Assembly: GCA_003251275.1 (NCBI GenBank)
Contig: QKGJ01000132.1
Location: 1 to 41,043, forward strand
Source of the DNA: Ignavibacteria bacterium
Lineage (GTDB): Bacteria > Bacteroidota > Ignavibacteria > UBA10030 > UBA6906
Reading direction: 5' to 3'
DNA: 41,043 nucleotides
Shown: positions 1 to 41,043 of the stretch, one piece after another
How positions within the stretch are numbered: position 1 is the first letter of the stretch
Layout of the letters: each line of letters starts with the position of its first letter
Program-made: the position numbers and the translations under genes
The notes under the pieces: model-generated
The model's input: the letters and a program-made list of their open reading frames with translations, nothing else
Databases searched by the model: none
Told to the model about the DNA's origin: nothing

Positions 1-143
1 AATCGGGATTTTTGGGGCTGCAGAGAATATGTAGCTTGAACTCTGGTATCTAATCCCAAGTGTGAAATCAACGGCATCACCTACGACAACCGTCGGGGCT
101 TAATTTATCAAGCCCGCCTGTGCCAATACTTGCCGCGAAATAC

Positions 144-174
144 AAAAAAGCCCGGACAATTGCTCGCCCGGGCC
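144..174 (-). terminator. Rho-independent terminator downstream of the vWA lipoprotein gene
   Basis: On the minus strand, GCCCGG-N12-CCGGGC is followed by T6 (seen as A6 at 144-149 on the plus strand). It lies 28 nt past the stop at 202. Confidence 0.5.
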
Positions 175-201
175 TGAATCATTCCATTCGGATCTAGCCT
201 T

Positions 202-966
202 CTAATCCACCCGTCGTGCTATAACACCAAAGTCCACGTTGTCGCTTATCCAGTCAAAGAACTTCGATTGTTCTTCGATTGGTTTTTCGGGAGTGTAGAT
301 CTTTGGATCCCTCCAAGACACCATCACCGGCGCATCCTGTGTCCAGACCTTTACTCTGCTTCGCGGGACTTTGGTCTGCCAGTTGCGTCCGACCTCCGCG
401 TTGGTGTATAACAGCCGCAGGGTGATGTTGCGCGCAAGGCCTTCAAGCGGTTTCAATTCGATGCTGCGGAAATCCGTTTTCCCTTCCCTCTGTACATCGG
501 GAATTCCATCGCTGACCATCACAATGGAGACCGGGCGAAGTACCAGGCGCTTGTTTCTTACAGTGAGAGCTACCTGCTTGAAAAATGCATTGTAGTCCGT
601 GAAAGGATTTTCTTTTCCCCGCGGAAAGATTTCACGAAGCTTCTCCGCGATCTCTGCAACGCTCTTGTTCTCGAACGTCTGCCTTGGATAAAAGGTCTTC
701 GGTTCACCTGCTGTTGCGCCCCCAATGGAACTGACGAAGAGGGCATTTGGTGTCTCCAGTCCGCCCAGACCATTCAGGTGTGCATACAAGTAATGAGAAA
801 GAAAATCGATCGAGTCATCGTAGTATTCCCCTCTCATGAATGACCCGCTGATGTCGACGCCCACGAACAAGGAAAGCCGGGGCTTCTCGCCGTCCCCGAA
901 GTTACATCCGCCGAGAAAAATACACAGGGTGAAGCAGCCGGCGGCAATTAGATTTGGAATTCGCAT
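202..966 (-). CDS. von Willebrand factor A (vWA)-like lipoprotein
   Basis: The ORF is 202..1056. I place the start at the internal ATG at 966, preceded by a GAGGA RBS. This gives the signal peptide MRIPNLIAAGCFTLCIFLGGC with an LGGC lipobox. A MIDAS-type DxSxS motif (VGVDISGSF) and a later MVSDGIPD segment are typical of the vWA fold. Confidence 0.75.
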   Translation of the reverse strand: MRIPNLIAAGCFTLCIFLGGCNFGDGEKPRLSLFVGVDISGSFMRGEYYDDSIDFLSHYLYAHLNGLGGLETPNALFVSSIGGATAGEPKTFYPRQTFENKSVAEIAEKLREIFPRGKENPFTDYNAFFKQVALTVRNKRLVLRPVSIVMVSDGIPDVQREGKTDFRSIELKPLEGLARNITLRLLYTNAEVGRNWQTKVPRSRVKVWTQDAPVMVSWRDPKIYTPEKPIEEQSKFFDWISDNVDFGVIARRVD

Positions 967-988
967 GACTATATCCTCTTCGTTGTTT

Positions 989-2224
989 TTATGCTTCCTG
1001 AGGGGCCGCAGAGCGGGATGCCCGCCTGCTGCCGTTCTTTGGTACAATACCATCAAGAAGATCCTTTGAACTTAGGATCGAATTGATGCTTGTAAACGGA
1101 AGTTCGAAGAGATGCCGGCCGTTCACGAGCAGGGCAAAGAAATTTACTGTTGCGGCCACGACCTGCAATGGTGGCAGCATGAATGATGCAAGAAGTTCAT
1201 CTCCTTTTGTACTCACCCAGTCTGCTTCATTCTTTAGCTTCTTGATAAACTCGGAGGAGAATGTAGCTCCACGTTCGCTGGTTGACTCCTCAACAGCTTC
1301 TATACCCAGTCCTCTTCCCTGGATCACACGGAGAATCGTCGGTGTGCCGTGTGCAGCAAAGAGAAACCATGAGATGCTGCGGATGCCAAACCACGCGAAG
1401 CACGCGATGGCAATCGTCCAGAATATACCCAACTCAAATCCTTCTGAGTATTGGGCGAACCAGGGGACCAGCGAGTCCACGAATTCTCTGTAGAGGAACA
1501 CTACTTCGACGAACAAGACGACCAGCTCAATCACGCTGACGCCCGCGATAGCGGAAATCTTTTTGCTCTTCACAGCGCTCACAAAAGTCGAAAGCACAGC
1601 ATAGCTTCCGAGAACGACGAAGAAAAGGAATATAAACAGAGGGATGCGAAGAAACGTCAGCGAGAGCTGTTCGCCGGTGATGTTCGAGAGTGTGTCCATG
1701 ACAAGAGGCGAGGTAACGTACGTGAAGATCAATGCCTCGATGAGACACCAGAAAAGAGTAAGGAACACGGCGATCCACGGTACTTGCGAAGTAACCACAC
1801 TCTTGCCGGCGCTGCGAATCATTCGGAAGGGCAAAAAGAGGATTTCCCGGATAATCGACCAGATGCTGAAAACGGTGATCTTCATGAATCCAACAACAGC
1901 CCAGGTGAGATTCAAAAAGAATTTGAGAATTCCTCCCCAAAAAGAAACGATCGATTTGCCCAGGTCCCACCAGGTGACGAAGAACGCCATTACGAACTCT
2001 CTCCGCCTACTCCTGAATATAACGGTCACGACGGACGGGATGCTCACCCAACATCCGGCTATCACAGCCAGTGTCGGAAGGAGTAGAAAGAGTCTTTTTG
2101 AGGCCATTACCCAGAACTCATCCCCTCCTCCCCAAGAAAACTCCAAAAACGCATCCTGAAACATGGTCGGGAAGAACAAGACCGAGAGGAGAACACGCGC
2201 GATGTTGCTTATATCAATAACCAT
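989..2224 (-). CDS. Polytopic integral membrane protein of unknown function, co-operonic with the vWA lipoprotein
   Basis: 411-aa ORF with a GGGGG RBS before the ATG at 2224. It has about 8-9 hydrophobic helices followed by a roughly 110-aa soluble C-terminal tail. Only 22 nt separate it from the downstream vWA gene. I recognise no family signature. Confidence 0.7.
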   Translation of the reverse strand: MVIDISNIARVLLSVLFFPTMFQDAFLEFSWGGGDEFWVMASKRLFLLLPTLAVIAGCWVSIPSVVTVIFRSRRREFVMAFFVTWWDLGKSIVSFWGGILKFFLNLTWAVVGFMKITVFSIWSIIREILFLPFRMIRSAGKSVVTSQVPWIAVFLTLFWCLIEALIFTYVTSPLVMDTLSNITGEQLSLTFLRIPLFIFLFFVVLGSYAVLSTFVSAVKSKKISAIAGVSVIELVVLFVEVVFLYREFVDSLVPWFAQYSEGFELGIFWTIAIACFAWFGIRSISWFLFAAHGTPTILRVIQGRGLGIEAVEESTSERGATFSSEFIKKLKNEADWVSTKGDELLASFMLPPLQVVAATVNFFALLVNGRHLFELPFTSINSILSSKDLLDGIVPKNGSRRASRSAAPQEA

Positions 2225-2658
2225 AACCTAACCCCCTTGTTTTTGGTTCGTGGAAAGATACGAGTACGAATAACCAATTGCTACTAAGAAGTGAGAAAAA
2301 ATTGCCTTAATTAAGTCAAAATCGGCCATTTTATTTTCGCGGAAGTATTTTTCTCGTTTTACGTTTTTGAGTGGATTAACGAGGGCGGAGCTTTGCTATT
2401 CCAATATCAGACCTTGCCGTCATGATCCCAGCGCTCCGAATCAATCATTCCAGTTGATGCGGTGGCTGAAGACCCAGGAGAGATCAGCACCAATTGCGTG
2501 TCAAGGATGATCAGATGATCACAAGACTCTCAGGTGTACATCCAACAGGATAACCCAGCCTGGTTGTGTTTGACTATCTTGGAGAGACATTCTACCTTCC
2601 ATCACAATCCATCCCCTTTGATCCGGACTATTCCACCTTTACCAGCTGGAGGATTGCC

Positions 2659-4338
2659 ATGGACCGTTCTCGCCTATTTGTTCTTCTCTGTGCTTCTTTT
2701 CTTATTTCTCTCGGTCATCTAAAAGCCCAGGTTACGGAGGTGTGGACCTCTTCGTATAATGGTCCCGCAAATAATGCTGACAACGCATATGTCATGGCCA
2801 TCGACGCTTTGGGGAATGTTTACGTCGCTGGAGAATCCCGCACTGGTGCGAGCACGACCGATAGCATAGACTACGCTGTAGTGAAGTATGACCCGAACGG
2901 TGATACACTCTGGGTGAGATTCTATAATGGCACAGGCAACAGGCGTGACGTTGTCCGCGCAATTGCTGTGGATGACAGCGGTAATGTCTATGTAACCGGG
3001 GATAGTTACGGGACGACGGATTATGACATGGCAACCGTGAAATACAATTCATCCGGCTCACAACTCTGGGCTATGCGGTATAATGGAAGTGCGAATGGTG
3101 CGGAGGGGGCAAGTGCGATTGCTGTGGATGAGTCGGGGAACGTCTACGTTACCGGCTACAGTGATGGGGATGCGTCCCCCGTGTTACGGCAGGATGACTA
3201 TGTGACCATAAAGTATAATGCTGCCGGTGCAGTGCAGTGGGTGAGGAGGTACAATGGCCCATCGAATTTTCACGACGTTCCCCACGATATCGCCCTCGAT
3301 ACAGCTGGCTATGTGTACATTACGGGGCAAAGCAGCGGGAGTGGGGGTACGCGATACAACTATACAACGATCAAATACAACTCCGTAGGCGATAGTGTGT
3401 GGCTCCGCGCCTACAATAACGACGTTGCGAACTACAACGATATTGCCTGGGCGTTGCAGGTGGATGGAGCTGGCAATGTCTATGTTACCGGTTCGAGCGA
3501 TGCGACCTCTTCAGGGACGGAAGATTACGTGACGATCAAGTATGATGCATCGGGCACACAACAGTGGCTTGCCCGTTACAATGGTCCTGGAGGAGGGGAC
3601 GAGGCATACGCGATGGCGATCGATGGAAACGGCAGCGTCTATGTTACCGGGAGAAGCAGAGGGGGCAGTCCGACGTTCAGTTACGACTACCTCACTATCC
3701 GTTACGATGCCTCAACGGGCGATACGATTTGGACCGCGCGCTATGATGGCGATGGAAACGGGTTGGATGCTGCATTGTCGATAGCTCTTGACTATCGGGG
3801 AAATGCATTTGTCACGGGATATAGCACAGGCACTTCCACGGGACTGGATATGGCCACCATCGGATATGATTCGACTGGCGCCCGAAGATGGGTTCGCCGC
3901 TACGCATCCAGCGGCTCGAATAACGATCTCGGCAACGCAATCGCAGCGGATACAGCGGGATTCGTTTACGTTGCCGGCACAGGATATGGCGGGACACAAT
4001 TGAACAACTTTGTTACGATGAAGTATTATGACACAGGTACTGTGGCCGTTGAAGAAGATAAGGGTACCACCCCTTCAGAGTTTTCCCTGGCGCAGAACTA
4101 TCCGAATCCGTTCAATCCAAGCACGACAATCAGCTTTCAAATCCCACGAGAAAGCCACGTTACCATGAAGATCTTTGATCTGATAGGACGGGAGATTACC
4201 ACTCTTGTTGATGAGACGAAACCGGTGGGAACGTACAGAGTGTCCTGGAATTCAGGAAATCAATCGAGCGGGATTTATTTCTATCGGCTCACTGCGGGGA
4301 GTTTTGTGAGTGTGAAGAAGCTTGTGCTTTTGCGATAA
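2659..4338 (+). CDS. Secreted SBBP-type beta-propeller repeat protein with T9SS C-terminal sorting domain
   Basis: I place the start at ATG 2659 (GGAGGA RBS at 2648-2653), giving the signal peptide MDRSRLFVLLCASFLISLGHLKAQ. There are about 8 repeats of the form (A)IAVDxxGNVYVTGxS....DYxTIKYxxxGxxxW. The C-terminus LAQNYPNPFNPSTTISFQIP...YFYRL is the Por/T9SS CTD. Confidence 0.85.
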   Translation: MDRSRLFVLLCASFLISLGHLKAQVTEVWTSSYNGPANNADNAYVMAIDALGNVYVAGESRTGASTTDSIDYAVVKYDPNGDTLWVRFYNGTGNRRDVVRAIAVDDSGNVYVTGDSYGTTDYDMATVKYNSSGSQLWAMRYNGSANGAEGASAIAVDESGNVYVTGYSDGDASPVLRQDDYVTIKYNAAGAVQWVRRYNGPSNFHDVPHDIALDTAGYVYITGQSSGSGGTRYNYTTIKYNSVGDSVWLRAYNNDVANYNDIAWALQVDGAGNVYVTGSSDATSSGTEDYVTIKYDASGTQQWLARYNGPGGGDEAYAMAIDGNGSVYVTGRSRGGSPTFSYDYLTIRYDASTGDTIWTARYDGDGNGLDAALSIALDYRGNAFVTGYSTGTSTGLDMATIGYDSTGARRWVRRYASSGSNNDLGNAIAADTAGFVYVAGTGYGGTQLNNFVTMKYYDTGTVAVEEDKGTTPSEFSLAQNYPNPFNPSTTISFQIPRESHVTMKIFDLIGREITTLVDETKPVGTYRVSWNSGNQSSGIYFYRLTAGSFVSVKKLVLLR

Positions 4339-4361
4339 ACTCCAACCATCTTTAATACGAT

Positions 4362-4392
4362 AGGGCTCTGATTTCTCAGAGCCTTTTCTTGG
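4362..4392 (+). terminator. Rho-independent terminator after the SBBP/T9SS gene
   Basis: Hairpin AGGGCTCTGA-TTTC-TCAGAGCCTT followed by TTCTT, 24 nt after the stop. Confidence 0.6.
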
Positions 4393-4681
4393 TAAGTGGA
4401 AATTAGTCTAATGGAGTGTTACATTTTGGACAAGATAGAGCGAAACCCAGCAACTGCCACGAACCCGCCGGGATGATACATGCCATCAATGAGGAAAACC
4501 AAAACATCCATTTACCATGCCGTTGGTGTATGATGGAACGCACGTAGAGAAGGGCTGCCATTGAGAGCTGATCCCTCCAAAGGACTAATTCCTTTTTCAA
4601 CCCGTCGAGCTATTCATGTTTTCCTAACCGCTTAATAACATGGAATACAAGTTCTGATCAAAAACTGCGAATGGAAAGATC

Positions 4682-6673
4682 ATGCAGCAACTTCCCCTGG
4701 CACAAGAGACACTATCCCCCGACACCGCGCTTGCAATCGGTATACGCGAGTTGGACATAACGCTTATCCGTCCGACGAACTACACTGACGACGGTTATCC
4801 CATTCAAATGCGTGTCGGTGTTATTCGCAGCAATACCCTGACACAAATGGGCACGCTGGCGCGCGACATCGTGACGTATCCATTCTTCAAAGACCTGCCA
4901 ACCAATGTCCGATTGATCGACGAGGCAATTCAAAGGGTTCCGGCGAAGGAGATCATGAGGCGATCCAGAATCCCAGGTGTGAAAACGATTGTTATGCTTG
5001 TCGGCGTTCAATCGAATCAGTTTCCACGGGCACAGGATATCGCATCGTGGTTCCTACCGCAAAACATTCCTGTCCTGATCGGCGGGTTCCATGTCAGCGG
5101 CATGCTTGCCATGGTGGGCCTTACAGCGTCTCTCAGAACCGCAATGTGCAAGGGAATAACGCTTGTTGCTGGCGAAGTGGAGGGAGAACGGCTCCCGTCT
5201 ATTGTAGAAGATGTTCTCAGACAGCGGGCCGAGCCGCTCTATAATTTTCTGAATCCTACGCCCGATCTTTCAAACACTCCCACGCCCCGTCTTACCAAGG
5301 CTGATCTCAAAGGGTTCGCGTCGCCGTACAGTACCATCGATACGGGCCGGGGATGCGTCTTCACGTGTGACTTCTGCACGATTATCAACGTGCAAGGGAG
5401 AACGATGCGCTGCCGGGAGCCGGAGCAGGTTGTCGAGTTTGTCCGGCGGAACTATTATGAGGCAGGAATCGTCCACAGTTTCTTCACGGATGACAATATC
5501 GCCCGCAATCCGCGATGGCGCGAGCTTTTTGCAGGGCTCATTCATTTACGCGAAGAAGAGAACATCCCCTTTACCTTCATGATGCAAAGCGATCTCGCCG
5601 CGCGAAAGATGCCCCCCGGAGACTTTTTTGTCCTTGCTGCGCGCGCAGGATGCAACCAAGTGTTCTTCGGCGTTGAGAGTGTCAACCGTGACAACCTTCG
5701 TTCACAAGGGAAATACCAGAATCAAGTGACGGAGTATCAAGATCTTGCAGCTCATCTCCACTCACTCGGCATTGCCTGTCACGCCGGATACATCCTCGGT
5801 CTTCCGTTTGACACAACAACAAGTATTAAGAACAATGTTGCCGAGCTCCAGCGCATCGGATTTGATTCAGCGTCGTTTTATATCCTGACACCCCTTCCCG
5901 GTTCGAAAGATCATCAGCGATGGTGGCGCGAGAGGCGGTGGATGGACGCAGATTTCAATACATACGACTCAGCCCACGTCGCTGTAACGCCGGAACGCAT
6001 GACCAACAATGAACTGATGGGAGCCTATCACAAGGCCTGGGATCAATTCTACTCCATCGAGCATATGGTCGAAGTGCTGAAAGTCTGGCGGCACGATTGG
6101 TCGTGCTACTGGAACCGATTATTTTTCTTTGCCGCATACCTCTACGCCTCCCGAGTGGAACGCTTACATCCGATGAATTGCGGCTTCTGGACCAGGCGGT
6201 ATCGGGATGATCGGAGATCTGGCTTTGATCGGGAGGGATTTCTTCAGTTTTGGTGGAAACGACTGATCACAATCGCCGGAAGGCTATGGGGCATTGGGAA
6301 GTTGTTTTTCGCCCTCGAGGAGGTCTGGTTGCGAAGCCGGCCTAAATCAAAGGTAGAGGATGCTTTGCACAGCCTGATTGTGAGAACACGGAAGGACGTC
6401 GTTGATTGGCGGGACCTGAAGGCTCGCGAGCTGGCCGTACTCTACAGGAAGCTCCGCGACGAGATGTCGGGGGTGAAGGTCCCATCTGTTGCGCGACTCT
6501 GGCTTCGAAAACGTAATCCATTCGCTGGTGCCTATACGAGGTCATATGCCCAGCGAATTTGGAAACGATGGTATCTTCATGCATGGAATCCCCTGAAGTG
6601 GGTTGAGGTGTGGCTATTCGAATGGGTGAATGGCGCACGATTTCTCACGCATCTCCTCGTTGAAGGGAGATAG
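4682..6673 (+). CDS. B12-binding-domain radical SAM protein (large, with a Trp/Arg-rich C-terminal extension)
   Basis: 663 aa. The N-terminal Rossmann-like region (VMLVGVQSNQFPRAQDIA...VLIGGFHVSG) resembles a cobalamin-binding domain. The canonical CxxxCxxC cluster motif is present as GRGCVFTCDFCTI, followed by the FFGVESV and GYILGLP radical SAM core strands. The C-terminal roughly 200 aa are W/R-rich with two hydrophobic stretches. Confidence 0.85.
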   Translation: MQQLPLAQETLSPDTALAIGIRELDITLIRPTNYTDDGYPIQMRVGVIRSNTLTQMGTLARDIVTYPFFKDLPTNVRLIDEAIQRVPAKEIMRRSRIPGVKTIVMLVGVQSNQFPRAQDIASWFLPQNIPVLIGGFHVSGMLAMVGLTASLRTAMCKGITLVAGEVEGERLPSIVEDVLRQRAEPLYNFLNPTPDLSNTPTPRLTKADLKGFASPYSTIDTGRGCVFTCDFCTIINVQGRTMRCREPEQVVEFVRRNYYEAGIVHSFFTDDNIARNPRWRELFAGLIHLREEENIPFTFMMQSDLAARKMPPGDFFVLAARAGCNQVFFGVESVNRDNLRSQGKYQNQVTEYQDLAAHLHSLGIACHAGYILGLPFDTTTSIKNNVAELQRIGFDSASFYILTPLPGSKDHQRWWRERRWMDADFNTYDSAHVAVTPERMTNNELMGAYHKAWDQFYSIEHMVEVLKVWRHDWSCYWNRLFFFAAYLYASRVERLHPMNCGFWTRRYRDDRRSGFDREGFLQFWWKRLITIAGRLWGIGKLFFALEEVWLRSRPKSKVEDALHSLIVRTRKDVVDWRDLKARELAVLYRKLRDEMSGVKVPSVARLWLRKRNPFAGAYTRSYAQRIWKRWYLHAWNPLKWVEVWLFEWVNGARFLTHLLVEGR

Positions 6674-6719
6674 TAAGCAGATTGGCTCTGCCCAATTTGA
6701 ATTGAATCTACTATGATAC

Positions 6720-6750
6720 AAGAAACCCTGCTTTATTAGCAGGGTCTCTT
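6720..6750. terminator. Bidirectional hairpin terminator between the convergent radical SAM and csp genes
   Basis: AACCCTGC-TTTATTA-GCAGGGT, flanked by a T-rich tract on the minus strand (TTTCTTG) and CTCTTGTT on the plus strand. Confidence 0.6.
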
Positions 6751-6770
6751 GTTCCAACCTGTTGTTGTTT

Positions 6771-6974
6771 TTACTTCACAACAGAAACGTTCGAGGCTTG
6801 CAGTCCTTTAGGGCCTTTCTCGACGTCAAACTCAACGGCATCACCATCGTTCAAGCTCTTGTATCCGCTTGCCGAAATCGCATTGAAGTGGACGAAAACA
6901 TCTTCACCGCCTGTGCGTGAAATGAAACCAAAACCTTTTGCTGCGTTGAACCATTTGACTGTTCCTTTTTCCAT
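6771..6974 (-). CDS. Cold-shock protein (CspA family, CSD fold)
   Basis: 67 aa: [33 protein letters not shown].... The RNP-1 (KGFGFI) and RNP-2 (VFVHF) motifs are intact. An AAGGA RBS precedes the start. Confidence 0.95.
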
Positions 6975-7249
6975 GGAACTCGTCCTTTCTTTTGTATAAT
7001 AACCCGACTCTACCGTCAGGCAAGGTGTACGCCGAAAATCTACTTAGCTACTTCTGTATGATGGCGTTGCGACCTTGGAAGGACTCGTACGGTTCATCTG
7101 CAGGCATCTAAAAGCGGTGTACAGTTACTTAGTGATCCACAAGTTAGTCATACTGCGGATCAAATCCTAATCTATTCCTTTCACGAGTTGAGAGCAACTC
7201 ACCTGAAAAGGGAGCCGCTGGTGGAAGAATACGGAGCGGTGCCTCGAGA

Positions 7250-7489
7250 TCAGTTCTGCTCTAGACTCTTTCGCGAACGTATTCTTCCCCTCCTTACGCG
7301 GTTCGACAGGACGTTGCGAACCAAAATTTTCCATCTTGGAATGCTTGATCGAGAAGAGAGCGGCTTCCGGTCTTCTTTATCGAGCTTCCCATGCAACTCC
7401 ACAATTGCATAGATGTCATCTGATGACACCCATTTCTTTCTTGGGACATGTCCTTGAATAATACCCCATACCTGACGGGCCGCTATCAT
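7250..7489 (-). CDS. Small stand-alone winged-helix protein (Mrr_N-like wHTH)
   Basis: 79 aa with a perfect AAGGAG RBS. The pattern ...DDIYAIVELHGKLDKEDRKPLSSRSSIPRWKILVRNVLSNRVRRGRI resembles the N-terminal winged-helix domain of Mrr-type proteins (gene-name/ED-rich segment, then xxxW(K/R)xxVRxxLxxLxxxGxI). The family call is from memory only. Confidence 0.55.
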   Translation of the reverse strand: MIAARQVWGIIQGHVPRKKWVSSDDIYAIVELHGKLDKEDRKPLSSRSSIPRWKILVRNVLSNRVRRGRIRSRKSLEQN

Positions 7490-7762
7490 TGATTCTCCTT
7501 TCTGTATCCGCTAGAATATTTGAAAGACTTTGGGAAAACACCTTTCTCGAACAATACTACTGTATCAAGTTATACTTATTCTCAGCTAATGGCAATTTTG
7601 CCGCCTCTTTATGAGCGAGTCGTAGCAGAAGGCCAGACGAATCGAGCGGCTCCTTCTTGTGACCATTTGAAAACGTTTCGAGAATTCTTATCTTGTTATT
7701 GAAGTCGACGACCAACTTTTGGGTCTGCATAGTTTGTTCCTTCTTCGCCGCATTCCCTCTGA

Positions 7763-8413
7763 ATGAAAAGAATCCAGATCCTTCTTATTGAAGACAATCG
7801 GCTCCTGCGCGAGGGGCTTTTGGTCATGCTCAAAGAGCAACCTGATTTTAAGGTGTGTGCCTCACCCGGGAACAGTGATGCTCTCTTGCGCGCGAAGAAG
7901 TCGAAACCCAACGTGATTCTCCTTGACCTCGGTTTACGCAGTCAGAATAGCCTTCGCCTGCTGGGATTGCTCAAGAAGAGCGCTCCTGATGCAAGAGTGA
8001 TTGGAATGGATCTTGTTCCGGTGCAGGAAGAACTTGTTCAATACGTGCAAGCAGGAGTCTCAGGGTTTGTCCTGAAGGATGCGACGTTCAATGAGTTTCT
8101 AAGGACGATTCGTTCTGTCGCAAAGGGCGCAAACGTTTTGCCTCCCCTGCTCACTGACTCACTCTTCTCTCAGATTGTTCAATACGCCACGCACAAGAAA
8201 AAGGGTAATCCGTTTGCCTCGGTGAGGATGACACGCCGGGAACGAGAGGTCATTGCCTTAATAGCGGAGGGGCTGAGCAACAAGGAGATTGCCAACCGAC
8301 TTCATCTTGCCACAGACACTGTCAAAAGTCACGTTCACAACATCCTCGAAAAACTCGCTCTCCACACCCGTCTGGAAATTGCCCGATTCGCACACACCAG
8401 CGATTCTTACTAA
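7763..8413 (+). CDS. Response regulator, NarL/FixJ (LuxR-type HTH) family
   Basis: The REC domain shows ILLIEDN, the phospho-acceptor context VILLDLGL and a conserved K in FVLKD. The C-terminus has the LuxR HTH: REREVIALIAEGLSNKEIANRLHLATDTVKSHVHNILEKL. Confidence 0.9.
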   Translation: MKRIQILLIEDNRLLREGLLVMLKEQPDFKVCASPGNSDALLRAKKSKPNVILLDLGLRSQNSLRLLGLLKKSAPDARVIGMDLVPVQEELVQYVQAGVSGFVLKDATFNEFLRTIRSVAKGANVLPPLLTDSLFSQIVQYATHKKKGNPFASVRMTRREREVIALIAEGLSNKEIANRLHLATDTVKSHVHNILEKLALHTRLEIARFAHTSDSY

Positions 8414-8522
8414 ACAGCAACACCCTCTCGTCCCAAGGGACTAGTCCCTCATTCATTCCATTGAGCTATTCATTCCAGTGACAATCGTCTCTACCTTAGT
8501 GCGATCAATGTAGGGGTGTCTG

Positions 8523-8819
8523 TTGTCAACAAAAAGGAAAGAACGCCTCCCTAGGGCGCCACAGTTACCAAAGACCGGCCGCAAACTTGCGGATGCTGCC
8601 AAGCTGCGTTCAGACGAAGCGGATAAGGAGATTTTGGCCTTGGTACGCAAGGGCGTCGAGAGCTTCATGCTTAAGAATGCCACCGTTGCAGACTTCTACA
8701 AGACCATAAAAGCTGTGGGAGAACAAGAGAAGATATACGCGCACTCGTTGACGAGATCAGTCTTTTCAAGAATTGTTAAAGAAGCGATAAGAAAGCGCAA
8801 TCGAGGACGATTGAAGTAA
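8523..8819 (+). CDS. Receiver-domain C-terminal fragment (alpha4-beta5-alpha5 plus linker); possible gene remnant or small decoy
   Basis: 98-aa ORF with a TTG start. Residues DKEILALVRKGVESFMLKNATVADFYKTIKAVGEQEKIYAHSLTRSVFSRIVKEAIRKRNRG align at about 24/62 identities (by eye) with QEELVQYVQAGVSGFVLKDATFNEFLRTIRSVAKGANVLPPLLTDSLFSQIVQYATHKKKGN of the upstream regulator. It lacks the acidic pocket, the phospho-acceptor Asp and the HTH. Confidence 0.4.
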   Translation: MSTKRKERLPRAPQLPKTGRKLADAAKLRSDEADKEILALVRKGVESFMLKNATVADFYKTIKAVGEQEKIYAHSLTRSVFSRIVKEAIRKRNRGRLK

Positions 8820-8849
8820 TTCTCAAAGGAACATTCCCTGGAGATCTCT

Positions 8850-10415
8850 ATGCGAAAACTACGAATCGGGATCATTGATCTCGTTAGCAAAGGTCCGACA
8901 CGTGCATTATGGGCACGGGTCATGAACGCCAATCTTGCGAGCATCATGCCTCAGGCTGTCGCCGTATGGTGCAAGGAGGAGGGACACGATGTTACTTTTC
9001 TCTCCTATACAGGCTTTGAGAATCTTGCGGAGGAATTGCCCGAGAACGTCGACCTTGTGTTTATTGGCGCCTTCACGGAGGCGGCCCAGGTTGCCTATGC
9101 CCTCAGCAACCAGTTCCAGTCACGCGGCGCGATTACCGTGCTCGGCGGTCCTCATGCCCGTTGCTATCCTCAAGATGCCCAAAAGTACTTCGACTACGTT
9201 GTCGGGCTCACGGACAGATCAGTAATCAGGGATATCCTGCAAGACTGTTCGAAGCACAGACCTCTTGGTATTCGACTCGCAGCAGAAAAACAGCCCGATG
9301 ATATCCCGGGCGTTCGTGAACGATGGGAGTGTATCGAATCTACACTCCGGAAGGCACCTTTTATTAAGATGGTGCCAATGTTAGGCAGCACGGGGTGTCC
9401 TTATACATGCAGCTTCTGCATCGATTCGACAGTCCCGTACCAACCGCTCGATTTTTCCGTGATGAAGGATGACCTCCGGTTCCTTCTCACGAAGTTCAAG
9501 AAACCATTGGTAGGCTGGCACGATCCGAACTTTGGGGTTCGCTTCGATGATTTCATGGGCGTGATGGAAGAGTCTGTCCGTCCCGGCAGTATCGATTTCG
9601 CCGCGGAAAGCAGTCTTTCACTCCTCTCGGAAGCGCATGTGAAGAGGCTGAGGCATAATGGCTTCAAAGCTCTTTTGCCGGGCGTCGAGTCGTGGTACGA
9701 TCTCGGTGGCAAGTCGAGCACCGGTTCCAAGCAAGGCATGGAGAAGGTGCGACGGGTATCCGATCACGTCAATATGATACTGAGACACATCCCGTACATT
9801 CAGACCAACTTCGTGTTGGGACTGGACTCGGACAGCGGTTCCGAACCATTTGAGCTCACGAAACGATTTGTCGATTTGACGCCAGGTGCATTTCCCGGCT
9901 ATTCGCTTCTCTCCTCCTTCGGTGAAGCTGCGCCACTCAATCTGCAATATCAGAGGGAGAATCGGGTTATCGGATTTCCATTCCACTTTTTGAACAATAA
10001 TCTCGCAATGAACCTTAAGCCGACGAACTATTCGTGGCCTTCATTCTACGAACACGTAATCGATCTGACGAAATATACTTTTTCCGCGCGTGCGATCTTT
10101 CGTCGGATCGGGGCGACCCATGCATTTATCCCCCGTTGGTTGAATGTTGTCCGGGCGGTGTCATCGGAGGGATACGGAAGAATCAATCATTACTCAAACG
10201 TGCACCGACAACTTCTTCACGATCAGCAGTTCCGGACATATTTTGAACAGGAGACGACAACGCTTCCCAGCTTCTATTTAAATCAGGTGCAAAAAGACCT
10301 TGGGCCGATGTGGCGGTGGCTTCCGCAGGGGGCACTCTATCATGATCCCAACGCGTATCTGAAGTCCGAAATCGAGATGGCCGAGGAAGAACAGGAAATA
10401 CGCCTGGTCGTATAA
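8850..10415 (+). CDS. B12-binding-domain radical SAM protein (second type, unrelated in detail to 4682..6673)
   Basis: 521 aa. The N-terminal Rossmann-like part is IGIIDLV...VDLVFIGAFTEAAQVAYALS...VLGGPHA. The CxxxCxxC motif is GSTGCPYTCSFCIDS, followed by the LLPGVESW core strand. GGAG lies 8 nt before the ATG. Confidence 0.85.
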   Translation: MRKLRIGIIDLVSKGPTRALWARVMNANLASIMPQAVAVWCKEEGHDVTFLSYTGFENLAEELPENVDLVFIGAFTEAAQVAYALSNQFQSRGAITVLGGPHARCYPQDAQKYFDYVVGLTDRSVIRDILQDCSKHRPLGIRLAAEKQPDDIPGVRERWECIESTLRKAPFIKMVPMLGSTGCPYTCSFCIDSTVPYQPLDFSVMKDDLRFLLTKFKKPLVGWHDPNFGVRFDDFMGVMEESVRPGSIDFAAESSLSLLSEAHVKRLRHNGFKALLPGVESWYDLGGKSSTGSKQGMEKVRRVSDHVNMILRHIPYIQTNFVLGLDSDSGSEPFELTKRFVDLTPGAFPGYSLLSSFGEAAPLNLQYQRENRVIGFPFHFLNNNLAMNLKPTNYSWPSFYEHVIDLTKYTFSARAIFRRIGATHAFIPRWLNVVRAVSSEGYGRINHYSNVHRQLLHDQQFRTYFEQETTTLPSFYLNQVQKDLGPMWRWLPQGALYHDPNAYLKSEIEMAEEEQEIRLVV

Positions 10416-10458
10416 ATACGTTCAACCACTATCGAGGAAACATCAGAGGGAATTTTTC

Positions 10459-10659
10459 ATGATCAAAGTAACAACGACAAAGGCAACTCATCGCGGAGTA
10501 GAAATCAAGGTGATGTCAGAAAATGTCGGTAACGGAACAACCTATTCCTGTTCCAATAATACTGGAAAACCAAAGTTGACGGTGAAGTGGTTTGCTACAC
10601 AGGGTGAAGCCATAGCAAACGAGCGCCGTGAAATTGATGCTGTGCTGCCTGGAAAGTAG
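10459..10659 (+). CDS. Small hypothetical protein immediately downstream of the radical SAM gene
   Basis: 66-aa ORF with an AGAGGGA RBS 8 nt upstream and a 43-nt gap after the stop of the radical SAM gene. I recognise no family. Confidence 0.4.
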   Translation: MIKVTTTKATHRGVEIKVMSENVGNGTTYSCSNNTGKPKLTVKWFATQGEAIANERREIDAVLPGK

Positions 10660-10731
10660 CAGGTGAGGTAGTCATTGGGAAAGAATCGGTCGAGATGGGG
10701 CGCCATTTTATGAAGTGTGCCCATTGTATTG

Positions 10732-10804
10732 TGCCCCCAACCGGATTCGAACCGGTGTTACAAGCTTGAAAAGCTCGTGTCCTAGGCCTCTAGACGATGG
10801 GGGC
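10732..10804 (-). tRNA. tRNA-Glu (anticodon UUC)
   Basis: The reverse complement reads GCCCCCA-TC-GTCTAGAGGCCTAGGACA-CGAGC-TTTTCAA-GCTTG-TAACA-CCGGTTCGAATCCGG-TGGGGGC-A. The cloverleaf is near-identical in layout to E. coli tRNA-Glu, with anticodon loop U-U-UUC-A-A. CCA is not encoded. Confidence 0.9.
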
Positions 10805-10840
10805 GAACAAGGAAGAATTTCGAATGAGAAATGATGTCCG

Positions 10841-11206
10841 TTATCGGTTCACTTCTTTTGCTGCTTGAGCCGTTTTCCTTGACGTAACGAAAATCAAAAC
10901 CAGCTCGTCTCGCTCGCCATGGAGTCGGTTGAACTAATCGTCGCGGACCAGCTTCATTTCATGAAGAGTTCCAGCCAGTACTGGGTTTCGTGAGACTCCT
11001 CGACAACAATGGCAATTTTCGTTACAAGATTGGCCTTCGATCTTGCCCTACAAGCCGAACGATAATTGGCTCCAACGGAAGTTGCAGATCTAATGACTTG
11101 CCGGGAAATTATTTCTGCCGCCTGAGTCGAGGAAGATTGGCCAAGGCATCCATAACATCAAGTACAAATTTCTTGTTCTGTCCCTGAGTTCATCACCCTT
11201 CGCCAT
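10841..11206 (-). pseudogene. Decayed four-helix-bundle protein gene (23S rRNA intervening-sequence protein family, PF05635-like)
   Basis: The minus strand reads MAKGDELRDRTR (frame a), then KFVLDVMDALANLPRLRRQK* (frame b), then EIISRQVIRSATSVGANYRSACRARSKANLVTKIAIVVEESHETQYWLELFMK* (frame c). It then returns to frame a with KLVRDD*FNRLHGERDELVLIFVTSRKTAQAAKEVNR*. That is three -1 shifts (near 11171, 11115 and 10957) plus an in-frame TAG at 10934..10936. The SxTSxGANYR..xRARSKA...K..IV.EE..ET.YWLEL signature is characteristic of the family. No intact ORF of 60 aa or more exists on this strand. Confidence 0.75.
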
Positions 11207-11266
11207 ATCCTTCTCTCCGAGTCCATAGCTCAATCACCATTCAGAATTCCTCATTCCGCATTGCTG

Positions 11267-11340
11267 TGACCCCGCCGCGACTCGAACGCGGAACCTACAG
11301 CTTAGAAGGCTGTTGCTCTATCCAATTGAGCTACGGGGCC
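11267..11340 (-). tRNA. tRNA-Arg (anticodon UCU)
   Basis: The reverse complement reads GGCCCCG-TA-GCTCAATTGGATAGAGC-A-ACAGC-CTTCTAA-GCTGT-AGGTT-CCGCGTTCGAGTCGCGG-CGGGGTC-A. The anticodon loop is C-U-UCU-A-A. Confidence 0.9.
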
Positions 11341-11508
11341 GGCAAGTTAAGCAGGAATTTCATCACGATGGTTCAACTTTTCCCCGATTTCAAGAATCGG
11401 ACGAGAATATACGGGTTTTTGAATCCTGTTGCAATCCAGGAACCAAACTGCCCCTCGGTTCTCGAGAGGCAGCTGAAAAAACTCAAGACAACTATTTCGT
11501 GTCGGTTG

Positions 11509-11583
11509 TCGGGGCGACAGGATTCGAACCTGCGACTTCTTGCTCCCAAAGCAAGCGCTCTAGCCGGGCTGAGCTACGCCCCG
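11509..11583 (-). tRNA. tRNA-Pro (anticodon UGG)
   Basis: The reverse complement reads CGGGGCG-TA-GCTCAGCCCGGCTAGAGC-G-CTTGC-TTTGGGA-GCAAG-AAGTC-GCAGGTTCGAATCCTGT-CGCCCCG-A. The anticodon loop is U-U-UGG-G-A. Confidence 0.9.
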
Positions 11584-11638
11584 ATTGGCAAACGGCGGAA
11601 AGAAGTTACGAAAACCCGACATCGCGTGCAACACAAGA

Positions 11639-13390
11639 CTATCGCAGATAAACCATTTTCCTCGTTTCCACGAAATCACCGGCGCGGAGACGATAGAAGT
11701 ATGTTCCGCTTCCAAGACCCTCTGCGTTGACAAACGCTTCGTGCGTCCCTTCGACTCGATCTTCATTCACCAGAACATGTACCGCTCGCCCCAGCATATC
11801 ATAGAGAACAAGAGAGACGTGTTCCCGCGACGGAATGAAAAACGAAATCTTCGTCGAGTTGTTGAACGGGTTCGGATAGTTCTGACCAAGTTGTACTTTC
11901 GCAGGAAACGAAAGACCGCTTTCGACAGAGACCGGTGGGTTATTTGTGAAAAGAAAAATCAAATCGTCTACTTCATCAATACCAGTAAAATCAAGATCAC
12001 CGTCGTTGTCGCGATCATGAAGTGTTGCGCAGGATCCGGTGCTGGAGGAATTGAGCGTCCGTGGGTTGATGAATATTCCACTTCCGTCATTTTCATAGAC
12101 AGTCCATGAGGCTGAGGCGTAATTACTGGTGACAAGATCAAGATCTCCATCCCCATCGATGTCACCGAGATCGATGGCGATTGGAATTGATCCTGTAGGA
12201 TAAGTGACGGCTGTGTCGAGATGTCCCATTCCATCGCCGAACAGAACGGAAGCGTTATTAAAAGAATTGTTTGCTGATACGACGTCAACATTTCCGTCAC
12301 CATTCACGTCGCCAACCGCAATCATCCATGGTCTTCCTTTGGCTGGACGTTTGTGGGAGAAAACGAAGCTACCTTGGCCGTCGCCAAGCATCAGCGAGAT
12401 CTCATTGCTTCCGAATCCACCTACAAAAAGATCAAGAATCCCATCTCCATTTGCGTCCGCAGTTGCACATGCAGTTTCCTGGCTCACATTCGCTTCCAAG
12501 GTGTCTGTCGCTGTGAAGGAACCAGTTCCGTCATTGGAGAAGAGAATCACATTGCTCCCCGATCTATTCGCAGTGACAATATCCATATCCCCGTCCCCGT
12601 CCAGATCATCTATCGCAACACCCCGCACTTGCTGGGCAGCAGCATAGTTTGTGGGAGTTGTGAGATTTCCCATTCCATCCCCCATGAATATGGTTAGCTT
12701 GTTATTGCCCCCATTGCCAACTGCATAGTCAAGATGGCCATCACCATTGAAGTCAGCTCCCTCATTCGGACTTGGTGACGATCCTCCAGGCATAGGATAA
12801 ACTGCAAATGCACCATATGAACCAGCTCCATTATTAAGAAATAAACGAACATCCACTGAAATCTCGTTCGGTATGGCCAGATCCGAAAAGCCGTCCTCAT
12901 TAAAGTCGCCACCGTATGCTCCGTACGACTGGATACGACCTTCACCGGAACGACGGGTACTGATTGGAGGGGCCGACACAAAGTTAAATGATCCCGGTGC
13001 TGTTTGAATCCAAAACGTCCATGAGTACCCGTGAAGCATGGATTCTCCAGTCGTGTTCTGTAGGTTCTTGGAAAGAGTTACTGTTACGAGTTCCCCAGCT
13101 GAGAATGACCGCTGTGGCGAAAATCGCAACGTCATATTTCCATTCTCAAAAATCGTCAGCCCCTGCATAATTCCCGACCAATGACCGAAAACCATGAGAT
13201 CGGCACTCGAAAAAGAAGAAGGGTTTATCGGCTGATCAAATGTTGCCGTAATATCGGATGTCCCTTGTACGATAAGAGAATGAGAGGTTGGACTTACTGA
13301 ATTTACTACTGGTGCGGTTGCATGTAGTGAGGTGACACACGAGATGAGCAGCGCAACGCACAGAATGAAAGCGGGTTCATTTGATTTCAT
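11639..13390 (-). CDS. Secreted FG-GAP/VCBS (integrin-alpha-like) seven-repeat beta-propeller protein with an N-terminal Ig-like domain and T9SS CTD
   Basis: I place the start at ATG 13390 (GGAGGGG RBS), giving the signal peptide MKSNEPAFILCVALLISCVTSLHA. Seven Ca-binding-type repeats are present: FNEDGFSDL, FNGDGHLDYAVGN, DLDGDGDMDIVTAN, DANGDGILDLFVG, DVNGDGNVDVVSAN, DIDGDGDLDLVTSN, DRDNDGDLDF. The C-terminus is LGQNYPNPFNNSTKISFFIP...YFYRL. Confidence 0.85.
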   Translation of the reverse strand: MKSNEPAFILCVALLISCVTSLHATAPVVNSVSPTSHSLIVQGTSDITATFDQPINPSSFSSADLMVFGHWSGIMQGLTIFENGNMTLRFSPQRSFSAGELVTVTLSKNLQNTTGESMLHGYSWTFWIQTAPGSFNFVSAPPISTRRSGEGRIQSYGAYGGDFNEDGFSDLAIPNEISVDVRLFLNNGAGSYGAFAVYPMPGGSSPSPNEGADFNGDGHLDYAVGNGGNNKLTIFMGDGMGNLTTPTNYAAAQQVRGVAIDDLDGDGDMDIVTANRSGSNVILFSNDGTGSFTATDTLEANVSQETACATADANGDGILDLFVGGFGSNEISLMLGDGQGSFVFSHKRPAKGRPWMIAVGDVNGDGNVDVVSANNSFNNASVLFGDGMGHLDTAVTYPTGSIPIAIDLGDIDGDGDLDLVTSNYASASWTVYENDGSGIFINPRTLNSSSTGSCATLHDRDNDGDLDFTGIDEVDDLIFLFTNNPPVSVESGLSFPAKVQLGQNYPNPFNNSTKISFFIPSREHVSLVLYDMLGRAVHVLVNEDRVEGTHEAFVNAEGLGSGTYFYRLRAGDFVETRKMVYLR

Positions 13391-13614
13391 GATTGTGTCC
13401 CCTCCCTTACATCGGTCAATGTGTGATATTCGCCACCGGAAAGCCACTTCCATGATGTTGACACTTATAAGACTTTTGATTACCCTTTACATAACTGCAC
13501 GTGTATCTCACGTGAACCAATCCAAAGAGCATTGTATTGTCCTGGTGTCCTCACCCTGGCACGCTCACCATGAATATAGGCATTCCTCAATAGAGTTGAA
13601 AGGAAAGGTCGGTT

Positions 13615-16131
13615 ATGGCCAGAAGAGCCGAACCTTTGGTGCGCAGTGTAGAGCAATTGAAAGAGGGAGCAAAGTACCTCAAGATTGCAGACCAGCTGGT
13701 GCGCGAAGGAAAGTACGATGTGGCGCTCAAAGAGATTGCCAAGGCCCGGGCCGCGAATCCTTCCAACCTTTATGCCCTTGCGTATGAAGACCGTGTTCGG
13801 TCACTTCTTCAGGCCAATGACGGAGAAAAATCCAAAGAGCAACGCGGGCGGCTCAAACCGGCAATTGAACAACTTTCCAGTCTTGCGGTCGTGCAAGCAC
13901 AGCGTTCGCTAGACAACGAGCTAAAGAAGGAGAAAGCGCTCCAGAGTCTCCAAAAAGAAAATGATGAACGTCTTTCGCTTGACGAAGTGCGGAAAGCAGC
14001 AATTCAAGAGAAAATCCAGTCGTTTATTACAAGGGTCATTGAATATCAAGCGAAGTCGGACTTTCCACGAGCACTTGCTGAAATTGATCGGGCATATCTC
14101 TTGGACCCGATGAACGAGCAGGTAAGAATACTCGAGGGAGAAATCCGCAATCAGCTCCAGGAGCAGAACAAAAACAAAAAGCTGGAACTGCAGCGGTTGA
14201 GAGAAGAAGAAGAGCATCAACGAAGCGAACTGATTTCATCTGAACAAGAGAAGATTCAACAAGAAATTGACGAGAAGAAGCGACGCGCAGAAGATGCCCG
14301 ACGTGTTGCGCAGGAGCAAAAGGTTCAACAATACGTTCGACAGTCCAAACATCTTCTTGCTGCCGGACAACTCGATGACGCGCTGAGTGAACTTGCATTC
14401 GTCGTTGTTATTGACCCGCTCAACGAAGACGTTCTAAGTCTTGAGCGGGTTATCCGCGAGCGGATGGAGAAGGAGCGAAAGGAACAGCTCGCCCGTGAGA
14501 AAAGGCAAGAAGAAGAGCGCGTCAAGCGGATTGAAGCCGTGCAGGTGACAGTTGCAAAACATATAGAGAGAGCAAACAACCATGCCCGGCAGGGGGATTT
14601 CGATGAGGCTCTTCGCGTTATCACAAGAGCGTATGTCATTGATCCGCTCAGCAAGGATCTAATGGAATGTGAAACGTCCATCCTCCTGGAACAGGATCGT
14701 CGAGCGCATGCGCTTACTGAAGAACAGGTTCGCAAAAAGGAAGAACAGGCGAAGCGGCGCGAAGAGGAACTTCGCAGTCTGGAGAAAGCCGAGCGAGATC
14801 GTTTGCTGGCGCGTGAACACCTGGAGGAGGAGAAGAGGAAGAAGCAGGAAAAAAACAAAATCGGTGAATATCTCACGCGCGCTCGGAAGTATGCTCGTGA
14901 CAATCAATTTGAAAGCGCTTTAGGAGAGCTTGCGCTAGCTTTTGTTCTTGATCCGTTTGATGAAGAAGTGAAAGATGCAGAACAAGAGATTATCACCATG
15001 AGGGAGGGCATTTCCCTCCAATCCGAAGTGCACCCGAGTTCTGCCGAGGAAGCAATAACTCACTTCGAAAATGCCCAGCGGATGCGTAAGGCATCACGAT
15101 TTGATGATGCACTGGAGGAATTGGCGAAAGCATTCGTGCTGGATCCGTTGAACCCTGCTATCCAGAAGTTAGACGATGAAATCCATGAGGAATACAGGAC
15201 GTTTCAAGCTGCTGAGAAACAGATTGAGGTTGAGCAGGAACCCTCGGCCCGAGAGAATTTGTGGCGGGCGATGGAGCTTCTTGACCGCAGTGAGCATTGT
15301 GACGCCCTCCGCGAAGTTGAGAATGGTCTCTCTCTGGAGCCTCAGAACGAAGATCTTCTAACTCTCCGGTCGGAGATCGAGAAGATCATTGTAGGAACAT
15401 CGACCATTGAAGAGTGTATAGCCCGCGCAGGTGAGTTTCTTGCGGAGGAAAAATACCACAAGGCACTAAAAGAAGTTGAAGCAGGCCTGAACGAATTCCC
15501 TAATTCGATCGAACTTCTTGGCTTGCGCTCAGAAATTGAAAATGCCCGCGACAAGGAAGTAGAGAGGATTATTATTGAATCGCGGCGGCTTTTGCCCGAA
15601 GGAAATCAAGAGGATGTCCGCATCCTCCTTGAGAAAGGATTTCTGCTTTCTCCAGACAATTCGCTACTCCAGGAGATTTCGCGCGAATTAGATGAAGAAG
15701 GTCATTCTGGTGATGAAACAATCCTTCGCCATATTGAGATGGCGAAGGAAAATCTTCGTGCGGGCACATATGAAGAAGCCCTTGCCCAAATTGCGCTTGG
15801 GCTCACGGTGGATCCCGAAAACAATGAACTGCGCGGCCTTGAGGCGGAGACGTGGAGGAGGAGCGGAAACGATCGAGCGGGCGAAGATCCTGACACACGG
15901 AGTTCTGCTGAAGAGGTAAAGGAGCATCTGCAACGGGCCATGGACTTTCACGATTCCGATGACTGCACCAGTGCCCTCGATGAGGTAGCGAAAGCATATG
16001 CCCTTGATCCACTGAATCCTGAAATCCGCAGCGTTGAGAATCGCATCCGCCAGACGGAACTTCGCCAGCAGAAGGAAGAGACACCGCTCAAGCTCATCTA
16101 TCCCGACCAGAAACGGGTCGGCCATTCGTAG
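13615..16131 (+). CDS. Large soluble protein with 11 TPR-like helix-turn-helix units separated by E/K/R-rich coiled-coil linkers
   Basis: 838 aa with no signal peptide or TM segment and a GAAAGG RBS. The recurring roughly 45-aa unit is ...(G/S)x(Y/F)xxAL(x)E(I/V)xxAxx(L/I)DP(L/F)Nxx(V/I)xxLExxI. Its cores lie at residues 48, 164, 267, 343, 446, 510, 575, 628, 679, 733 and 798. Confidence 0.8.
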   Translation: MARRAEPLVRSVEQLKEGAKYLKIADQLVREGKYDVALKEIAKARAANPSNLYALAYEDRVRSLLQANDGEKSKEQRGRLKPAIEQLSSLAVVQAQRSLDNELKKEKALQSLQKENDERLSLDEVRKAAIQEKIQSFITRVIEYQAKSDFPRALAEIDRAYLLDPMNEQVRILEGEIRNQLQEQNKNKKLELQRLREEEEHQRSELISSEQEKIQQEIDEKKRRAEDARRVAQEQKVQQYVRQSKHLLAAGQLDDALSELAFVVVIDPLNEDVLSLERVIRERMEKERKEQLAREKRQEEERVKRIEAVQVTVAKHIERANNHARQGDFDEALRVITRAYVIDPLSKDLMECETSILLEQDRRAHALTEEQVRKKEEQAKRREEELRSLEKAERDRLLAREHLEEEKRKKQEKNKIGEYLTRARKYARDNQFESALGELALAFVLDPFDEEVKDAEQEIITMREGISLQSEVHPSSAEEAITHFENAQRMRKASRFDDALEELAKAFVLDPLNPAIQKLDDEIHEEYRTFQAAEKQIEVEQEPSARENLWRAMELLDRSEHCDALREVENGLSLEPQNEDLLTLRSEIEKIIVGTSTIEECIARAGEFLAEEKYHKALKEVEAGLNEFPNSIELLGLRSEIENARDKEVERIIIESRRLLPEGNQEDVRILLEKGFLLSPDNSLLQEISRELDEEGHSGDETILRHIEMAKENLRAGTYEEALAQIALGLTVDPENNELRGLEAETWRRSGNDRAGEDPDTRSSAEEVKEHLQRAMDFHDSDDCTSALDEVAKAYALDPLNPEIRSVENRIRQTELRQQKEETPLKLIYPDQKRVGHS

Positions 16132-16167
16132 CAATTCGTTCCGCGCACCCGGCAAGAAACTCAGCCT

Positions 16168-17487
16168 ATGACTGTCCCCCCTGACAATCACGAACATGGA
16201 CTTCTTTCTTCGCACCTGAATCACGTTCAGGGTTTCGTGCGTGAGGGACAATTTCAGGAAGCGCTGGAGTCGATCCAGCACGCGCGGGCAACGGAGCCTC
16301 ATAATCTGTATGTAATTGCTTTACAGAAAAAAGTCGAACGGTTGCGCGAACTTTCCAGTGACCAGACTCTTTCGGAAAGCGCCAGACAGGAGATCCAGAG
16401 AGCCCTCGAAGCAATCGCTGCGCGGGCGGTTTCAGTCCCTCCGATTGATCAGCCTTCAAAAAGAGAGATTACCGAGCGGGAGGAAGCGTTGGAAAACGTC
16501 CGGCAGTCCTATTTGCAGCGTGCTGATGAATACCTTACCGAAGGAGATCTGCAGCGTGCATTGAGAGAGGTTCGGCGACTTTACATTCTTCATCCGAACG
16601 ATCCGGAGGCCGAAAGATATGAGAAGAGGATCAATCATATTCTCGGCCTGCAGGATGCAGCCAGCGATAGGACGACCCTTGAGAGTCCAATGGGATTACG
16701 TGCTGAATCGGAGTCTCCTTTTTCACCGGCGCCCGAAGAATTAGCGTCGAGAAAAGAATCAGCCGTGGCAATGCCTGCCTTCTTGGACGAGAACTTCATG
16801 GAAGAAGGCCGTCAGCCTGCTATACGGTGGTCAACCGTGTTGTTTATCTCGGCAATTCTTCTTATCGCCATAATTACTCTCTCGATTATCTTTGGAGGAA
16901 AAGAAGAACACCAAGGCCAGTCATCTTTATCCGGGAATGCCCGTCGATCCATCCCCGGTGTTACTCGTGGGGAGAATAAAACGAATGAGTCCGGATCGGT
17001 TGGGGCGATTCTGGAGAATATTGAAATCAATCCGCCCAAAGCGAATCTTCTGACTGATTCCCCTGCGGGAGGAGAAAGCAACGTAGAGCAGAATTTACCC
17101 GGTGCTGATCACCTCCTGGCGGGAGACGGGGAAACGAACGTGATAAGAATTCCTCCCGTTCTTCCGAAAGCCCCCAATATCGGCGCTGATCAATTGACAC
17201 CATCGTATGTGGAAACGCAAGAACTGCCGCGGGTGAAACAGTTTATCCTGCCTCAGTATCCAGAGCTGGCTTTTCGGACGGGCGCCGAAGGAACGGTCAA
17301 AGTACGAGTGCAGGTGGGGCCCACGGGAAAACCGCTGCAAGCAAGAATCCTTGAGAGCACAAACCCGGTCTTCAACGAGGCGGCAATCAGTGCTATGTTG
17401 AGCGCGGAGTTTGAACCCGGGAAAATGCCTTCGGGCCCAGTGACTTCCTGGGTAACGGTTCCGTTGACCTTCCGACGTCCTGAATAG
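16168..17487 (+). CDS. TonB-family protein with an unusually long (about 220 aa) cytoplasmic N-terminus carrying two copies of the upstream repeat unit
   Basis: 439 aa with a single TM helix (WSTVLFISAILLIAIITLSIIFGG, residues about 221-244) and a Pro/Gly/Asn-rich spacer. The C-terminal TonB_C signature is LPQYPELAFRTGAEGTVKVRVQVGPTGKPLQARILESTNPVFNEAAISAM...FEPG. The N-terminal units are REGQFQEALESIQHARATEPHNLYVIALQKKV and EGDLQRALREVRRLYILHPNDPEAERYEKRI. Confidence 0.8.
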   Translation: MTVPPDNHEHGLLSSHLNHVQGFVREGQFQEALESIQHARATEPHNLYVIALQKKVERLRELSSDQTLSESARQEIQRALEAIAARAVSVPPIDQPSKREITEREEALENVRQSYLQRADEYLTEGDLQRALREVRRLYILHPNDPEAERYEKRINHILGLQDAASDRTTLESPMGLRAESESPFSPAPEELASRKESAVAMPAFLDENFMEEGRQPAIRWSTVLFISAILLIAIITLSIIFGGKEEHQGQSSLSGNARRSIPGVTRGENKTNESGSVGAILENIEINPPKANLLTDSPAGGESNVEQNLPGADHLLAGDGETNVIRIPPVLPKAPNIGADQLTPSYVETQELPRVKQFILPQYPELAFRTGAEGTVKVRVQVGPTGKPLQARILESTNPVFNEAAISAMLSAEFEPGKMPSGPVTSWVTVPLTFRRPE

Positions 17488-17547
17488 ACACTACAAAACA
17501 AATACACGTAAACACAAAAAACCAGTCGAATACAAAAAGGTGAATAA

Positions 17548-18129
17548 ATGAAACCCTTGAAGAGAGTTACACTGTATGCTGTGCTATTGTCATCACTGTT
17601 ATTTGGGTGTTCAACCCAAAAGAAGCAAGAAGAGGGTCAGCGGCCGGCTTTATCGTCACAAACTCAGAACGTTGCGGGAGTCCAATGGAGTATACCAGCG
17701 ACCTGGACAAAAGGTCCGGAAAAGCAAATGCGCGTCGGGACTTATTTTGTGAAGGGAAGCGATGAAAATGTTGAGCAGGGAGAATGTGCCGTTTTCTACT
17801 TCGGGCAGGGGCAAGGTGGAAATGTCGAGGCGAACATCGATCGATGGCTGGCGCAGTTCGAGAACCGTACAAACGAAGAACGCAACAAGGAGGAGTTCAA
17901 CGGAATCAGCGTAACGATAGTCAGCGTTCAGGGAAACTATCTCTCCCCGGGAGGCCCGATGATGCAATCCCAGGGGACGAAGGAAAAATACAGTCTTCAT
18001 GGGGCCATTGTCGAAGCTCCGGGAGGAATGGTATTTTTCAAATTTACCGGACCGAGTTCCGTTGTTAACAGTGCAAGCGATGATTTTCGGGCAATGTTAC
18101 AGTCCCTTTCGAAAAACGTCGCGGGGTAG
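17548..18129 (+). CDS. Lipoprotein of unknown function
   Basis: 193 aa. The signal peptide plus lipobox is MKPLKRVTLYAVLLSSLLFGC. An AAAGGTG RBS precedes the start. Confidence 0.7.
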   Translation: MKPLKRVTLYAVLLSSLLFGCSTQKKQEEGQRPALSSQTQNVAGVQWSIPATWTKGPEKQMRVGTYFVKGSDENVEQGECAVFYFGQGQGGNVEANIDRWLAQFENRTNEERNKEEFNGISVTIVSVQGNYLSPGGPMMQSQGTKEKYSLHGAIVEAPGGMVFFKFTGPSSVVNSASDDFRAMLQSLSKNVAG

Positions 18130-18167
18130 GGTGTTATTGAATCTTTTGCCAACCTTGGAGAAAATGA

Positions 18168-19709
18168 ATGCCTGTTCTTGATTTGGATAGTTTTCAGAAG
18201 AAAATAATTGTCCGCCCAATTCAGATGGAGGATTATCAAAAAATTGTCGACTTACAGCTAAAGTGTTTCCCGGGAATGAAACCGTGGACGCGCGAACAAA
18301 TTGAAAGTCAGCTCAGCTTGTTTCAAGCGGGCCAGATCTGCGTGGAGTACGATGGGGAGATCGTTGCATCCAGCAGCAGCCTGATTCTTGACTTTGCGCT
18401 GTATGGCGAGATGCATACCTGGCAGGATATCTCCAACGCAGGGTACATCACCAACCATAATCCAGAAGGGAACACCCTTTATGGAATTGAAATTATGGTG
18501 GATCCCGCATATCGGGGGATGAAGCTCGCGCGCCGCCTGTACGATGCGCGCAAGCGGATCGCTGTTGAAATGAACCTGATGAGGATTGTTATCGGCGGCC
18601 GTATACCCAATTATGGGAAATACTCCGATAAAATGACCGCGAGAGAATATGTCGACAAGGTGACACAGAAAGTGCTGGTCGATCCGGTGTTAACCACGCA
18701 ACTTTCAAATGGCTTCGTTCTCAAACGGTTGATGGGTTCCTATATGGATTCCGATAAGGAGTCAAAGGGTTATGCGACTCTTCTGGAGTGGACGAATCTG
18801 GATTACCAACCGGACCCCGACCGGGTGTTTGTGGCAGCGCAGCCGGTCAAAATCTGCGTCGTTCAGTATGAGATGAGACAGATCAGTTCGTTTGAGGAGT
18901 TCGTCCGCCAATGCGAATTTTTTATTGACGTGGCCTCTGATTATCGCTGCGACTTCATCCTCTTCCCGGAGATTTACACGACTCAGATGCTCAGCTTTAT
19001 TGAAGCATCCCGTCCGGCTCTTGCGGTACGCAAGCTTGCTGAGTTTACGCCCCAGTACGTTGAGACATTCACGCGACTGGCGGTAAAGTACAATATTAAC
19101 ATTATTGGCGGTTCACATTTTTGTATCGAAAACGATCGTCTTTATAACGTCGCGTACTTATTCCAGCGCAATGGCACCATCAACAAGCAGTATAAGCTTC
19201 ATATTACGCCAAACGAGCGGCGATGGTGGGGAGTCGAACCGGGAAATTCTGTCGAAGTCTTCGAAACGGACAAGGGAAAGATTTCGATTCAGATTTGCTA
19301 CGACATCGAGTTCCCCGAAGTGAGCCGCATCGCGGTGGAAAAGGGAGCGCAGATCATCTTCGTTCCGTTCTGCACAGACGAACGCTACGGCTATCTGCGC
19401 GTACGCTATAGTGCGCAAGCCCGGTGTATTGAAAATCATGTCTATGTTGCCATTGCCGGTACGGTCGGCAATCTCCCCTCCATCCATAATATGGACATTC
19501 AGTATGCGCAATCAGGTATTTTTACCCCTGCCGATCTGCAGTTTGCCCGTGATGCCGTCGAGGCGGAAGCAACGCCGAATATCGAGACAGTGATTGTCGA
19601 TGAAGTTGATCTTGAACTGCTCAAGCGGCATCGACAAAGCGGCAGTGTGTTGAACTGGCGTGATAGGAGGACCGATCTCTACGAAATCCATTACAAAGGA
19701 AACACTTGA
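18168..19709 (+). CDS. Bifunctional GNAT N-acetyltransferase / carbon-nitrogen hydrolase (nitrilase superfamily) protein
   Basis: The N-terminus has the GNAT acetyl-CoA motif (VDPAYRGMKLARRLY). The C-terminal CN-hydrolase carries the Glu-Lys-Cys triad contexts ILFPE, YKLHITPNE and ISIQICYDIEFPE. Confidence 0.85.
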   Translation: MPVLDLDSFQKKIIVRPIQMEDYQKIVDLQLKCFPGMKPWTREQIESQLSLFQAGQICVEYDGEIVASSSSLILDFALYGEMHTWQDISNAGYITNHNPEGNTLYGIEIMVDPAYRGMKLARRLYDARKRIAVEMNLMRIVIGGRIPNYGKYSDKMTAREYVDKVTQKVLVDPVLTTQLSNGFVLKRLMGSYMDSDKESKGYATLLEWTNLDYQPDPDRVFVAAQPVKICVVQYEMRQISSFEEFVRQCEFFIDVASDYRCDFILFPEIYTTQMLSFIEASRPALAVRKLAEFTPQYVETFTRLAVKYNINIIGGSHFCIENDRLYNVAYLFQRNGTINKQYKLHITPNERRWWGVEPGNSVEVFETDKGKISIQICYDIEFPEVSRIAVEKGAQIIFVPFCTDERYGYLRVRYSAQARCIENHVYVAIAGTVGNLPSIHNMDIQYAQSGIFTPADLQFARDAVEAEATPNIETVIVDEVDLELLKRHRQSGSVLNWRDRRTDLYEIHYKGNT

Positions 19710-20941
19710 CGGATCTTCTTCGATCACCGGCTGGTCGTCGATTCCTCTTTGCGGTTCTCTATCTGAGTGAAGGTGCGCCCATCGGATTTATCTGGTGGGC
19801 GTTGCCGGCTCGCCTCCGTGTCGCCGGTGTTCCTATCGAACAAATTGCCTCGTTGAGCGCGCTCCTGATCCTTCCCTGGACACTGAAGTTCCTCTGGGCT
19901 CCCCTCATTGATTCACTCCGCTCTTCCCGATGGACATTGCGCTCGTGGATCTTTTCCGCCCAAACGATTATGGGTTTCTCGCTGGTGCCTCTTCTGTTCG
20001 TGGATCTCCATACGGACTTTCCCCTGATTGTCGGACTCTTGTTCGTGCATGCCGTTGCTGCGGCAACGCAGGATGTTTCTGTCGATGCTCTTGCCATCGC
20101 TTCCGTTTCCGCGGAAGAAAAAGGTTCGGTGAATGGTTGGATGCAGGCAGGGATGCTGCTCGGTCGGTCTGCTCTGGGGGGAGGCGCATTGCTCCTCGCC
20201 TCTACGTTCGGTGACACGGCGGTGATCTCACTCCTGATCGGCGTCATTTGGTTCTCGATGGCGTTTCTCTTTTTTTCAGGAGTGGAAGCAATGCATACAG
20301 CCCACGAGGATCAGTGGAAGCGGATGAAAGATGTTGCAACCCGTCTCGGAACCCTCCTTCGTCGTCGGTCGACATGGCTTGCCCTTGTATTTGCACTCAT
20401 CGGAGGCGCCGGATTTGAGGCGGTGGGAGCGGTAGTGACACCATTTCTGATCGACATGGGAATCTCCACAGAGGAGACTGGCTGGTTCATGGCATTCCCT
20501 GTGGTTGTTGCCATGATGATCGGTGCCGTTGCAGGTGGGTATTTGTCAGACGTGATGGGAAGAATTCGCACGGTCAGTTTCTTCCTGCTCTTCATGGCTG
20601 TTCTGATTCTCGCCGTCAGCATCGTCATTGAAACCGGCAGCGCCGGAAATTCTGCAAGTCTGTTTGTATTGCTCGGTGTCCTCTATCTTGGGATCGGTCT
20701 TTTTACAGCTTCATCCTATGCGCTGTTTATGGATATGACGGACGTTCGTCTTGGCGCGACACAATTCAGCGCCTACATGGGTGTGACGAATGCATGCGAA
20801 ATGTGGTCGGCATTTGTGGTGGGACAGTTGGTAGGAGGGTTTGGTTATGCGATTGCGTTTGCCGTTATGGCCGCTGTTTCTCTTGCGGCGCTCCCGGTTC
20901 TCAAACGCCTCTCCCGTTCTCCGAAACACTCATTTTCCTAA
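19706..20941 (+). CDS. MFS transporter, AmpG/PAT family
   Basis: 411 aa with about 12 TM helices. LPWTLKFLWAPLIDS and AATQDVSVDAL match the AmpG signatures (KFLWSPLMD and ASQDIVFDAW in E. coli AmpG, from memory). The TTG start overlaps the upstream stop (TTGA), so the exact start is uncertain. Confidence 0.8.
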   Translation: MTDLLRSPAGRRFLFAVLYLSEGAPIGFIWWALPARLRVAGVPIEQIASLSALLILPWTLKFLWAPLIDSLRSSRWTLRSWIFSAQTIMGFSLVPLLFVDLHTDFPLIVGLLFVHAVAAATQDVSVDALAIASVSAEEKGSVNGWMQAGMLLGRSALGGGALLLASTFGDTAVISLLIGVIWFSMAFLFFSGVEAMHTAHEDQWKRMKDVATRLGTLLRRRSTWLALVFALIGGAGFEAVGAVVTPFLIDMGISTEETGWFMAFPVVVAMMIGAVAGGYLSDVMGRIRTVSFFLLFMAVLILAVSIVIETGSAGNSASLFVLLGVLYLGIGLFTASSYALFMDMTDVRLGATQFSAYMGVTNACEMWSAFVVGQLVGGFGYAIAFAVMAAVSLAALPVLKRLSRSPKHSFS

Positions 20942-21220
20942 AGCGCTGACTCTCCTTGCAAACTCCACATCGAGCGTACTGAGGCCACCGAGGTCATGCG
21001 TCATCAGATCGATGACGACGCGATTGTAGACATTCGACCAGTTCGGATGATGGTTGAGCGATTCCGCGACGAGCGCCACGCCGGACATAAATGACCATGC
21101 ACCCGCAAAGTCCTTAAACTTGAACTCTCTGTGCAACTTTCCATTCTGGACGGACCACCCGGGAAGAGAGGAGCCAAGTTGCTGGATCTCGGTGTCATTG
21201 AGTTTTTGTCGTTCCGTCAT
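20930..21220 (-). CDS. 4a-hydroxytetrahydrobiopterin (pterin-4a-carbinolamine) dehydratase, PCD/DCoH family
   Basis: 96 aa: ...LPGWSVQNGKLHREFKFKDFAGAWSFMSGVALVAESLNHHPNWSNVYNRVVIDLMTHD. The HHP...W.NVYN...L.TH core is diagnostic of the family. Confidence 0.9.
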   Translation of the reverse strand: MTERQKLNDTEIQQLGSSLPGWSVQNGKLHREFKFKDFAGAWSFMSGVALVAESLNHHPNWSNVYNRVVIDLMTHDLGGLSTLDVEFARRVSALGK

Positions 21221-21221
21221 T

Positions 21222-22334
21222 CTACGAAATGATCGCAGCTTTTTCGAAGGTCAGTAATTCCTTGCAGTCGGAGATCATGGGCTTGATGCCTTCGGTATGG
21301 ATTACCTTGCTCCTTGTCGAACCATGCCGCGGGAGATAGACCTTGCCGATTGGGACAAAACCCAGATCCTTCATCAGCATCGAAATCTCAAACGGATAAT
21401 CGATCACCCCGAAGGACCCTGTCACGAGTTCAGCAATTATCGAGACCCGACCGCCGTTCTTGAGAATGCGGCTTGCTTCGCGCGTAATTGTTTTGAATTT
21501 CAGAAGTGTTTCGGCCTTCGCTGCTGCGGCCGAGGCGGCACCCCCGTTGGTTTGCGAGAAAAACTCCGATGGCGCGTCGAGGAACACGTAATCGACGCTG
21601 GCGGTTTCCTCCGGGATGCCGGTCTGTAGAATATTCGCTCTCGTTATCCGCTCATCTGCCGGTTCAATGTCGTACATTTTCACTTTCCTGTCGGAAAGAA
21701 ACTCTGTCCCTTCTACGACGTCCCCCGTGGTACCGCTTCCTGCCATCGGATCGACGATCCTTGCACCAGGCTTTGTATAGTAGAACAAGGCGTTTGCCAC
21801 GATCTGTCCGGGGAGACGTCCCTTGACGCCGGACTTCCCGAAGCGAGGGTCAGGGATGTCAAACGACCAGATGGTTTTTTCCTTGAGTTCAAACCCGTAT
21901 TGCGTTCGCTCATCGGAGCGGCGGGCAAGCTCGTCGTCACGGATTTTCTTTTGGAGATCAGAAATCGTCCACTTGTTTTGGACCGCCATCTTCTCGTAGG
22001 CTTCGCGTTGCTTGCTGTCGTTGACTTTTGTGGCAAGCTCGAAATAGAAAATTTCCGGCAGGGGTTTCTTCTCAACGTTCGGGTAGTAAGTGTAGAACAT
22101 CTGGCACTGCTTCAGCATTTGAAAGGGGAACTTAAACCCCGGCACCTCCGCCATCTTTTTCAGAATTTGTTCCGAGTAGATACCTTCCTTGAGCGCAGTC
22201 GGGACGACCTTTTCGACAAGGAATTTACCCAAGTCCCAATAGTTATCCGCGGAAAAAGAATTGAGCTTTTCAACCAGCGTGTCGAGCGAGGATGAGGATT
22301 TTTGACGGGCGGTTGTGGTGGATGCGCGTGCCAT
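21222..22334 (-). CDS. Putative SAM-dependent methyltransferase with a DUF1016_N-like helical N-domain and a non-canonical motif IV
   Basis: 370 aa. Motif I is ARIVDPMAGSGTTGDV, preceded by RLPGQIVANALFYYTK, which resembles the substrate-loop/motif X of Trm11 and N6/N4 methylases. The position expected for (D/N)PP(Y/F) reads VFLDAPSEF. The N-terminal segment ELATKVNDSKQREAYEKMAVQNKWTISDLQKKI resembles the YhcG/DUF1016 N-terminal domain (from memory). Confidence 0.6.
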   Translation of the reverse strand: MARASTTTARQKSSSSLDTLVEKLNSFSADNYWDLGKFLVEKVVPTALKEGIYSEQILKKMAEVPGFKFPFQMLKQCQMFYTYYPNVEKKPLPEIFYFELATKVNDSKQREAYEKMAVQNKWTISDLQKKIRDDELARRSDERTQYGFELKEKTIWSFDIPDPRFGKSGVKGRLPGQIVANALFYYTKPGARIVDPMAGSGTTGDVVEGTEFLSDRKVKMYDIEPADERITRANILQTGIPEETASVDYVFLDAPSEFFSQTNGGAASAAAAKAETLLKFKTITREASRILKNGGRVSIIAELVTGSFGVIDYPFEISMLMKDLGFVPIGKVYLPRHGSTRSKVIHTEGIKPMISDCKELLTFEKAAIIS

Positions 22335-22427
22335 GCTCCCTCCATGATGTTACGGGTAGGATAGCGGAATTCCAGAAGGAATGCAATAAAGGGAGAGGTA
22401 GTTTTTCAGCGAAAGAACTCTTCCTAT

Positions 22428-23156
22428 CTACGAGGTTTCAAGCAGCGCCGCGACTCGCTGGAGGTCTTCTGCAGTATCAATCTCCATGCAGCGTTTGTCC
22501 TGCACATCAACAGCGTAGATTTCGCTCCCATTTGCTATTGTCTCCTGGAATGCAGCTTCATAGAAGTGGTTCACTTCCTTGCGCACGAGCATCTTGTCTT
22601 TCAGGATTTCGAAGAGGAGTGAAACATATTTCGCACTGAACTTCTCAATACCAATGGATTCTCCCGCCGCCTCTGTCGGATCGACTACTTTGCTAATCTG
22701 CAGGATGCGACCGGCCTTATCGGACAGGACCTTAATCTCTTCTTCACCAAGGGGAAGTCCGGTTTTCATTGCAAGACAGTTTTCGTGTCCTGATTGAAGG
22801 AGCACTCTGATGATACTTTCATCAAAGATGATATCGCTGTCCAGCAGGAGCATATCGTCGTTCATGACCAACTCTCGCGCTAGCCAGAGGGAGTAAATGT
22901 TGTTTGTGGAATCAAACAACGGATTGGTCAGAAACGATATATGAAGATCCGGAAACTTGCTCCGCACGAACGCATGTATTTGCTCTTCCAGGTATCCCGT
23001 CACCATGACAATGTCGCGAATATTATTGGTGCGGAGGTTCTGCAGTGTGCGGCCGAGGATTGTCGCGTTGCCAACGCGGAGGAGGCACTTCGGTGTGCTG
23101 TCGGTAAGCGGTCGGAGACGCGAGGCAATACCGGCAGCGAGTATCACTCCCTTCAT
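22428..23156 (-). CDS. Nucleotidyltransferase (LicC / sugar- or alcohol-phosphate cytidylyltransferase-like)
   Basis: 242 aa. The N-terminal signature MKGVILAAGIASRLRPLTDSTPKCLL is the GxGxRL NTP-transferase loop. The gene overlaps the upstream gene by 4 nt (ATGA). Confidence 0.8.
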   Translation of the reverse strand: MKGVILAAGIASRLRPLTDSTPKCLLRVGNATILGRTLQNLRTNNIRDIVMVTGYLEEQIHAFVRSKFPDLHISFLTNPLFDSTNNIYSLWLARELVMNDDMLLLDSDIIFDESIIRVLLQSGHENCLAMKTGLPLGEEEIKVLSDKAGRILQISKVVDPTEAAGESIGIEKFSAKYVSLLFEILKDKMLVRKEVNHFYEAAFQETIANGSEIYAVDVQDKRCMEIDTAEDLQRVAALLETS

Positions 23157-24037
23157 TTCTGTTCCTGCATGCCGAGTTGCCGATCAATCCGTTTTTGTAA
23201 TACAAGGAGAATCAACGCGAGAACATTGCCAACCGCAGCGATTCCCCAGAGGTAAATATCAAGCCGGTTAAGAAGGGAGGTGACGATCAGAAGTGTCCAC
23301 TGCGTTGTGGGACCGAGGTACGTCCAGAGGTGAATGATCACCCGGTTTTTTTGACGGAAGACTTGCGGATCGACTGCTGTGGCGGGTTTTTCTTTTTTGT
23401 TTCCAGAGGTGCCGCGCGCTTGCAGCGCCGAATAGCGAAGGTAAATCCAGATGAGAATACGGTCGAACAGCTTGCGCTTTTCCCTCTTCAGAGTCTCGTA
23501 CTCTTGTTCGAACCCTTTCACCCCTTCATCCAGAACACTCTTTCGTTGAAGAACAATGTCGAGAAATCTGTTCCGGTAAAAATCAAGGAGGCCGGACTGC
23601 ACTGCATTACTGATACCGGCTGCGACCGTTAATGCCCACATGGCTCCCGGCGAAGAAGAGGTGCCCGCATACCCGATACCAATACCGAGATAGACGGCAA
23701 CGCTCACCGCGTAATCTGCGACTCCATCGAGGATGCGACCGATGGCCGAACCGCTGTTTTGTAGTCGTGCAAGCTGGCCGTCACTGCAATCGATAACATG
23801 GTAGAGGAGGTAAAGGACACCGCCCCATGCGTATGCTTCGGGAGTTCCATACGTATAGCTGAAACCGCCAAGCACGCCAAAGACCATCGAAGCGACCGTG
23901 AGCTGGTTCGGGGTGATCTCCGTGTGTGCGATGAGCTTGACGAAGAAGAAGGCGAGGGGTCTATAAAAGAACAGATCGAAAAACTCCTCGACGGCGGGGA
24001 GCTTTAACGTTCTGGTGTACTCAGCGATCAATCCCAA
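23153..24037 (-). CDS. CDP-alcohol phosphatidyltransferase family membrane protein
   Basis: 294 aa and polytopic. The complete family motif D-G-x2-A-R-x8-G-x3-D-x3-D is present as DGQLARLQNSGSAIGRILDGVAD. Confidence 0.85.
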   Translation of the reverse strand: MGLIAEYTRTLKLPAVEEFFDLFFYRPLAFFFVKLIAHTEITPNQLTVASMVFGVLGGFSYTYGTPEAYAWGGVLYLLYHVIDCSDGQLARLQNSGSAIGRILDGVADYAVSVAVYLGIGIGYAGTSSSPGAMWALTVAAGISNAVQSGLLDFYRNRFLDIVLQRKSVLDEGVKGFEQEYETLKREKRKLFDRILIWIYLRYSALQARGTSGNKKEKPATAVDPQVFRQKNRVIIHLWTYLGPTTQWTLLIVTSLLNRLDIYLWGIAAVGNVLALILLVLQKRIDRQLGMQEQK

Positions 24038-25091
24038 TCACGGGCCTCCCGCTGGGTTCAGCGACTGCCATGAATGCCTGGATTGCTTCGACAAGTTTCT
24101 TGTTCTGTTCCTGTGTCCCGATGGTAATGCGGAGATGCGTGTTGAGAAGTTCCTCATCCATAAATTTGATGATGAGCCCCCGGTCGGTCAGGAATTTCTT
24201 GAGGTCTGCTTTTATCTCCGCAGGAATTTTGACCAGGATGAAGTTTGCGTCTGATTTATAAACGGTGAAACCGGGCAAGCGTCCCAGTTCGTCGTAATAG
24301 ATTTTCTTGTCGGTTGCCATCTTCGCCGAGATCCCGCGGTAGTAGTCGACTGAGTCGAGCGCTGCAATTGCGACCATTTCGGAGACCCGATGATACCCGA
24401 GGTACACATTGTTATACTGAACGATTTCAGTTGCCTCCAGTCCGCATACGGCGTAGCCGATACGCATGCCGGCTAGGGCGTAGTATTTCGAAAATGTCCG
24501 GATGACGATAAGTTTTGAGTGAATCGCAATCAGATCACGGACGTGCTTCTTCTCGTCATAATACACATACGCCTCATCGAGGACGACAACTGCATCCTTC
24601 AACTTCGGCAGTACCATCTTCAGGTCTTCGAGCGAAATCGAATTTCCCGTCGGGTTATTGGGAGAAGCAAAGAACACAACCTTCGGCTTCTTCTCCTGAT
24701 AGACCTTGAGGAATTGTGTTGCGTTAAACTCAAAGCCATCCGTTCCTTCGATCAAGGGATACTCGGAGCTGAGTCCGCCGACTTCATCCGCGATATTCTT
24801 GTAGTACCACCATGAGTATGCCGGGATGAGAAGGCGTTCTCCTTTTCCGAGATAGCAGCGAATCACCTGCTTCAGCAAATGCTCCGCGCCGTATCCGATG
24901 AGGATCTGATCTTCCGTGACCGCAAAATCCTTTGCCAGACGTTCCGAGAGCACACTCTTCGAGCCGCGGGTAAACACGCGCGTATAGGTGCTGAGTAAAG
25001 GAGTGCCGGCGTTCCGGAGTGCTTCGAAACAGGCGGGAGAAGGGCCGTAGTTATTCTCATTCCTGTCCAGATAAATCTTTTCAGTTGCCAT
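24021..25091 (-). CDS. Class I/II PLP-dependent aminotransferase of the HisC / CobD (histidinol-phosphate aminotransferase / threonine-phosphate decarboxylase) family
   Basis: 356 aa. It has LDRNENNYGPSP near the N-terminus and the PLP-lysine context IRTFSKYYALAGMRIGY. The 3' end overlaps the next gene by 17 nt. Confidence 0.85.
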   Translation of the reverse strand: MATEKIYLDRNENNYGPSPACFEALRNAGTPLLSTYTRVFTRGSKSVLSERLAKDFAVTEDQILIGYGAEHLLKQVIRCYLGKGERLLIPAYSWWYYKNIADEVGGLSSEYPLIEGTDGFEFNATQFLKVYQEKKPKVVFFASPNNPTGNSISLEDLKMVLPKLKDAVVVLDEAYVYYDEKKHVRDLIAIHSKLIVIRTFSKYYALAGMRIGYAVCGLEATEIVQYNNVYLGYHRVSEMVAIAALDSVDYYRGISAKMATDKKIYYDELGRLPGFTVYKSDANFILVKIPAEIKADLKKFLTDRGLIIKFMDEELLNTHLRITIGTQEQNKKLVEAIQAFMAVAEPSGRPVIGIDR

Positions 25092-25231
25092 AAGACCTGA
25101 GATCGTTTTGAGAAAGGTTCAGAAGTGAACTATCGTTATAGGGGAATTCGCTTGTCGTTGATTCAAGGTACTGTCTTGCATTGAGAGTTTCAAGCCCTTT
25201 GTGGGAGTTTTTCCCTGACAGTTCGAACCGA

Positions 25232-26872
25232 CTAATCGGTGGTGAGTATGCTATTTTGCCCGCCGAATCCATCTGGATCTTGAGCGGGATTCTGCGCATC
25301 GTTGATCCACTTGTCTCCATTCAACACGAATTTATATCGATAGCGTCCCGGTGCGGGTAAGTGCACGACACCGGCCCATTGACCGGCCACGACTTCATGG
25401 AGTCGATCTCCTTCGGAATTCCACTCGTTGAAGTCGCCCGCTACGGCGACAGTATCTGCTTCTTCAAAACAAACGAAGATAGCACCGCGCTTTCCGACTT
25501 GATTATTCGGGAGTGAATGTGAGAAGTGTACACCATTGGCCAACGCCGTGAGAGCGCTACTGACTGCCTTGGAGGGCTCCAGCGCTCCTCCTCCTTGTTG
25601 TTCGCGTGGGATGTCCGCTATCGGTTCTGCCGTATGAATTAGCAATTCCTTGATTGTCTTGTGTGAGAGCAGTGGGTTTGCCTGCAGCATTTGGGCAACG
25701 ACAGAACTGACAATAGGAGCTGCGAAAGATGTTCCGTCCACTCCTTTATAATACGGCGCGCAGTAGTGCATCTCGCTGATCTTTTCCCGTGCCCAACCCT
25801 TGTAATCGCCATGCTCAATGCCTTGGGGAATATCTCGACGAGCATTTCGTTCTCGCTCAAGAATCTTGGATATAGTGCGCGTTGTCGAGCGGAGAATGGC
25901 AAAGAGAGTTTTTGATTCATGATACTGATCGGTGTGGGGAAGAATTGGGGCGGCAACCCAGATTGCAGGTGCAATCAACTCCGGCTTTTCATCCCCATCA
26001 ACGGTCTTTCCGTATGTTGAATGATACATTCCACGCAAGCCTGTGTTCAATTCATTTCGATCATCCATACCTCCAACGGTAATCACCGAATGGGCACTGG
26101 CAGGGGGTACGATAGGTCGGGAAGGATCGTTTCCTCCTGCAGCGATTACAACGATGCCTGCCGCTACCGCTTCTTCCGCCGCCTGGTTCACGGGACTTTC
26201 GCTGGAGGGAGTGGGATCATCATCTCCAACGGAGATACTCAGGATTCCAATGTTGAATTCTCGGCGGTGTTCGATTACCCATCGAATCCCCTTTGCAAGA
26301 TTCTGAGTGCTTACGCGACGTGTCGCAGAATCCATGACTTTGACGAGAACAGCAGTTGCCTCTGATGCAATTCCGCGATAGAGTCCTCTGGAAAGATGGC
26401 CGTTCCCGGCTGCCGCAACGGACGTCATCGTTCCGTGCCAGCTTTCCACATGAGGCGACTGAAAATACTTTTCCGTGCGCGATGAATCGGTGACATCGAC
26501 AAGCGCGCGAATTCGATTCACGGGCTTCTTCAGGTCCGGATGGGGATAAAATCCAGAATCCAGGAATGCGATTGTGATTCCCCTTCCCGTGAATCGTGGA
26601 TCAGCGTTGAGGCGAAGGGACGTGGGAAGGAGGGCGAATTCATTACGGACACGGTCGCGGAAGAGGCTTCCCTTTGCACGACTAGCAAAGTGCTCTTCCA
26701 GCGTGTCGAACTCGTTCAGGTAGAGGCAGCGCTCACACAGTCCTTGTGCAAGGTTCCACGACGGTAGGCGGCGTTGAATTCTCGTGGCGACGTCCTTCTC
26801 CCTTTTTCCGCGCAGCGATCGAAGAAGCGTACTCGCAACGGAGCCGCAAACAGGACAGCGGTAGAACTTCAT
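25232..26872 (-). CDS. Subtilisin-family (S8) serine peptidase with an N-terminal 4-Cys zinc ribbon and a C-terminal CBM48/AMPK-beta-like glycogen-binding domain; no signal peptide
   Basis: 546 aa. The Cys pairs are CPVCG ... CERC. The catalytic contexts are IAFLDSGF (Asp), SWHGTMTSVAAAGNG (His) and GVDGTSFAAPIVSSVVAQM (Ser). The C-terminus VAVAGDFNEWNSEG...GRYRYKFVLNGDKWINDAQNP is typical of the E-set/CBM48 fold. Confidence 0.9.
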   Translation of the reverse strand: MKFYRCPVCGSVASTLLRSLRGKREKDVATRIQRRLPSWNLAQGLCERCLYLNEFDTLEEHFASRAKGSLFRDRVRNEFALLPTSLRLNADPRFTGRGITIAFLDSGFYPHPDLKKPVNRIRALVDVTDSSRTEKYFQSPHVESWHGTMTSVAAAGNGHLSRGLYRGIASEATAVLVKVMDSATRRVSTQNLAKGIRWVIEHRREFNIGILSISVGDDDPTPSSESPVNQAAEEAVAAGIVVIAAGGNDPSRPIVPPASAHSVITVGGMDDRNELNTGLRGMYHSTYGKTVDGDEKPELIAPAIWVAAPILPHTDQYHESKTLFAILRSTTRTISKILERERNARRDIPQGIEHGDYKGWAREKISEMHYCAPYYKGVDGTSFAAPIVSSVVAQMLQANPLLSHKTIKELLIHTAEPIADIPREQQGGGALEPSKAVSSALTALANGVHFSHSLPNNQVGKRGAIFVCFEEADTVAVAGDFNEWNSEGDRLHEVVAGQWAGVVHLPAPGRYRYKFVLNGDKWINDAQNPAQDPDGFGGQNSILTTD

Positions 26873-26940
26873 AATATTGAAATACGGAGATTTTTTTGGA
26901 ATGTCTAAGTACAGAACATCGTGGTCAATAGCAATGATCG

Positions 26941-27654
26941 CTAGGAAAAAACGCGCGCCATCAGTTTCCGTTTCGCCACGGGAAGCATGGTCTCCTGGAA
27001 CGGAAAGTCGATATCAGTTTCTGAAAGAAATGTCGCAGGATTTGGTAGGTCCGTGTACCGCTCCATCAGGCCATGCTTATAGGACTCGGGAGACCGATGA
27101 AGGTGTGACTCTTCGATGGATTCCAGGACACGCGTCTTAAGGGCGCGGTATCGCTCCGTAGTGGAAGAAAACAGTGATACCTCGTAACGCAACAAGTGCA
27201 GAAGAGAGAGTTTCTTGTCGGGAACAAACCAGTACCCCTCTTCGAGATAGACGGGCAGAATACCCACTTGATCGATTGATACATGTTCATCCACAAAATT
27301 GTAGATTTCCATTCCCTCTTCAATAGCATGTTTCAGAAGCGGCATGGCCCAGGTGATCAACGTCGCAAGTTCGTCCATGTCGGTGCCGCCGTGCGGGAGA
27401 GAGTCATACACGAGCTTTCCTTCAACGAGATTGACTTCTTTGAGCGATCGCGGGAGACGTTCTTCCATGTCATGCAGTTTCTGAAGAAGATCAGCGACCG
27501 CGTTGTGCAAATCGATGAGTTCACGAAGGGTCGGATAAAGCCGGTTGCGCGAAAACTCGTCGTAGGCTTCCTTCAGCCCCTGTTGAATCTGGTACTGCCT
27601 CCATTCCAGATCCCGGTTGCCTGAGGTAAATAATGACAGATTAAGAGAAGCCAT
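26941..27654 (-). CDS. Hypothetical cytoplasmic protein, upstream of and co-directional with the S8 peptidase
   Basis: 237-aa ORF with no TM segment or signal peptide. I recognise no motif. A 68-nt gap separates it from the peptidase gene. Confidence 0.6.
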   Translation of the reverse strand: MASLNLSLFTSGNRDLEWRQYQIQQGLKEAYDEFSRNRLYPTLRELIDLHNAVADLLQKLHDMEERLPRSLKEVNLVEGKLVYDSLPHGGTDMDELATLITWAMPLLKHAIEEGMEIYNFVDEHVSIDQVGILPVYLEEGYWFVPDKKLSLLHLLRYEVSLFSSTTERYRALKTRVLESIEESHLHRSPESYKHGLMERYTDLPNPATFLSETDIDFPFQETMLPVAKRKLMARVFS

Positions 27655-27905
27655 TTTTGCGAACCTCCTTGTTAAGAATTCTCGGCTTTCCCACGCGCTT
27701 ATGTAGATTCGATCTCTTTTATACCCTACCTAAATTATGCCAAGAACGTTCCAATCCCATAGCACTCAGATCCCCACTCTGCTAATCAAGAGTGAAAAAC
27801 AGGCTCTGTGATGAAGTTCTGTTGTCACTTGGTTATGTTTTTCCCATATTGACTCAGAGCTTCAAGAAACCAATTCCAACCAGCCACTTCCTTTTTGTGG
27901 GGTAA

Positions 27906-29054
27906 ATGACTGAACCATTTGAATCAGTGTTGCTGAATCCGCCGAAAGAAGTTGATATTGTCGCGATTGAACGGGAACTGTCGGCCTTATGGAAGAAAGC
28001 GGCGGAGCCTGCGGCCGCGGATCAGGCGACCCCGGTCGTAAGAGCCTGTTCGCTCAACCTTATTGTCGTCTCTCGCGATCGTCAAGAGCTCGATTCTCTT
28101 GGCAACATTATAGGCGACGTCACGCTTGAGCATCCGGCTCGAACCTTTCTCATCGCTACGGATCGTACAGGCTCCTCAACCCTCGATTCGTGGATCTCGG
28201 CACGATGTTCACTTCCAGTAGCTGGCGGCAAGCAGGTCTGTTGTGAACAGATCAATCTTGTCGCAGGAGGAAATGAGATTGCAAAGGTCACGAGCATCGT
28301 TACGTCGCTGTTGGTGCCTGACGTGCCATCCGTGCTGGTATGGAGGGATACGGTAAGACCCAATGACCAGCTCTTCTCATCTCTATCGCGTGTGATGGAT
28401 CGCGTCGTGATGGATTCCGCACTTGAACGTGATCCGGAAAAAGCGCTTCGGATTTGGGAAAAAAACATTCGCGAGAGTGAAGGAAGGGCGTCATTCGGCG
28501 ACCTCGGCTGGACTCATTTGACTTCCATGCGCAATATGCTCGCGCACGTTTTTCAGCCACGCGAAATGCGACCTCACCTGCTTCAAATCGACTCATTGTC
28601 GATCACCTATTCTTCCTCTGCAAATCCATTTCACTCCGGATTGAGTCAGGCGATGTTACTGGTCGGCTGGCTTGCTCAACGAATGCGCTGGAGGCCCATT
28701 CATCAATTGAGGCGTACAGATGCCACGATGACCGCAAAGCTTCGATTTGATGAGATAGCAATTAATGTTCGACTCATTGAAGGTTCTCTCGTTGGACATT
28801 CCGGTGGACTCATCGGAGTCAACCTGCACACAACTTCGGGCATGGAAATATCTCTTGCTGCAACGGGATCGTCTCATTGTGTGATGTGTACGGTCAGTGA
28901 TGGAAAGATGAACCAGGAGGAAATGCTGACAACTGGTGAGGATTTGTCTGACTCGCTGCTTTTGGGGAGAGAGCTGGAAGTAATGCAGCGCGACAACCTG
29001 TACGAGGATGTGTTGAGAACGCTTCTTCCTCTTCTTGGAGAAAATCAGGGATGA
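27906..29054 (+). CDS. opcA: OpcA-like glucose-6-phosphate dehydrogenase assembly protein
   Basis: 382 aa. The N-terminal pattern VDIVAIERELSALWKK......PVVRACSLNLIVVS......LEHPARTFLI resembles OpcA of actinobacteria and cyanobacteria (from memory). The gene is translationally coupled (ATGA) to pgl. Confidence 0.6.
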   Translation: MTEPFESVLLNPPKEVDIVAIERELSALWKKAAEPAAADQATPVVRACSLNLIVVSRDRQELDSLGNIIGDVTLEHPARTFLIATDRTGSSTLDSWISARCSLPVAGGKQVCCEQINLVAGGNEIAKVTSIVTSLLVPDVPSVLVWRDTVRPNDQLFSSLSRVMDRVVMDSALERDPEKALRIWEKNIRESEGRASFGDLGWTHLTSMRNMLAHVFQPREMRPHLLQIDSLSITYSSSANPFHSGLSQAMLLVGWLAQRMRWRPIHQLRRTDATMTAKLRFDEIAINVRLIEGSLVGHSGGLIGVNLHTTSGMEISLAATGSSHCVMCTVSDGKMNQEEMLTTGEDLSDSLLLGRELEVMQRDNLYEDVLRTLLPLLGENQG

Positions 29055-29791
29055 AAGGTCGCCTGGAGGTATACGATACCCCGCACACGCTGGTGGAGGC
29101 GGTCGCAGTTCAGGTGCAGCAACTCCTGAGCCGGGCGGTTGCCGGTCGCGGTGCGGCATCGCTTGCCTTTTCAGGTGGGTCCACTCCCAGACATATATAT
29201 GAGCTCCTTGCGACGGATCGTTTTCGGGCGAAGATCGATTGGAATCGTGTTCATTGCTTTCTTGGTGATGAGCGCTGTGTGCCACCATTCCATCCTGAGA
29301 GTAATTTCCGGATGATCAGCGACGCCCTCCTCAATAAGATCACTATTCCCGACAAAAACGTTCACCGTGTCAAAACAGAACTCCCACCAGAAGAAGCTGC
29401 TGAGGCATATGAGAAAGAGATTCGAAATCTCTTCCAGCTCAAAACAGGGGAATTTCCCGAGTTCGACGTACTGCTGCTTGGCATGGGAGAAGATGGTCAT
29501 ACAGCGTCACTGTTTCCGGGCACTACGGCAGTTAACGAGACCGAGAAGCTTGCGACGGCCGTCCAGGGACCGACCGTGAAGATTCCGCGCGTGTCGCTTA
29601 CCTTTCCCACAATCAATCATGCTGCGGAGATTATCTTTATTGTTTCAGGAAAAGGCAAGGCAGCGATTCTCCAACAGGTCCTGAACGGAACCGTCATGAA
29701 CTACCCTGCGCAAATGGTCAATCCATTGAAGGGACGCTTGACATGGATGGTAGACCGCAACGCGACGATGCAATTAGAGGGAGTTCACTAG
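29051..29791 (+). CDS. pgl: 6-phosphogluconolactonase
   Basis: 246 aa. LAFSGGSTPRHIYELL and LLLGMGEDGHTASLFPG are the classical Pgl/NagB-family signatures. Confidence 0.9.
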   Translation: MKGRLEVYDTPHTLVEAVAVQVQQLLSRAVAGRGAASLAFSGGSTPRHIYELLATDRFRAKIDWNRVHCFLGDERCVPPFHPESNFRMISDALLNKITIPDKNVHRVKTELPPEEAAEAYEKEIRNLFQLKTGEFPEFDVLLLGMGEDGHTASLFPGTTAVNETEKLATAVQGPTVKIPRVSLTFPTINHAAEIIFIVSGKGKAAILQQVLNGTVMNYPAQMVNPLKGRLTWMVDRNATMQLEGVH

Positions 29792-29792
29792 T

Positions 29793-30782
29793 ATGATTCT
29801 TGCCGGTGATATTGGTGGGACCAAAACAAATCTTGCCTACTTTACCGCGGAATCGGGTAAACTGATTCGGAAACAATTACAAAGCTATCCCAGTCGCGAT
29901 TTCAAATCTCTCACCGATGTGTTGGCAAAATTCCAAGCCGACTTTCCTTCATCGGTCACGGCTGCTGCATTTGGTATTGCTGGACCAGTGGTGAACGGAC
30001 GGAGTAAGCTTACGAATCTTGGTTGGGATGTTATCGGTGCAGACGTTGCCTCACATTTGAGCCTGCCAGCAGTGGGTCTTCTGAATGATCTTGAGGCAAC
30101 TGCGTATGGAACGCTTCGTCTGGCCCCAAGCGAATATCTGGTTCTGAACAACGGCGTCGTCGCCGAAAAGGGGACAATAGCCGTGATTGCTGCTGGAACC
30201 GGTCTCGGGGAAGGTGGATTGCACTGGGACGGAAAGCGATACAGGACAATTGCATCTGAAGGGGGGCACACGGACTTCGGACCACGTGATGAAATCGAAA
30301 TCGATCTCCTCCGATTTCTAAAGCCGAAATACGGTCGGGTGAGTTATGAACGCGTTGTTGCTGGCCCGGCGATCACTGACGTGTATGACTTTCTTCGCAA
30401 ACGAAGCGGCGAGCCTGAACCGGAATGGCTCAAGCTGGCGCTTACCTCAGGGGATCCTTCTGCAGTGATATCGAAAGCGGGACTTGAAGGAAAGGATGCG
30501 GTGAGTGAACAAACCCTTGATCTCTTTGTTTCATTGTATGGAGCCGAAGCGGGCAATCTTGCATTGAAGATTCTTGCAACCGGTGGAGTGTTTGTTGGTG
30601 GAGGCATAGCACCCAAGATCCTCCCGAAAATCCAAAACGGTTCGTTCTTTTCCTCTTTTAAGAACAAGGGTCGCTATGAGGGACTCATGAAGAATATTCC
30701 GATTTGGATTGTCCTGAATGACCAGACCGCCCTTCTTGGTGCCGCACACTACGCCGAACTGATATTGACAGAGTCCTTGTAG
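29793..30782 (+). CDS. glk: Glucokinase
   Basis: 329 aa. It shows ILAGDIGGTKTNLAYF (phosphate-1 loop), GIAGPV, LLNDLEATAYG and GGVFVGGGIAPKI, matching the bacterial Glk family. Confidence 0.9.
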   Translation: MILAGDIGGTKTNLAYFTAESGKLIRKQLQSYPSRDFKSLTDVLAKFQADFPSSVTAAAFGIAGPVVNGRSKLTNLGWDVIGADVASHLSLPAVGLLNDLEATAYGTLRLAPSEYLVLNNGVVAEKGTIAVIAAGTGLGEGGLHWDGKRYRTIASEGGHTDFGPRDEIEIDLLRFLKPKYGRVSYERVVAGPAITDVYDFLRKRSGEPEPEWLKLALTSGDPSAVISKAGLEGKDAVSEQTLDLFVSLYGAEAGNLALKILATGGVFVGGGIAPKILPKIQNGSFFSSFKNKGRYEGLMKNIPIWIVLNDQTALLGAAHYAELILTESL

Positions 30783-30794
30783 ACCACACTCACC

Positions 30795-31472
30795 ATGACG
30801 AAGTATCAACCTGTTCCGCTCGAATTCACCCGCATCGATCAAGGCCAGCAACGGCGTCGGGCGCGCGAATTCTTCGAACAGTGCAATTGTCGAAGGACGG
30901 TACGCGAGTATTCCGACCAGGCTGTTCCGCGCGAAATCATTGATGATATTATTCGAACAGCGGGAAGCGCCCCTTCAGGTGCGAACAAACAGCCATGGAA
31001 GTTTGTCGTGGTGGATGATCCGGAGATCAAGCGGAAAATCCGTCTCGCAGCGGAGGCAGAAGAGCGGGAGAGCTACGATCATCGTATGCCCGATTCCTGG
31101 CTGGCTGATCTGGAAGAACTTGGTACCGACTGGCACAAAGAATTCCTGGAAGTCGCTCCGTATCTGATCGTCGTGTTCAAGGAAAAGTACAGAGTCGAAC
31201 TGGGAATCCAGAAGAAAAACTACTACACCGATGAATCCGTGGGGATTGCCTGTGGATTTCTTCTGGCTGCAATCCACAATGCCGGCCTCGCTTCTCTGAC
31301 GCACACGCCGAGTCCCATGAATTTTTTGCGGGAGATACTTCAGCGCCCCTCCAATGAAACGCCCTTCCTGCTTATTCCGGTGGGATACCCCGCAGAGAAA
31401 GCCGTTGTCCCCGACATTGACCGAAAGCCTCTCGAAGAGATCCTCATCCGGAATATCCAGTCGACGCCTTGA
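30795..31472 (+). CDS. Nitroreductase-superfamily flavoprotein, iodotyrosine deiodinase (IYD)-like
   Basis: 225 aa. RRTVREYS...SAPSGANKQPWKFVVVDDPEIKRKIR...ERESYDHRM...TDWHKEFLEVAPYLIVVF...YYTDESVGIACGFLLAAIHNAGL...LLIPVGYPAEKAVVPDIDRKPLEEI is collinear with animal and Bacteroidota IYD as I remember them. Confidence 0.75.
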   Translation: MTKYQPVPLEFTRIDQGQQRRRAREFFEQCNCRRTVREYSDQAVPREIIDDIIRTAGSAPSGANKQPWKFVVVDDPEIKRKIRLAAEAEERESYDHRMPDSWLADLEELGTDWHKEFLEVAPYLIVVFKEKYRVELGIQKKNYYTDESVGIACGFLLAAIHNAGLASLTHTPSPMNFLREILQRPSNETPFLLIPVGYPAEKAVVPDIDRKPLEEILIRNIQSTP

Positions 31473-31585
31473 TCCCATTCCAAAGGTCTCGGCTTCCCTG
31501 ACCGCTCGATTGCTCCCCATCAACACTTCCTTGTTATTCAAAATTGGATTGGGTATATTTTTCAGAAATATCAACAGGATTACTT

Positions 31586-33307
31586 GTGAATCGACTTGAA
31601 CTGAAGGCGTTGGCTATCGCCTTCATTGTTGCGATAATGTTTGGCGGATGCTCAACGTCAAAAAACGCGGCAACAGATCAGCCTCAAACAGCGCAAACAC
31701 AGGTAGATGAGCGTTCGCGCGATATCGCTCTTCAGCATTTCATCAACGGGTCGGTGCATGAATCGAATGGCGAGTATGCTGAAGCAATTCTCGAATTCCA
31801 GGATGCGCTACGCTATGATGAGAACGACGCAATCTATTTCGCTCTGGCAAAGAATTACTCTCTCCTCAATAAACACACCCTTGCAATTGAAGCAGGACGA
31901 AAGGCGATAGGGTTCTCTCCTGATAATCTGGACTATCGACGAACCTTGGCGGAAATCTACGTCCGGGCATTCGAGATCGACTCCGCAGCTGCGCAATATG
32001 CCCAGATTGTCCAGCGAGACTCTTCCAAGATTGAATCCTGGTATAATCTTGCACGTCTCTATCAGGGCCGCACCCCGCTGAAAGCCCTCGAAGTGTACGA
32101 AGCCATTGTGAACCGGTTTGGCCCGCAGTGGGATGTGTTGCTGCAAATGGCGGAACTGAATAATTCGCTGCAACAATATGGGAAGGCGGCCGAGGCGTTG
32201 CGGATGATGTCGGAGATAGACCCGAGCAACAATGAGCTCAAGCGATCTCTTGCACAGGCGTACACTCGGTCAGAACAGTATGAGAAGGCGCTCGAAATCT
32301 ACACCGGATTGCTGGAACTCCAGCCGGAGAACATCGAGTACATCGCGGAGGCGGCGGGAGTGTACCTGGTACGAAAGGAATATGAGCGCGCAGCTGAAAT
32401 GTTCGAGGGGATTCTCGCCCAGGATTCCGTGGTCGTGGATGCTAAACTAAGGATTGGCGAAATCTATTTCGGGCAGATGGAAAAAGACTCGACACTGGTT
32501 CCTCTGGCGCGTTCGATCTTTCTGCGAATTCGCGACAAGCATCCCGAAGATTGGCGCCCATACTGGTTCCTGGGGGCGATTGCAGCCCTGTCAAAAGAAG
32601 AAACAGTGGCAGTTGAAAATTTTCGAAAAGTGACGGAATTGGCAAGCTGGAACGCCGACGGATGGGTTTACCTTTCGTCTGTTTTTCTCGAGAAGAACAA
32701 TTATGAGGAAGTTGCCACCATCCTCGAATCTGCGGTGAAAGCAGTGCCCGAAGATTTTCGAGTAAATTTTTTCCTTGGCGTTGCACTTAATCGGTTGGGG
32801 AAGAACGAAGAGGCTGCCCGGTCTTTGGAAAGAGCGCGGGGAATCAACGGCGACGACATGGGAGCGCTTTCACAGCTGGCCCTGGTATATGACACTATGA
32901 AGAAGTTCGATGAGTCTGACCGGCTGTACGAAGAGGGATTGAAGAAAGAACCCGACAACCATCTCCTTCTGAACAATTACGCATACAGTCTTGCGGAACG
33001 AAATCTTCAGATCAACAGAGCTCTTGCAATGGCGAAGGAAGCCGTTGCCGCACAACCGGAGAACCCCTCGTATCTCGATACTATCGGGTGGATTTATTTC
33101 AAGCTTGGAGACTATGAAGAAGCGGAGAAAAACATCTCAAAGGCAGTTGCGCAGGGAGACGTGAGCGCCGTTGTTCATGAACACCTCGGCGATGTGTACT
33201 ACATGTTGCGGGATGCAGAGCGCGCATTGGAACAATGGAACATCTCGTTGAAGATTGACAGTAGTAACCAGGAATTGAAAGCCAAGATCGATCGCGGAAG
33301 GTTATGA
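31586..33307 (+). CDS. TPR-repeat lipoprotein
   Basis: The ORF opens at 31544 (TTG). I prefer the GTG at 31586, which gives VNRLELKALAIAFIVAIMFGGC with an FGGC lipobox. Multiple 34-aa TPR units follow (e.g. AEAILEFQDALRYDENDAIYFALAKNY). The start codon is uncertain. Confidence 0.8.
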   Translation: MNRLELKALAIAFIVAIMFGGCSTSKNAATDQPQTAQTQVDERSRDIALQHFINGSVHESNGEYAEAILEFQDALRYDENDAIYFALAKNYSLLNKHTLAIEAGRKAIGFSPDNLDYRRTLAEIYVRAFEIDSAAAQYAQIVQRDSSKIESWYNLARLYQGRTPLKALEVYEAIVNRFGPQWDVLLQMAELNNSLQQYGKAAEALRMMSEIDPSNNELKRSLAQAYTRSEQYEKALEIYTGLLELQPENIEYIAEAAGVYLVRKEYERAAEMFEGILAQDSVVVDAKLRIGEIYFGQMEKDSTLVPLARSIFLRIRDKHPEDWRPYWFLGAIAALSKEETVAVENFRKVTELASWNADGWVYLSSVFLEKNNYEEVATILESAVKAVPEDFRVNFFLGVALNRLGKNEEAARSLERARGINGDDMGALSQLALVYDTMKKFDESDRLYEEGLKKEPDNHLLLNNYAYSLAERNLQINRALAMAKEAVAAQPENPSYLDTIGWIYFKLGDYEEAEKNISKAVAQGDVSAVVHEHLGDVYYMLRDAERALEQWNISLKIDSSNQELKAKIDRGRL

Positions 33308-34080
33308 AACTAGACAAGAGTTGGTTGTCTCTGATCATAATTCTTTTCGTTCTCTCCTGTTCACCAAAACCAGTCTCGGTTCTCCTGGATACAGAGAGGA
33401 CGTCAGCGGCAACGTTAATCCGATTGGTGAATGCAAATGAACAGAAAATTCACACCCTTGTCGGGAGCGGACATATCACATTCGATACTCCCGAACTGAG
33501 CGGTACCGCCGCGTTCAGCATTACGATGAAGAAGCCCGACTCTCTTCTTGCTCTCTTTGAAGGCCCGTTCGGAATCGATCTGGGGACGCTCTTCCTTAGC
33601 AGGAATCGGTACCTCATTTATAACAGTTTTGAGAATACGGCGATCACCGGGATTCCAGGGTCGGAAACCTTAAAACTCGCCTTACCAATTGACCTGACAT
33701 ACGATGAGTTGTTGAGTGCCTTTTCGGGGACCATACAGCTGCCGGATGGCCAGAGTGATCTGGCGGGGTACGTGGTCGACGACGAGCAATTTCTTCTCAC
33801 CTATGATTGCGGAAATCTCGTCTGCAAATACTGGGTCGATGCGAGCTATTTGCTCGTAACATCACAACAGGTGTTGGATCAGAGCGGCCAGGTGATAATG
33901 GAGGTCAGGTTCTCGTCGATTCGGGAGCAGGATGCGATTCATGCACCGCGGCGTATCAGACTAAACTTTCCCGAGCGAGGGCGACAGGTGGCGCTCCAAT
34001 ACGGTTCTCTCACGTTGAATGAAGATGCCCCCTCGTTTCAGTTCTCTATTCCTTCCAATGCCCATGTGATCACGCGATGA
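33304..34080 (+). CDS. LolB-like/DUF4292-type outer-membrane lipoprotein
   Basis: 258 aa with the signal peptide plus lipobox MKLDKSWLSLIIILFVLSC. It is translationally coupled (ATGA) on both sides. Its position between a TPR protein and an M23 peptidase matches a conserved Bacteroidota arrangement (family call from memory). Confidence 0.6.
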   Translation: MKLDKSWLSLIIILFVLSCSPKPVSVLLDTERTSAATLIRLVNANEQKIHTLVGSGHITFDTPELSGTAAFSITMKKPDSLLALFEGPFGIDLGTLFLSRNRYLIYNSFENTAITGIPGSETLKLALPIDLTYDELLSAFSGTIQLPDGQSDLAGYVVDDEQFLLTYDCGNLVCKYWVDASYLLVTSQQVLDQSGQVIMEVRFSSIREQDAIHAPRRIRLNFPERGRQVALQYGSLTLNEDAPSFQFSIPSNAHVITR

Positions 34081-35282
34081 TTTTTTGGGCGCGAGTGACA
34101 GCTGCCGTGTTTCTTCTTGCGATGCTGGCGAACGGCATGCCGCGGACCCCACAACAGGAACTTGAAAAGCGGCAATCAGAACTTCAGGGTTTGCGCGACC
34201 AGATCAAGGCTCTCGAAATCAAGATGGATGAACAGCAGCGAAAGGAAACAGCGACACTGGAATTGCTCGATTCTTATGATAAGAAGGCTTCGCTTATCAA
34301 AACACTGCTGACAAGACTTCGTCGTGAAGAAAAAGTAATTCAAGCCAGTGTCGATTCCACCCGATCGGAGATGAATGTTCTCGAAGACCAACTTACCTTT
34401 TTAAAGGCACAGTATGCGAACTACGTCCGTTCGATGTATAAGTCGGGTCGCATGCACGAGATCGATCTCCTTCTCTCGTCGAATTCGATAAATCAATTCT
34501 ATGTCCGGGCTGAGTACTTTCGCCGTTTTGCCGACCAGAGAAGAGAAGATGCGCGCAGGATTGGAATGAAAAAGGCCGAGATTGGAGATATCCAGAACCG
34601 GCTGCAACTCCAGCTTGCAGAAGAACGGCGCTTGATTGCAGAGAAAGGAACAGAAGAAGACAGGCTGGCTCTATCGGTTTCAGAGAGGAAAGATATTCTT
34701 CAACGGATCCGAAAAGACCGGAAGTTGGTACAAAAACAAATGGACCGACAAATGAAAGCGGCGAAGGAGCTTGAGGGCCTCATTGAGAATCTCATCGTTG
34801 CAGATAAGATGAGAAAAGACAAGGAGGCCGAAGAGGTAAGCAAGGGTGTGTTTCCACAACCTCCCCTGGTGACTGGAGCCTTTGAATCAAGGAAAGGTCA
34901 ACTGCGATGGCCGGTGACGAAGGGCGCCGTGGTGGCGAAGTTTGGCAACCAACGACATCCGACACTCGGAACCGTCACGCAGAACAATGGCGTAGATATC
35001 GCGGTGGAAAGCGGCTCTCAAGTGACGGCGGTTGCGGAAGGAGAAGTATCGGCAATAACTTGGCTCCCGTCCTATGGCAACGTTATCATCATAAATCATT
35101 ACAACGGGTATCGGACGGTGGCGACACACCTTGCACAGATTTTTGTCGTGGTCGGACAAAAGGTCTTTGAAGGAACTCCGCTGGGGGAAAGCGGGGAATC
35201 GCTGGAAGGTCCCCGGGTTCATTTCGAAATCTGGAAGGACCGCGAAAAACAAAACCCTGAAGTCTGGCTTGCCAAGCAATGA
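34077..35282 (+). CDS. Coiled-coil M23 peptidase-domain protein (EnvC-like murein hydrolase activator)
   Basis: 401 aa with a signal peptide and a roughly 230-aa coiled coil. The LytM/M23 domain is GVDIAVESGSQVTAVAEGEVSAI...GNVIIINHYNGYRTVATHL...GPRVHFEIW. Confidence 0.85.
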   Translation: MIFWARVTAAVFLLAMLANGMPRTPQQELEKRQSELQGLRDQIKALEIKMDEQQRKETATLELLDSYDKKASLIKTLLTRLRREEKVIQASVDSTRSEMNVLEDQLTFLKAQYANYVRSMYKSGRMHEIDLLLSSNSINQFYVRAEYFRRFADQRREDARRIGMKKAEIGDIQNRLQLQLAEERRLIAEKGTEEDRLALSVSERKDILQRIRKDRKLVQKQMDRQMKAAKELEGLIENLIVADKMRKDKEAEEVSKGVFPQPPLVTGAFESRKGQLRWPVTKGAVVAKFGNQRHPTLGTVTQNNGVDIAVESGSQVTAVAEGEVSAITWLPSYGNVIIINHYNGYRTVATHLAQIFVVVGQKVFEGTPLGESGESLEGPRVHFEIWKDREKQNPEVWLAKQ

Positions 35283-37837
35283 AGCCGCAACGTTTTCTTC
35301 TCCCCGCTCTCTTCACCATTCCGACCGTTCTTCTGGTTGTGTTCCTCCGCGGTCCACTCGAATCCATAGAGAGTGGTTTCACTGACTGGAAGTATCAGTG
35401 GAGAGGCGAGCGGTTGGCCGATACAAACATCGTCATCATTTACAATGATGATAATGCCGTGAAGGCGCTCGGCGGAACGATTCGTCGTAATTTCTACTCC
35501 CTGATGGTCAAGGCACTCACGGACCTCAAAGTCAAAGCGATTGGCATCGATGTTTTTTTCGATTCTGCGGATCCGGTCTATCCCGAGTACGATGATCTAT
35601 TGGCAAGGATGATTGGCAACTCCGGGAAGGTTGTTCTGCCGTCCTATTTCAAACTTGTCGGCGGTCCTGATCAGGACGGTATTCTCCGAGGCGAGGAATA
35701 TCATCCGCCTTTTGCAAGGATTGCTGAACATGCCGCCTTGATTGGCCATGAAAACCTGGGTGAACACTTTGAGGTTCCGGTGGTCATCCGGATAGGTGAC
35801 TCACTCGTTCCGGCGTTCGGTTTTCAATTGTTAAACCTCTATGCCGGTGGACCGCATTCTTTTGCGTCACTTGTTGCCCAGGGGAATGTCCGGCTCAATT
35901 ATCCGGGCCGCATGACTTCATTTACTTCTTACCCATTTCTCGAAGTGCTGAAATCGTACGACGCACTCCGTCGCGATGAGCCAACGAATATTCCAGTTAG
36001 ATCACTGAAGGATAAGATAATCCTTGTCGGAGTTGTTGGCGACGGTACGGGCAAGCTTTTTGAAACACCGTTTGACAGAAGGTTTCCTGCCTTGGGAATT
36101 CATGCGGTGTTTATCGATAACGCTCTCCAGGGAACATTTATCAGCGACGTGGGTTTTCCGATCTTGCTCGTTGTCGCGTTCCTGGTAGGCGTGCTTTGTG
36201 CGATTTCCGTTTTGTTCTTTCCTTCACCACGCAGCCGTATTCTTGCATTCGTGGTTTTGGTCTTTCCTGTCCTTCTTTCCATAATTCTCTTTTCCTGGTG
36301 GAACACGATTCTGCCGATTGGCCCGATCTTTTTGGTTGGACTTGTCTCCCTTGGCGCATCATTCTTCTACAAACATAGGTTGGTGCGCGCCCAGGTTGAT
36401 TCCTTAACCGTGGAACGAATTGAAATCATAAACCAGCTAAAGGACCGGGAAGCGAAGGTTGCATTGCTTGAAAAGGAGTTGCTTGACATTTCACACGTCC
36501 GGACGGCTGACCGGACGACAGAGTTGCTGGAGGAGATTCGACGGCACAAAGCTGAAATAAAGACCCTTTCGTCACGAGCCGATGATATGGAAGTCTTTGA
36601 AGAGACGGAACAAGGGTATTCGCGGGAGATGGCAACGTTCGAAGAACTGGTCTACTCTCCCGCAGGGGCCCTGAAAAACGTGATTGAGTTCATCCAGAAG
36701 ATTGTTGCCAGCGACGCGCCGGTTCTCATCCTTGGAGAAAGTGGAACGGGCAAAGAGCTCGTCGCCAAGGCAATTCACCGTCGCAGCGAGAGAAAAGAAA
36801 ACCCATTCATTGCGTTGAACTGCGGAGCGCTCTCTGAAAGCCTGCTCGAAAGCGAGTTATTTGGGCATGAAAAGGGAGCGTTCACCGGCGCGGTAAAAGA
36901 TAAGATGGGTCGTTTTGAGTTGGCCGATGGAGGAACCATCTTTCTGGACGAGATCGGCGAGGTGAGTGAAGCATTTCAATTGCGTCTCCTCCGCGTTCTG
37001 CAAGAAGGAGAGTTCGAAAGAGTAGGAGGGACTAAGACAATTAAGGTGCAAGTTCGCGTTCTTGCTGCGACAAACAAAGATCTGAAAGAACAGGTGAGAG
37101 TCAAGAAGTTTCGTGAGGACCTGTACTACCGCTTGAACGTCTTTAGTATCGACCTGCCTCCTCTTCGCGATCGGCAAGAGGATATTCCTCTTTTGGTGCG
37201 ATATTTTCTCGGTAGAGAAGACGGCAGCTTGAAAGTTTCAAAAAACGTGATGGACTCATTCACTAATTATTCGTGGCCGGGAAATATCAGGGAATTGGAG
37301 AGCGTAATTCGGAGGGCGGCCCTGCTCGCAAGGGCGGAAAAGCGTACCATGGTGAACATGAAAGATCTCACCGAAGACCTTGTGCAGGCAGTTCAGGGTT
37401 CGATTGCAATTGAAGAACAGATCCTTGAATCCGTTCGCGAAAAGGGGTTTTCGCGGAGTTCGGTCTCAGAAACCGCAAATGAACTTGGTGGACTGAACCG
37501 CGGGACGGTGGCAGAATACTTGCGCGGGCAGTGTCTTCAAGCGTTCACCGAGCAGGGTTTTGACGTTGAGCGAGCGGTGCAGCACATCTCCCTTACCGCT
37601 GACCAGGAGGTCAACATGCGGGTACGGAAAAAACTTCTCGATTACATCAATAATATCAGTGAAGCGGTAGATACCGCCCAGCCTTGGGAGGCAGCGCGGG
37701 TCGGGCTTAAACCGAAGACGAAGAATCTGCCTCAACGGTATCATCCCTATCTCGAAAAGACGGCGGAAGCTCTTTATCGAGGCGTCATAAAACGCACGAG
37801 CCGGTTGCCGCAGAGTTCCGATGACGAAAGCGCCTGA
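35279..37837 (+). CDS. Membrane-anchored sigma-54-dependent transcriptional activator with an N-terminal CHASE2 sensor domain
   Basis: 852 aa. After an N-terminal TM helix comes a CHASE2-like region ([21 protein letters not shown]...[14 protein letters not shown]). Three TM helices span residues about 290-370, followed by a coiled coil. The AAA+ sigma-54 interaction domain has Walker A ([10 protein letters not shown]), an intact GAFTGA loop (EKGAFTGA), Walker B ([11 protein letters not shown]) and the R-finger region. A weak HTH lies at the C-terminus ([19 protein letters not shown]). Confidence 0.85.
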
Positions 37838-37846
37838 TTAATTCTC

Positions 37847-37875
37847 TTCCTGCACACTACCTTTTTTTCCCGCAG
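37847..37875 (+). promoter_or_regulatory. Candidate upstream activator sequence 1 (TTCCTGC-N15-CCCGCAG)
   Basis: TTCCTGCACACTACCTTTTTTTCCCGCAG. It shares the 12-mer TTTTTCCCGCAG and the left arm TTCCTGC with the site at 39115..39144. It ends 101 nt upstream of the -24 GG. Confidence 0.4.
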
Positions 37876-37974
37876 TATTGTTCAGTGGATTCTCCTCCGA
37901 ACCCGTGTGGAGCCGACTGATAAGTTCTTCGTTTGAAACATGTTAGGCGGTGCTTGAAGGTTGCCGCAAACCTC

Positions 37975-37990
37975 TGGCATGATGATTGGG
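37975..37990 (+). promoter_or_regulatory. Sigma-54-type -24/-12 promoter (imperfect -12) for lipoprotein paralog A
   Basis: TGGCATGATGATTGGG compared with the consensus TGGCACGrNNNTTGCW. The spacing is correct, and -12 reads TTGG instead of TTGC. It lies 57 nt upstream of ATG 38047. Confidence 0.5.
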
Positions 37991-38046
37991 ATATACCTCT
38001 CCAGCAAGAATAATCACATTTCATTTACATATATCAGGAGAGGATC

Positions 38047-39021
38047 ATGAAAGCCTTACACGCGTTGTTTGCCATTCTTGCGTTCGCAGGAATCGCCATC
38101 ACTGGATGTACGAAGGACGTAACTGCACCGGAGAATGAGCAGGCTCCGGCCGGAGTTACAAACGAAATCGAGTCGATGAAGCTCATGGCATCTCAGGATG
38201 CATTTGTCCAGAACGATGAGCTGACCTTCGAGGATCGCGAGATCGAACCGATGGAGACGGGAACATTCGGCAAGATTGAAGCCGAGATCACTCCACTGCG
38301 GTTCGGTAGATTCATTAACAGCGTGACAACGACAATAACCGCCACCATAGCACCTGGAGACAGCCTTGCGGTCGCTCACGTGCAAAAAGATATTGAGGGG
38401 ATTTTCAAAATCAAAGCTATAAATGGGGTTGGAGATACAGTGTTGGTGGAAAAACCATTTGAAGATCGAGCGACACGAAATGTTATCTTTAAACGTATAC
38501 ACCGCGATAATGCCCGATTTTGGAGAAACTGGATTCCCGTTGCAACATCTTTGGTTGATGGTGGCACGGTCTCAAATAGTCCCAGCCAAATTGACTTAAC
38601 AAAGCTGCAAATGTTCCTTCCGAACGGCGACACAGTGACGGTGACGGATCCGAACAGCTTCTACTTGCGCTACCGGTGGTTGCGCTTGTTTGATGGAGGA
38701 AGACTGGACATCCCGGAATTGAGAGGGGGCGATCGCGTGATTCTGCAGGCAACATTGGTAAGTGCATCTCCCGATACCGATTTCGTCGCGCTTCGTTTGG
38801 GATATGGACTGGGAAACCACCGTAGAACCCGGATGGAACTCGTCTCAGATGTCGACAACGGGGATGGAACATTTACTCGTGTGTACCAAAAAGCCTGGTT
38901 CTGTCATTTCCATACTGGATTCTTCCATGCAGGCGTTGTCGCAGTAACGAAGGAAACTCTCTTTGACGATTCGGCCCCCTATGCTGCGAGCTGGTGGGGG
39001 ATTCCTTATCGTGTGTTCTAG
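38047..39021 (+). CDS. Lipoprotein of unknown function, paralog A
   Basis: 324 aa. The signal peptide plus lipobox is MKALHALFAILAFAGIAITGC, and a GGAGAGGA RBS precedes the start. It is collinear with 39338..40330 at roughly 60% identity (by eye), including EQAPAGVTNE, AEITPLRFGRF, INGVGDTV, RNW(I/V)PVATSLVDGGT, FLPNGDT(V/I)TVTDPNS(F/Y)YLRYRWLR and the C-terminal WWGIPYRVF. Confidence 0.8.
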   Translation: MKALHALFAILAFAGIAITGCTKDVTAPENEQAPAGVTNEIESMKLMASQDAFVQNDELTFEDREIEPMETGTFGKIEAEITPLRFGRFINSVTTTITATIAPGDSLAVAHVQKDIEGIFKIKAINGVGDTVLVEKPFEDRATRNVIFKRIHRDNARFWRNWIPVATSLVDGGTVSNSPSQIDLTKLQMFLPNGDTVTVTDPNSFYLRYRWLRLFDGGRLDIPELRGGDRVILQATLVSASPDTDFVALRLGYGLGNHRRTRMELVSDVDNGDGTFTRVYQKAWFCHFHTGFFHAGVVAVTKETLFDDSAPYAASWWGIPYRVF

Positions 39022-39046
39022 GACTAACTGAAATACTCTCCACACG

Positions 39047-39075
39047 GAAGCCCGCCTTTGAAGCGGGCTTCTTGC
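39047..39075 (+). terminator. Rho-independent terminator after paralog A
   Basis: GAAGCCCGC-CTTTGAA-GCGGGCTTC followed by TTG. The T-tract is weak. Confidence 0.6.
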
Positions 39076-39114
39076 GTCATAGTTCGTTTGGACAGATGTG
39101 CATGAAAGATCTGA

Positions 39115-39144
39115 TTCCTGCGATCGAAGAGATTTTTCCCGCAG
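39115..39144 (+). promoter_or_regulatory. Candidate upstream activator sequence 2 (TTCCTGC-N16-CCCGCAG)
   Basis: TTCCTGCGATCGAAGAGATTTTTCCCGCAG. CTGCG and CGCAG form an inverted repeat. It ends 99 nt upstream of the -24 GG. Confidence 0.4.
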
Positions 39145-39241
39145 CTTTGCTCTTGGCAGAGCACCGTTAACCCCTGCCTCACCGATCGTAACTGCCCACT
39201 GGAAAAGGAGTTATAGAAAGAGCCTTCCACGAGCCCGATGA

Positions 39242-39257
39242 TGGCATGGGCATTGCC
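39242..39257 (+). promoter_or_regulatory. Sigma-54-type -24/-12 promoter for lipoprotein paralog B
   Basis: TGGCATGGGCATTGCC compared with the consensus TGGCACGrNNNTTGCW. GG and GC sit at the exact canonical spacing. It lies 81 nt upstream of ATG 39338. Confidence 0.65.
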
Positions 39258-39337
39258 GTTTTCAATGTGGTAGGGAAGAAAACGCAAAAGAAAGTAGTCA
39301 CAAAACAACATAATCAACAACACAGAGGGGTAACACA

Positions 39338-40330
39338 ATGAAAAAACAACTCGAAATCCTGTTCGGATTTGCGCTGATCGCAGGAATCATGTTGACTGGG
39401 TGTAAGGACAGCGCCGGTCCAGTTGACGATGAGCAGGCGCCAGCAGGTGTTACTAACGAAATGGATGCGATGAAATACTTCGCACTTCAGGATGAGTTTG
39501 TGAAGAATACGGAAGAAACAATCTCAGACGACAATCTCTATCCGGCAGATTACGGAACCTTCGGGAAGGTCACCGCGGAAATCACCCCGCTCCGGTTTGG
39601 TAGGTTTGTCACGAGCGTTACACGGACGGCAACGCCGACTATTCTTCCTGGTGATTCCATTGCAATCGTTCTTGTGGAAAAGGAAATCATGGGATTGTTC
39701 AAGATTCGTGGAATTAACGGGGTTGGGGATACAGTGACCATCGAAAAACCGTTCACTGATAATAGTACGCGTAACCTAGTCTTCAAACGAATAGATCGGG
39801 ACTCTCGGAGGTATTGGAGAAATTGGGTTCCTGTTGCCACGTCTCTTGTTGACGGAGGAACGGCTACGCCAAACGATAATATCGACATCACGATGGTTCA
39901 GCTCTTTCTTCCAAACGGTGATACGATTACCGTAACAGATCCGAACAGTTACTACCTCCGGTATCGTTGGCTGCGAATGTATGATGGTGGACGGAAGGAC
40001 GTTCCAGAGTTCTCCGCAAATCAACGGGCGATTCTCCAGGCCACCGTCGTGAGCGCTTCCGCTGATACGGATTTCGTGGCGTTGCGCTATGGTGTAGGCA
40101 CATTCCAGAAGCGCCGGATGAGATTGGCTCTCGTTTCGGAAGTGAACAATGGTGACGGCACGTATACCCGCGTCTATCAAACCAGGGATGGTGGTATGCC
40201 AGGGTTCGTCATTCATCCTCACAGAGGCTGGTTCCATGCCGCCGTGGATGCAATGACGCGCGAAACTCTGTATGACGATACAGCGCCGTACTCGGTCAAT
40301 TGGTGGGGAATACCTTATAGGGTGTTCTAA
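39338..40330 (+). CDS. Lipoprotein of unknown function, paralog B
   Basis: 330 aa. The signal peptide plus lipobox is MKKQLEILFGFALIAGIMLTGC, and an AGAGGGG RBS precedes the start. It is a paralog of 38047..39021. Confidence 0.8.
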   Translation: MKKQLEILFGFALIAGIMLTGCKDSAGPVDDEQAPAGVTNEMDAMKYFALQDEFVKNTEETISDDNLYPADYGTFGKVTAEITPLRFGRFVTSVTRTATPTILPGDSIAIVLVEKEIMGLFKIRGINGVGDTVTIEKPFTDNSTRNLVFKRIDRDSRRYWRNWVPVATSLVDGGTATPNDNIDITMVQLFLPNGDTITVTDPNSYYLRYRWLRMYDGGRKDVPEFSANQRAILQATVVSASADTDFVALRYGVGTFQKRRMRLALVSEVNNGDGTYTRVYQTRDGGMPGFVIHPHRGWFHAAVDAMTRETLYDDTAPYSVNWWGIPYRVF

Positions 40331-40340
40331 GCGATGGGAG

Positions 40341-40380
40341 AGGAAATGCCCCACAGAAAAATGGGGCATTTCCTTTCTTC
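40341..40380 (+). terminator. Rho-independent terminator after paralog B
   Basis: AGGAAATGCCCCA-CAGAAAAA-TGGGGCATTTCCT followed by TTCTTCC. The stem is 13 bp. Confidence 0.7.
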
Positions 40381-40423
40381 CTTGAAATTGAGGTGGGAAA
40401 TAAAGAACTTTTGGATACGATCG

Positions 40424-41043
40424 ATGATTAAGAAGAGACAAATACTCATTGCCCTCCTTCTGGGAGCGCTGCATGCAGGATGTGAGAAGCCCGGTCCCGT
40501 GGAGATCACTCCAATTGATCCCGATGATGTTCTGCTTGTCGAACAAATCGATCAAACACATCCTCAGTTTGACGGTCAGTCGGTCGACTCAACCGGCTTT
40601 CCGGCTTCATCATTATTTTCCTTCGCAGGATATTTTCTTGTTAATCATGTTTCGATCGATCGTGGTCAGGGAATTCGGTCATTTGCCTATTCCGCTGTGT
40701 TGCTTGCAGACAGAAATCGGCCAATATCGTGTGGTGATCAACGCATCCGCGGATATCATGGGATCTTTATTCCTTCGCTCAGCCTGAACGGTCAACCCAT
40801 GGTGATACTGCCGCATGTAATCCGCAACTGTGCAGACACAGTACAAGCTGGCTTCGAGTATTTGCTCGATCTCTCCTCCAACTATCAGCCAAATTCTCGT
40901 TATCGATGGGGGTTCCGATCGTTGGTCGGAGATTCGCTCAGCCTTGAGGTGAACACTCCGGACGCACTCACATTGCTCCGCCCCGCTGGAGGTTCTGTGC
41001 AGGGAAGAAATCAGATGATGCCGATTGAGTGGACAGGGATGGG
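40424..41043 (+). CDS. Lipoprotein of unknown function, 3'-truncated by the window edge (absent from the supplied ORF track)
   Basis: My own translation from ATG 40424 gives MIKKRQILIALLLGALHAGCEKPGPVEITPIDPDD... with an LHAGC lipobox. The frame stays open for 206 codons to the end of the window. A GAGGTGGGA lies about 25 nt upstream. Confidence 0.55.
   Translation, partial: MIKKRQILIALLLGALHAGCEKPGPVEITPIDPDDVLLVEQIDQTHPQFDGQSVDSTGFPASSLFSFAGYFLVNHVSIDRGQGIRSFAYSAVLLADRNRPISCGDQRIRGYHGIFIPSLSLNGQPMVILPHVIRNCADTVQAGFEYLLDLSSNYQPNSRYRWGFRSLVGDSLSLEVNTPDALTLLRPAGGSVQGRNQMMPIEWTGM

Follow-up and report, generated by a model that had tools for sequence, protein, structure and literature searches.

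A conserved two-gene module of Ignavibacteria pairing a multi-unit protein with a TonB-domain membrane protein, a candidate trans-envelope tether

The window, that is the whole stretch of DNA analyzed, comprises 41,043 nt of an uncultured Ignavibacteria bacterium (assembly GCA_003251275.1, contig QKGJ01000132.1, forward strand). Gene A (13615–16131, + strand) is an open reading frame for a predicted cytoplasmic TPR-like multi-unit protein of 838 aa, and gene B (16168–17487, +) encodes 439 aa of a predicted bitopic inner-membrane protein. In B, a cytoplasmic two-unit module, a transmembrane (TM) helix, a disordered linker and a TonB C-terminal domain follow each other in this order. Both open reading frames are present as given in the initial annotation, 36 nt apart. 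They share the same frame, with one TAG and 12 codons between them. Read-through of the stop codon of A into B was considered and rejected, since the common frame is not kept in orthologues (the loci L001 and L009 differ). A scan of the A–B gap for promoters and terminators gave no signal above chance, and a search for RNA runs bearing on co-transcription of A and B returned nothing but metagenomic DNA runs, sampled from hydrothermal vents and sediment. Downstream of B, gene C (17548–18129, +) encodes a predicted lipoprotein of 193 aa with the lipobox LFGC, for which no match in Pfam or NCBIfam was found. Among the 50 species loci described below, homologues of gene C directly 3' of B occur only in L001–L003. 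As it accompanies A and B only in these closest relatives, gene C was rejected as a third core member and is regarded as peripheral to the A–B module.

In the Pfam scan, A matches TPR_14 with an E-value of 1.2e-15 and 56.9 bits. Ten clear TPR-like units of about 43 aa each could be assigned, starting at residues 21, 137, 240, 316, 419, 483, 548, 601, 706 and 771 and scoring 55–68 bits each; together with one additional degenerate unit they replace the earlier unit count for this protein. The units are connected by helical linkers rich in E, K and R, which form charged helices of 50–100 residues. A contains no TM helix (maximum KD19 hydropathy 1.43). Its sequence also gives no indication of a signal peptide, therefore A should be cytoplasmic. 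At the extreme C-terminus an invariant LKLIYP motif is found, with L825, K826, L827, Y829 and G836 as invariant columns.

That the N-terminus of B holds two units of the A type could be confirmed with an HMM built from the ten units of A alone. It finds both of them, unit 1 (16213–16335, +; residues 16–56) with 24.0 bits and an i-E of 2.7e-9 and unit 2 (16510–16632, +; residues 115–155) with 32.8 bits and an i-E of 4.8e-12, compared to a best score of 9 bits in 1000 shuffled versions of the B N-terminus. TPR_14 itself is matched at residues 114–148 with 5.6e-5, marginally so with 23.9 bits against a cut-off of 23.5. For the first units of the two proteins an identity of about 50% had been estimated by eye; counting gave 15 identical positions over 32 aa (47%). 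The N-L-Y-x-I-A-L signature of unit 1 of B is common only to unit 1 of A, and in unit 2 of B all 93 family members conserve E134 and R137 without exception. Residues 14–163 of B align colinearly with residues 19–185 of A at 30% identity and an E-value of 2.7e-13 (blastp, composition-corrected). In the exhaustive phmmer search, A-type matches likewise align best via their N-terminal residues 20–190. On the basis of the colinear alignment and the unit HMM matches, the N-terminus of B is, as judged from the sequences, paralogous to units 1 and 2 of A together with their inter-unit linker, which goes beyond a motif in common.

An AF2 model of B residues 1–171 consists of seven helices with a mean pLDDT of 83.7. 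Unit 1 is formed by helices 6–25, 29–42 and 47–64 with pLDDT values of 86–91, and unit 2 reaches 90–94. A Foldseek comparison of this model with TPR domains gave an rmsd of about 15 Å and a TMq of about 0.3, a likeness that is only local, and a PDB profile search with the module returned consensus TPR proteins only. A TPR superhelix of at least three contiguous repeats was rejected as a description, because the units are single and split by the charged helices of 50–100 residues. The units are thus isolated TPR-like hairpins with a third helix.

A Kyte–Doolittle scan of B reveals one hydrophobic segment, the TM helix at 16837–16893 (+) with the core residues 224–242, VLFISAILLIAIITLSIIF, and a KD19 hydropathy of 3.04. 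The membrane helix extends over approximately residues 224–246, and the AF2 model places a helix at 221–242. With the sole hydrophobic segment at 224–242, about 222 residues precede the helix, in agreement with the roughly 220 cytoplasmic residues proposed in the initial annotation, and by sequence rules these residues should lie inside the cell. The same organization is found throughout the family: all 93 members with a length of 400–570 aa have exactly one TM helix, starting between positions 190 and 307 (median 235). Within 15 residues of the helix the mean number of K and R is 3.81 on the N flank versus 1.66 on the C flank (n=93); the N flank exceeds the C flank in 72 members and the reverse is observed in 10. 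B and 25 locus orthologues follow the family pattern. One TM helix, no signal peptide and an excess of K and R on the N flank all point towards an N-in orientation of B, and since a signal peptide is missing and the C-terminal domain is of a periplasmic type, N-in/C-out appears to be the only reasonable reading.

In the AF2 model of full-length B (mean pLDDT 59) confident helices lie at residues 7–166, residues 247–351 are disordered and residues 356–435 form a confident alpha/beta domain. The periplasmic low-complexity linker (16894–17250, +) has a length of about 110 aa and is predicted without secondary structure at pLDDT values of 30–35. It counts 107 aa with 9% Pro in B and 107–171 aa with 9–20% Pro in the orthologues, and it is rich in Pro, Gln, Ser and Thr. 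Just after the TM helix, where TonB has its 'motor box' beta-strand, no strand is modelled in B (residues 243–355), at a very low model confidence. The TonB C-terminal domain (17251–17475, +; residues 362–436) includes the PQYP motif. Its assignment in the initial annotation was borne out by the HMM search, with a match to TonB_C (PF03544) of 7.8e-16 and 58.7 bits at a cut-off of 24.6; residues 362–436 also match TIGR01352 with 1.2e-15. Foldseek aligns the domain with the E. coli TonB structures 1u07 and 2gsk at target TM-scores of 0.78–0.83, an rmsd of 2.2–2.9 Å and 31–33% identity, and the fold matches that of TonB as found in complexes with BtuB and FhuA. In a phmmer search against the PDB, E. 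coli TonB is the best match to B (2.3e-5) and the PQYP motifs are aligned. C-terminal domains of TolA rank far below TonB in the Foldseek comparison (E 0.03–0.1, TMt 0.44–0.48).

More than 187 homologues of A were found, and the named sources are MAGs labeled Ignavibacteria, Ignavibacteriota or 'Bacteroidota bacterium'. An exhaustive phmmer search with residues 1–222 of B yielded 226 clusters (50% identity) at E≤1e-3; a word-indexed homologue search with the same residues gave no match, which, given these 226 clusters, is read as a limit of the index. Among the 93 phmmer matches of 400–570 aa, 86 contain TonB_C. The few named members of the B family are annotated as 'TonB family protein'; otherwise the sources consulted give only 'hypothetical'. 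A and B represent a well-populated, uncharacterised family that is restricted to the Ignavibacteria lineage.

For the analysis of gene order one genome per GTDB species was used, resulting in 50 loci, all of the Ignavibacteria type. A B-type gene directly follows A in 46 of these 50 species-level loci, so that the pair is syntenic in relatives. The fusion form of B with module, TM helix and TonB_C comes after an intact A in 21 loci, at a gap of −26 to +188 nt. Four further loci (L012, L016, L043 and L048) contain the fusion with one broken ORF, bringing the fusion loci to about 25, and in L032 a B-type N-terminus follows A before the contig ends inside B. In the other four loci, Ns or contig ends interrupt the sequence, which makes them uninformative. 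Two metagenome contigs, retrieved with B as the query, show the order A–B–C with B proteins of 35% and 76% identity and with differing flanking genes. A and B thus stay adjacent among changing flanking genes, even at identities as low as about 35%, and form a two-gene module that is conserved within the Ignavibacteria lineage.

A second form of the module occurs in 20 of the 50 loci. There, A is followed by a free-standing protein of 155–163 aa that corresponds to the N-terminal module of B alone and has neither a TM helix nor TonB_C. In most of these loci the stop codon of A overlaps with the next start codon (gap −1 or −4 nt). The split loci, designated type 2, also contain a second paralogue of A (ca. 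680 aa) upstream. Judged by sequence, further genes of these loci code for a response regulator, a histidine kinase with a HAMP domain and a membrane protein of 929 aa that ends in a PP2C/SpoIIE-like region, assignments of which Pfam confirmed only part. As the split form shows, no TonB part is needed for the module to work with A.

The near-universal adjacency, the translational coupling of the split form, the module common to A and B and its persistence next to A even in loci lacking the TonB part point indirectly towards a physical contact between both proteins, which might be homotypic in nature, unit against unit. Peptides at the C-terminus of a protein are often bound by grooves of the TPR type; the C-terminal LKLIYP peptide of A is on these grounds an alternative candidate for the docking element, proposed from sequence. 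Homology by itself does not prove contact, and TPR-like units, which are widespread in protein binding, may have many different ligands. The likeness of A and B could in principle be nothing else than the trace of a partial tandem duplication, with both proteins acting independently. We regard this as highly improbable, since the genes remain adjacent in 46 of 50 species at strong sequence divergence and in changing surroundings, the reading frames of the split variant overlap at their stop and start codons, and module and A stay paired where the TonB part has been lost or is absent.

In agreement with the initial annotation, Pfam scans of the window ORFs of at least 120 aa revealed no ExbB, ExbD or TonB-dependent receptor gene (MotA_ExbB, ExbD, Plug, TonB_dep_Rec). 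ExbB and ExbD are also absent from the 25 most frequent neighbour families of 16 diverse loci. Since tonB genes often lie away from exbBD (PMC12204202), the lack of exbBD near B means little by itself. B could therefore be a working TonB that is energised by ExbB/ExbD encoded elsewhere and opens TonB-dependent transporters, with the module and A regulating or localising it. This corresponds to the earlier reading of the gene. The TonB_C match and the fold are in line with it, the domain of B is as near to E. coli TonB as that of many true TonBs (31–33% identity, PQYP kept), and in length and composition the linker matches a TonB spacer. In the three loci L029, L032 and L044, genes for an ECF sigma factor, a FecR-type anti-sigma factor and a TonB-dependent receptor (TBDT) lie directly upstream of A–B on the same strand. 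The B TM helices of L029 and L044 contain an Asn; a His20Asn variant of E. coli TonB is active.

The TM helix, as the site of motor binding, argues against such an energised protein. TonB and TolA bind their motors ExbBD and TolQR via the SHLS motif (Ser-x3-His-x6-Leu-x3-Ser) in this helix, a role that was confirmed by recent cryo-EM work (PMC12204202). The helix VLFISAILLIAIITLSIIF of B contains neither His nor Asn. None of the 93 family members matches the pattern S...[HN]......L...S, which is matched by the E. coli TonB control, and the TM sequence shows little conservation within the family and is purely hydrophobic in most members. The missing ExbB/ExbD genes among the conserved neighbours listed above speak against a working TonB as well. 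Furthermore, the module exists without TM helix or TonB part in 20 species, and its core function therefore needs no TonB activity. Taken together, a working TonB appears doubtful. Of the previous description of B as an energy-transduction protein, the TonB_C domain and its fold stand, but given that SHLS is missing from all 93 members, B is, as far as can be read from the sequence, unlikely to be a classical TonB driven by ExbBD.

We slightly favor B as a trans-envelope tether or adaptor that links the scaffold A to an outer-membrane or periplasmic partner. A tether or adaptor is preferred over an ExbBD-driven force transducer because the helix lacks the SHLS motor-binding motif. The module of B probably originated from a copy of the 5' part of gene A. 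On this view B is, by sequence rules, an N-in single-pass inner-membrane protein whose genuine TonB-type domain sits at the end of a flexible linker of some 110 residues. This domain could grip a beta-strand resembling a TonB box in a protein of the outer membrane or periplasm, while the cytoplasmic module would join the scaffold protein A with its 10–11 units. Both contacts together would either tie a cytoplasmic assembly to a fixed point of the envelope or allow a signal to be passed across. Within this scheme the periplasmic partner is putative, and motor coupling of B is probably absent.

A more far-reaching version of the tether can be put forward only tentatively. A and B might constitute an undescribed trans-envelope system of Ignavibacteria in which A recruits several B proteins by like-with-like packing of the units, so that cytoplasmic organisation or force is coupled to outer-membrane proteins without an SHLS interface of the ExbBD type. 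The split form of 160 aa could then serve as a soluble cap or competitor. If this holds true, the 10–11 units of A would represent a multi-site cytoplasmic scaffold for TonB-domain tethers.

A related possibility is a landmark of the FimV/HubP type. FimV and HubP combine a periplasmic LysM anchor, one TM helix and a cytoplasmic part with isolated TPR-like motifs and charged low-complexity stretches that recruit partners. In the case of B, the TonB domain would hold peptidoglycan or a fixed envelope protein, and the units together with A would act as a polar or septal scaffold that is possibly tied to envelope remodelling. Besides the analogous architecture with periplasmic anchor, single TM helix, isolated TPR-like motifs and charged linkers, the gene context is compatible with this assumption: in 13 loci, the genes immediately upstream of A–B code for a TPR lipoprotein, a DUF4292 protein and an M23 peptidase, and the same trio is located within 6–14 kb in L001 and, in the window, at 31544–35282. 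Binding of peptidoglycan by the TonB C-terminal domain has also been reported. However, neither LysM nor another known peptidoglycan-binding domain was found in B with Pfam and NCBIfam, and the link to these neighbours may reflect inherited gene order within one clade. The anchor also differs, being LysM in FimV/HubP and TonB_C in B, and TIGR03504 (FimV_Cterm) gave no match in B at E≤0.1. A landmark of this type is thus unlikely.

Compared to canonical TonB, B has the TonB_C fold, the PQYP motif, a flexible spacer containing Pro, a single TM helix and a periplasmic C-terminus in common. Canonical TonB possesses only few cytoplasmic residues, whereas 222 are found in B, and the SHLS motif of its TM helix is missing in B, as is exbBD in the window. 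TolA differs by its tol-pal context and a domain III of its own type, while the domain of B is TonB-like; tolQRB and pal were not found in the window by Pfam. TonB proteins in general are without a cytoplasmic domain (PMC8262864). The architecture of B is therefore unusual, but it is not unique. SjdR of Anabaena, formerly named TonB1, is a TonB-like protein with a cytosolic N-terminal extension and a role in cell wall and septum that is unrelated to siderophore uptake (PMC8262864). Its extension of about 65 aa and the lack of a real TonB C-terminal domain distinguish it from B with a structured module of 222 aa and a full domain.

TonB-domain proteins are usually annotated as energisers of nutrient uptake, and the B family alone comprises at least 86 clusters (50% identity). 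In view of the result, TonB_C counts in genomes of Bacteroidota and Ignavibacteria should be used with caution when the capacity for TonB-dependent transport is estimated. The occurrence of fused and split forms across species in addition offers a natural experiment on a module with and without its envelope tether.

The closest parallels are found in Myxococcus xanthus, where TonB-type proteins receiving a cytoplasmic input have already been described, contrary to the notion in the initial annotation. GltJ has a cytosolic N-terminus of 377 residues, the GYF domain of which binds AglZ and the linker of which binds MglA-GTP (PMC11135422). GltG combines cytoplasmic FHA domains with a TonB C-terminal domain, and the FHA domains are predicted to dock on GltI, a giant cytoplasmic TPR protein with six predicted GltG-binding sites and a predicted scaffold of several machines (PMC11761067). 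The TM helices of GltG and GltJ are located at residues 330–348 and 385–405 (PMC11135422, PMC11761067). Similar to B, both are single-pass inner-membrane proteins with a periplasmic TonB-type domain, a long disordered linker and more than 200 N-terminal residues in the cytoplasm, which in their case dock cytoplasmic partners. The cytoplasmic domains are different, FHA and ZnR-GYF in GltG and GltJ and TPR-like units paralogous to the scaffold A in B; no Pfam match to FHA, GYF or zinc-ribbon domains was obtained for B. Neither glt/agl genes nor motor genes of the TolQR-like/AglRQS type occur in the window or in the conserved neighbourhoods listed, and the proteins originate from a different phylum and share no sequence relation outside TonB_C. 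On account of the different cytoplasmic domains, the lack of glt/agl context and the different phylum, A–B is not a member of the Agl-Glt system.

Nevertheless, by analogy the A–B pair resembles the GltG/GltJ–GltI arrangement of Myxococcus more closely than a classical TonB. The concept of a TonB-domain protein with a cytoplasmic docking domain and a repeat scaffold is already known from there. The module described here indicates that outside myxobacteria, too, the TonB domain has come to form the periplasmic terminus of a protein whose cytoplasmic domain is large and structured, and that a dedicated cytoplasmic partner, A, accompanies this architecture. On paper, A would work with B much as GltI does with GltG.

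The genes for A, the 838-aa cytoplasmic repeat protein, and B, the membrane-anchored TonB-family protein, lie in a common frame, with a single TAG and 12 codons between them (window 16129-16167). Read-through from A into B was judged unlikely, because this frame relation differs in the homologous loci L001 and L009 and is thus not conserved. A ends in an LKLIYP...G motif at its extreme C-terminus (window 16087-16131, residues 825-838), in which L825, K826, L827, Y829 and G836 are invariant across 10 divergent A orthologues. This short stretch is a candidate peptide for docking, with a TPR-like groove as one conceivable acceptor.

A free 160-aa protein corresponding to the N-terminal module of B was found in 20 species (type-2 loci: L017-L021, L026-L031, L033-L034, L037-L040, L042, L046-L047). 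As exemplified by L017 (102-12595), such a locus also contains a further paralogue of A, about 680 aa long; in L017, the single type-2 locus inspected in this respect, the C-terminal end of the 680-aa paralogue differs from that of A. Such a locus further encodes a response regulator, a HAMP histidine kinase, a double-receiver protein and a membrane protein of 929 aa whose C-terminal region is PP2C/SpoIIE-like; these names derive mostly from reading of the sequences, and Pfam confirmed them only in part.

Directly upstream of A-B, L029 carries genes for an ECF sigma factor, a FecR-type anti-sigma protein and a TonB-dependent receptor (1430-5731). With 877 aa, the receptor comprises CarboxypepD_reg, Plug and barrel regions. 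L032 and L044 have this layout too, and the arrangement belongs to one sub-lineage. In L029 and L044, the TM helix of B contains an Asn.

Another recurrent neighbour is a trio encoding a TPR lipoprotein, a DUF4292 protein and an M23 peptidase (window 31544-35282; L004 1560-5406). Its distance downstream of A-B is 14 kb in the window and 6 kb in L001; in 13 other loci it immediately precedes A on the same strand. This proximity may reflect a link to the envelope or to division, or may merely be inherited gene order.

On the other side of the pair, B is followed by C, a predicted lipoprotein of 193 aa with the lipobox LFGC (window 17548-18129), for which no family match was obtained. C is kept directly after B only in the closest relatives, L001-L003. 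The next two genes encode a 513-aa protein in which a GNAT acetyltransferase domain is fused to a carbon-nitrogen hydrolase domain (window 18168-19709) and, overlapping it by 4 nt, an MFS transporter (window 19706-20941). This pair follows A-B-C in L002 and L003 and is absent from that position in L001.

For window 15600-17000, two metagenomes, one of them from a hydrothermal vent, yielded 94% of the sampled words, which corresponds to near-identical sequence. Weaker matches came from marine, freshwater and soil or sediment metagenomes, and the run search found no RNA runs with this sequence.

Elsewhere in the window, a cluster of three tRNAs (Glu-TTC, Arg-TCT and Pro-TGG) occupies 10731-11583 on the minus strand, and the long ORFs called across it were rejected as spurious. 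Two proteins are predicted cargo of type IX secretion (window 2566-4338 and 11639-13453), one with an SBBP beta-propeller and one with FG-GAP repeats and Big_5. Both bear the C-terminal sorting domain Por_Secre_tail, and the pair is compatible with a Bacteroidota/Ignavibacteria origin.

Follow-up and report, generated by a model that had tools for sequence, protein, structure and literature searches.

Three overlapping genes on the minus strand of a stretch of DNA of 41,043 nucleotides (the window) encode a PLP enzyme derived from HisC, a CDP-alcohol phosphotransferase (CPT) and a LicC/PntC-type nucleotidyltransferase (NTase). Judging from sequence, the most likely product of this cassette is a CDP-activated amino-alcohol, which it would then link to a membrane lipid. 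On balance, we think it probable that the genes work as a self-contained Kennedy-type head-group module, whose product would be a zwitterionic phospholipid. We infer the substrates and products of the pathway, which of the PLP and NTase steps comes first, the use of CTP, and the acceptor; the genes and their junctions were read directly. The ORF read-out of the window verifies the three reading frames at the coordinates of the initial annotation:

24021-25091, minus strand: PLP enzyme gene (356 aa, ATG start; Pfam Aminotran_1_2, PF00155, 1.9e-39)
23153-24037, minus strand: CDP-alcohol phosphotransferase gene (294 aa, TTG start; Pfam CDP-OH_P_transf, PF01066, 1.7e-12)
22428-23156, minus strand: LicC/PntC-type nucleotidyltransferase gene (242 aa, ATG start; Pfam NTP_transferase, PF00483, and NTP_transf_3, PF12804)
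24021-24050, minus strand: PLP/phosphotransferase junction, with a 17-nt overlap (24021-24037)
23153-23166, minus strand: phosphotransferase/NTase junction, with AGGAA at 23166-23162

Direct reading of the two junctions, together with the ORF coordinates, confirms the overlaps of 17 and 4 nucleotides reported initially. In the first, a GGGAGG Shine-Dalgarno motif (24050-24045) is followed by the TTG start of the phosphotransferase (24037-24035) and by the TGA stop of the PLP gene (24023-24021); in the second, start and stop share the ATGA at 23156-23153. The TTG start is credible, both because GGGAGG lies 7 nucleotides upstream and because the resulting N-terminus, MGLIAEYTRTLK..VEE, agrees with the family consensus MxLxxEYKxSLKxxExEE starting at residue 1. 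The longer overlap arises from a C-terminal tail that is peculiar to the window PLP enzyme, with its 356 amino acids versus 340-346 in most relatives; residues 347-356 of the tail have a pLDDT below 50 in the AlphaFold model.

The three-gene arrangement is more than chance. Of 80 genome loci, 27 have all three within 5 kb, amid unrelated flanking genes; among the 28 genome loci whose CPT is a close relative (at least 200 bits), 19 do. Loci with the trio come from Ignavibacteriota, Bacteroidota (Bacteroidales, Saprospiraceae), Acidobacteriota/Aminicenantes, Krumholzibacteriia, Eisenbacteria, Spirochaetia and a MAG labelled Chromatiales. Their gene order differs, being PLP-NT-CPT in L062 and CPT-PLP-NT-CPT2 in L025 and L035, and there are Rosetta-stone proteins in which CPT and NTase are fused (P0352, P0369, L073). 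The PLP and NTase genes are linked in at least 8 phyla, and the pair is found with three alternative transferases: the window-type CPT, the CPT of the Bacteroidales inositol-lipid type, and LicD. Both the exchange of transferases and the fusions support the Kennedy-like logic proposed at the outset, in which the PLP enzyme would supply the NTase, and the NTase a membrane transferase. Several loci from Ignavibacteria (L016, L018, L020) either have their PLP gene 3 kb away or have none, which counts against the module reading.

The pathway had also been called uncommon and, as to its distribution, this is wrong: the cassette has thousands of metagenomic homologues, in at least 8 phyla, and is present in human oral and gut Prevotella. 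The CPT by itself has 1567 homologues at E<=1e-3; those at E<=1e-30 form 123 clusters (50% identity). No published description of the cassette was found in the literature searched.

That the PLP enzyme is not a housekeeping HisC, as first claimed, is supported by several lines of comparison; it belongs to a HisC-derived offshoot that we call clade T. The window enzyme scores 251.7 bits on the hisC model TIGR01141, under the equivalog cut-off of 276.55, and 137.2 on the CobD model TIGR01140, against a cut-off of 290.55. The other trio-linked PLP proteins tested are also below the HisC cut-off (213-252 bits, window protein included), while a true Bacteroidales HisC reaches 339.6. Clade T is monophyletic and branches from HisC-like sequences, in a neighbour-joining tree that contained no decarboxylases. 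The absence of histidine-biosynthesis neighbours holds for the whole window, which has no his genes, and in the loci examined a clade-T gene never adjoins any. It is thus extremely improbable that the gene is the plain hisC of its organism, in an adjacency with no functional meaning. HisC is indeed the best-scoring family, and several sources annotate relatives as histidinol-phosphate aminotransferase; however, NCBI names them only 'family protein' or 'PLP-dependent aminotransferase', and the low scores, the lack of his neighbours and the linkage to the NTase, persistent across phyla and three transferase contexts, all speak against it, as do the missing arm and the altered pocket residues described below.

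The window enzyme shares the fold of HisC: the best PDB matches of its AlphaFold model (pLDDT 89.4) are HisC structures, with a TM of about 0.8, at sequence identities of 28% to E. coli HisC and 30% to Medicago HISN6. Residue mapping onto E. coli HisC indicates that all the PLP-binding residues are kept in clade T; in the window enzyme, these are Y36, N146, D172, Y175, T199, S201 and R210, with K202 as the catalytic Lys, and the C-terminal Arg (R335 equivalent) is kept as well. Unlike HisC, clade T misses the N-terminal arm including Tyr20, has a new invariant residue, R10, and a 4-5-residue insertion bearing G.KS, and carries the swaps D85->E, Y110->W, M112->Y/F (Y in the window enzyme) and R322->K in 19 of 19 members. 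Its signature motifs are LDRNE, G.KS, GAE[DH]LLKQ, SWWYY, SKYY, YLGY, IKF and RITIGT. The loss of Y20 and the swaps at D85, Y110 and R322 remodel the imidazole/phosphate pocket, and three of the four swaps bring in a bulkier side chain (E for D, W for Y, Y/F for M), which would fit an R group smaller than imidazolyl-methyl.

The same residues bear on the possibility that the enzyme keeps the HisC reaction, from imidazole-acetol phosphate to L-histidinol phosphate, and that the cassette makes an imidazole-bearing histidinol-phosphate head group via CDP-histidinol. HisC is, after all, the nearest family, and in Myxococcota the orthologous NTase and a CPT are accompanied by a HisC-like protein, either fused to an NTase (NTase::HisC-like) or encoded by a gene of its own; these HisC-like proteins keep the N-terminal arm and score above the equivalog cut-off (280-308 bits). 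Some relatives (L077, L078) have NT-CPT with no dedicated PLP gene nearby, which would make sense with a housekeeping enzyme as the source of the substrate, and the unusually acidic pocket of the NTase (EEE, GES, YE) would suit a doubly basic one. We nevertheless consider a histidinol head group quite unlikely: the residues with which HisC holds imidazole and phosphate are all changed invariantly in clade T, and D85 is missing from the Myxococcota proteins too (A, T or S there). Moreover, the need for a dedicated paralogue is not obvious when housekeeping HisC already supplies histidinol phosphate, and no natural histidinol-containing lipid was found in the literature searched.

Sequence alone cannot separate transaminases from decarboxylases in the HisC/CobD fold, but the scores on the two models, 252 bits for HisC against 137 for CobD, favour an aminotransferase. 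We leave a small chance that the enzyme is, within an otherwise identical architecture, a phospho-amino-acid decarboxylase. Acting on L-serine phosphate, it would form ethanolamine phosphate, like Cj1436 and SMUL_1544; acting on L-threonine phosphate, it would form aminopropanol phosphate, like CobD. This would yield a CDP-ethanolamine, or true Kennedy, route to phosphatidylethanolamine (PE) or ceramide phosphoethanolamine. The HisC/CobD fold family includes such decarboxylases, and the model of the window enzyme is fitted by S. enterica CobD (TM 0.83, as good as HisC) and SMUL_1544 (TM 0.71). Phosphoserine is a universal metabolite, and the NTase pocket has carboxylates, as does the pocket of PntC, whose substrate is the small amine AEP. 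Insects, moreover, are known to have CDP-alcohol-family enzymes that form ceramide phosphoethanolamine with CDP-ethanolamine as the donor. Besides the model scores, a decarboxylase is opposed by the branching from HisC-like sequences, in a tree without decarboxylases, and by the redundancy of such a cassette in Bacteroidales, where PE is already produced in other ways; either chemistry accounts equally well for the extra invariant Arg/Lys residues.

As an aminotransferase, with its arm lost and its imidazole-ring pocket narrowed, the enzyme would act on a small phospho-ketone, R-CO-CH2-O-phosphate, and give an amino-alcohol phosphate. Our best guess for the amine is serinol phosphate, which would be formed from dihydroxyacetone phosphate (DHAP) with an amino group donated by glutamate; the alternatives include ethanolamine phosphate and histidinol phosphate. 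The guess comes from the analogy of skeleton with imidazole-acetol phosphate, from pocket-size reasoning, and from functional precedents, namely RtxA and Cj1437, the latter presumably a HisC-family enzyme. Cj1437 and Cj1436 of Campylobacter jejuni, likened here by function, are the nearest functional precedents for this step: both are PLP enzymes that turn central metabolites into amino-alcohol phosphates destined for surface structures, the first transaminating DHAP to (S)-serinol phosphate and the second decarboxylating L-serine phosphate (PMC11800397). Their products go straight into ATP-dependent glucuronate amidation, with no CTP activation, unlike what we propose for the cassette.

The NTase is predicted to be a CTP:amino-alcohol-phosphate cytidylyltransferase, which would join the amino-alcohol phosphate and CTP into a CDP-amino-alcohol. 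Its landmarks are an N-terminal LAAGIASRLRPLT..TPK loop, LLLD106SD108, EEEIK, GESIGIE, FYE199 and a C-terminal EID, and in the PDB it is matched best by S. pneumoniae LicC (1JYK, 4.7e-18), then by T. denticola PntC-AEPT (6PD1, 1.3e-13). D106 aligns with LicC D105 and PntC E104, and E199 with LicC D192 and PntC E196, which are the amine-contacting positions of these enzymes (PMC6697681). Both positions are thus acidic, as in LicC and PntC; unlike LicC, the NTase has no choline aromatic box, Y85 being replaced by T and W136 by E. The two features agree with the Kennedy-like scheme.

The likeness to LicC extends to LicC/LicD phosphocholine decoration, since relatives of the cassette pair with LicD, and a CDP-amino-alcohol is used by a CDP-alcohol phosphotransferase in the Treponema LicCA-Cpt CDP-choline route to phosphatidylcholine. 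The cassette differs from both in having no choline kinase or choline uptake: its phospho-alcohol is predicted to be made de novo by the PLP enzyme. PntC, the CMP-AEP synthase, the PntC::AEPT fusion Tde1415 and FrbH, which joins NTase and PLP domains, also bring together a LicC-like NTase and a PLP enzyme (Rice et al. 2019, PMC6697681). The predicted purpose of the cassette, a nucleotide-activated small primary amine for cell-surface tailoring, would be shared with PntC-type systems; however, its PLP partner is of the class I/II HisC type, not a class V AEP transaminase, its substrate is presumably a phosphate ester and not a phosphonate, and neither PEP mutase nor phosphonopyruvate decarboxylase is found in the window, in the scanned neighbouring genes or in the Pfam tables of related contigs.

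FrbH, whose PLP domain is presumably a CobD-like decarboxylase, suggests a different order of steps, in which the NTase would first cytidylylate a phosphorylated or phosphonate precursor (AEP, as for PntC, being a special case), and the PLP enzyme would then work on the CMP-linked intermediate. FrbH itself, the PntC::AEPT fusions and the NTase::HisC-like ones of Myxococcota relatives agree with such an order, and the loss of the phosphate-capping arm together with R322->K would leave room for a phosphate-linked nucleotide. However, the acidic amine-contacting positions are kept, so the substrate of the NTase probably carries its amine already; with the two phosphonate enzymes also absent from the window and from the neighbouring genes and related contigs scanned, we find this order very unlikely.

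The CPT is a predicted integral membrane protein, all-helical in its AlphaFold model (pLDDT 86.6, helices only), and a regular expression finds the full catalytic motif at residues 83-108: D83-x2-D86-G87-x2-A90-R91-x8-G100-x3-D104-x3-D108. It is predicted to transfer the phospho-amino-alcohol onto the hydroxyl of a lipid (or other) acceptor; as an AF2299/DIPPS-type membrane enzyme, it would move this group to a membrane-bound hydroxyl, that of diacylglycerol or a ceramide-like lipid, and release CMP. A lipid acceptor is likely, but no more than that, since a membrane transferase such as DIPPS can use a soluble acceptor, and since the LicD variants show that glycans, too, can receive this CDP-alcohol.

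The best match of the CPT in the PDB, by sequence and by fold, is Archaeoglobus AF2299, followed by IPCT-DIPPS (CTP:inositol-1-phosphate cytidylyltransferase / di-myo-inositol-phosphate-phosphate synthase); these are its nearest solved relatives, though identity is just 13-19%. IPCT/DIPPS and the cassette have in common the pairing of an NTase with a CDP-alcohol transferase, fused in some relatives. The cassette, however, has no inositol-phosphate synthase partner, its bacterial fusions are ordered CPT::NTase, the reverse of IPCT-DIPPS, its product is probably a lipid and not a solute, and the window CPT has no N-terminal cytosolic domain, unlike AF2299.

The contexts found in Bacteroidales bear directly on the acceptor. 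In gut Prevotella, the PLP and NTase pair is joined with a CPT of a different subfamily, in a cluster DUF5686 - CPT - LPG_synthase_TM - PLP - NT that includes an MprF-type flippase-like gene. This cluster is collinear with the MIPS - NDP-sugar synthase - CPT - LPG_synthase_TM - HAD cluster of B. finegoldii and P. nigrescens, and the pair takes the place of the inositol-phosphate synthase and the inositol-type NTase, in support of the Kennedy-like logic. Between the two clusters, identity is 39-45% for the CPTs and only 19-22% for the NTases: the alcohol-phosphate synthase and its NTase were therefore exchanged together. Across the transferase contexts, identity to the window proteins is 42-43% for the PLP enzyme and 39-46% for the NTase. 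The MIPS/CPT cluster, described in Bacteroides vulgatus and Prevotella as MIPS, NTP transferase, CDP-alcohol phosphatidyltransferase and HAD, has been put forward as a Kennedy-like CDP-inositol route to inositol lipids, itself still experimentally unconfirmed (Heaver et al. 2022, PMC9246714).

The proposed logic common to that cluster and the cassette is an alcohol phosphate drawn from a central metabolite, a soluble NTase that forms the CDP-alcohol, and a membrane transferase that forms the lipid, and the gut Prevotella cluster also shares with the inositol-lipid cluster the orthologous CPT, LPG_synthase_TM and DUF5686. The cassette differs by a HisC-derived PLP enzyme in place of inositol-3-phosphate synthase and by an NTase of another subfamily; the window differs further by a CPT of a different subfamily (20-28% identity), and has no HAD, LPG_synthase_TM or DUF5686 genes. 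The last two are marks of Bacteroidales lipid clusters, and their absence from the window counts against a lipid module.

Other contexts suggest that the same enzymes might serve a non-lipid product, either a DIP-like phosphodiester solute or a polyprenol-linked or glycan surface-polymer decoration. The pair is joined with LicD in Prevotella sp. F0039, Hoylesella marshii and Phocaeicola oris, the cassette is accompanied by LicD and a glycosyltransferase in oral Bacteroidales, and CPT relatives in Cloacimonadota adjoin Glyphos_transf and LicD; the nearest solved relatives are, in addition, AF2299, of unknown substrate, and IPCT-DIPPS, which uses soluble inositol phosphate. A non-lipid product seems unlikely to us, given the collinearity of the gut Prevotella cluster, flippase-like gene included, with the inositol-lipid cluster. 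Carriers are mostly mesophilic anaerobes, whereas DIP-type solutes are made by thermophiles or halophiles, and in the window the operon has neither glycosyltransferase nor polymer-export genes on its flanks. We thus retain the lipid head-group module as the preferred reading: present in many phyla, human Prevotella among them, the cassette probably marks an undescribed polar head group.

The operon occupies positions 22428-25091 of the minus strand and consists of three consecutive overlapping open reading frames; their coordinates, read from the sequence, are exactly those of the initial annotation. The genes and their surroundings are the following:

24021-25091, minus strand: gene of the PLP enzyme, 356 amino acids, ATG start; Pfam Aminotran_1_2
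23153-24037, minus strand: gene of the CDP-alcohol phosphotransferase (CPT), 294 amino acids, TTG start; Pfam CDP-OH_P_transf
22428-23156, minus strand: gene of the nucleotidyltransferase (NTase), 242 amino acids, ATG start; Pfam NTP_transferase/NTP_transf_3
upstream of the operon: S8 peptidase gene
downstream of the operon: DUF1016/methylase-like gene and pterin dehydratase gene
farther off in the window: T9SS-tailed proteins, OpcA-6PGL-glucokinase and radical-SAM genes

The overlaps of 17 and 4 nucleotides reported earlier are both present: the stop codon TGA of the PLP gene (24023-24021) falls 14 nt within the CPT gene, and the CPT and NTase genes have the motif ATGA in common. The TTG of the CPT gene is preceded, at 7 nt, by GGGAGG, and the ATG of the NTase gene, at 5 nt, by AGGAA; agreement with the family consensus, which starts at residue 1, confirms the TTG start. 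An Rfam scan of 20500-28000 gives zero matches, and a scan for promoters and terminators, with counts at or below shuffle expectation, is uninformative for this phylum. The absence of histidine-gene neighbours, first remarked for this operon, holds both for the genes of the window and for the flanks examined in related loci; the window contains no cobamide, inositol or phosphonate genes.

Several neighbours deserve a mention in their own right. The S8 subtilase directly upstream (25232-26872, minus strand) has an unusual architecture: a CxxC...CxxC motif at the N-terminus, and at the C-terminus a glycogen-binding module (CBM48/AMPK1_CBM). On the other side, the gene at 21222-22334 (minus strand) encodes a DUF1016 N-terminal domain and matches N6/N4 DNA methylases weakly, below threshold; its start is 93 nt past the last stop of the operon, with which it may be co-transcribed, and its adjacency to the cassette is not conserved elsewhere. 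At 18168-20941 (plus strand), the gene of a 513-aa GNAT::carbon-nitrogen-hydrolase fusion shares 4 nt with that of a 411-aa AmpG/RhtX-like MFS transporter, which starts at TTG; the two look like a two-gene operon. The plus-strand cluster at 27906-30782 consists of OpcA (G6PD assembly protein), 6-phosphogluconolactonase and glucokinase; the better-known occurrences of OpcA are in cyanobacteria and actinobacteria. Finally, two large radical-SAM proteins, one of which carries a B12-binding domain, surround a LuxR-type response regulator (4682-6673 and 8850-10415, plus strand; 10731-11583, minus strand), with a tRNA-Glu/Arg/Pro cluster nearby.

Relatives of the PLP enzyme are publicly annotated as "histidinol-phosphate aminotransferase (family protein)". 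On TIGR01141, the HisC equivalog model, the window protein scores 251.7 bits, below the cut-off of 276.55, and the other PLP proteins linked to the trio score 212.9-246.5 bits; a true Bacteroidales HisC (locus L081) reaches 339.6 bits. The score on TIGR01140 (CobD, L-threonine-O-3-phosphate decarboxylase) is 137.2 bits, below the cut-off of 290.55. The best PDB matches, by sequence and by fold, are HisC structures (Medicago HISN6, 30% identity, TM 0.80); CobD is matched at TM 0.83, in a fold that is common to the whole superfamily. Fold searches confirm the folds of the cassette and do not separate HisC from CobD chemistry.

The substrate site is more telling. Tyr20, Asp85 (Asn in some species), Tyr110, Arg322 and Arg335 are the residues that we take to bind histidinol phosphate in the E. 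coli and C. glutamicum HisC structures, and the residue types at these numbers agree with the E. coli HisC sequence. We aligned 19 trio-linked sequences, all from the HisC-derived offshoot called here clade T, with E. coli HisC (K-12 record) and other HisCs. The PLP-binding residues (E. coli Y55, N157, D184, Y187, T211, S213, K214 and R222; Y36, N146, D172, Y175, T199, S201, K202 and R210 in the window) are kept in all 19, bar one T211->S, and the alignment places the Schiff-base lysine at K202. The N-terminal arm that bears Tyr20 is missing from the window enzyme, since the reading frame cannot extend upstream. The substitutions D85->E, Y110->W, M112->Y/F and R322->K occur in every one of the 19 sequences: only R335 is retained among the histidinol-phosphate site residues tested. 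New invariants appear in clade T, namely R10 in LDRNE, an inserted loop with G.KS, and the motifs LKQ, SWWYY and YLGY. A neighbour-joining tree, computed without bootstrap, groups all cassette-linked PLP enzymes, including those of Prevotella, in one long-stemmed clade, apart from the HisCs of E. coli, Proteiniphilum, Corynebacterium and Medicago, and from a HisC-like group of Myxococcota. We infer that the PLP enzyme is a catalytically competent derivative of HisC with an altered substrate site.

The best solved relatives of the NTase are LicC of S. pneumoniae and the PntC domain of T. denticola Tde1415. In these enzymes, D105/D192 of LicC and E104/E196 of PntC face the substrate amine, and choline is held in an aromatic box (Rice et al., PMC6697681). 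In the family alignment, D106 and E199 of the window NTase occupy both amine-facing positions, D108 aligns with LicC D107, the Mg-binding Asp of the LLxD-x-D strand, and the C-terminal E226-I-D228 aligns with LicC E216/D218. The nucleotide loop (G-x-G-(T/S)-R...K in the family) reads LAAGIASRLRPLTDSTPK, with Ala for the second Gly. The LicC choline box (Y85, W136, Y190) is replaced, with T for Y85, E for W136 and F aligned with Y190, which makes phosphocholine an unlikely substrate. The motifs LLLDSD, EE(I/M)K, GES(I/V)G and (F/Y)YE are kept in Ignavibacteria, Prevotella, Gemmatimonadota and Myxococcota. Judging from these residues, the substrate is most likely a small, cationic, amine-bearing phospho-alcohol, and family membership points to CTP as the nucleotide.

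The CPT has the complete motif DxxDGxxAR-x8-G-xxxD-xxxD at residues 83-108 and scores 48.4 bits on PF01066, for a cut-off of 22. Its structure model is confident (pLDDT 86.6) and made of helices only; AF2299 is the best match in both sequence and fold, followed by IPCT-DIPPS and PIP synthases. An exact look-up finds no identical sequence on record: the nearest relatives are metagenome proteins (87-94% identity), and the closest named homologues come from MAGs of Ignavibacteriaceae and Melioribacteraceae (55-60%), which places the source, an uncultured bacterium, close to Ignavibacteriota within the FCB group. The family is large, with 123 clusters (50% identity) at E<=1e-30, and its members are annotated as "hypothetical" or "phosphatidylglycerophosphate synthase". 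Distant members lie beside other soluble cytidylyltransferases, with CTP_transf_like, SDR and acyltransferase genes in Parabacteroides, and with NTase, Glyphos_transf and LicD genes in Cloacimonadota, which suggests that soluble CDP-alcohols are the donors throughout the family. The arrangement CTP_transf_like cytidylyltransferase - SDR - CPT - acyltransferase is conserved in Parabacteroides segnis, Tannerellaceae and Porphyromonadaceae (L076 5771-8707, also L080 and L068), and may be a further head-group route based on a soluble CDP-alcohol, leading for instance to phosphoglycerol lipids.

How constant is the association of the three genes? Two long Ignavibacteria contigs have them in the same order, within entirely different flanks. 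A CPT profile scan, with one genome per species, yielded 80 loci, each of which was screened with the three window proteins. All three genes lie within 5 kb in 19 of the 28 loci with the closest CPTs, and all three are present in 27 loci overall, from Ignavibacteriota, Bacteroidales, Saprospiraceae, Aminicenantes/Acidobacteriota, Krumholzibacteriia, Eisenbacteria, Spirochaetia and a MAG labelled Chromatiales. Gene order varies (PLP-NT-CPT in L062; CPT-PLP-NT-CPT2 in L025, L035 and L036), and CPT and NTase are fused in the proteins P0352 and P0369 and in locus L073. The second CPT of the three Ignavibacteria loci (L025 9737-10597, L035 9675-10619, and L036) is a divergent, DIPPS/AIPS-like paralogue on the other side of PLP-NT, suggesting two acceptors for one donor. 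Where the PLP gene of Ignavibacteria loci lies 3 kb upstream, extra pathway genes were sought: the intervening DUF192 and polyphosphate kinase genes were judged unrelated, as were the downstream rhomboid and GcpE genes.

Exchanges of the transferase are observed in human-associated bacteria. In a tblastn search of plasmid-labelled replicons, the PLP gene turned up, at 42.6% identity and with all signature motifs, in Prevotella sp. oral taxon 299 F0039, where it is followed by an orthologous NTase (45.8%) and then by LicD in place of the CPT; this replicon, unannotated in PLSDB, is not among the top matches listed to true Bacteroidales HisC. The order PLP-NT-LicD is found in Hoylesella marshii and, with an additional GT4 glycosyltransferase, in Phocaeicola oris; the PLP gene is also present in Hoylesella nanceiensis. 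In an abundant gut Prevotella, the pair belongs to a cluster DUF5686/CarboxypepD_reg - CPT - LPG_synthase_TM - PLP - NT, collinear with the cluster MIPS - NDP-sugar synthase - hypothetical - CPT - LPG_synthase_TM - HAD of B. finegoldii and P. nigrescens, MIPS being the inositol-phosphate synthase. Upstream of the gut Prevotella cluster (L086/L087 1-7793) are the genes of an FAD amine-oxidase-like protein and an SDR, together with that of a 194-aa protein for which Pfam gives no match.

For the MIPS-type clusters of Bacteroides and Prevotella, a Kennedy-like CDP-inositol route to inositol lipids has been proposed by Heaver et al. (PMC9246714). The CPTs of the PLP-type and MIPS-type clusters are 39-45% identical, whereas their NTases are only 19-22% identical, and the inositol-type NTase is without every motif that defines the amine-type one. 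Alcohol-phosphate synthase and NTase have consequently been replaced jointly, on a transferase chassis that both cluster types share. This swap is the strongest evidence that PLP enzyme and NTase jointly supply a CDP-activated head group. It lends support to the scheme of the initial annotation, in which the PLP enzyme makes an amino-alcohol phosphate, the NTase a CDP-amino-alcohol, and the CPT transfers it to a lipid or other alcohol: on sequence grounds, the operon is rather probably a head-group module. By analogy with the lipid clusters of Prevotella and Bacteroides, diacylglycerol or dihydroceramide would be the favoured acceptor.

Which amine is activated is a harder question. The cognate keto substrate of HisC has the skeleton R-CH2-CO-CH2-O-phosphate. 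Three of the four pocket substitutions of clade T are towards larger side chains, the simplest reading of which is a smaller R group; this makes DHAP, in which R-CH2 is HO-CH2, the leading candidate. The clade-T enzyme would then convert DHAP to serinol phosphate by transamination. There is a precedent in C. jejuni, where Cj1437 converts DHAP to serinol phosphate and Cj1436 decarboxylates serine phosphate (PMC11800397). Serinol phosphate, proposed by analogy with Cj1437, is a tentative answer that may well prove wrong; ethanolamine phosphate is distinctly less probable, and the remaining weight goes to some other amine, except for a very small share that histidinol phosphate receives.

That share, and the one left to an order of steps in which the PLP enzyme acts after nucleotidylation, as FrbH does (PMC6697681), come from Myxococcota. 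In L061, L070, L073 and L066, the orthologous NTase and CPT adjoin an NTase::HisC-like fusion or a separate HisC-like gene, whose products keep the N-terminal arm, score 280-308 bits on the HisC model, above its cut-off, and lack D85. These variants keep alive both rivals, namely an alcohol that is histidinol phosphate or closely analogous to it, and the FrbH-like order. Both have low weight for the window: in clade T the contacts for imidazole and phosphate are altered, and its partner NTase looks built for a substrate that bears an amine. In three of these loci (L061 3704-10460, L070 5941-12554, L073 7001-10609), the orthologous NTase either stands alone or forms a fusion with the CPT, and the HisC-like domain is joined to a second NTase; in L061 and L070, an 820-aa HEAT-repeat protein comes next.

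In its working, the operon would resemble the Kennedy, IPCT-DIPPS and LicC-LicD schemes and the alternative inositol-lipid scheme, but it belongs to none of them: kinase, MIPS, choline box and PEP mutase are all absent, and the first of its enzymes represents a new offshoot of HisC. For the IPCT/DIPPS pathway, model NF041135 gives 37 bits to the CPT and 67 bits to the NTase, for a cut-off of 580, and the inositol-phosphate synthase partner is absent, with no MIPS gene in the window. The cluster of Heaver et al. has CPT, LPG_synthase_TM and DUF5686 in common with the gut Prevotella relative of the cassette; the window is without MIPS, HAD, LPG_synthase_TM and DUF5686, and its operon thus resembles that cluster in its working but falls outside it. 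Cobamide loop assembly (CobD, CobY and CobS) was ruled out: the middle gene has a CDP-alcohol transferase motif and not a CobS domain, the NTase is LicC-like, and no cob genes are nearby. A phosphonate (AEP) pathway has low weight because PEP mutase is absent: the Pfam families of PEP mutase and of phosphonopyruvate decarboxylase are found neither in window ORFs of at least 150 aa nor among the neighbours scanned in related loci.

Full-text literature searches returned no paper on the cassette, on CDP-serinol, or on natural phosphatidyl-serinol or -histidinol; phosphatidylhistidinol occurs in the searched literature only as a synthetic lipid. The searched literature on CDP-histidinol, CDP-aminopropanol, bacterial phosphoserine decarboxylase with CDP-ethanolamine, and polar lipids of Ignavibacteria describes neither cluster nor product. 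It is tempting to conjecture that the cassette makes a hitherto undescribed CDP-amino-alcohol, such as CDP-serinol, for an unrecognised zwitterionic phospholipid or sphingophospholipid head group, a donor used by several transferases; we give this specific conjecture somewhat less than even credence. The same activated donor would serve two CPT subfamilies and LicD, and so mark lipids or glycans throughout the FCB superphylum and outside it; abundant Prevotella of the human mouth and gut would be among the bacteria concerned.

The cassette has a wide distribution, which takes in human-associated Prevotella, and is mis-annotated. If the proposal is true, head-group biosynthesis would become the assigned role of a family of thousands of sequences, now called "histidinol-phosphate aminotransferase (family protein)", and bacterial membrane and surface chemistry would gain either a polar head group not known before or another way of making one. 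Bacterial Kennedy-type pathways would then be modular: with the transferase and accessory genes left in place, exchanging the synthase together with the NTase would alter the head group. The Bacteroides inositol-lipid cluster reportedly affects capsule and gut fitness. Homologues of its genes lie beside the cassette in human Hoylesella, Prevotella and Phocaeicola, and the product of these human-associated cassettes could, if the proposal holds, be a host-relevant surface or membrane molecule.

Follow-up and report, generated by a model that had tools for sequence, protein, structure and literature searches.

A gene in the 41,043-nt stretch of Ignavibacteria DNA analysed here (the window) probably encodes a one-component, membrane-integral sigma-54 enhancer-binding protein (EBP) that acts on a sigma-54-type promoter in its own neighbourhood, as judged from sequence comparisons. 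EBPs are treated as soluble cytoplasmic machines that are signalled indirectly, via kinases or small ligands, whereas this protein carries its own extracytoplasmic sensor and a predicted set of four transmembrane (TM) helices. The gene is the last of a four-gene operon-like unit, its start sharing 4 nt with the stop of the preceding gene, and it is arranged as follows.

35279..37837, + strand: the CHASE2-EBP gene, 852 aa with an ATG start, defined by its open reading frame (ORF) and Pfam domains
35291..35347, + strand: TM1, aa ~5-23, Kyte-Doolittle peak 2.16 with a window of 19, boundaries approximate
35327..36190, + strand: CHASE2 extracytoplasmic sensor, aa 17-304, PF05226 at E 3.3e-30 and 105.9 bits (cut-off 26.3)
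36155..36367, + strand: hydrophobic block of ~70 residues fitting TM2-TM4, aa ~293-363, hydropathy peaks 3.13, 2.96 and 2.03
36368..36643, + strand: conserved, charged coiled-coil/signalling linker, aa ~364-455, from heptad and charge analysis
36665..37396, + strand: sigma-54 AAA+ domain and lid, aa 463-706, with Walker A, GAFTGA and Walker B present
37409..37780, + strand: family-specific C-terminal helical module of ~125 aa, aa ~711-834, from alignments and AlphaFold2

The original prediction of a CHASE2 domain, one plus three TM helices with a coiled coil, and an intact sigma-54 AAA+ core is borne out in all three parts, the first by a PF05226 score well over the curated threshold for this sensor class and the second by hydropathy, heptad and charge analysis and homologues, which agree. 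K2 and R5 precede TM1, predicting a cytoplasmic N-terminus, and TM1 is found in 19 of 20 aligned homologues, the sole exception being N-terminally truncated. Directly after the TM2-TM4 block lies the sequence KHRLVR, assigned to the cytoplasm, and a basic cluster follows the last TM helix in 20/20 homologues. Hydropathy and the positive-inside pattern therefore predict an N-in, CHASE2-out, C-in topology with approximate boundaries, one helix before the sensor and three after it. The same TM - CHASE2 - 3 TM topology is common to CHASE2 histidine kinases, adenylate and diguanylate cyclases and Ser/Thr kinases; their output is a kinase or cyclase, whereas here it is a transcription-activating AAA+ ATPase. 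The linker that joins the membrane to this ATPase is 41% charged, its a/d positions are 64-70% hydrophobic over aa 364-411 (the coiled-coil limits are approximate), and its invariant columns in the homologue alignment include E379, L387, E391, E398, T413, E426 and D436.

Pfam places Sigma54_activat (PF00158) at aa 463-624 (E 4.9e-72, 241.5 bits against a cut-off of 20.2) and AAA_lid_14 (PF25601) at aa 630-706 (66 bits), and the translation reads Walker A at aa 484-493, GAFTGA at aa 533-538 and Walker B, including DEIGE, at aa 551-561. The columns of the catalytic and sigma-54-contact motifs, GAFTGA included, are invariant or at least 90% conserved in 20 homologues. With PF00158 and intact Walker A, Walker B and GAFTGA motifs, the protein belongs to the EBP class and is predicted to activate sigma-54 in an ATP-dependent manner. 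No NCBIfam equivalog reached its cut-off, the best being NifA (377 vs 529 bits), and rpoN is absent among the genes of the window.

The architecture is not rare: it is a common but uncharacterised, fixed family design. Among the best 120 homologues, 120 are full-length CHASE2, Sigma54_activat and lid proteins, and clustering at 50% identity gives at least 258 clusters that carry the C-terminal module, nearly all of them with a length of 790-910 aa and the module at the end of the protein; divergent carriers that were checked have CHASE2 in 10/10 cases and the AAA+ domain in 9/10. Because more than 250 independent clusters share the architecture, chance or mis-assembly is excluded. All homologues come from uncultured Ignavibacteria, Bacteroidota or KSB1 genomes. 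One apparent relative, L054, was rejected, its match through residue 844 being a composite and the protein an ordinary 466-aa EBP. The EBP surveys consulted report no membrane-integral members (PMC6615313, PMC4641369, PMC3162934), and our searches of open-access text found no description of the CHASE2-EBP family, nothing relevant that pairs CHASE2 with sigma-54 or EBP terms, and nothing relevant on transmembrane EBPs or on rpoN in Ignavibacteria. It had been proposed that a common, already characterised EBP class would speak against the idea; the first half of that objection holds and the second does not.

Downstream of the gene, the window holds two copies of an enhancer-promoter-lipoprotein unit, the duplicated lipoprotein gene having kept its own repeat pair and promoter.

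37847..37874, + strand: candidate enhancer (UAS) 1, direct repeats TTCCTGCA at 37847 and TTCCCGCA at 37867, 20 bp apart
37975..37989, + strand: sigma-54-type promoter 1, TGGCATGATGATTGG, -24 GG at 37976-77, 57 nt before the ATG at 38047
38047..39021, + strand: lipoprotein A1, the predicted target, an ORF of 324 aa with lipobox ...ITGC
39047..39071, + strand: stem-loop after lipoprotein A1, GAAGCCCGC...GCGGGCTTC, RNAfold -18.6 kcal/mol
39115..39143, + strand: candidate enhancer (UAS) 2, direct repeats TTCCTGCG at 39115 and TTCCCGCA at 39136, 21 bp apart
39242..39256, + strand: sigma-54-type promoter 2, TGGCATGGGCATTGC, -24 GG at 39243-44 and -12 GC at 39255-56, the ATG at 39338 lying 81 nt on
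39338..40330, + strand: lipoprotein A2, 330 aa, tandem paralogue of A1 with 61% identity
40336..40379, + strand: terminator-like strong stem-loop with a T-rich tract, RNAfold -29.7 kcal/mol
40424..41041, + strand: lipoprotein B, cut by the window end, 33% identity (E 2e-26) to positions 11017-11895 of related locus L002

Across the family the candidate enhancer consists of two direct TTCCCGCA(C) repeats in a 21-bp register, about two helical turns, and starts 10-165 nt past the EBP stop codon (10 nt for UAS 1). The strict pair YCCCGCA-N14-YCCCGCA is present in the first 300 nt past the EBP stop in 43 of 73 related loci; elsewhere it occurs 3 times in 427 kb, and in 839 kb of unrelated EBP loci it does not occur. 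Eighty generic EBPs from many phyla, matched via universal AAA+ peptides, provided only a negative control for the repeats. Repeat spacing has a sharp peak at 21 bp (43/62 pairs), and a relaxed pair is found in 59/73 loci, against a background of 0.005 per 300 nt. The first repeat pair of the window is itself degenerate, with a spacing of 20 rather than 21 bp.

A promoter element, TGGCAY-N5-(T)TTG(C/A/G), is found in 53/73 related loci, about 188-fold denser than elsewhere in those loci, and sits 90 or 102-108 bp past the second repeat. A cognate -24/-12 promoter with an upstream enhancer is therefore recognisable, at the level of sequence. This signal derives from position, pairing, spacing and cross-locus conservation rather than from window counts: a whole-window scan for TGGCAC-N5-TTGCW with 2 mismatches gave no enrichment over shuffles (17 vs 17.7 expected), and TYCCCGCA alone was not enriched window-wide (3 vs 3.5 expected). 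Promoter 1 has GG at -12 rather than the consensus GC, and a sigma-70-like match, TTGGGA-17-AATAAT at 37986-38014, overlaps it. Autoregulation of the EBP was considered and dropped, since its own operon has no upstream sigma-54-type element or repeat pair in the window.

The lipoprotein A family lies directly downstream of the EBP in 58/73 loci, so that the neighbour asked about in the original prediction is indeed a recurrent one, though it is not the next gene in the remaining 15/73. Where lipoprotein A comes next, the repeat pair is present in 56/58 loci and the promoter in 51/58, whereas 12 of the 15 loci without it there have neither (Fisher, p=2e-9 and 7e-8). On these comparisons, lipoprotein A is most likely the gene switched on by the EBP. 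A1 has no Pfam or NCBIfam match, its homologues form 327 clusters that are all annotated 'hypothetical', and its predicted model is beta-rich (pLDDT 85.7); the fold search gave no significant neighbour, with generic Ig-like beta-sandwich resemblance only (RbmA, RhoGDI/NPC2, Wzt), and no function can therefore be assigned to it. In related loci the second downstream gene is the orthologue of lipoprotein B. The stem-loop after A1 is a possible terminator with a poor T-tract that the terminator scan did not call, while the one after A2 contains an inverted repeat, 40338-40353/40362-40377, that is 94% complementary.

Taken together, the repeats, the promoter and the co-inherited lipoprotein support the earlier idea of a one-component transmembrane sigma-54 switch; DNA binding, signal sensing and activity while membrane-bound are properties that we infer. 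CHASE2 would sense a periplasmic or envelope cue, and the signal would pass through the TM bundle and the coiled coil to control how the AAA+ ring assembles and hydrolyses ATP. With the C-terminal module on the candidate repeat pair, DNA looping would bring the GAFTGA loops into contact with sigma-54 holoenzyme on the adjoining promoter, and ATP hydrolysis would open that promoter, switching on lipoprotein A (both window copies) and probably downstream envelope proteins as well. As the enhancer lies so close behind the EBP stop codon, co-translational membrane insertion would hold the locus near the membrane, which would solve the tethered activator's access to its target; the ~90-residue linker may add reach. 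The complete scheme, in which the EBP works while embedded in the membrane as a CHASE2-controlled ring of 4-TM protomers, with an undescribed module reading the repeats and co-translational insertion (transertion) delivering it to the site, is a tentative proposal that we consider less likely than not to hold in full.

The genes upstream of the EBP are arranged as follows.

31544..35282, + strand: three co-oriented genes ahead of the EBP, each start overlapping the stop before it, called from its ORF and profile matches
31544-33307, + strand: TPR lipoprotein
33304-34080, + strand: DUF4292/LolB1-like protein
34077-35282, + strand: EnvC-like coiled-coil protein with a degenerate LytM domain

This gene order is kept in L001-L004, and an M23/EnvC-like gene lies upstream of the EBP in 30/30 loci. 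The LolB-like and EnvC-like partners, with the predicted lipoprotein targets, suggest that the output serves to remodel the envelope or surface. The presence of a protease-family gene in the same operon in every one of these loci could also suggest regulated proteolysis, the membrane form being an inactive precursor and cleavage in or after the TM block freeing a soluble EBP for the same enhancer and promoter. Such cleavage would avoid the geometric difficulty of assembling a hexamer out of 4-TM protomers, and the cytoplasmic part, aa ~364-852, holds all that a soluble EBP needs. Both zinc-binding motifs of the EnvC-like protein are degenerate, however, so it is unlikely to be a protease, and the conserved neighbourhood has no gene for a site-2 protease or similar enzyme. 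The linker is among the most conserved parts of the EBP, which suits signal transmission better than a disposable tether, and an enhancer adjoining the 3' end of the gene would be needless for a freely diffusing activator. We therefore regard proteolytic release as unlikely and favour activation from the membrane.

How the protein would recognise DNA depends on its C-terminal module, which had been described as a weak and atypical helix-turn-helix (HTH). HTH_8 is typical of EBPs, although not obligatory. Atypical it is: HTH_8 (PF02954) has no match in the window EBP (Pfam, E<=0.1), in 20 family members (E<=10) or in the precomputed Pfam lists of the 120 best homologues. Yet the HTH is not a decayed remnant: sequence comparison places it within a strongly conserved, family-specific module of ~125 aa. 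The module comprises a diverged HTH (aa ~713-750) and an ~85-aa extension bearing a near-invariant 13-residue motif; it folds confidently in AlphaFold2 (pLDDT 87.8, pTM 0.79) and has no Pfam family or PDB fold neighbour. In hhalign its HTH shares the register of canonical EBP HTHs, the match to HTH_8 being weak (P 0.0016, HH probability 16%). A TetR identity, raised by a PDB profile match to 4mxm/4mo7 (E about 2e-3), was downgraded to local HTH resemblance because neither Pfam nor the fold search backed it: TetR_N appears in only 1/20 members (E 0.039), below the family threshold, and the Foldseek TetR matches are not significant (E>1, TM<=0.3), so that the TetR fold is not found. These TetR structures are the module's best sequence match among solved structures, over the N-terminal HTH and the next helix, but the position of the module in the protein and its hhalign register suit a diverged EBP HTH at least equally.

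Some EBPs, Helicobacter FlgR and Chlamydia CtcC among them, function without a DNA-binding domain. With that precedent, and with a module that falls below every HTH family threshold and has no structural neighbour, the EBP could activate from the membrane without binding DNA, another factor occupying the TTCCCGCA repeats and the module serving oligomerisation or partner binding. We consider this rather improbable. The HTH-like segment matches the register of EBP HTHs and also aligns with a TetR HTH, the repeats co-occur with the EBP and are essentially absent elsewhere, and no other regulator is conserved in the neighbourhood; moreover, in the divergent lineage L157 the recognition helix and the repeat at the same position are both altered (n=1). 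From this co-occurrence and the single case of co-variation, we infer that the module binds the repeat pair.

The repeats and promoter element might instead be kept for some other reason, such as an RNA or terminator element of the EBP operon; lipoprotein A would then depend on read-through or a housekeeping promoter, and the real targets of the EBP would lie elsewhere. In favour of this, the window has no terminator between the EBP gene and lipoprotein A, the sigma-70-like match overlaps promoter 1, and in some divergent family members (L148, L150, L153 and L161) the element is missing and another gene follows the EBP. We nevertheless consider it very unlikely: the conserved positions are the exact sigma-54 consensus TGGCA-N6-TTG with GG and G invariant, the repeats lie at a fixed upstream distance with helical phasing, neither they nor the promoter element form a hairpin, no Rfam family matches the site, and the duplicated lipoprotein gene has its own copy of the elements.

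The membrane-bound activator proposed here resembles classical EBPs (NtrC, NifA, PspF, DmpR/XylR) in its AAA+ core, Walker A/B, GAFTGA, lid and C-terminal HTH position, and in an enhancer about 100 bp upstream of a -24/-12 promoter. It differs in its input, extracytoplasmic CHASE2 with four TM helices in place of soluble REC, GAF, PAS or V4R domains, in its enhancer, a direct-repeat pair in a 21-bp register rather than an inverted repeat, and in its DNA-binding end, the family-specific module that fails HTH_8. Like ToxR and CadC, it combines extracytoplasmic sensor, membrane anchor and cytoplasmic DNA-binding/activating part in a single polypeptide, and it raises the same question of how a tethered factor finds its DNA; in cadC-cadBA the target promoter likewise adjoins the regulator gene. 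ToxR and CadC, however, carry an OmpR-type winged helix at the N-terminus and a periplasmic sensor at the C-terminus, cross the membrane with a single TM helix and act on sigma-70 promoters, whereas here the domains run in the opposite order, the predicted TM helices number four and an ATP-driven AAA+ ring works on sigma-54. No Trans_reg_C or related domain was matched in the EBP by Pfam and no ToxR/CadC homology was detected; the EBP resembles this class in its mode of action but does not belong to it.

A large family in which an outward-facing sensor is wired straight to the sigma-54 AAA+ motor would represent a further, new route for signalling, and would pose mechanistic questions of two-dimensional ring assembly, of DNA looping to the membrane and of how the activator finds its target. 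It offers an unusually tractable case, with predicted enhancer, promoter and target gene all defined and no more than about 250 bp away from the regulator. For the poorly understood CHASE2 domain it would provide an output that can be read and, through the LolB-like and EnvC-like partners and the lipoprotein targets, it would form another link of sigma-54 to control of the cell envelope. The complete membrane-embedded scheme, if true, would be a case of cis-coupled, transertion-based, enhancer-dependent transcription at the membrane, and would supply a CHASE2 domain of the FCB superphylum with a first functional output and a regulon.

The open reading frame at exactly 35279-37837 on the forward strand encodes an 852-residue sigma-54 enhancer-binding protein (EBP) in which, as the original prediction held, a CHASE2 domain precedes the sigma-54 AAA+ core. 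Pfam places CHASE2 at residues 17-304 (E 3.3e-30; 105.9 bits, cut-off 26.3), Sigma54_activat at residues 463-624 (E 4.9e-72) and the AAA+ lid at residues 630-706; HTH_8 was not found down to E 0.1. The AAA+ core motifs that had been quoted are all in the translation. Hydropathy analysis recovers the four predicted transmembrane helices as one N-terminal hydrophobic helix (residues ~5-23, with K2 and R5 before it) and a 70-residue hydrophobic block (residues ~293-363) that can hold three helices, with KHRLVR behind it. The predicted coiled coil shows as a heptad pattern in the first half of the linker; all of these boundaries are approximate. The same hydropathy pattern was found in 20 aligned homologues, and the predicted topology is N-in, CHASE2-out and C-in, as is usual for CHASE2. 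The protein is thus a member of the bEBP AAA+ family by its domain, Walker motifs and GAFTGA, and of the CHASE2 sensor class by its domain and predicted topology, but it lacks the typical bEBP HTH_8, and it scores below the cut-off of every NCBIfam equivalog. The coiled-coil linker between the transmembrane block and the AAA+ domain is 41% charged, and its sequence conservation is far above the needs of a simple spacer, with many invariant residues (e.g. the stretch RDREAKVAxLERELLD...DRTxELLEEIRKYKAEI), which suggests that it makes a specific regulatory contact.

The architecture had been put forward as possibly rare, and it is not. CHASE2, Sigma54_activat and AAA_lid_14 are common to all 120 best database matches (50-85% identity, 838-901 residues), with HTH_8 listed for none of them. 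Homologues with a named source come from uncultured Ignavibacteria, Ignavibacteriae, Bacteroidota or candidate division KSB1 genomes, and are called "sigma 54-interacting transcriptional regulator" or "CHASE2 domain-containing sensor protein". A profile of the last ~150 residues, run against 1.84 billion representatives, detected the C-terminal module, a helical region specific to the family that follows the AAA+ lid, in 258 clusters at 50% identity (155 of them at E<=1e-10). Almost all full-length carriers have 790-910 residues with the module at the extreme C-terminus, and ten divergent carriers contain CHASE2 in every case and a sigma-54 AAA+ domain in nine. CHASE2, three transmembrane helices, coiled coil, AAA+ domain and C-terminal module are therefore the fixed design of one coherent family. 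One 707-residue member (P0244) has CHASE2, the AAA+ lid and the module without a Sigma54_activat match; either its AAA+ domain was naturally deleted or the assembly or gene call is wrong. In the literature searched we found neither a pairing of CHASE2 with sigma-54 or EBPs nor a description of a membrane-integral EBP, and two large sigma-54 surveys (PMC3162934, PMC4641369) do not mention membrane-integral EBPs. The reservation that this might be a common, already characterised EBP class therefore applies by half: the family is common, yet without description in these papers. Because it is already in databases under generic names, the protein itself is no discovery.

Four genes run in the same direction, the stop of each overlapping the start of the next, and the EBP gene closes the series:

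31544-33307 (+), TPR lipoprotein gene, upstream of the EBP gene
33304-34080 (+), DUF4292 protein gene
34077-35282 (+), M23-family protein gene, directly upstream of the EBP gene
35279-37837 (+), EBP gene, 852 residues
36368-36643 (+), coiled-coil linker of the EBP, residues 364-455

The DUF4292 protein exceeds the NCBIfam cut-off for LolB1 (67.6 vs 50 bits), a model of a Flavobacterium outer-membrane lipoprotein insertase. The entire M23-family protein can be aligned with EnvC from FtsEX-EnvC structures, and since the first His of both zinc motifs is lost (NNGVD, RVH), it is by sequence an EnvC-like (amidase) activator rather than a peptidase. The order TPR lipoprotein, DUF4292, EnvC-like protein and EBP is kept in four relatives (loci L001-L004; 52-60% identity), and an EnvC-like gene lies immediately upstream of the EBP gene in all 30 loci whose sequence extends far enough to judge. 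ftsEX does not adjoin the EnvC-like gene, and the DUF4292 gene is co-operonic with the other three genes in all relatives examined. Genes for OpcA (G6PD assembly protein), 6-phosphogluconolactonase and glucokinase stand in a row at 27906-30782, upstream of the four-gene unit, as they do in L001 and not in L002-L004.

Elsewhere in the window, a radical SAM protein (4682-6673), a REC+LuxR-type response regulator (7763-8413) and a B12-binding-domain protein (8850-10415) are encoded close together. Three tRNA genes (Glu-TTC, Arg-TCT and Pro-TGG; 10731-11583, reverse strand) are the sole Rfam matches. Two type IX secretion cargo proteins, at 2566-4338 (+) and 11639-13453 (-), contain beta-propeller repeats and FG-GAP plus Big_5 domains, respectively; their Por_Secre_tail sorting domains place the organism in the Bacteroidota/Ignavibacteria (FCB) group.

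The last ~145 residues of the EBP are among the best conserved in family alignments, and comprise an HTH-like stretch followed by ~85 residues with invariant R781, Y789, N792, P802, K813, K815, N816, L817 and H822. The original description of the C-terminal HTH as weak and atypical is accurate in that HTH_8 is missing; the segment itself lies in one of the family's best-conserved regions. AlphaFold2, run on the family alignment, models the module as a confident compact helical domain (pLDDT 87.8, pTM 0.79) for which no Pfam family was found and a fold search of the PDB returned no significant neighbor (best E 1.2, TM<=0.3). Its best solved sequence relative is a TetR-family regulator HTH (4mxm/4mo7, E about 2e-3); TetR membership was tested and is supported by neither Pfam nor the fold search. 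When profiles of the module and of the C-termini of 79 ordinary EBPs were compared, the module HTH fell weakly in register with the canonical Fis-type HTH (P 0.0016, probability 16%). Given that the module comes directly behind the AAA+ lid, it is most simply read as an EBP HTH that has diverged strongly and gained an extension specific to this family; neither HTH_8 nor TetR_N membership is established.

Downstream, a 210-nt gap separates the EBP gene from lipoprotein A (324 residues). Next come a tandem paralogue with 61% identity to it and the first part of another lipoprotein, B:

37847 and 37867, unit 1 repeats TTCCTGCA and TTCCCGCA, spacing 20 bp
37975, unit 1 -24/-12 element TGGCATGATGATTGG
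38047-39021, lipoprotein A, first copy (A1)
39115 and 39136, unit 2 repeats TTCCTGCG and TTCCCGCA, spacing 21 bp
39242, unit 2 -24/-12 element TGGCATGGGCATTGC
39338-40330, lipoprotein A, second copy (A2)
L002:11920-13932, with equivalents in L001 and L003, third gene of the downstream series, transglutaminase-like-core protein of ~650-670 residues, beyond the window end

No Pfam or NCBIfam family was found for lipoprotein A. Its 327 homologous clusters, all "hypothetical", share their lineages, and often their contigs, with the EBP, and in a fold search its confident model (pLDDT 85.7) resembles only generic Ig-like beta-sandwiches. A stem-loop follows each copy in the window, and in relatives the series goes on with a ~670-residue protein whose transglutaminase-like core is a marginal match (24.6 vs 23 bits).

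A -24/-12 element, TGGCA(C/T)-N5-xTTG(C/G), is found 56-86 nt before the lipoprotein A start in the window, L002 and L004; L003 has a TTGA variant, and no clear element was seen in the L001 gap after the EBP stop. Copies of TYCCCGCA lie further upstream in all five regions. Using the C-terminal module as a specific probe, we took 80 EBP family loci from metagenomes and counted elements in the 73 where 300 nt or more follow the EBP stop. The -24/-12 element is present in 53/73 and YCCCGCA on the coding strand in 60/73. The strict pair YCCCGCA-N14-YCCCGCA occurs within 300 nt of the stop in 43/73, against three occurrences in the other 427 kb of these loci (on both strands) and none in 839 kb around unrelated EBPs; a relaxed pair (one variable base, 20-22 bp spacing) occurs in 59/73, against a background of 0.005 per 300 nt. 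The -24/-12 pattern is ~188x denser after the stop than elsewhere in these loci. Spacing is exactly 21 bp in 43 of 62 pairs, and the extended repeat consensus is TTCCCGCACTTC. In ten loci the first copy starts 11 nt after the EBP stop, and in most it begins within about 80 nt; from the second copy to the -24 TGG downstream the distance is 90 bp or 102-108 bp. On the question whether the same lipoprotein family is a constant neighbor, lipoprotein A follows the EBP in 58/73 loci; 56 of these 58 have the pair and 51 the predicted promoter, while 12 of the 15 others have neither (Fisher p=2e-9 for the pair and 7e-8 for the promoter). The presence of these elements thus follows the identity of the downstream gene.

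In the window the whole unit is tandemly duplicated (37847-39021 and 39115-40330). The upstream copy is somewhat degenerate (-12 GG not GC, 20-bp spacing) and unit 2 is nearer the family consensus. The duplication appears specific to the window, since two copies were found in none of the 73 related loci. In L157, a divergent relative (853-1183), the recognition helix is different, LGGMHRGTVAEHFRG, and the enhancer position, 110 nt upstream of a -24/-12 element, holds two copies of ATTCCGGCAGTAC with 22-bp spacing as well as an inverted one; this is a single hint, from one lineage, of possible protein-DNA co-variation.

From the observed architecture, conservation, synteny and conserved repeat pair with promoter, we propose a model, which we hold to be somewhat probable, of a membrane EBP with CHASE2 input acting on the lipoprotein A promoter. 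CHASE2 would sense a periplasmic or envelope cue, which the transmembrane bundle and coiled coil would relay to the AAA+ domain and so govern its ring assembly and ATPase activity. The C-terminal module would bind the two repeats, which would present the same DNA face because they are two helical turns apart; the ~100-bp spacer would loop, and the GAFTGA loops would remodel the sigma-54 holoenzyme at the promoter. That the EBP acts while still tethered is a tentative part of the proposal. Since the candidate enhancer abuts the EBP's own 3' end, co-translational membrane insertion would place the protein beside its own site, and a tethered activator may reach its DNA in this way.

Proteolysis that frees a soluble fragment is unlikely, as the only nearby "peptidase" is the EnvC-like protein with its degenerate motifs, and a disposable tether would not show the linker's degree of conservation. 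We give a little less credence again to activation without DNA binding, with another factor on the repeats, given the HTH-like segment, the exclusive co-occurrence of repeats with the EBP and the helix and repeat change in L157. It is highly improbable that the downstream elements are no sigma-54 promoter and enhancer: conservation falls on the bases of the sigma-54 consensus, their geometry is the canonical one and the duplicated lipoprotein gene kept its own copy of the elements. The family is too large for mis-assembly or chance fusion, which is excluded.

The reading of the EBP as a one-component transmembrane sigma-54 switch is thus supported as far as sequence analysis reaches, with a predicted mode of action like that of the unrelated ToxR/CadC-type membrane-bound one-component activators. 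Its operon partners and targets suggest that the output is envelope or surface remodelling, which agrees with a proposed role of sigma-54 in controlling the bacterial exterior (PMC3162934). The EBP family is an uncharacterised variant of a well-known machine, unusual in its membrane integration, its new C-terminal module and a candidate direct-repeat enhancer abutting its own gene, and the EBP comes with a defined, testable predicted target.

Follow-up and report, generated by a model that had tools for sequence, protein, structure and literature searches.

The two paralogous lipoprotein genes in the stretch of DNA analyzed here (the window, 41,043 nucleotides) are probably transcribed separately from conserved sigma-54 promoters, each served by a phased-array enhancer, with the adjacent CHASE2 activator as their most likely regulator. 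All features described below lie on the forward strand. The activator gene (852 aa, 35279-37837) is the last gene of a TPR-DUF4292-M23-activator operon and is followed by the genes for lipoprotein 1 (324 aa, 38047-39021), which carries a signal peptide and a lipobox with Cys21, and lipoprotein 2 (330 aa, 39338-40330), its paralogue at 61% identity. Lipoprotein 1 is predicted by a confident AlphaFold model to be an all-beta protein of two beta-sandwich domains. It has no relative in Pfam, NCBIfam or the PDB, and an assignment of function by fold was dropped because Foldseek against the PDB returned only a generic beta-sandwich likeness (query TM <0.3). Terminator-like hairpins are found after lipoprotein 1 (39047-39071, GAAGCCCGC...GCGGGCTTC; -11.7 kcal/mol, z = -3.5), where the hairpin is kept in the related locus L036, and after lipoprotein 2 (40341-40374, GGAAATGCCCCA...TGGGGCATTTCC followed by TTTCTT; -15.6 kcal/mol, z = -4.3).

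In the mechanism we propose, each lipoprotein gene would form its own transcription unit with a -24/-12 promoter, activated from an enhancer located about 100-145 nt upstream. The signal perceived by the CHASE2 domain, from the envelope or from outside the cell, would license oligomerization of the AAA+ ring on the enhancer array, and DNA looping would then allow the ring to remodel the closed complex of the sigma-54 holoenzyme.

Promoters of the lipoprotein genes

The original prediction placed a -24/-12 element and an upstream element before each lipoprotein gene, and all four were recovered at their predicted positions. Promoter P1 (37975-37990, TGGCATGATGATTGGG) has its -24 GG at 37976-37977 and a -12 element reading TTGG instead of TTGC, and promoter P2 (39242-39257, TGGCATGGGCATTGCC) possesses a canonical -24 GG and -12 GC. 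The two elements can be regarded as real, as they are the only matches to TGGCAY-N5-TTGS in the 41-kb window, with 0.28 expected. When TGGCAC-N5-TTGCW with GG and GC doublets 10 bp apart is used as the criterion, P2 is a full match and GG replaces the -12 GC in P1. Conservation was assessed in a comparison set of about 70 related loci of roughly 20 kb or less each, drawn from Ignavibacteria/Bacteroidota MAGs and metagenomes and comprising 35 protein-selected and 39 motif-selected loci. The -24/-12 element is kept 70-105 nt upstream of the ATG in about 33 of the 35 protein-selected orthologous loci, and the conservation check set out in the original prediction thus came out in favor of the promoters, with TGGCAY-N5-TTGN present upstream of nearly all orthologues. 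In the relatives, the TGGCA and TTG columns carry about 1.9 bits of information per position. The fourth base of the -12 TTGN varies freely (TTGA 12, TTGC 12, TTGG 6, TTGT 4), which places the TTGG of P1 within the natural variation of this promoter family. From these comparisons we infer that P1 and P2 are evolutionarily conserved promoters that depend on sigma-54. A gene for RpoN was not found within the 41-kb window.

That the -24/-12 sequences are coincidental look-alikes, with transcription starting from housekeeping-sigma promoters, is scarcely credible. A weak sigma-70-like match (37986-38014) does overlap the -12 region and the -12 element of P1 is non-canonical, but TGGCA and TTG are near-invariant at fixed spacing between random flanks across the roughly 70 loci, and the locus itself encodes a GAFTGA activator. 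Moreover, the sigma-70-like matches in positions 31000-41043 (15, compared with 8.2 +/- 3.3 in shuffles) are of low stringency, at 9 of 12.

The region from -60 to -20 is AT-rich, and an AT-rich element of the form TAAS-N17-STTA is located midway between enhancer and promoter at P1 (37921-37945, TAAGTTCTTCGTTTGAAACATGTTA), where it is kept in the comparison with L036, and at P2 (39189-39213, TAACTGCCCACTGGAAAAGGAGTTA). The same pattern occupies the same position in 15 of 66 loci (1.5 in shuffles), and an exact IHF consensus, WATCAR-N4-TTR, is present between enhancer and promoter in 10 of 66 (0.17 expected); both promoters of the window carry TAAS...STTA without the exact IHF consensus. The middle element is a candidate IHF/HU-type bending site and would probably aid DNA bending between enhancer and promoter.

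The upstream box array

Enhancer 1 consists of three boxes. A distal inverted half-site (37831-37838, CGCCTGAT; family consensus TGCNTGAA) contains the TGA stop codon of the activator gene (37835-37837) and is followed by a distal direct repeat (37847-37858, TTCCTGCACACT with 9-mer TTCCTGCAC; family consensus TTCCCGCACTTC; PWM score 8.9 bits) and a proximal direct repeat (37867-37878, TTCCCGCAGTAT with 9-mer TTCCCGCAG; 12.6 bits). The two direct repeats are 20 bp apart, the distance from the start of the proximal one to the -24 GG is 109 nt, and in a PWM scan no other pair in the window reached 16 bits. Enhancer 2 shows the same arrangement, with an inverted half-site at 39099-39106 (TGCATGAA), a weak distal repeat at 39115-39126 (TTCCTGCGATCG with 9-mer TTCCTGCGA; 3.4 bits) and a proximal repeat at 39136-39147 (TTCCCGCAGCTT, again with 9-mer TTCCCGCAG). 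Here the repeats are 21 bp apart, and 107 nt separate the start of the proximal one from the -24 GG. At the positions of the two distal repeats, L036 reads TTCCCGCAA (enhancer 1) and TTCCCGCAT (enhancer 2). The half-site of enhancer 2 contains no stop codon, indicating that this box is not kept merely as coding sequence.

The 12-mer described as common to both upstream regions, TTTTTCCCGCAG, occurs exactly at 37864 and 39133 and nowhere else in the window, and the proposed geometry of an upstream activating sequence also holds, the element being conserved at an enhancer-compatible distance from the -24 GG. The proposed CTGC...GCAG dyad, in contrast, has to be replaced. The paired boxes are direct repeats of TTCCCGCA(C/G)TTC about 21 bp apart, and the true inverted partner, missed in the original prediction, is the TGCNTGAA box 8 bp upstream of the distal repeat. 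We propose that the array would be read from one helix face, with the inverted half-site TGCNTGAA, 8 bp, the first TTCCCGCA(C/G)TTC and a second copy 21 bp, or two turns, further on. The array of the window departs from the family ideal in that both distal boxes score weakly and the P1 spacing is 20 instead of 21 bp.

Across the comparison set, promoter and upstream element form conserved islands in intergenic DNA that is otherwise unalignable, and in a footprint against the closest relative the islands of conservation coincide exactly with these elements. The upstream element is kept in relatives at enhancer distance, with boxes 21 bp apart in most loci; the distance from the proximal box to the -24 GG is typically about 105-110 nt and ranges from about 80 to 140 nt. 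Of the box pairs of at least 16 bits in about 740 kb of strand sequence, 31 fall in the zones upstream of lipoprotein promoters and 3 outside them, and the shuffled control gave 0.03 per window. The inverted half-site is conserved as a block at -15 to -9 from the distal repeat (0.7-1.2 bits per column), and as reverse complement it agrees with TTCCCGCA in 4.63 of 8 positions, where the background level is about 1.7. Half-site and distal repeat thus form an imperfect palindrome, TGCNTGAA-N8-TTCCCGCA, whose symmetry is perfect in L056; no inverted partner accompanies the proximal box. Extra copies of the box at spacings of 9-12 bp are present in some relatives.

The genes behind P1 and P2 are tandem paralogues and share the 12-mer at equivalent positions, as would be expected if the boxes were non-functional leftovers of a duplication. 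Cross-genome conservation effectively refutes this explanation already, and we give it next to no weight: boxes with a fixed 21-bp spacing are kept in single-copy orthologous loci among the roughly 70 examined. In addition, the two intergenic regions cannot be aligned outside the shared islands despite the 61% identity of the proteins, which argues against the elements being simple duplication remnants. A MAFFT alignment of the two regions missed the elements, and an anchored comparison was used instead.

The position of the array at the activator stop codon, seen at P1 and in most orthologues, could also indicate that it acts at the 3' end of the activator gene or of its transcript, for example as a terminator, an RNA element or a translational signal. 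This is highly improbable, as the array including TGCNTGAA is also found at P2, downstream of lipoprotein 1, and at orphan loci with no gene end, and the conserved quantity is the distance to the -24 element. Furthermore, no potential to form a hairpin was seen in the enhancer DNA (z = 0.57 and -0.16) and an Rfam search of the array matched no family.

The CHASE2 activator and its gene order

The preferred reading assigns the array to the activator encoded directly upstream, which possesses two features of a bEBP, namely a Sigma54_activat AAA+ domain with GAFTGA and an N-terminal sensing module. The AAA+ core (PF00158, E = 4.9e-72) contains Walker A GESGTGK at residue 486 and GAFTGA at 533. 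The sensor is an atypical membrane-embedded bEBP module made up of CHASE2 (PF05226, E = 3.3e-30) and four hydrophobic helices, with TM1 predicted at residues 5-23, periplasmic CHASE2 at 17-304 and three TM helices at 295-362. A coiled-coil linker leads to the AAA+ sigma-54 interaction domain (463-624) and the lid (630-706). The C-terminal domain (about 710-852) is helical and family-specific, with a confident model (pLDDT about 97 in the core), and includes an HTH-like segment of 16 residues and a basic tail of 12 residues. A Fis-type HTH_8 is absent from the activator of the window and from 45 orthologues (E<=1), and phmmer and Foldseek searches against the PDB gave no meaningful match for this domain. 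A divergent HTH is possible given that the NifA and PspF NCBIfam alignments extend to about residue 775 and that the HTH-like segment is visible. As neither a Fis-type HTH nor a PDB match could be recognized, the activator is best described as a putative DNA-binding protein. Among 1.84 billion representatives, 166 clusters carry the C-terminal domain, always at the C-terminus of proteins that combine CHASE2 with a sigma-54 AAA+ domain. Databases give these activators generic names only, and literature searches on CHASE2 with sigma-54 or enhancer-binding proteins and on membrane-anchored bEBPs found nothing relevant.

Gene order connects the activator to the array. About 25 loci show TPR-DUF4292-M23-activator-lipoprotein synteny, with activator identities as low as about 40%, and the activator gene lies directly upstream of the enhancer in about 25 of the 35 protein-selected loci. 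The 39 motif-selected loci stem from an independent DNA-pattern scan of metagenomes; 23 of them have a lipoprotein gene downstream and 18 an activator gene ending just upstream. This conserved order supports direct control of the lipoprotein genes by the activator, and based on synteny we infer that the adjacent activator binds the array.

Alternatively, promoters and array could be functional but bound by a different regulator encoded elsewhere, for example a second sigma-54 activator, an accessory protein or a repressor, with adjacency reflecting a shared envelope function. Array and promoter are found without an activator gene on the fetched contig at about 13 loci, and the lipoprotein loci L027, L029, L034, L047 and L060 lack an adjacent activator; adjacency is consequently not obligatory and another protein could bind, an option also favored by the lack of a recognizable canonical DNA-binding domain in the activator. 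We consider this unlikely. In most loci, over a range of about 40-85% protein identity, the distal box contains the activator stop codon, which precedes the first repeat by 10-20 nt, and the C-terminal domain, confined to the CHASE2 activator family, is as invariant as the CCCGCA core of the boxes. Sigma-54 activators usually act on neighboring promoters, and the activator may simply reach the orphan loci in trans. A comparison of repeat variants (ACCCCGCA or ATCCCGCA versus TTCCCGCA) with C-terminal residues of the activator such as QRYH/QKYH gave a pattern confounded by phylogeny.

A third match to the bipartite pattern of the original prediction (31365-31395, about 0 expected) was rejected as a coding-sequence coincidence in a nitroreductase-like CDS (PFLLIPVGYPAE). 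As an enhancer for autoregulation of the activator operon it reaches only 3.7 and 1.3 bits against the family matrix, with no -24/-12 element at the right distance, and in relatives no box pair is found upstream of the TPR gene or operon.

Reach of the regulon and relation to known systems

The view of the locus as a compact, self-contained regulon found no support. In other lineages, the same array and promoter also front unlinked cell-surface genes with no activator gene nearby, including genes for T9SS-cargo or T9SS-secreted proteins, lipoproteins, beta-lactamase-like proteins and DUF4382 proteins. We see an even chance that these observations reflect an undescribed family of membrane-integral one-component sigma-54 activators in Ignavibacteria/Bacteroidota-like bacteria. 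Such proteins would combine CHASE2, four TM helices, a GAFTGA AAA+ domain and a new, helical type of DNA-binding domain confined to this family, would read a grammar of one imperfect palindrome and 21-bp-phased direct repeats whose distal half-site lies over their own stop codon, and would control a cell-surface regulon of new beta-sandwich lipoproteins and T9SS cargo. If so, signals perceived in the envelope would feed directly into sigma-54 transcription at the membrane. Knowledge of sigma-54 systems is good for Proteobacteria and very sparse for the FCB group, and the locus offers a complete cis-regulatory grammar of boxes, bending element and promoter, both conserved and testable, for a widespread unnamed activator family. 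It raises the mechanistic questions of how AAA+ ring assembly on DNA is achieved by a four-pass membrane protein and by which fold, given that there is no canonical Fis-type domain, the asymmetric TTCCCGCASTTC box is recognized. The targets, uncharacterized lipoproteins and T9SS-secreted proteins, fit the idea of sigma-54 governing the cell exterior and open a way to assign functions to several envelope protein families now labeled 'hypothetical'. With the consensus, annotation of the regulon in hundreds of MAGs is already feasible.

Membrane-integrated one-component activators such as ToxR and CadC have their periplasmic sensor and their cytoplasmic DNA-binding output on the same polypeptide; they are of the OmpR-type winged-helix class, sigma-70-dependent, and have a single TM helix. 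The activator described here similarly joins sensor and output in one membrane protein, and its target promoter adjoins the regulator gene in the style of cadC-cadBA, an arrangement that would help a membrane-tethered protein to find its site. In contrast to ToxR and CadC, it is a four-TM AAA+ protein of the sigma-54 type and must oligomerize. It resembles other CHASE2 (PF05226) proteins in its N-terminal CHASE2 domain flanked by one TM helix, with three TM helices after it. The outputs described for CHASE2 proteins are kinases, cyclases and GGDEF/EAL modules, whereas the output here is a sigma-54 activator AAA+ domain.

In NtrC, NifA and PspF systems, sigma-54 is activated from an upstream activating sequence with looping assisted by IHF. 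The locus shares with them a -24/-12 promoter with an enhancer some 100-145 nt before it, an AT-rich and putatively IHF-like element separating the two, an AAA+ Sigma54_activat domain with GAFTGA loop and lid, and an activator gene beside its target. Those activators are cytoplasmic with receiver, GAF, PAS or V4R domains, whereas the activator here is an integral membrane protein with CHASE2; in place of a detectable Fis-type HTH_8 it possesses a larger helical bundle without PDB match. Their enhancers consist of two palindromic dimer sites, in contrast to the single imperfect palindrome with 21-bp-phased direct repeats seen here. Tandem short boxes upstream of -24/-12 promoters have also been proposed for Nla28, a sigma-54 activator of Myxococcus xanthus, in the form of two to five imperfect 8-bp half-sites with spacers of about 25 bp (PMC9765219). 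Nla28 itself is a soluble response regulator, unlike the CHASE2 activator. Its CT(C/G)CG(C/G)AG box is palindromic and variably spaced (PMC9765219), whereas the box described here is asymmetric and its spacing is fixed at 21 bp.

Sigma-54-type promoters upstream of the lipoprotein genes

The two predicted sigma-54 promoters, P1 (TGGCATGATGATTGG at 37975) and P2 (TGGCATGGGCATTGC at 39242), precede the genes for lipoprotein 1 (38047-39021) and lipoprotein 2 (39338-40330), respectively, whose products are 61% identical. Inspection of the sequence 37600-39500 confirmed both promoter elements of the original prediction as well as its shared upstream element, TTCCTGCACACTACCTTTTTTTCCCGCAG at 37847-37875 and TTCCTGCGATCGAAGAGATTTTTCCCGCAG at 39115-39144. 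TGGCAY-N5-TTGS matches only at 37975 and 39242 on both strands of the 41 kb, with 0.28 matches expected, and the shared 12-mer TTTTTCCCGCAG likewise has exact occurrences in the window only at the two upstream sites. Outside the shared islands, no alignment of the two upstream regions is possible. A strong hairpin is located 3' of each lipoprotein gene (z = -3.5 for lipoprotein 1 and -4.3 for lipoprotein 2) and each gene therefore looks like a separate transcription unit. The predicted 5' leader of lipoprotein 2 (39268-39337) is A-rich (AAGAAAACGCAAAAGAAAGTAGTCACAAAACAAC...) and near-identical in the closest relative, exceeding the surrounding intergenic DNA in this respect.

A genome scan with an alignment of the lipoprotein family yielded 35 loci, nearly all of which carry TGGCAY-N5-TTGN 70-105 nt 5' of the ATG. 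The -24/-12 element is conserved at orthologous loci, with TGGCA and TTG showing ca. 1.9 bits per column and the flanks ca. 0 when loci are anchored on the element. Relatives differ in the last base of the -12 TTGN (TTGA 12, TTGC 12, TTGG 6, TTGT 4), making the TTGG of P1 a normal variant.

Box array and AT-rich element

With the -24 element as common anchor, the loci share a conserved upstream box, (a)TTCCCGCA(C/G)TTC, that occurs in 2-4 copies. A spacing of exactly 21 bp is dominant and the proximal box usually starts ca. 105-110 nt from the -24 GG. The upstream element is thus conserved in orthologous loci, as a direct-repeat array rather than as the CTGC/GCAG dyad initially proposed; the dyad is an artefact, TTCCTGC and CCCGCAG being overlapping portions of one box, taken from its two direct copies. 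Using a box matrix trained on other genomes only, with the window left out, and defining a pair by 20-22 bp spacing and scores summing to at least 16 bits, we found 31 pairs in zones upstream of lipoprotein promoters vs 3 elsewhere (ca. 370 kb of DNA, both strands), and 0.03 in shuffled windows. The P1 pair exceeds the threshold (8.9+12.6 bits); in the P2 pair, the distal copy is weak (3.4+11.7 bits). Distal copies in the closest relative match the consensus TTCCCGCA, indicating a lineage-specific change to T in the window's TTCCTGC. Based on this comparative evidence, the promoters and the box array can be regarded as firmly established cis-elements.

Anchoring loci on the distal box reveals GCNTGAA at positions -15 to -9 from it, with 0.7-1.2 bits per column. 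At offset -16 lies an 8-mer whose reverse complement agrees with TTCCCGCA at 4.63 of 8 positions (background ca. 1.7), so this 8-mer is an imperfect inverted half-site in the arrangement TGCNTGAA-N8-TTCCCGCA, which is a perfect palindrome in the related locus L056. At P1 and in most orthologues, the TGA stop codon of the activator gene lies inside this distal half-site. Since the half-site is equally present at P2 (TGCATGAA, 39099-39106) and also at loci where no gene ends, its conservation is not merely coding.

Between array and promoter, the region from -60 to -20 is AT-rich across 66 loci. Fifteen of them carry a TAAS-N17-STTA element at -53/-54 or -63/-64 relative to the T of the -24 element (1.5 in shuffles, maximum 7), and 10 of 66 contain the IHF consensus WATCAR-N4-TTR (0.17 expected). 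This position is the usual place of a bending-protein site in sigma-54 promoters, and the copies at P1 (37921-37945) and P2 (39189-39213) represent candidate bending sites.

The pattern TTCCTGC-N17-CCCGCAG has a third exact match at 31365-31395, with none expected by chance. As this match lies ca. 180 nt upstream of the TPR gene heading the activator's operon, autoregulation of the operon was tested. The match was rejected as an enhancer: it is located inside a nitroreductase-like CDS where it encodes PFLLIPVGYPAE, no correctly spaced -24/-12 element follows downstream and it scores merely 3.7+1.3 bits against the family matrix. No box pair is present upstream of the TPR genes of relatives in loci taken with 10-kb flanks. 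The match is probably a coding-sequence coincidence resulting from an ad hoc pattern.

The CHASE2 activator and a predicted enhancer-dependent switch

The activator (852 aa, 35279-37837, + strand) contains a hydrophobic helix (residues 5-23), a CHASE2 domain (17-304) and three further hydrophobic helices (295-362), followed by a coiled-coil-like linker, a Sigma54_activat domain (463-624; Walker A at 486, GAFTGA at 533) and an AAA lid (630-706). This topology implies a periplasmic sensor and a cytoplasmic ATPase. The last ca. 150 residues are strongly conserved but atypical. HTH_8 gives no match at E<=1 in the window's activator or any of 45 orthologues and the C-terminal domain has no PDB sequence match. 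Its confident AlphaFold model consists of nine helices (pLDDT ca. 97 in the core) and lacks structural neighbours (best hit with E 0.7, TM <0.25). Among 1.84 billion representatives searched exhaustively, only 166 clusters have this domain; nearly all matches form the extreme C-terminus of 800-900-aa proteins, and 9 of 10 distant members tested possess CHASE2 plus Sigma54_activat. Because NifA and PspF profile alignments reach ca. residue 775 and a C-terminal segment of 20 residues resembles a helix-turn-helix, the most economical reading is that a larger new domain contains a divergent HTH. This segment and a basic KPKxKNLPQ(R/K)YH stretch are nearly invariant, paralleling the invariant CCCGCA core of the box. 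At the variable flanks of the box, co-variation with C-terminal residues such as QRYH/QKYH is confounded by phylogeny. The protein-DNA link between activator and array is inferred; binding of the array by a protein other than the adjacent activator is the only credible rival. A duplication remnant, a 3'-end RNA element and a housekeeping promoter are judged no longer credible.

A sigma-54 promoter, an enhancer and an AAA+ activator constitute a textbook kind of system, and the evidence best supports a model in which a classical enhancer-dependent sigma-54 switch is built from unusual parts. The membrane-tethered activator would bind the array, consisting of an imperfect palindrome and, two turns away, a direct copy of the box, on one helix face and oligomerise there; assisted by the AT-rich bend, it would then contact the sigma-54 holoenzyme at -24/-12. 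A first target located right behind the activator gene, and a distal box that overlaps the stop codon, would ease site-finding for a membrane-bound protein. The target likewise lies beside the regulator gene in cadC-cadBA, and the site-finding benefit in the window's system is one we infer. Nla28 offers a precedent for enhancers of tandem half-sites (PMC9765219).

Gene order and breadth of targets

The activator gene is the last of a four-gene operon with overlapping stop/start codons (31544-37837) encoding a TPR lipoprotein, a DUF4292 (LolA/B-like) protein, an EnvC-like M23 peptidase with a coiled-coil N-terminus and the activator. The order TPR-DUF4292-M23 peptidase-CHASE2 activator-lipoprotein is found in ca. 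25 of 35 loci and persists down to ca. 40% activator identity, suggesting that the sensor is coupled to an envelope or cell-division module. A candidate Bacteroidota-type housekeeping promoter (TTG...TATATTTT) at 31531-31561 precedes the TPR gene and suggests that translation truly begins at the GTG at ca. 31586 (giving the signal peptide ...MFGGCS) and not at TTG 31544.

A metagenome scan by DNA pattern alone (TTCCCGCA-N13-TTCCCGCA-N76-106-TGGCAY-N5-TTG) returned 39 loci, with a lipoprotein homologue directly downstream in 23 and an activator ending just upstream in 18. Around 13 loci (L043, L045, L061, L073, L044, L051, L079/L053, L070, L072, L068, L075, L076, L077), mostly in GC-rich lineages (58-66%), carry the full design including the TGCNTGA box before unrelated genes, on contigs that lack an activator gene. 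These orphan targets include CarboxypepD_reg proteins ending in T9SS sorting tails, one beta-lactamase-fold protein that also has a T9SS tail, a lipoprotein with DUF4382 and further proteins. The compact, self-contained regulon originally predicted is consequently not a general property of the system, judging from the sequences of relatives, to which this statement applies; the window covers 41 kb of its own genome. In two Ignavibacteria MAGs (L027 and L029), the activator homologue (ca. 200-1650) and the lipoprotein gene (ca. 5974) are ca. 4.3 kb apart, and enhancer and promoter are still directly 5' of the lipoprotein gene, indicating that the element travels with the target gene, not the activator.

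The lipoprotein family comprises 327 homologues, all unnamed, from Ignavibacteria/Bacteroidota MAGs. In its confident AlphaFold model (pLDDT 85.6), a helical hairpin at the N-terminus precedes two beta-sandwich domains, and no PDB neighbour is significant; the family may represent a new surface-protein family. The operon context combined with T9SS-cargo targets elsewhere points to a role in envelope or surface remodelling. In the literature searched, no paper links CHASE2 with sigma-54 activators, and the activator family carries generic names only in databases. The variant appears to be undescribed, combining a membrane-integral CHASE2 activator, a family-specific non-Fis C-terminal domain, an asymmetric 21-bp-phased box array whose half-site overlaps a stop codon, and FCB-group surface-protein targets.

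In relatives, unannotated genes of ca. 290, 655 and 235 aa follow the lipoprotein gene as a conserved run (12383-15983 in the closest relative, L036, and 11121-15604 in the related locus L038), the 655-aa product having a weak TraF_2 hit. In the window, the gene after lipoprotein 2 (ATG at 40424) encodes another lipoprotein (MIKKRQILIALLLGALHAGCE) and runs off the window end at 41043. Genes following the lipoprotein(s) might share their regulation through read-through, or be served by a separate promoter. Three clustered tRNA genes are located on the - strand at 10732-10804, 11267-11340 and 11509-11583.
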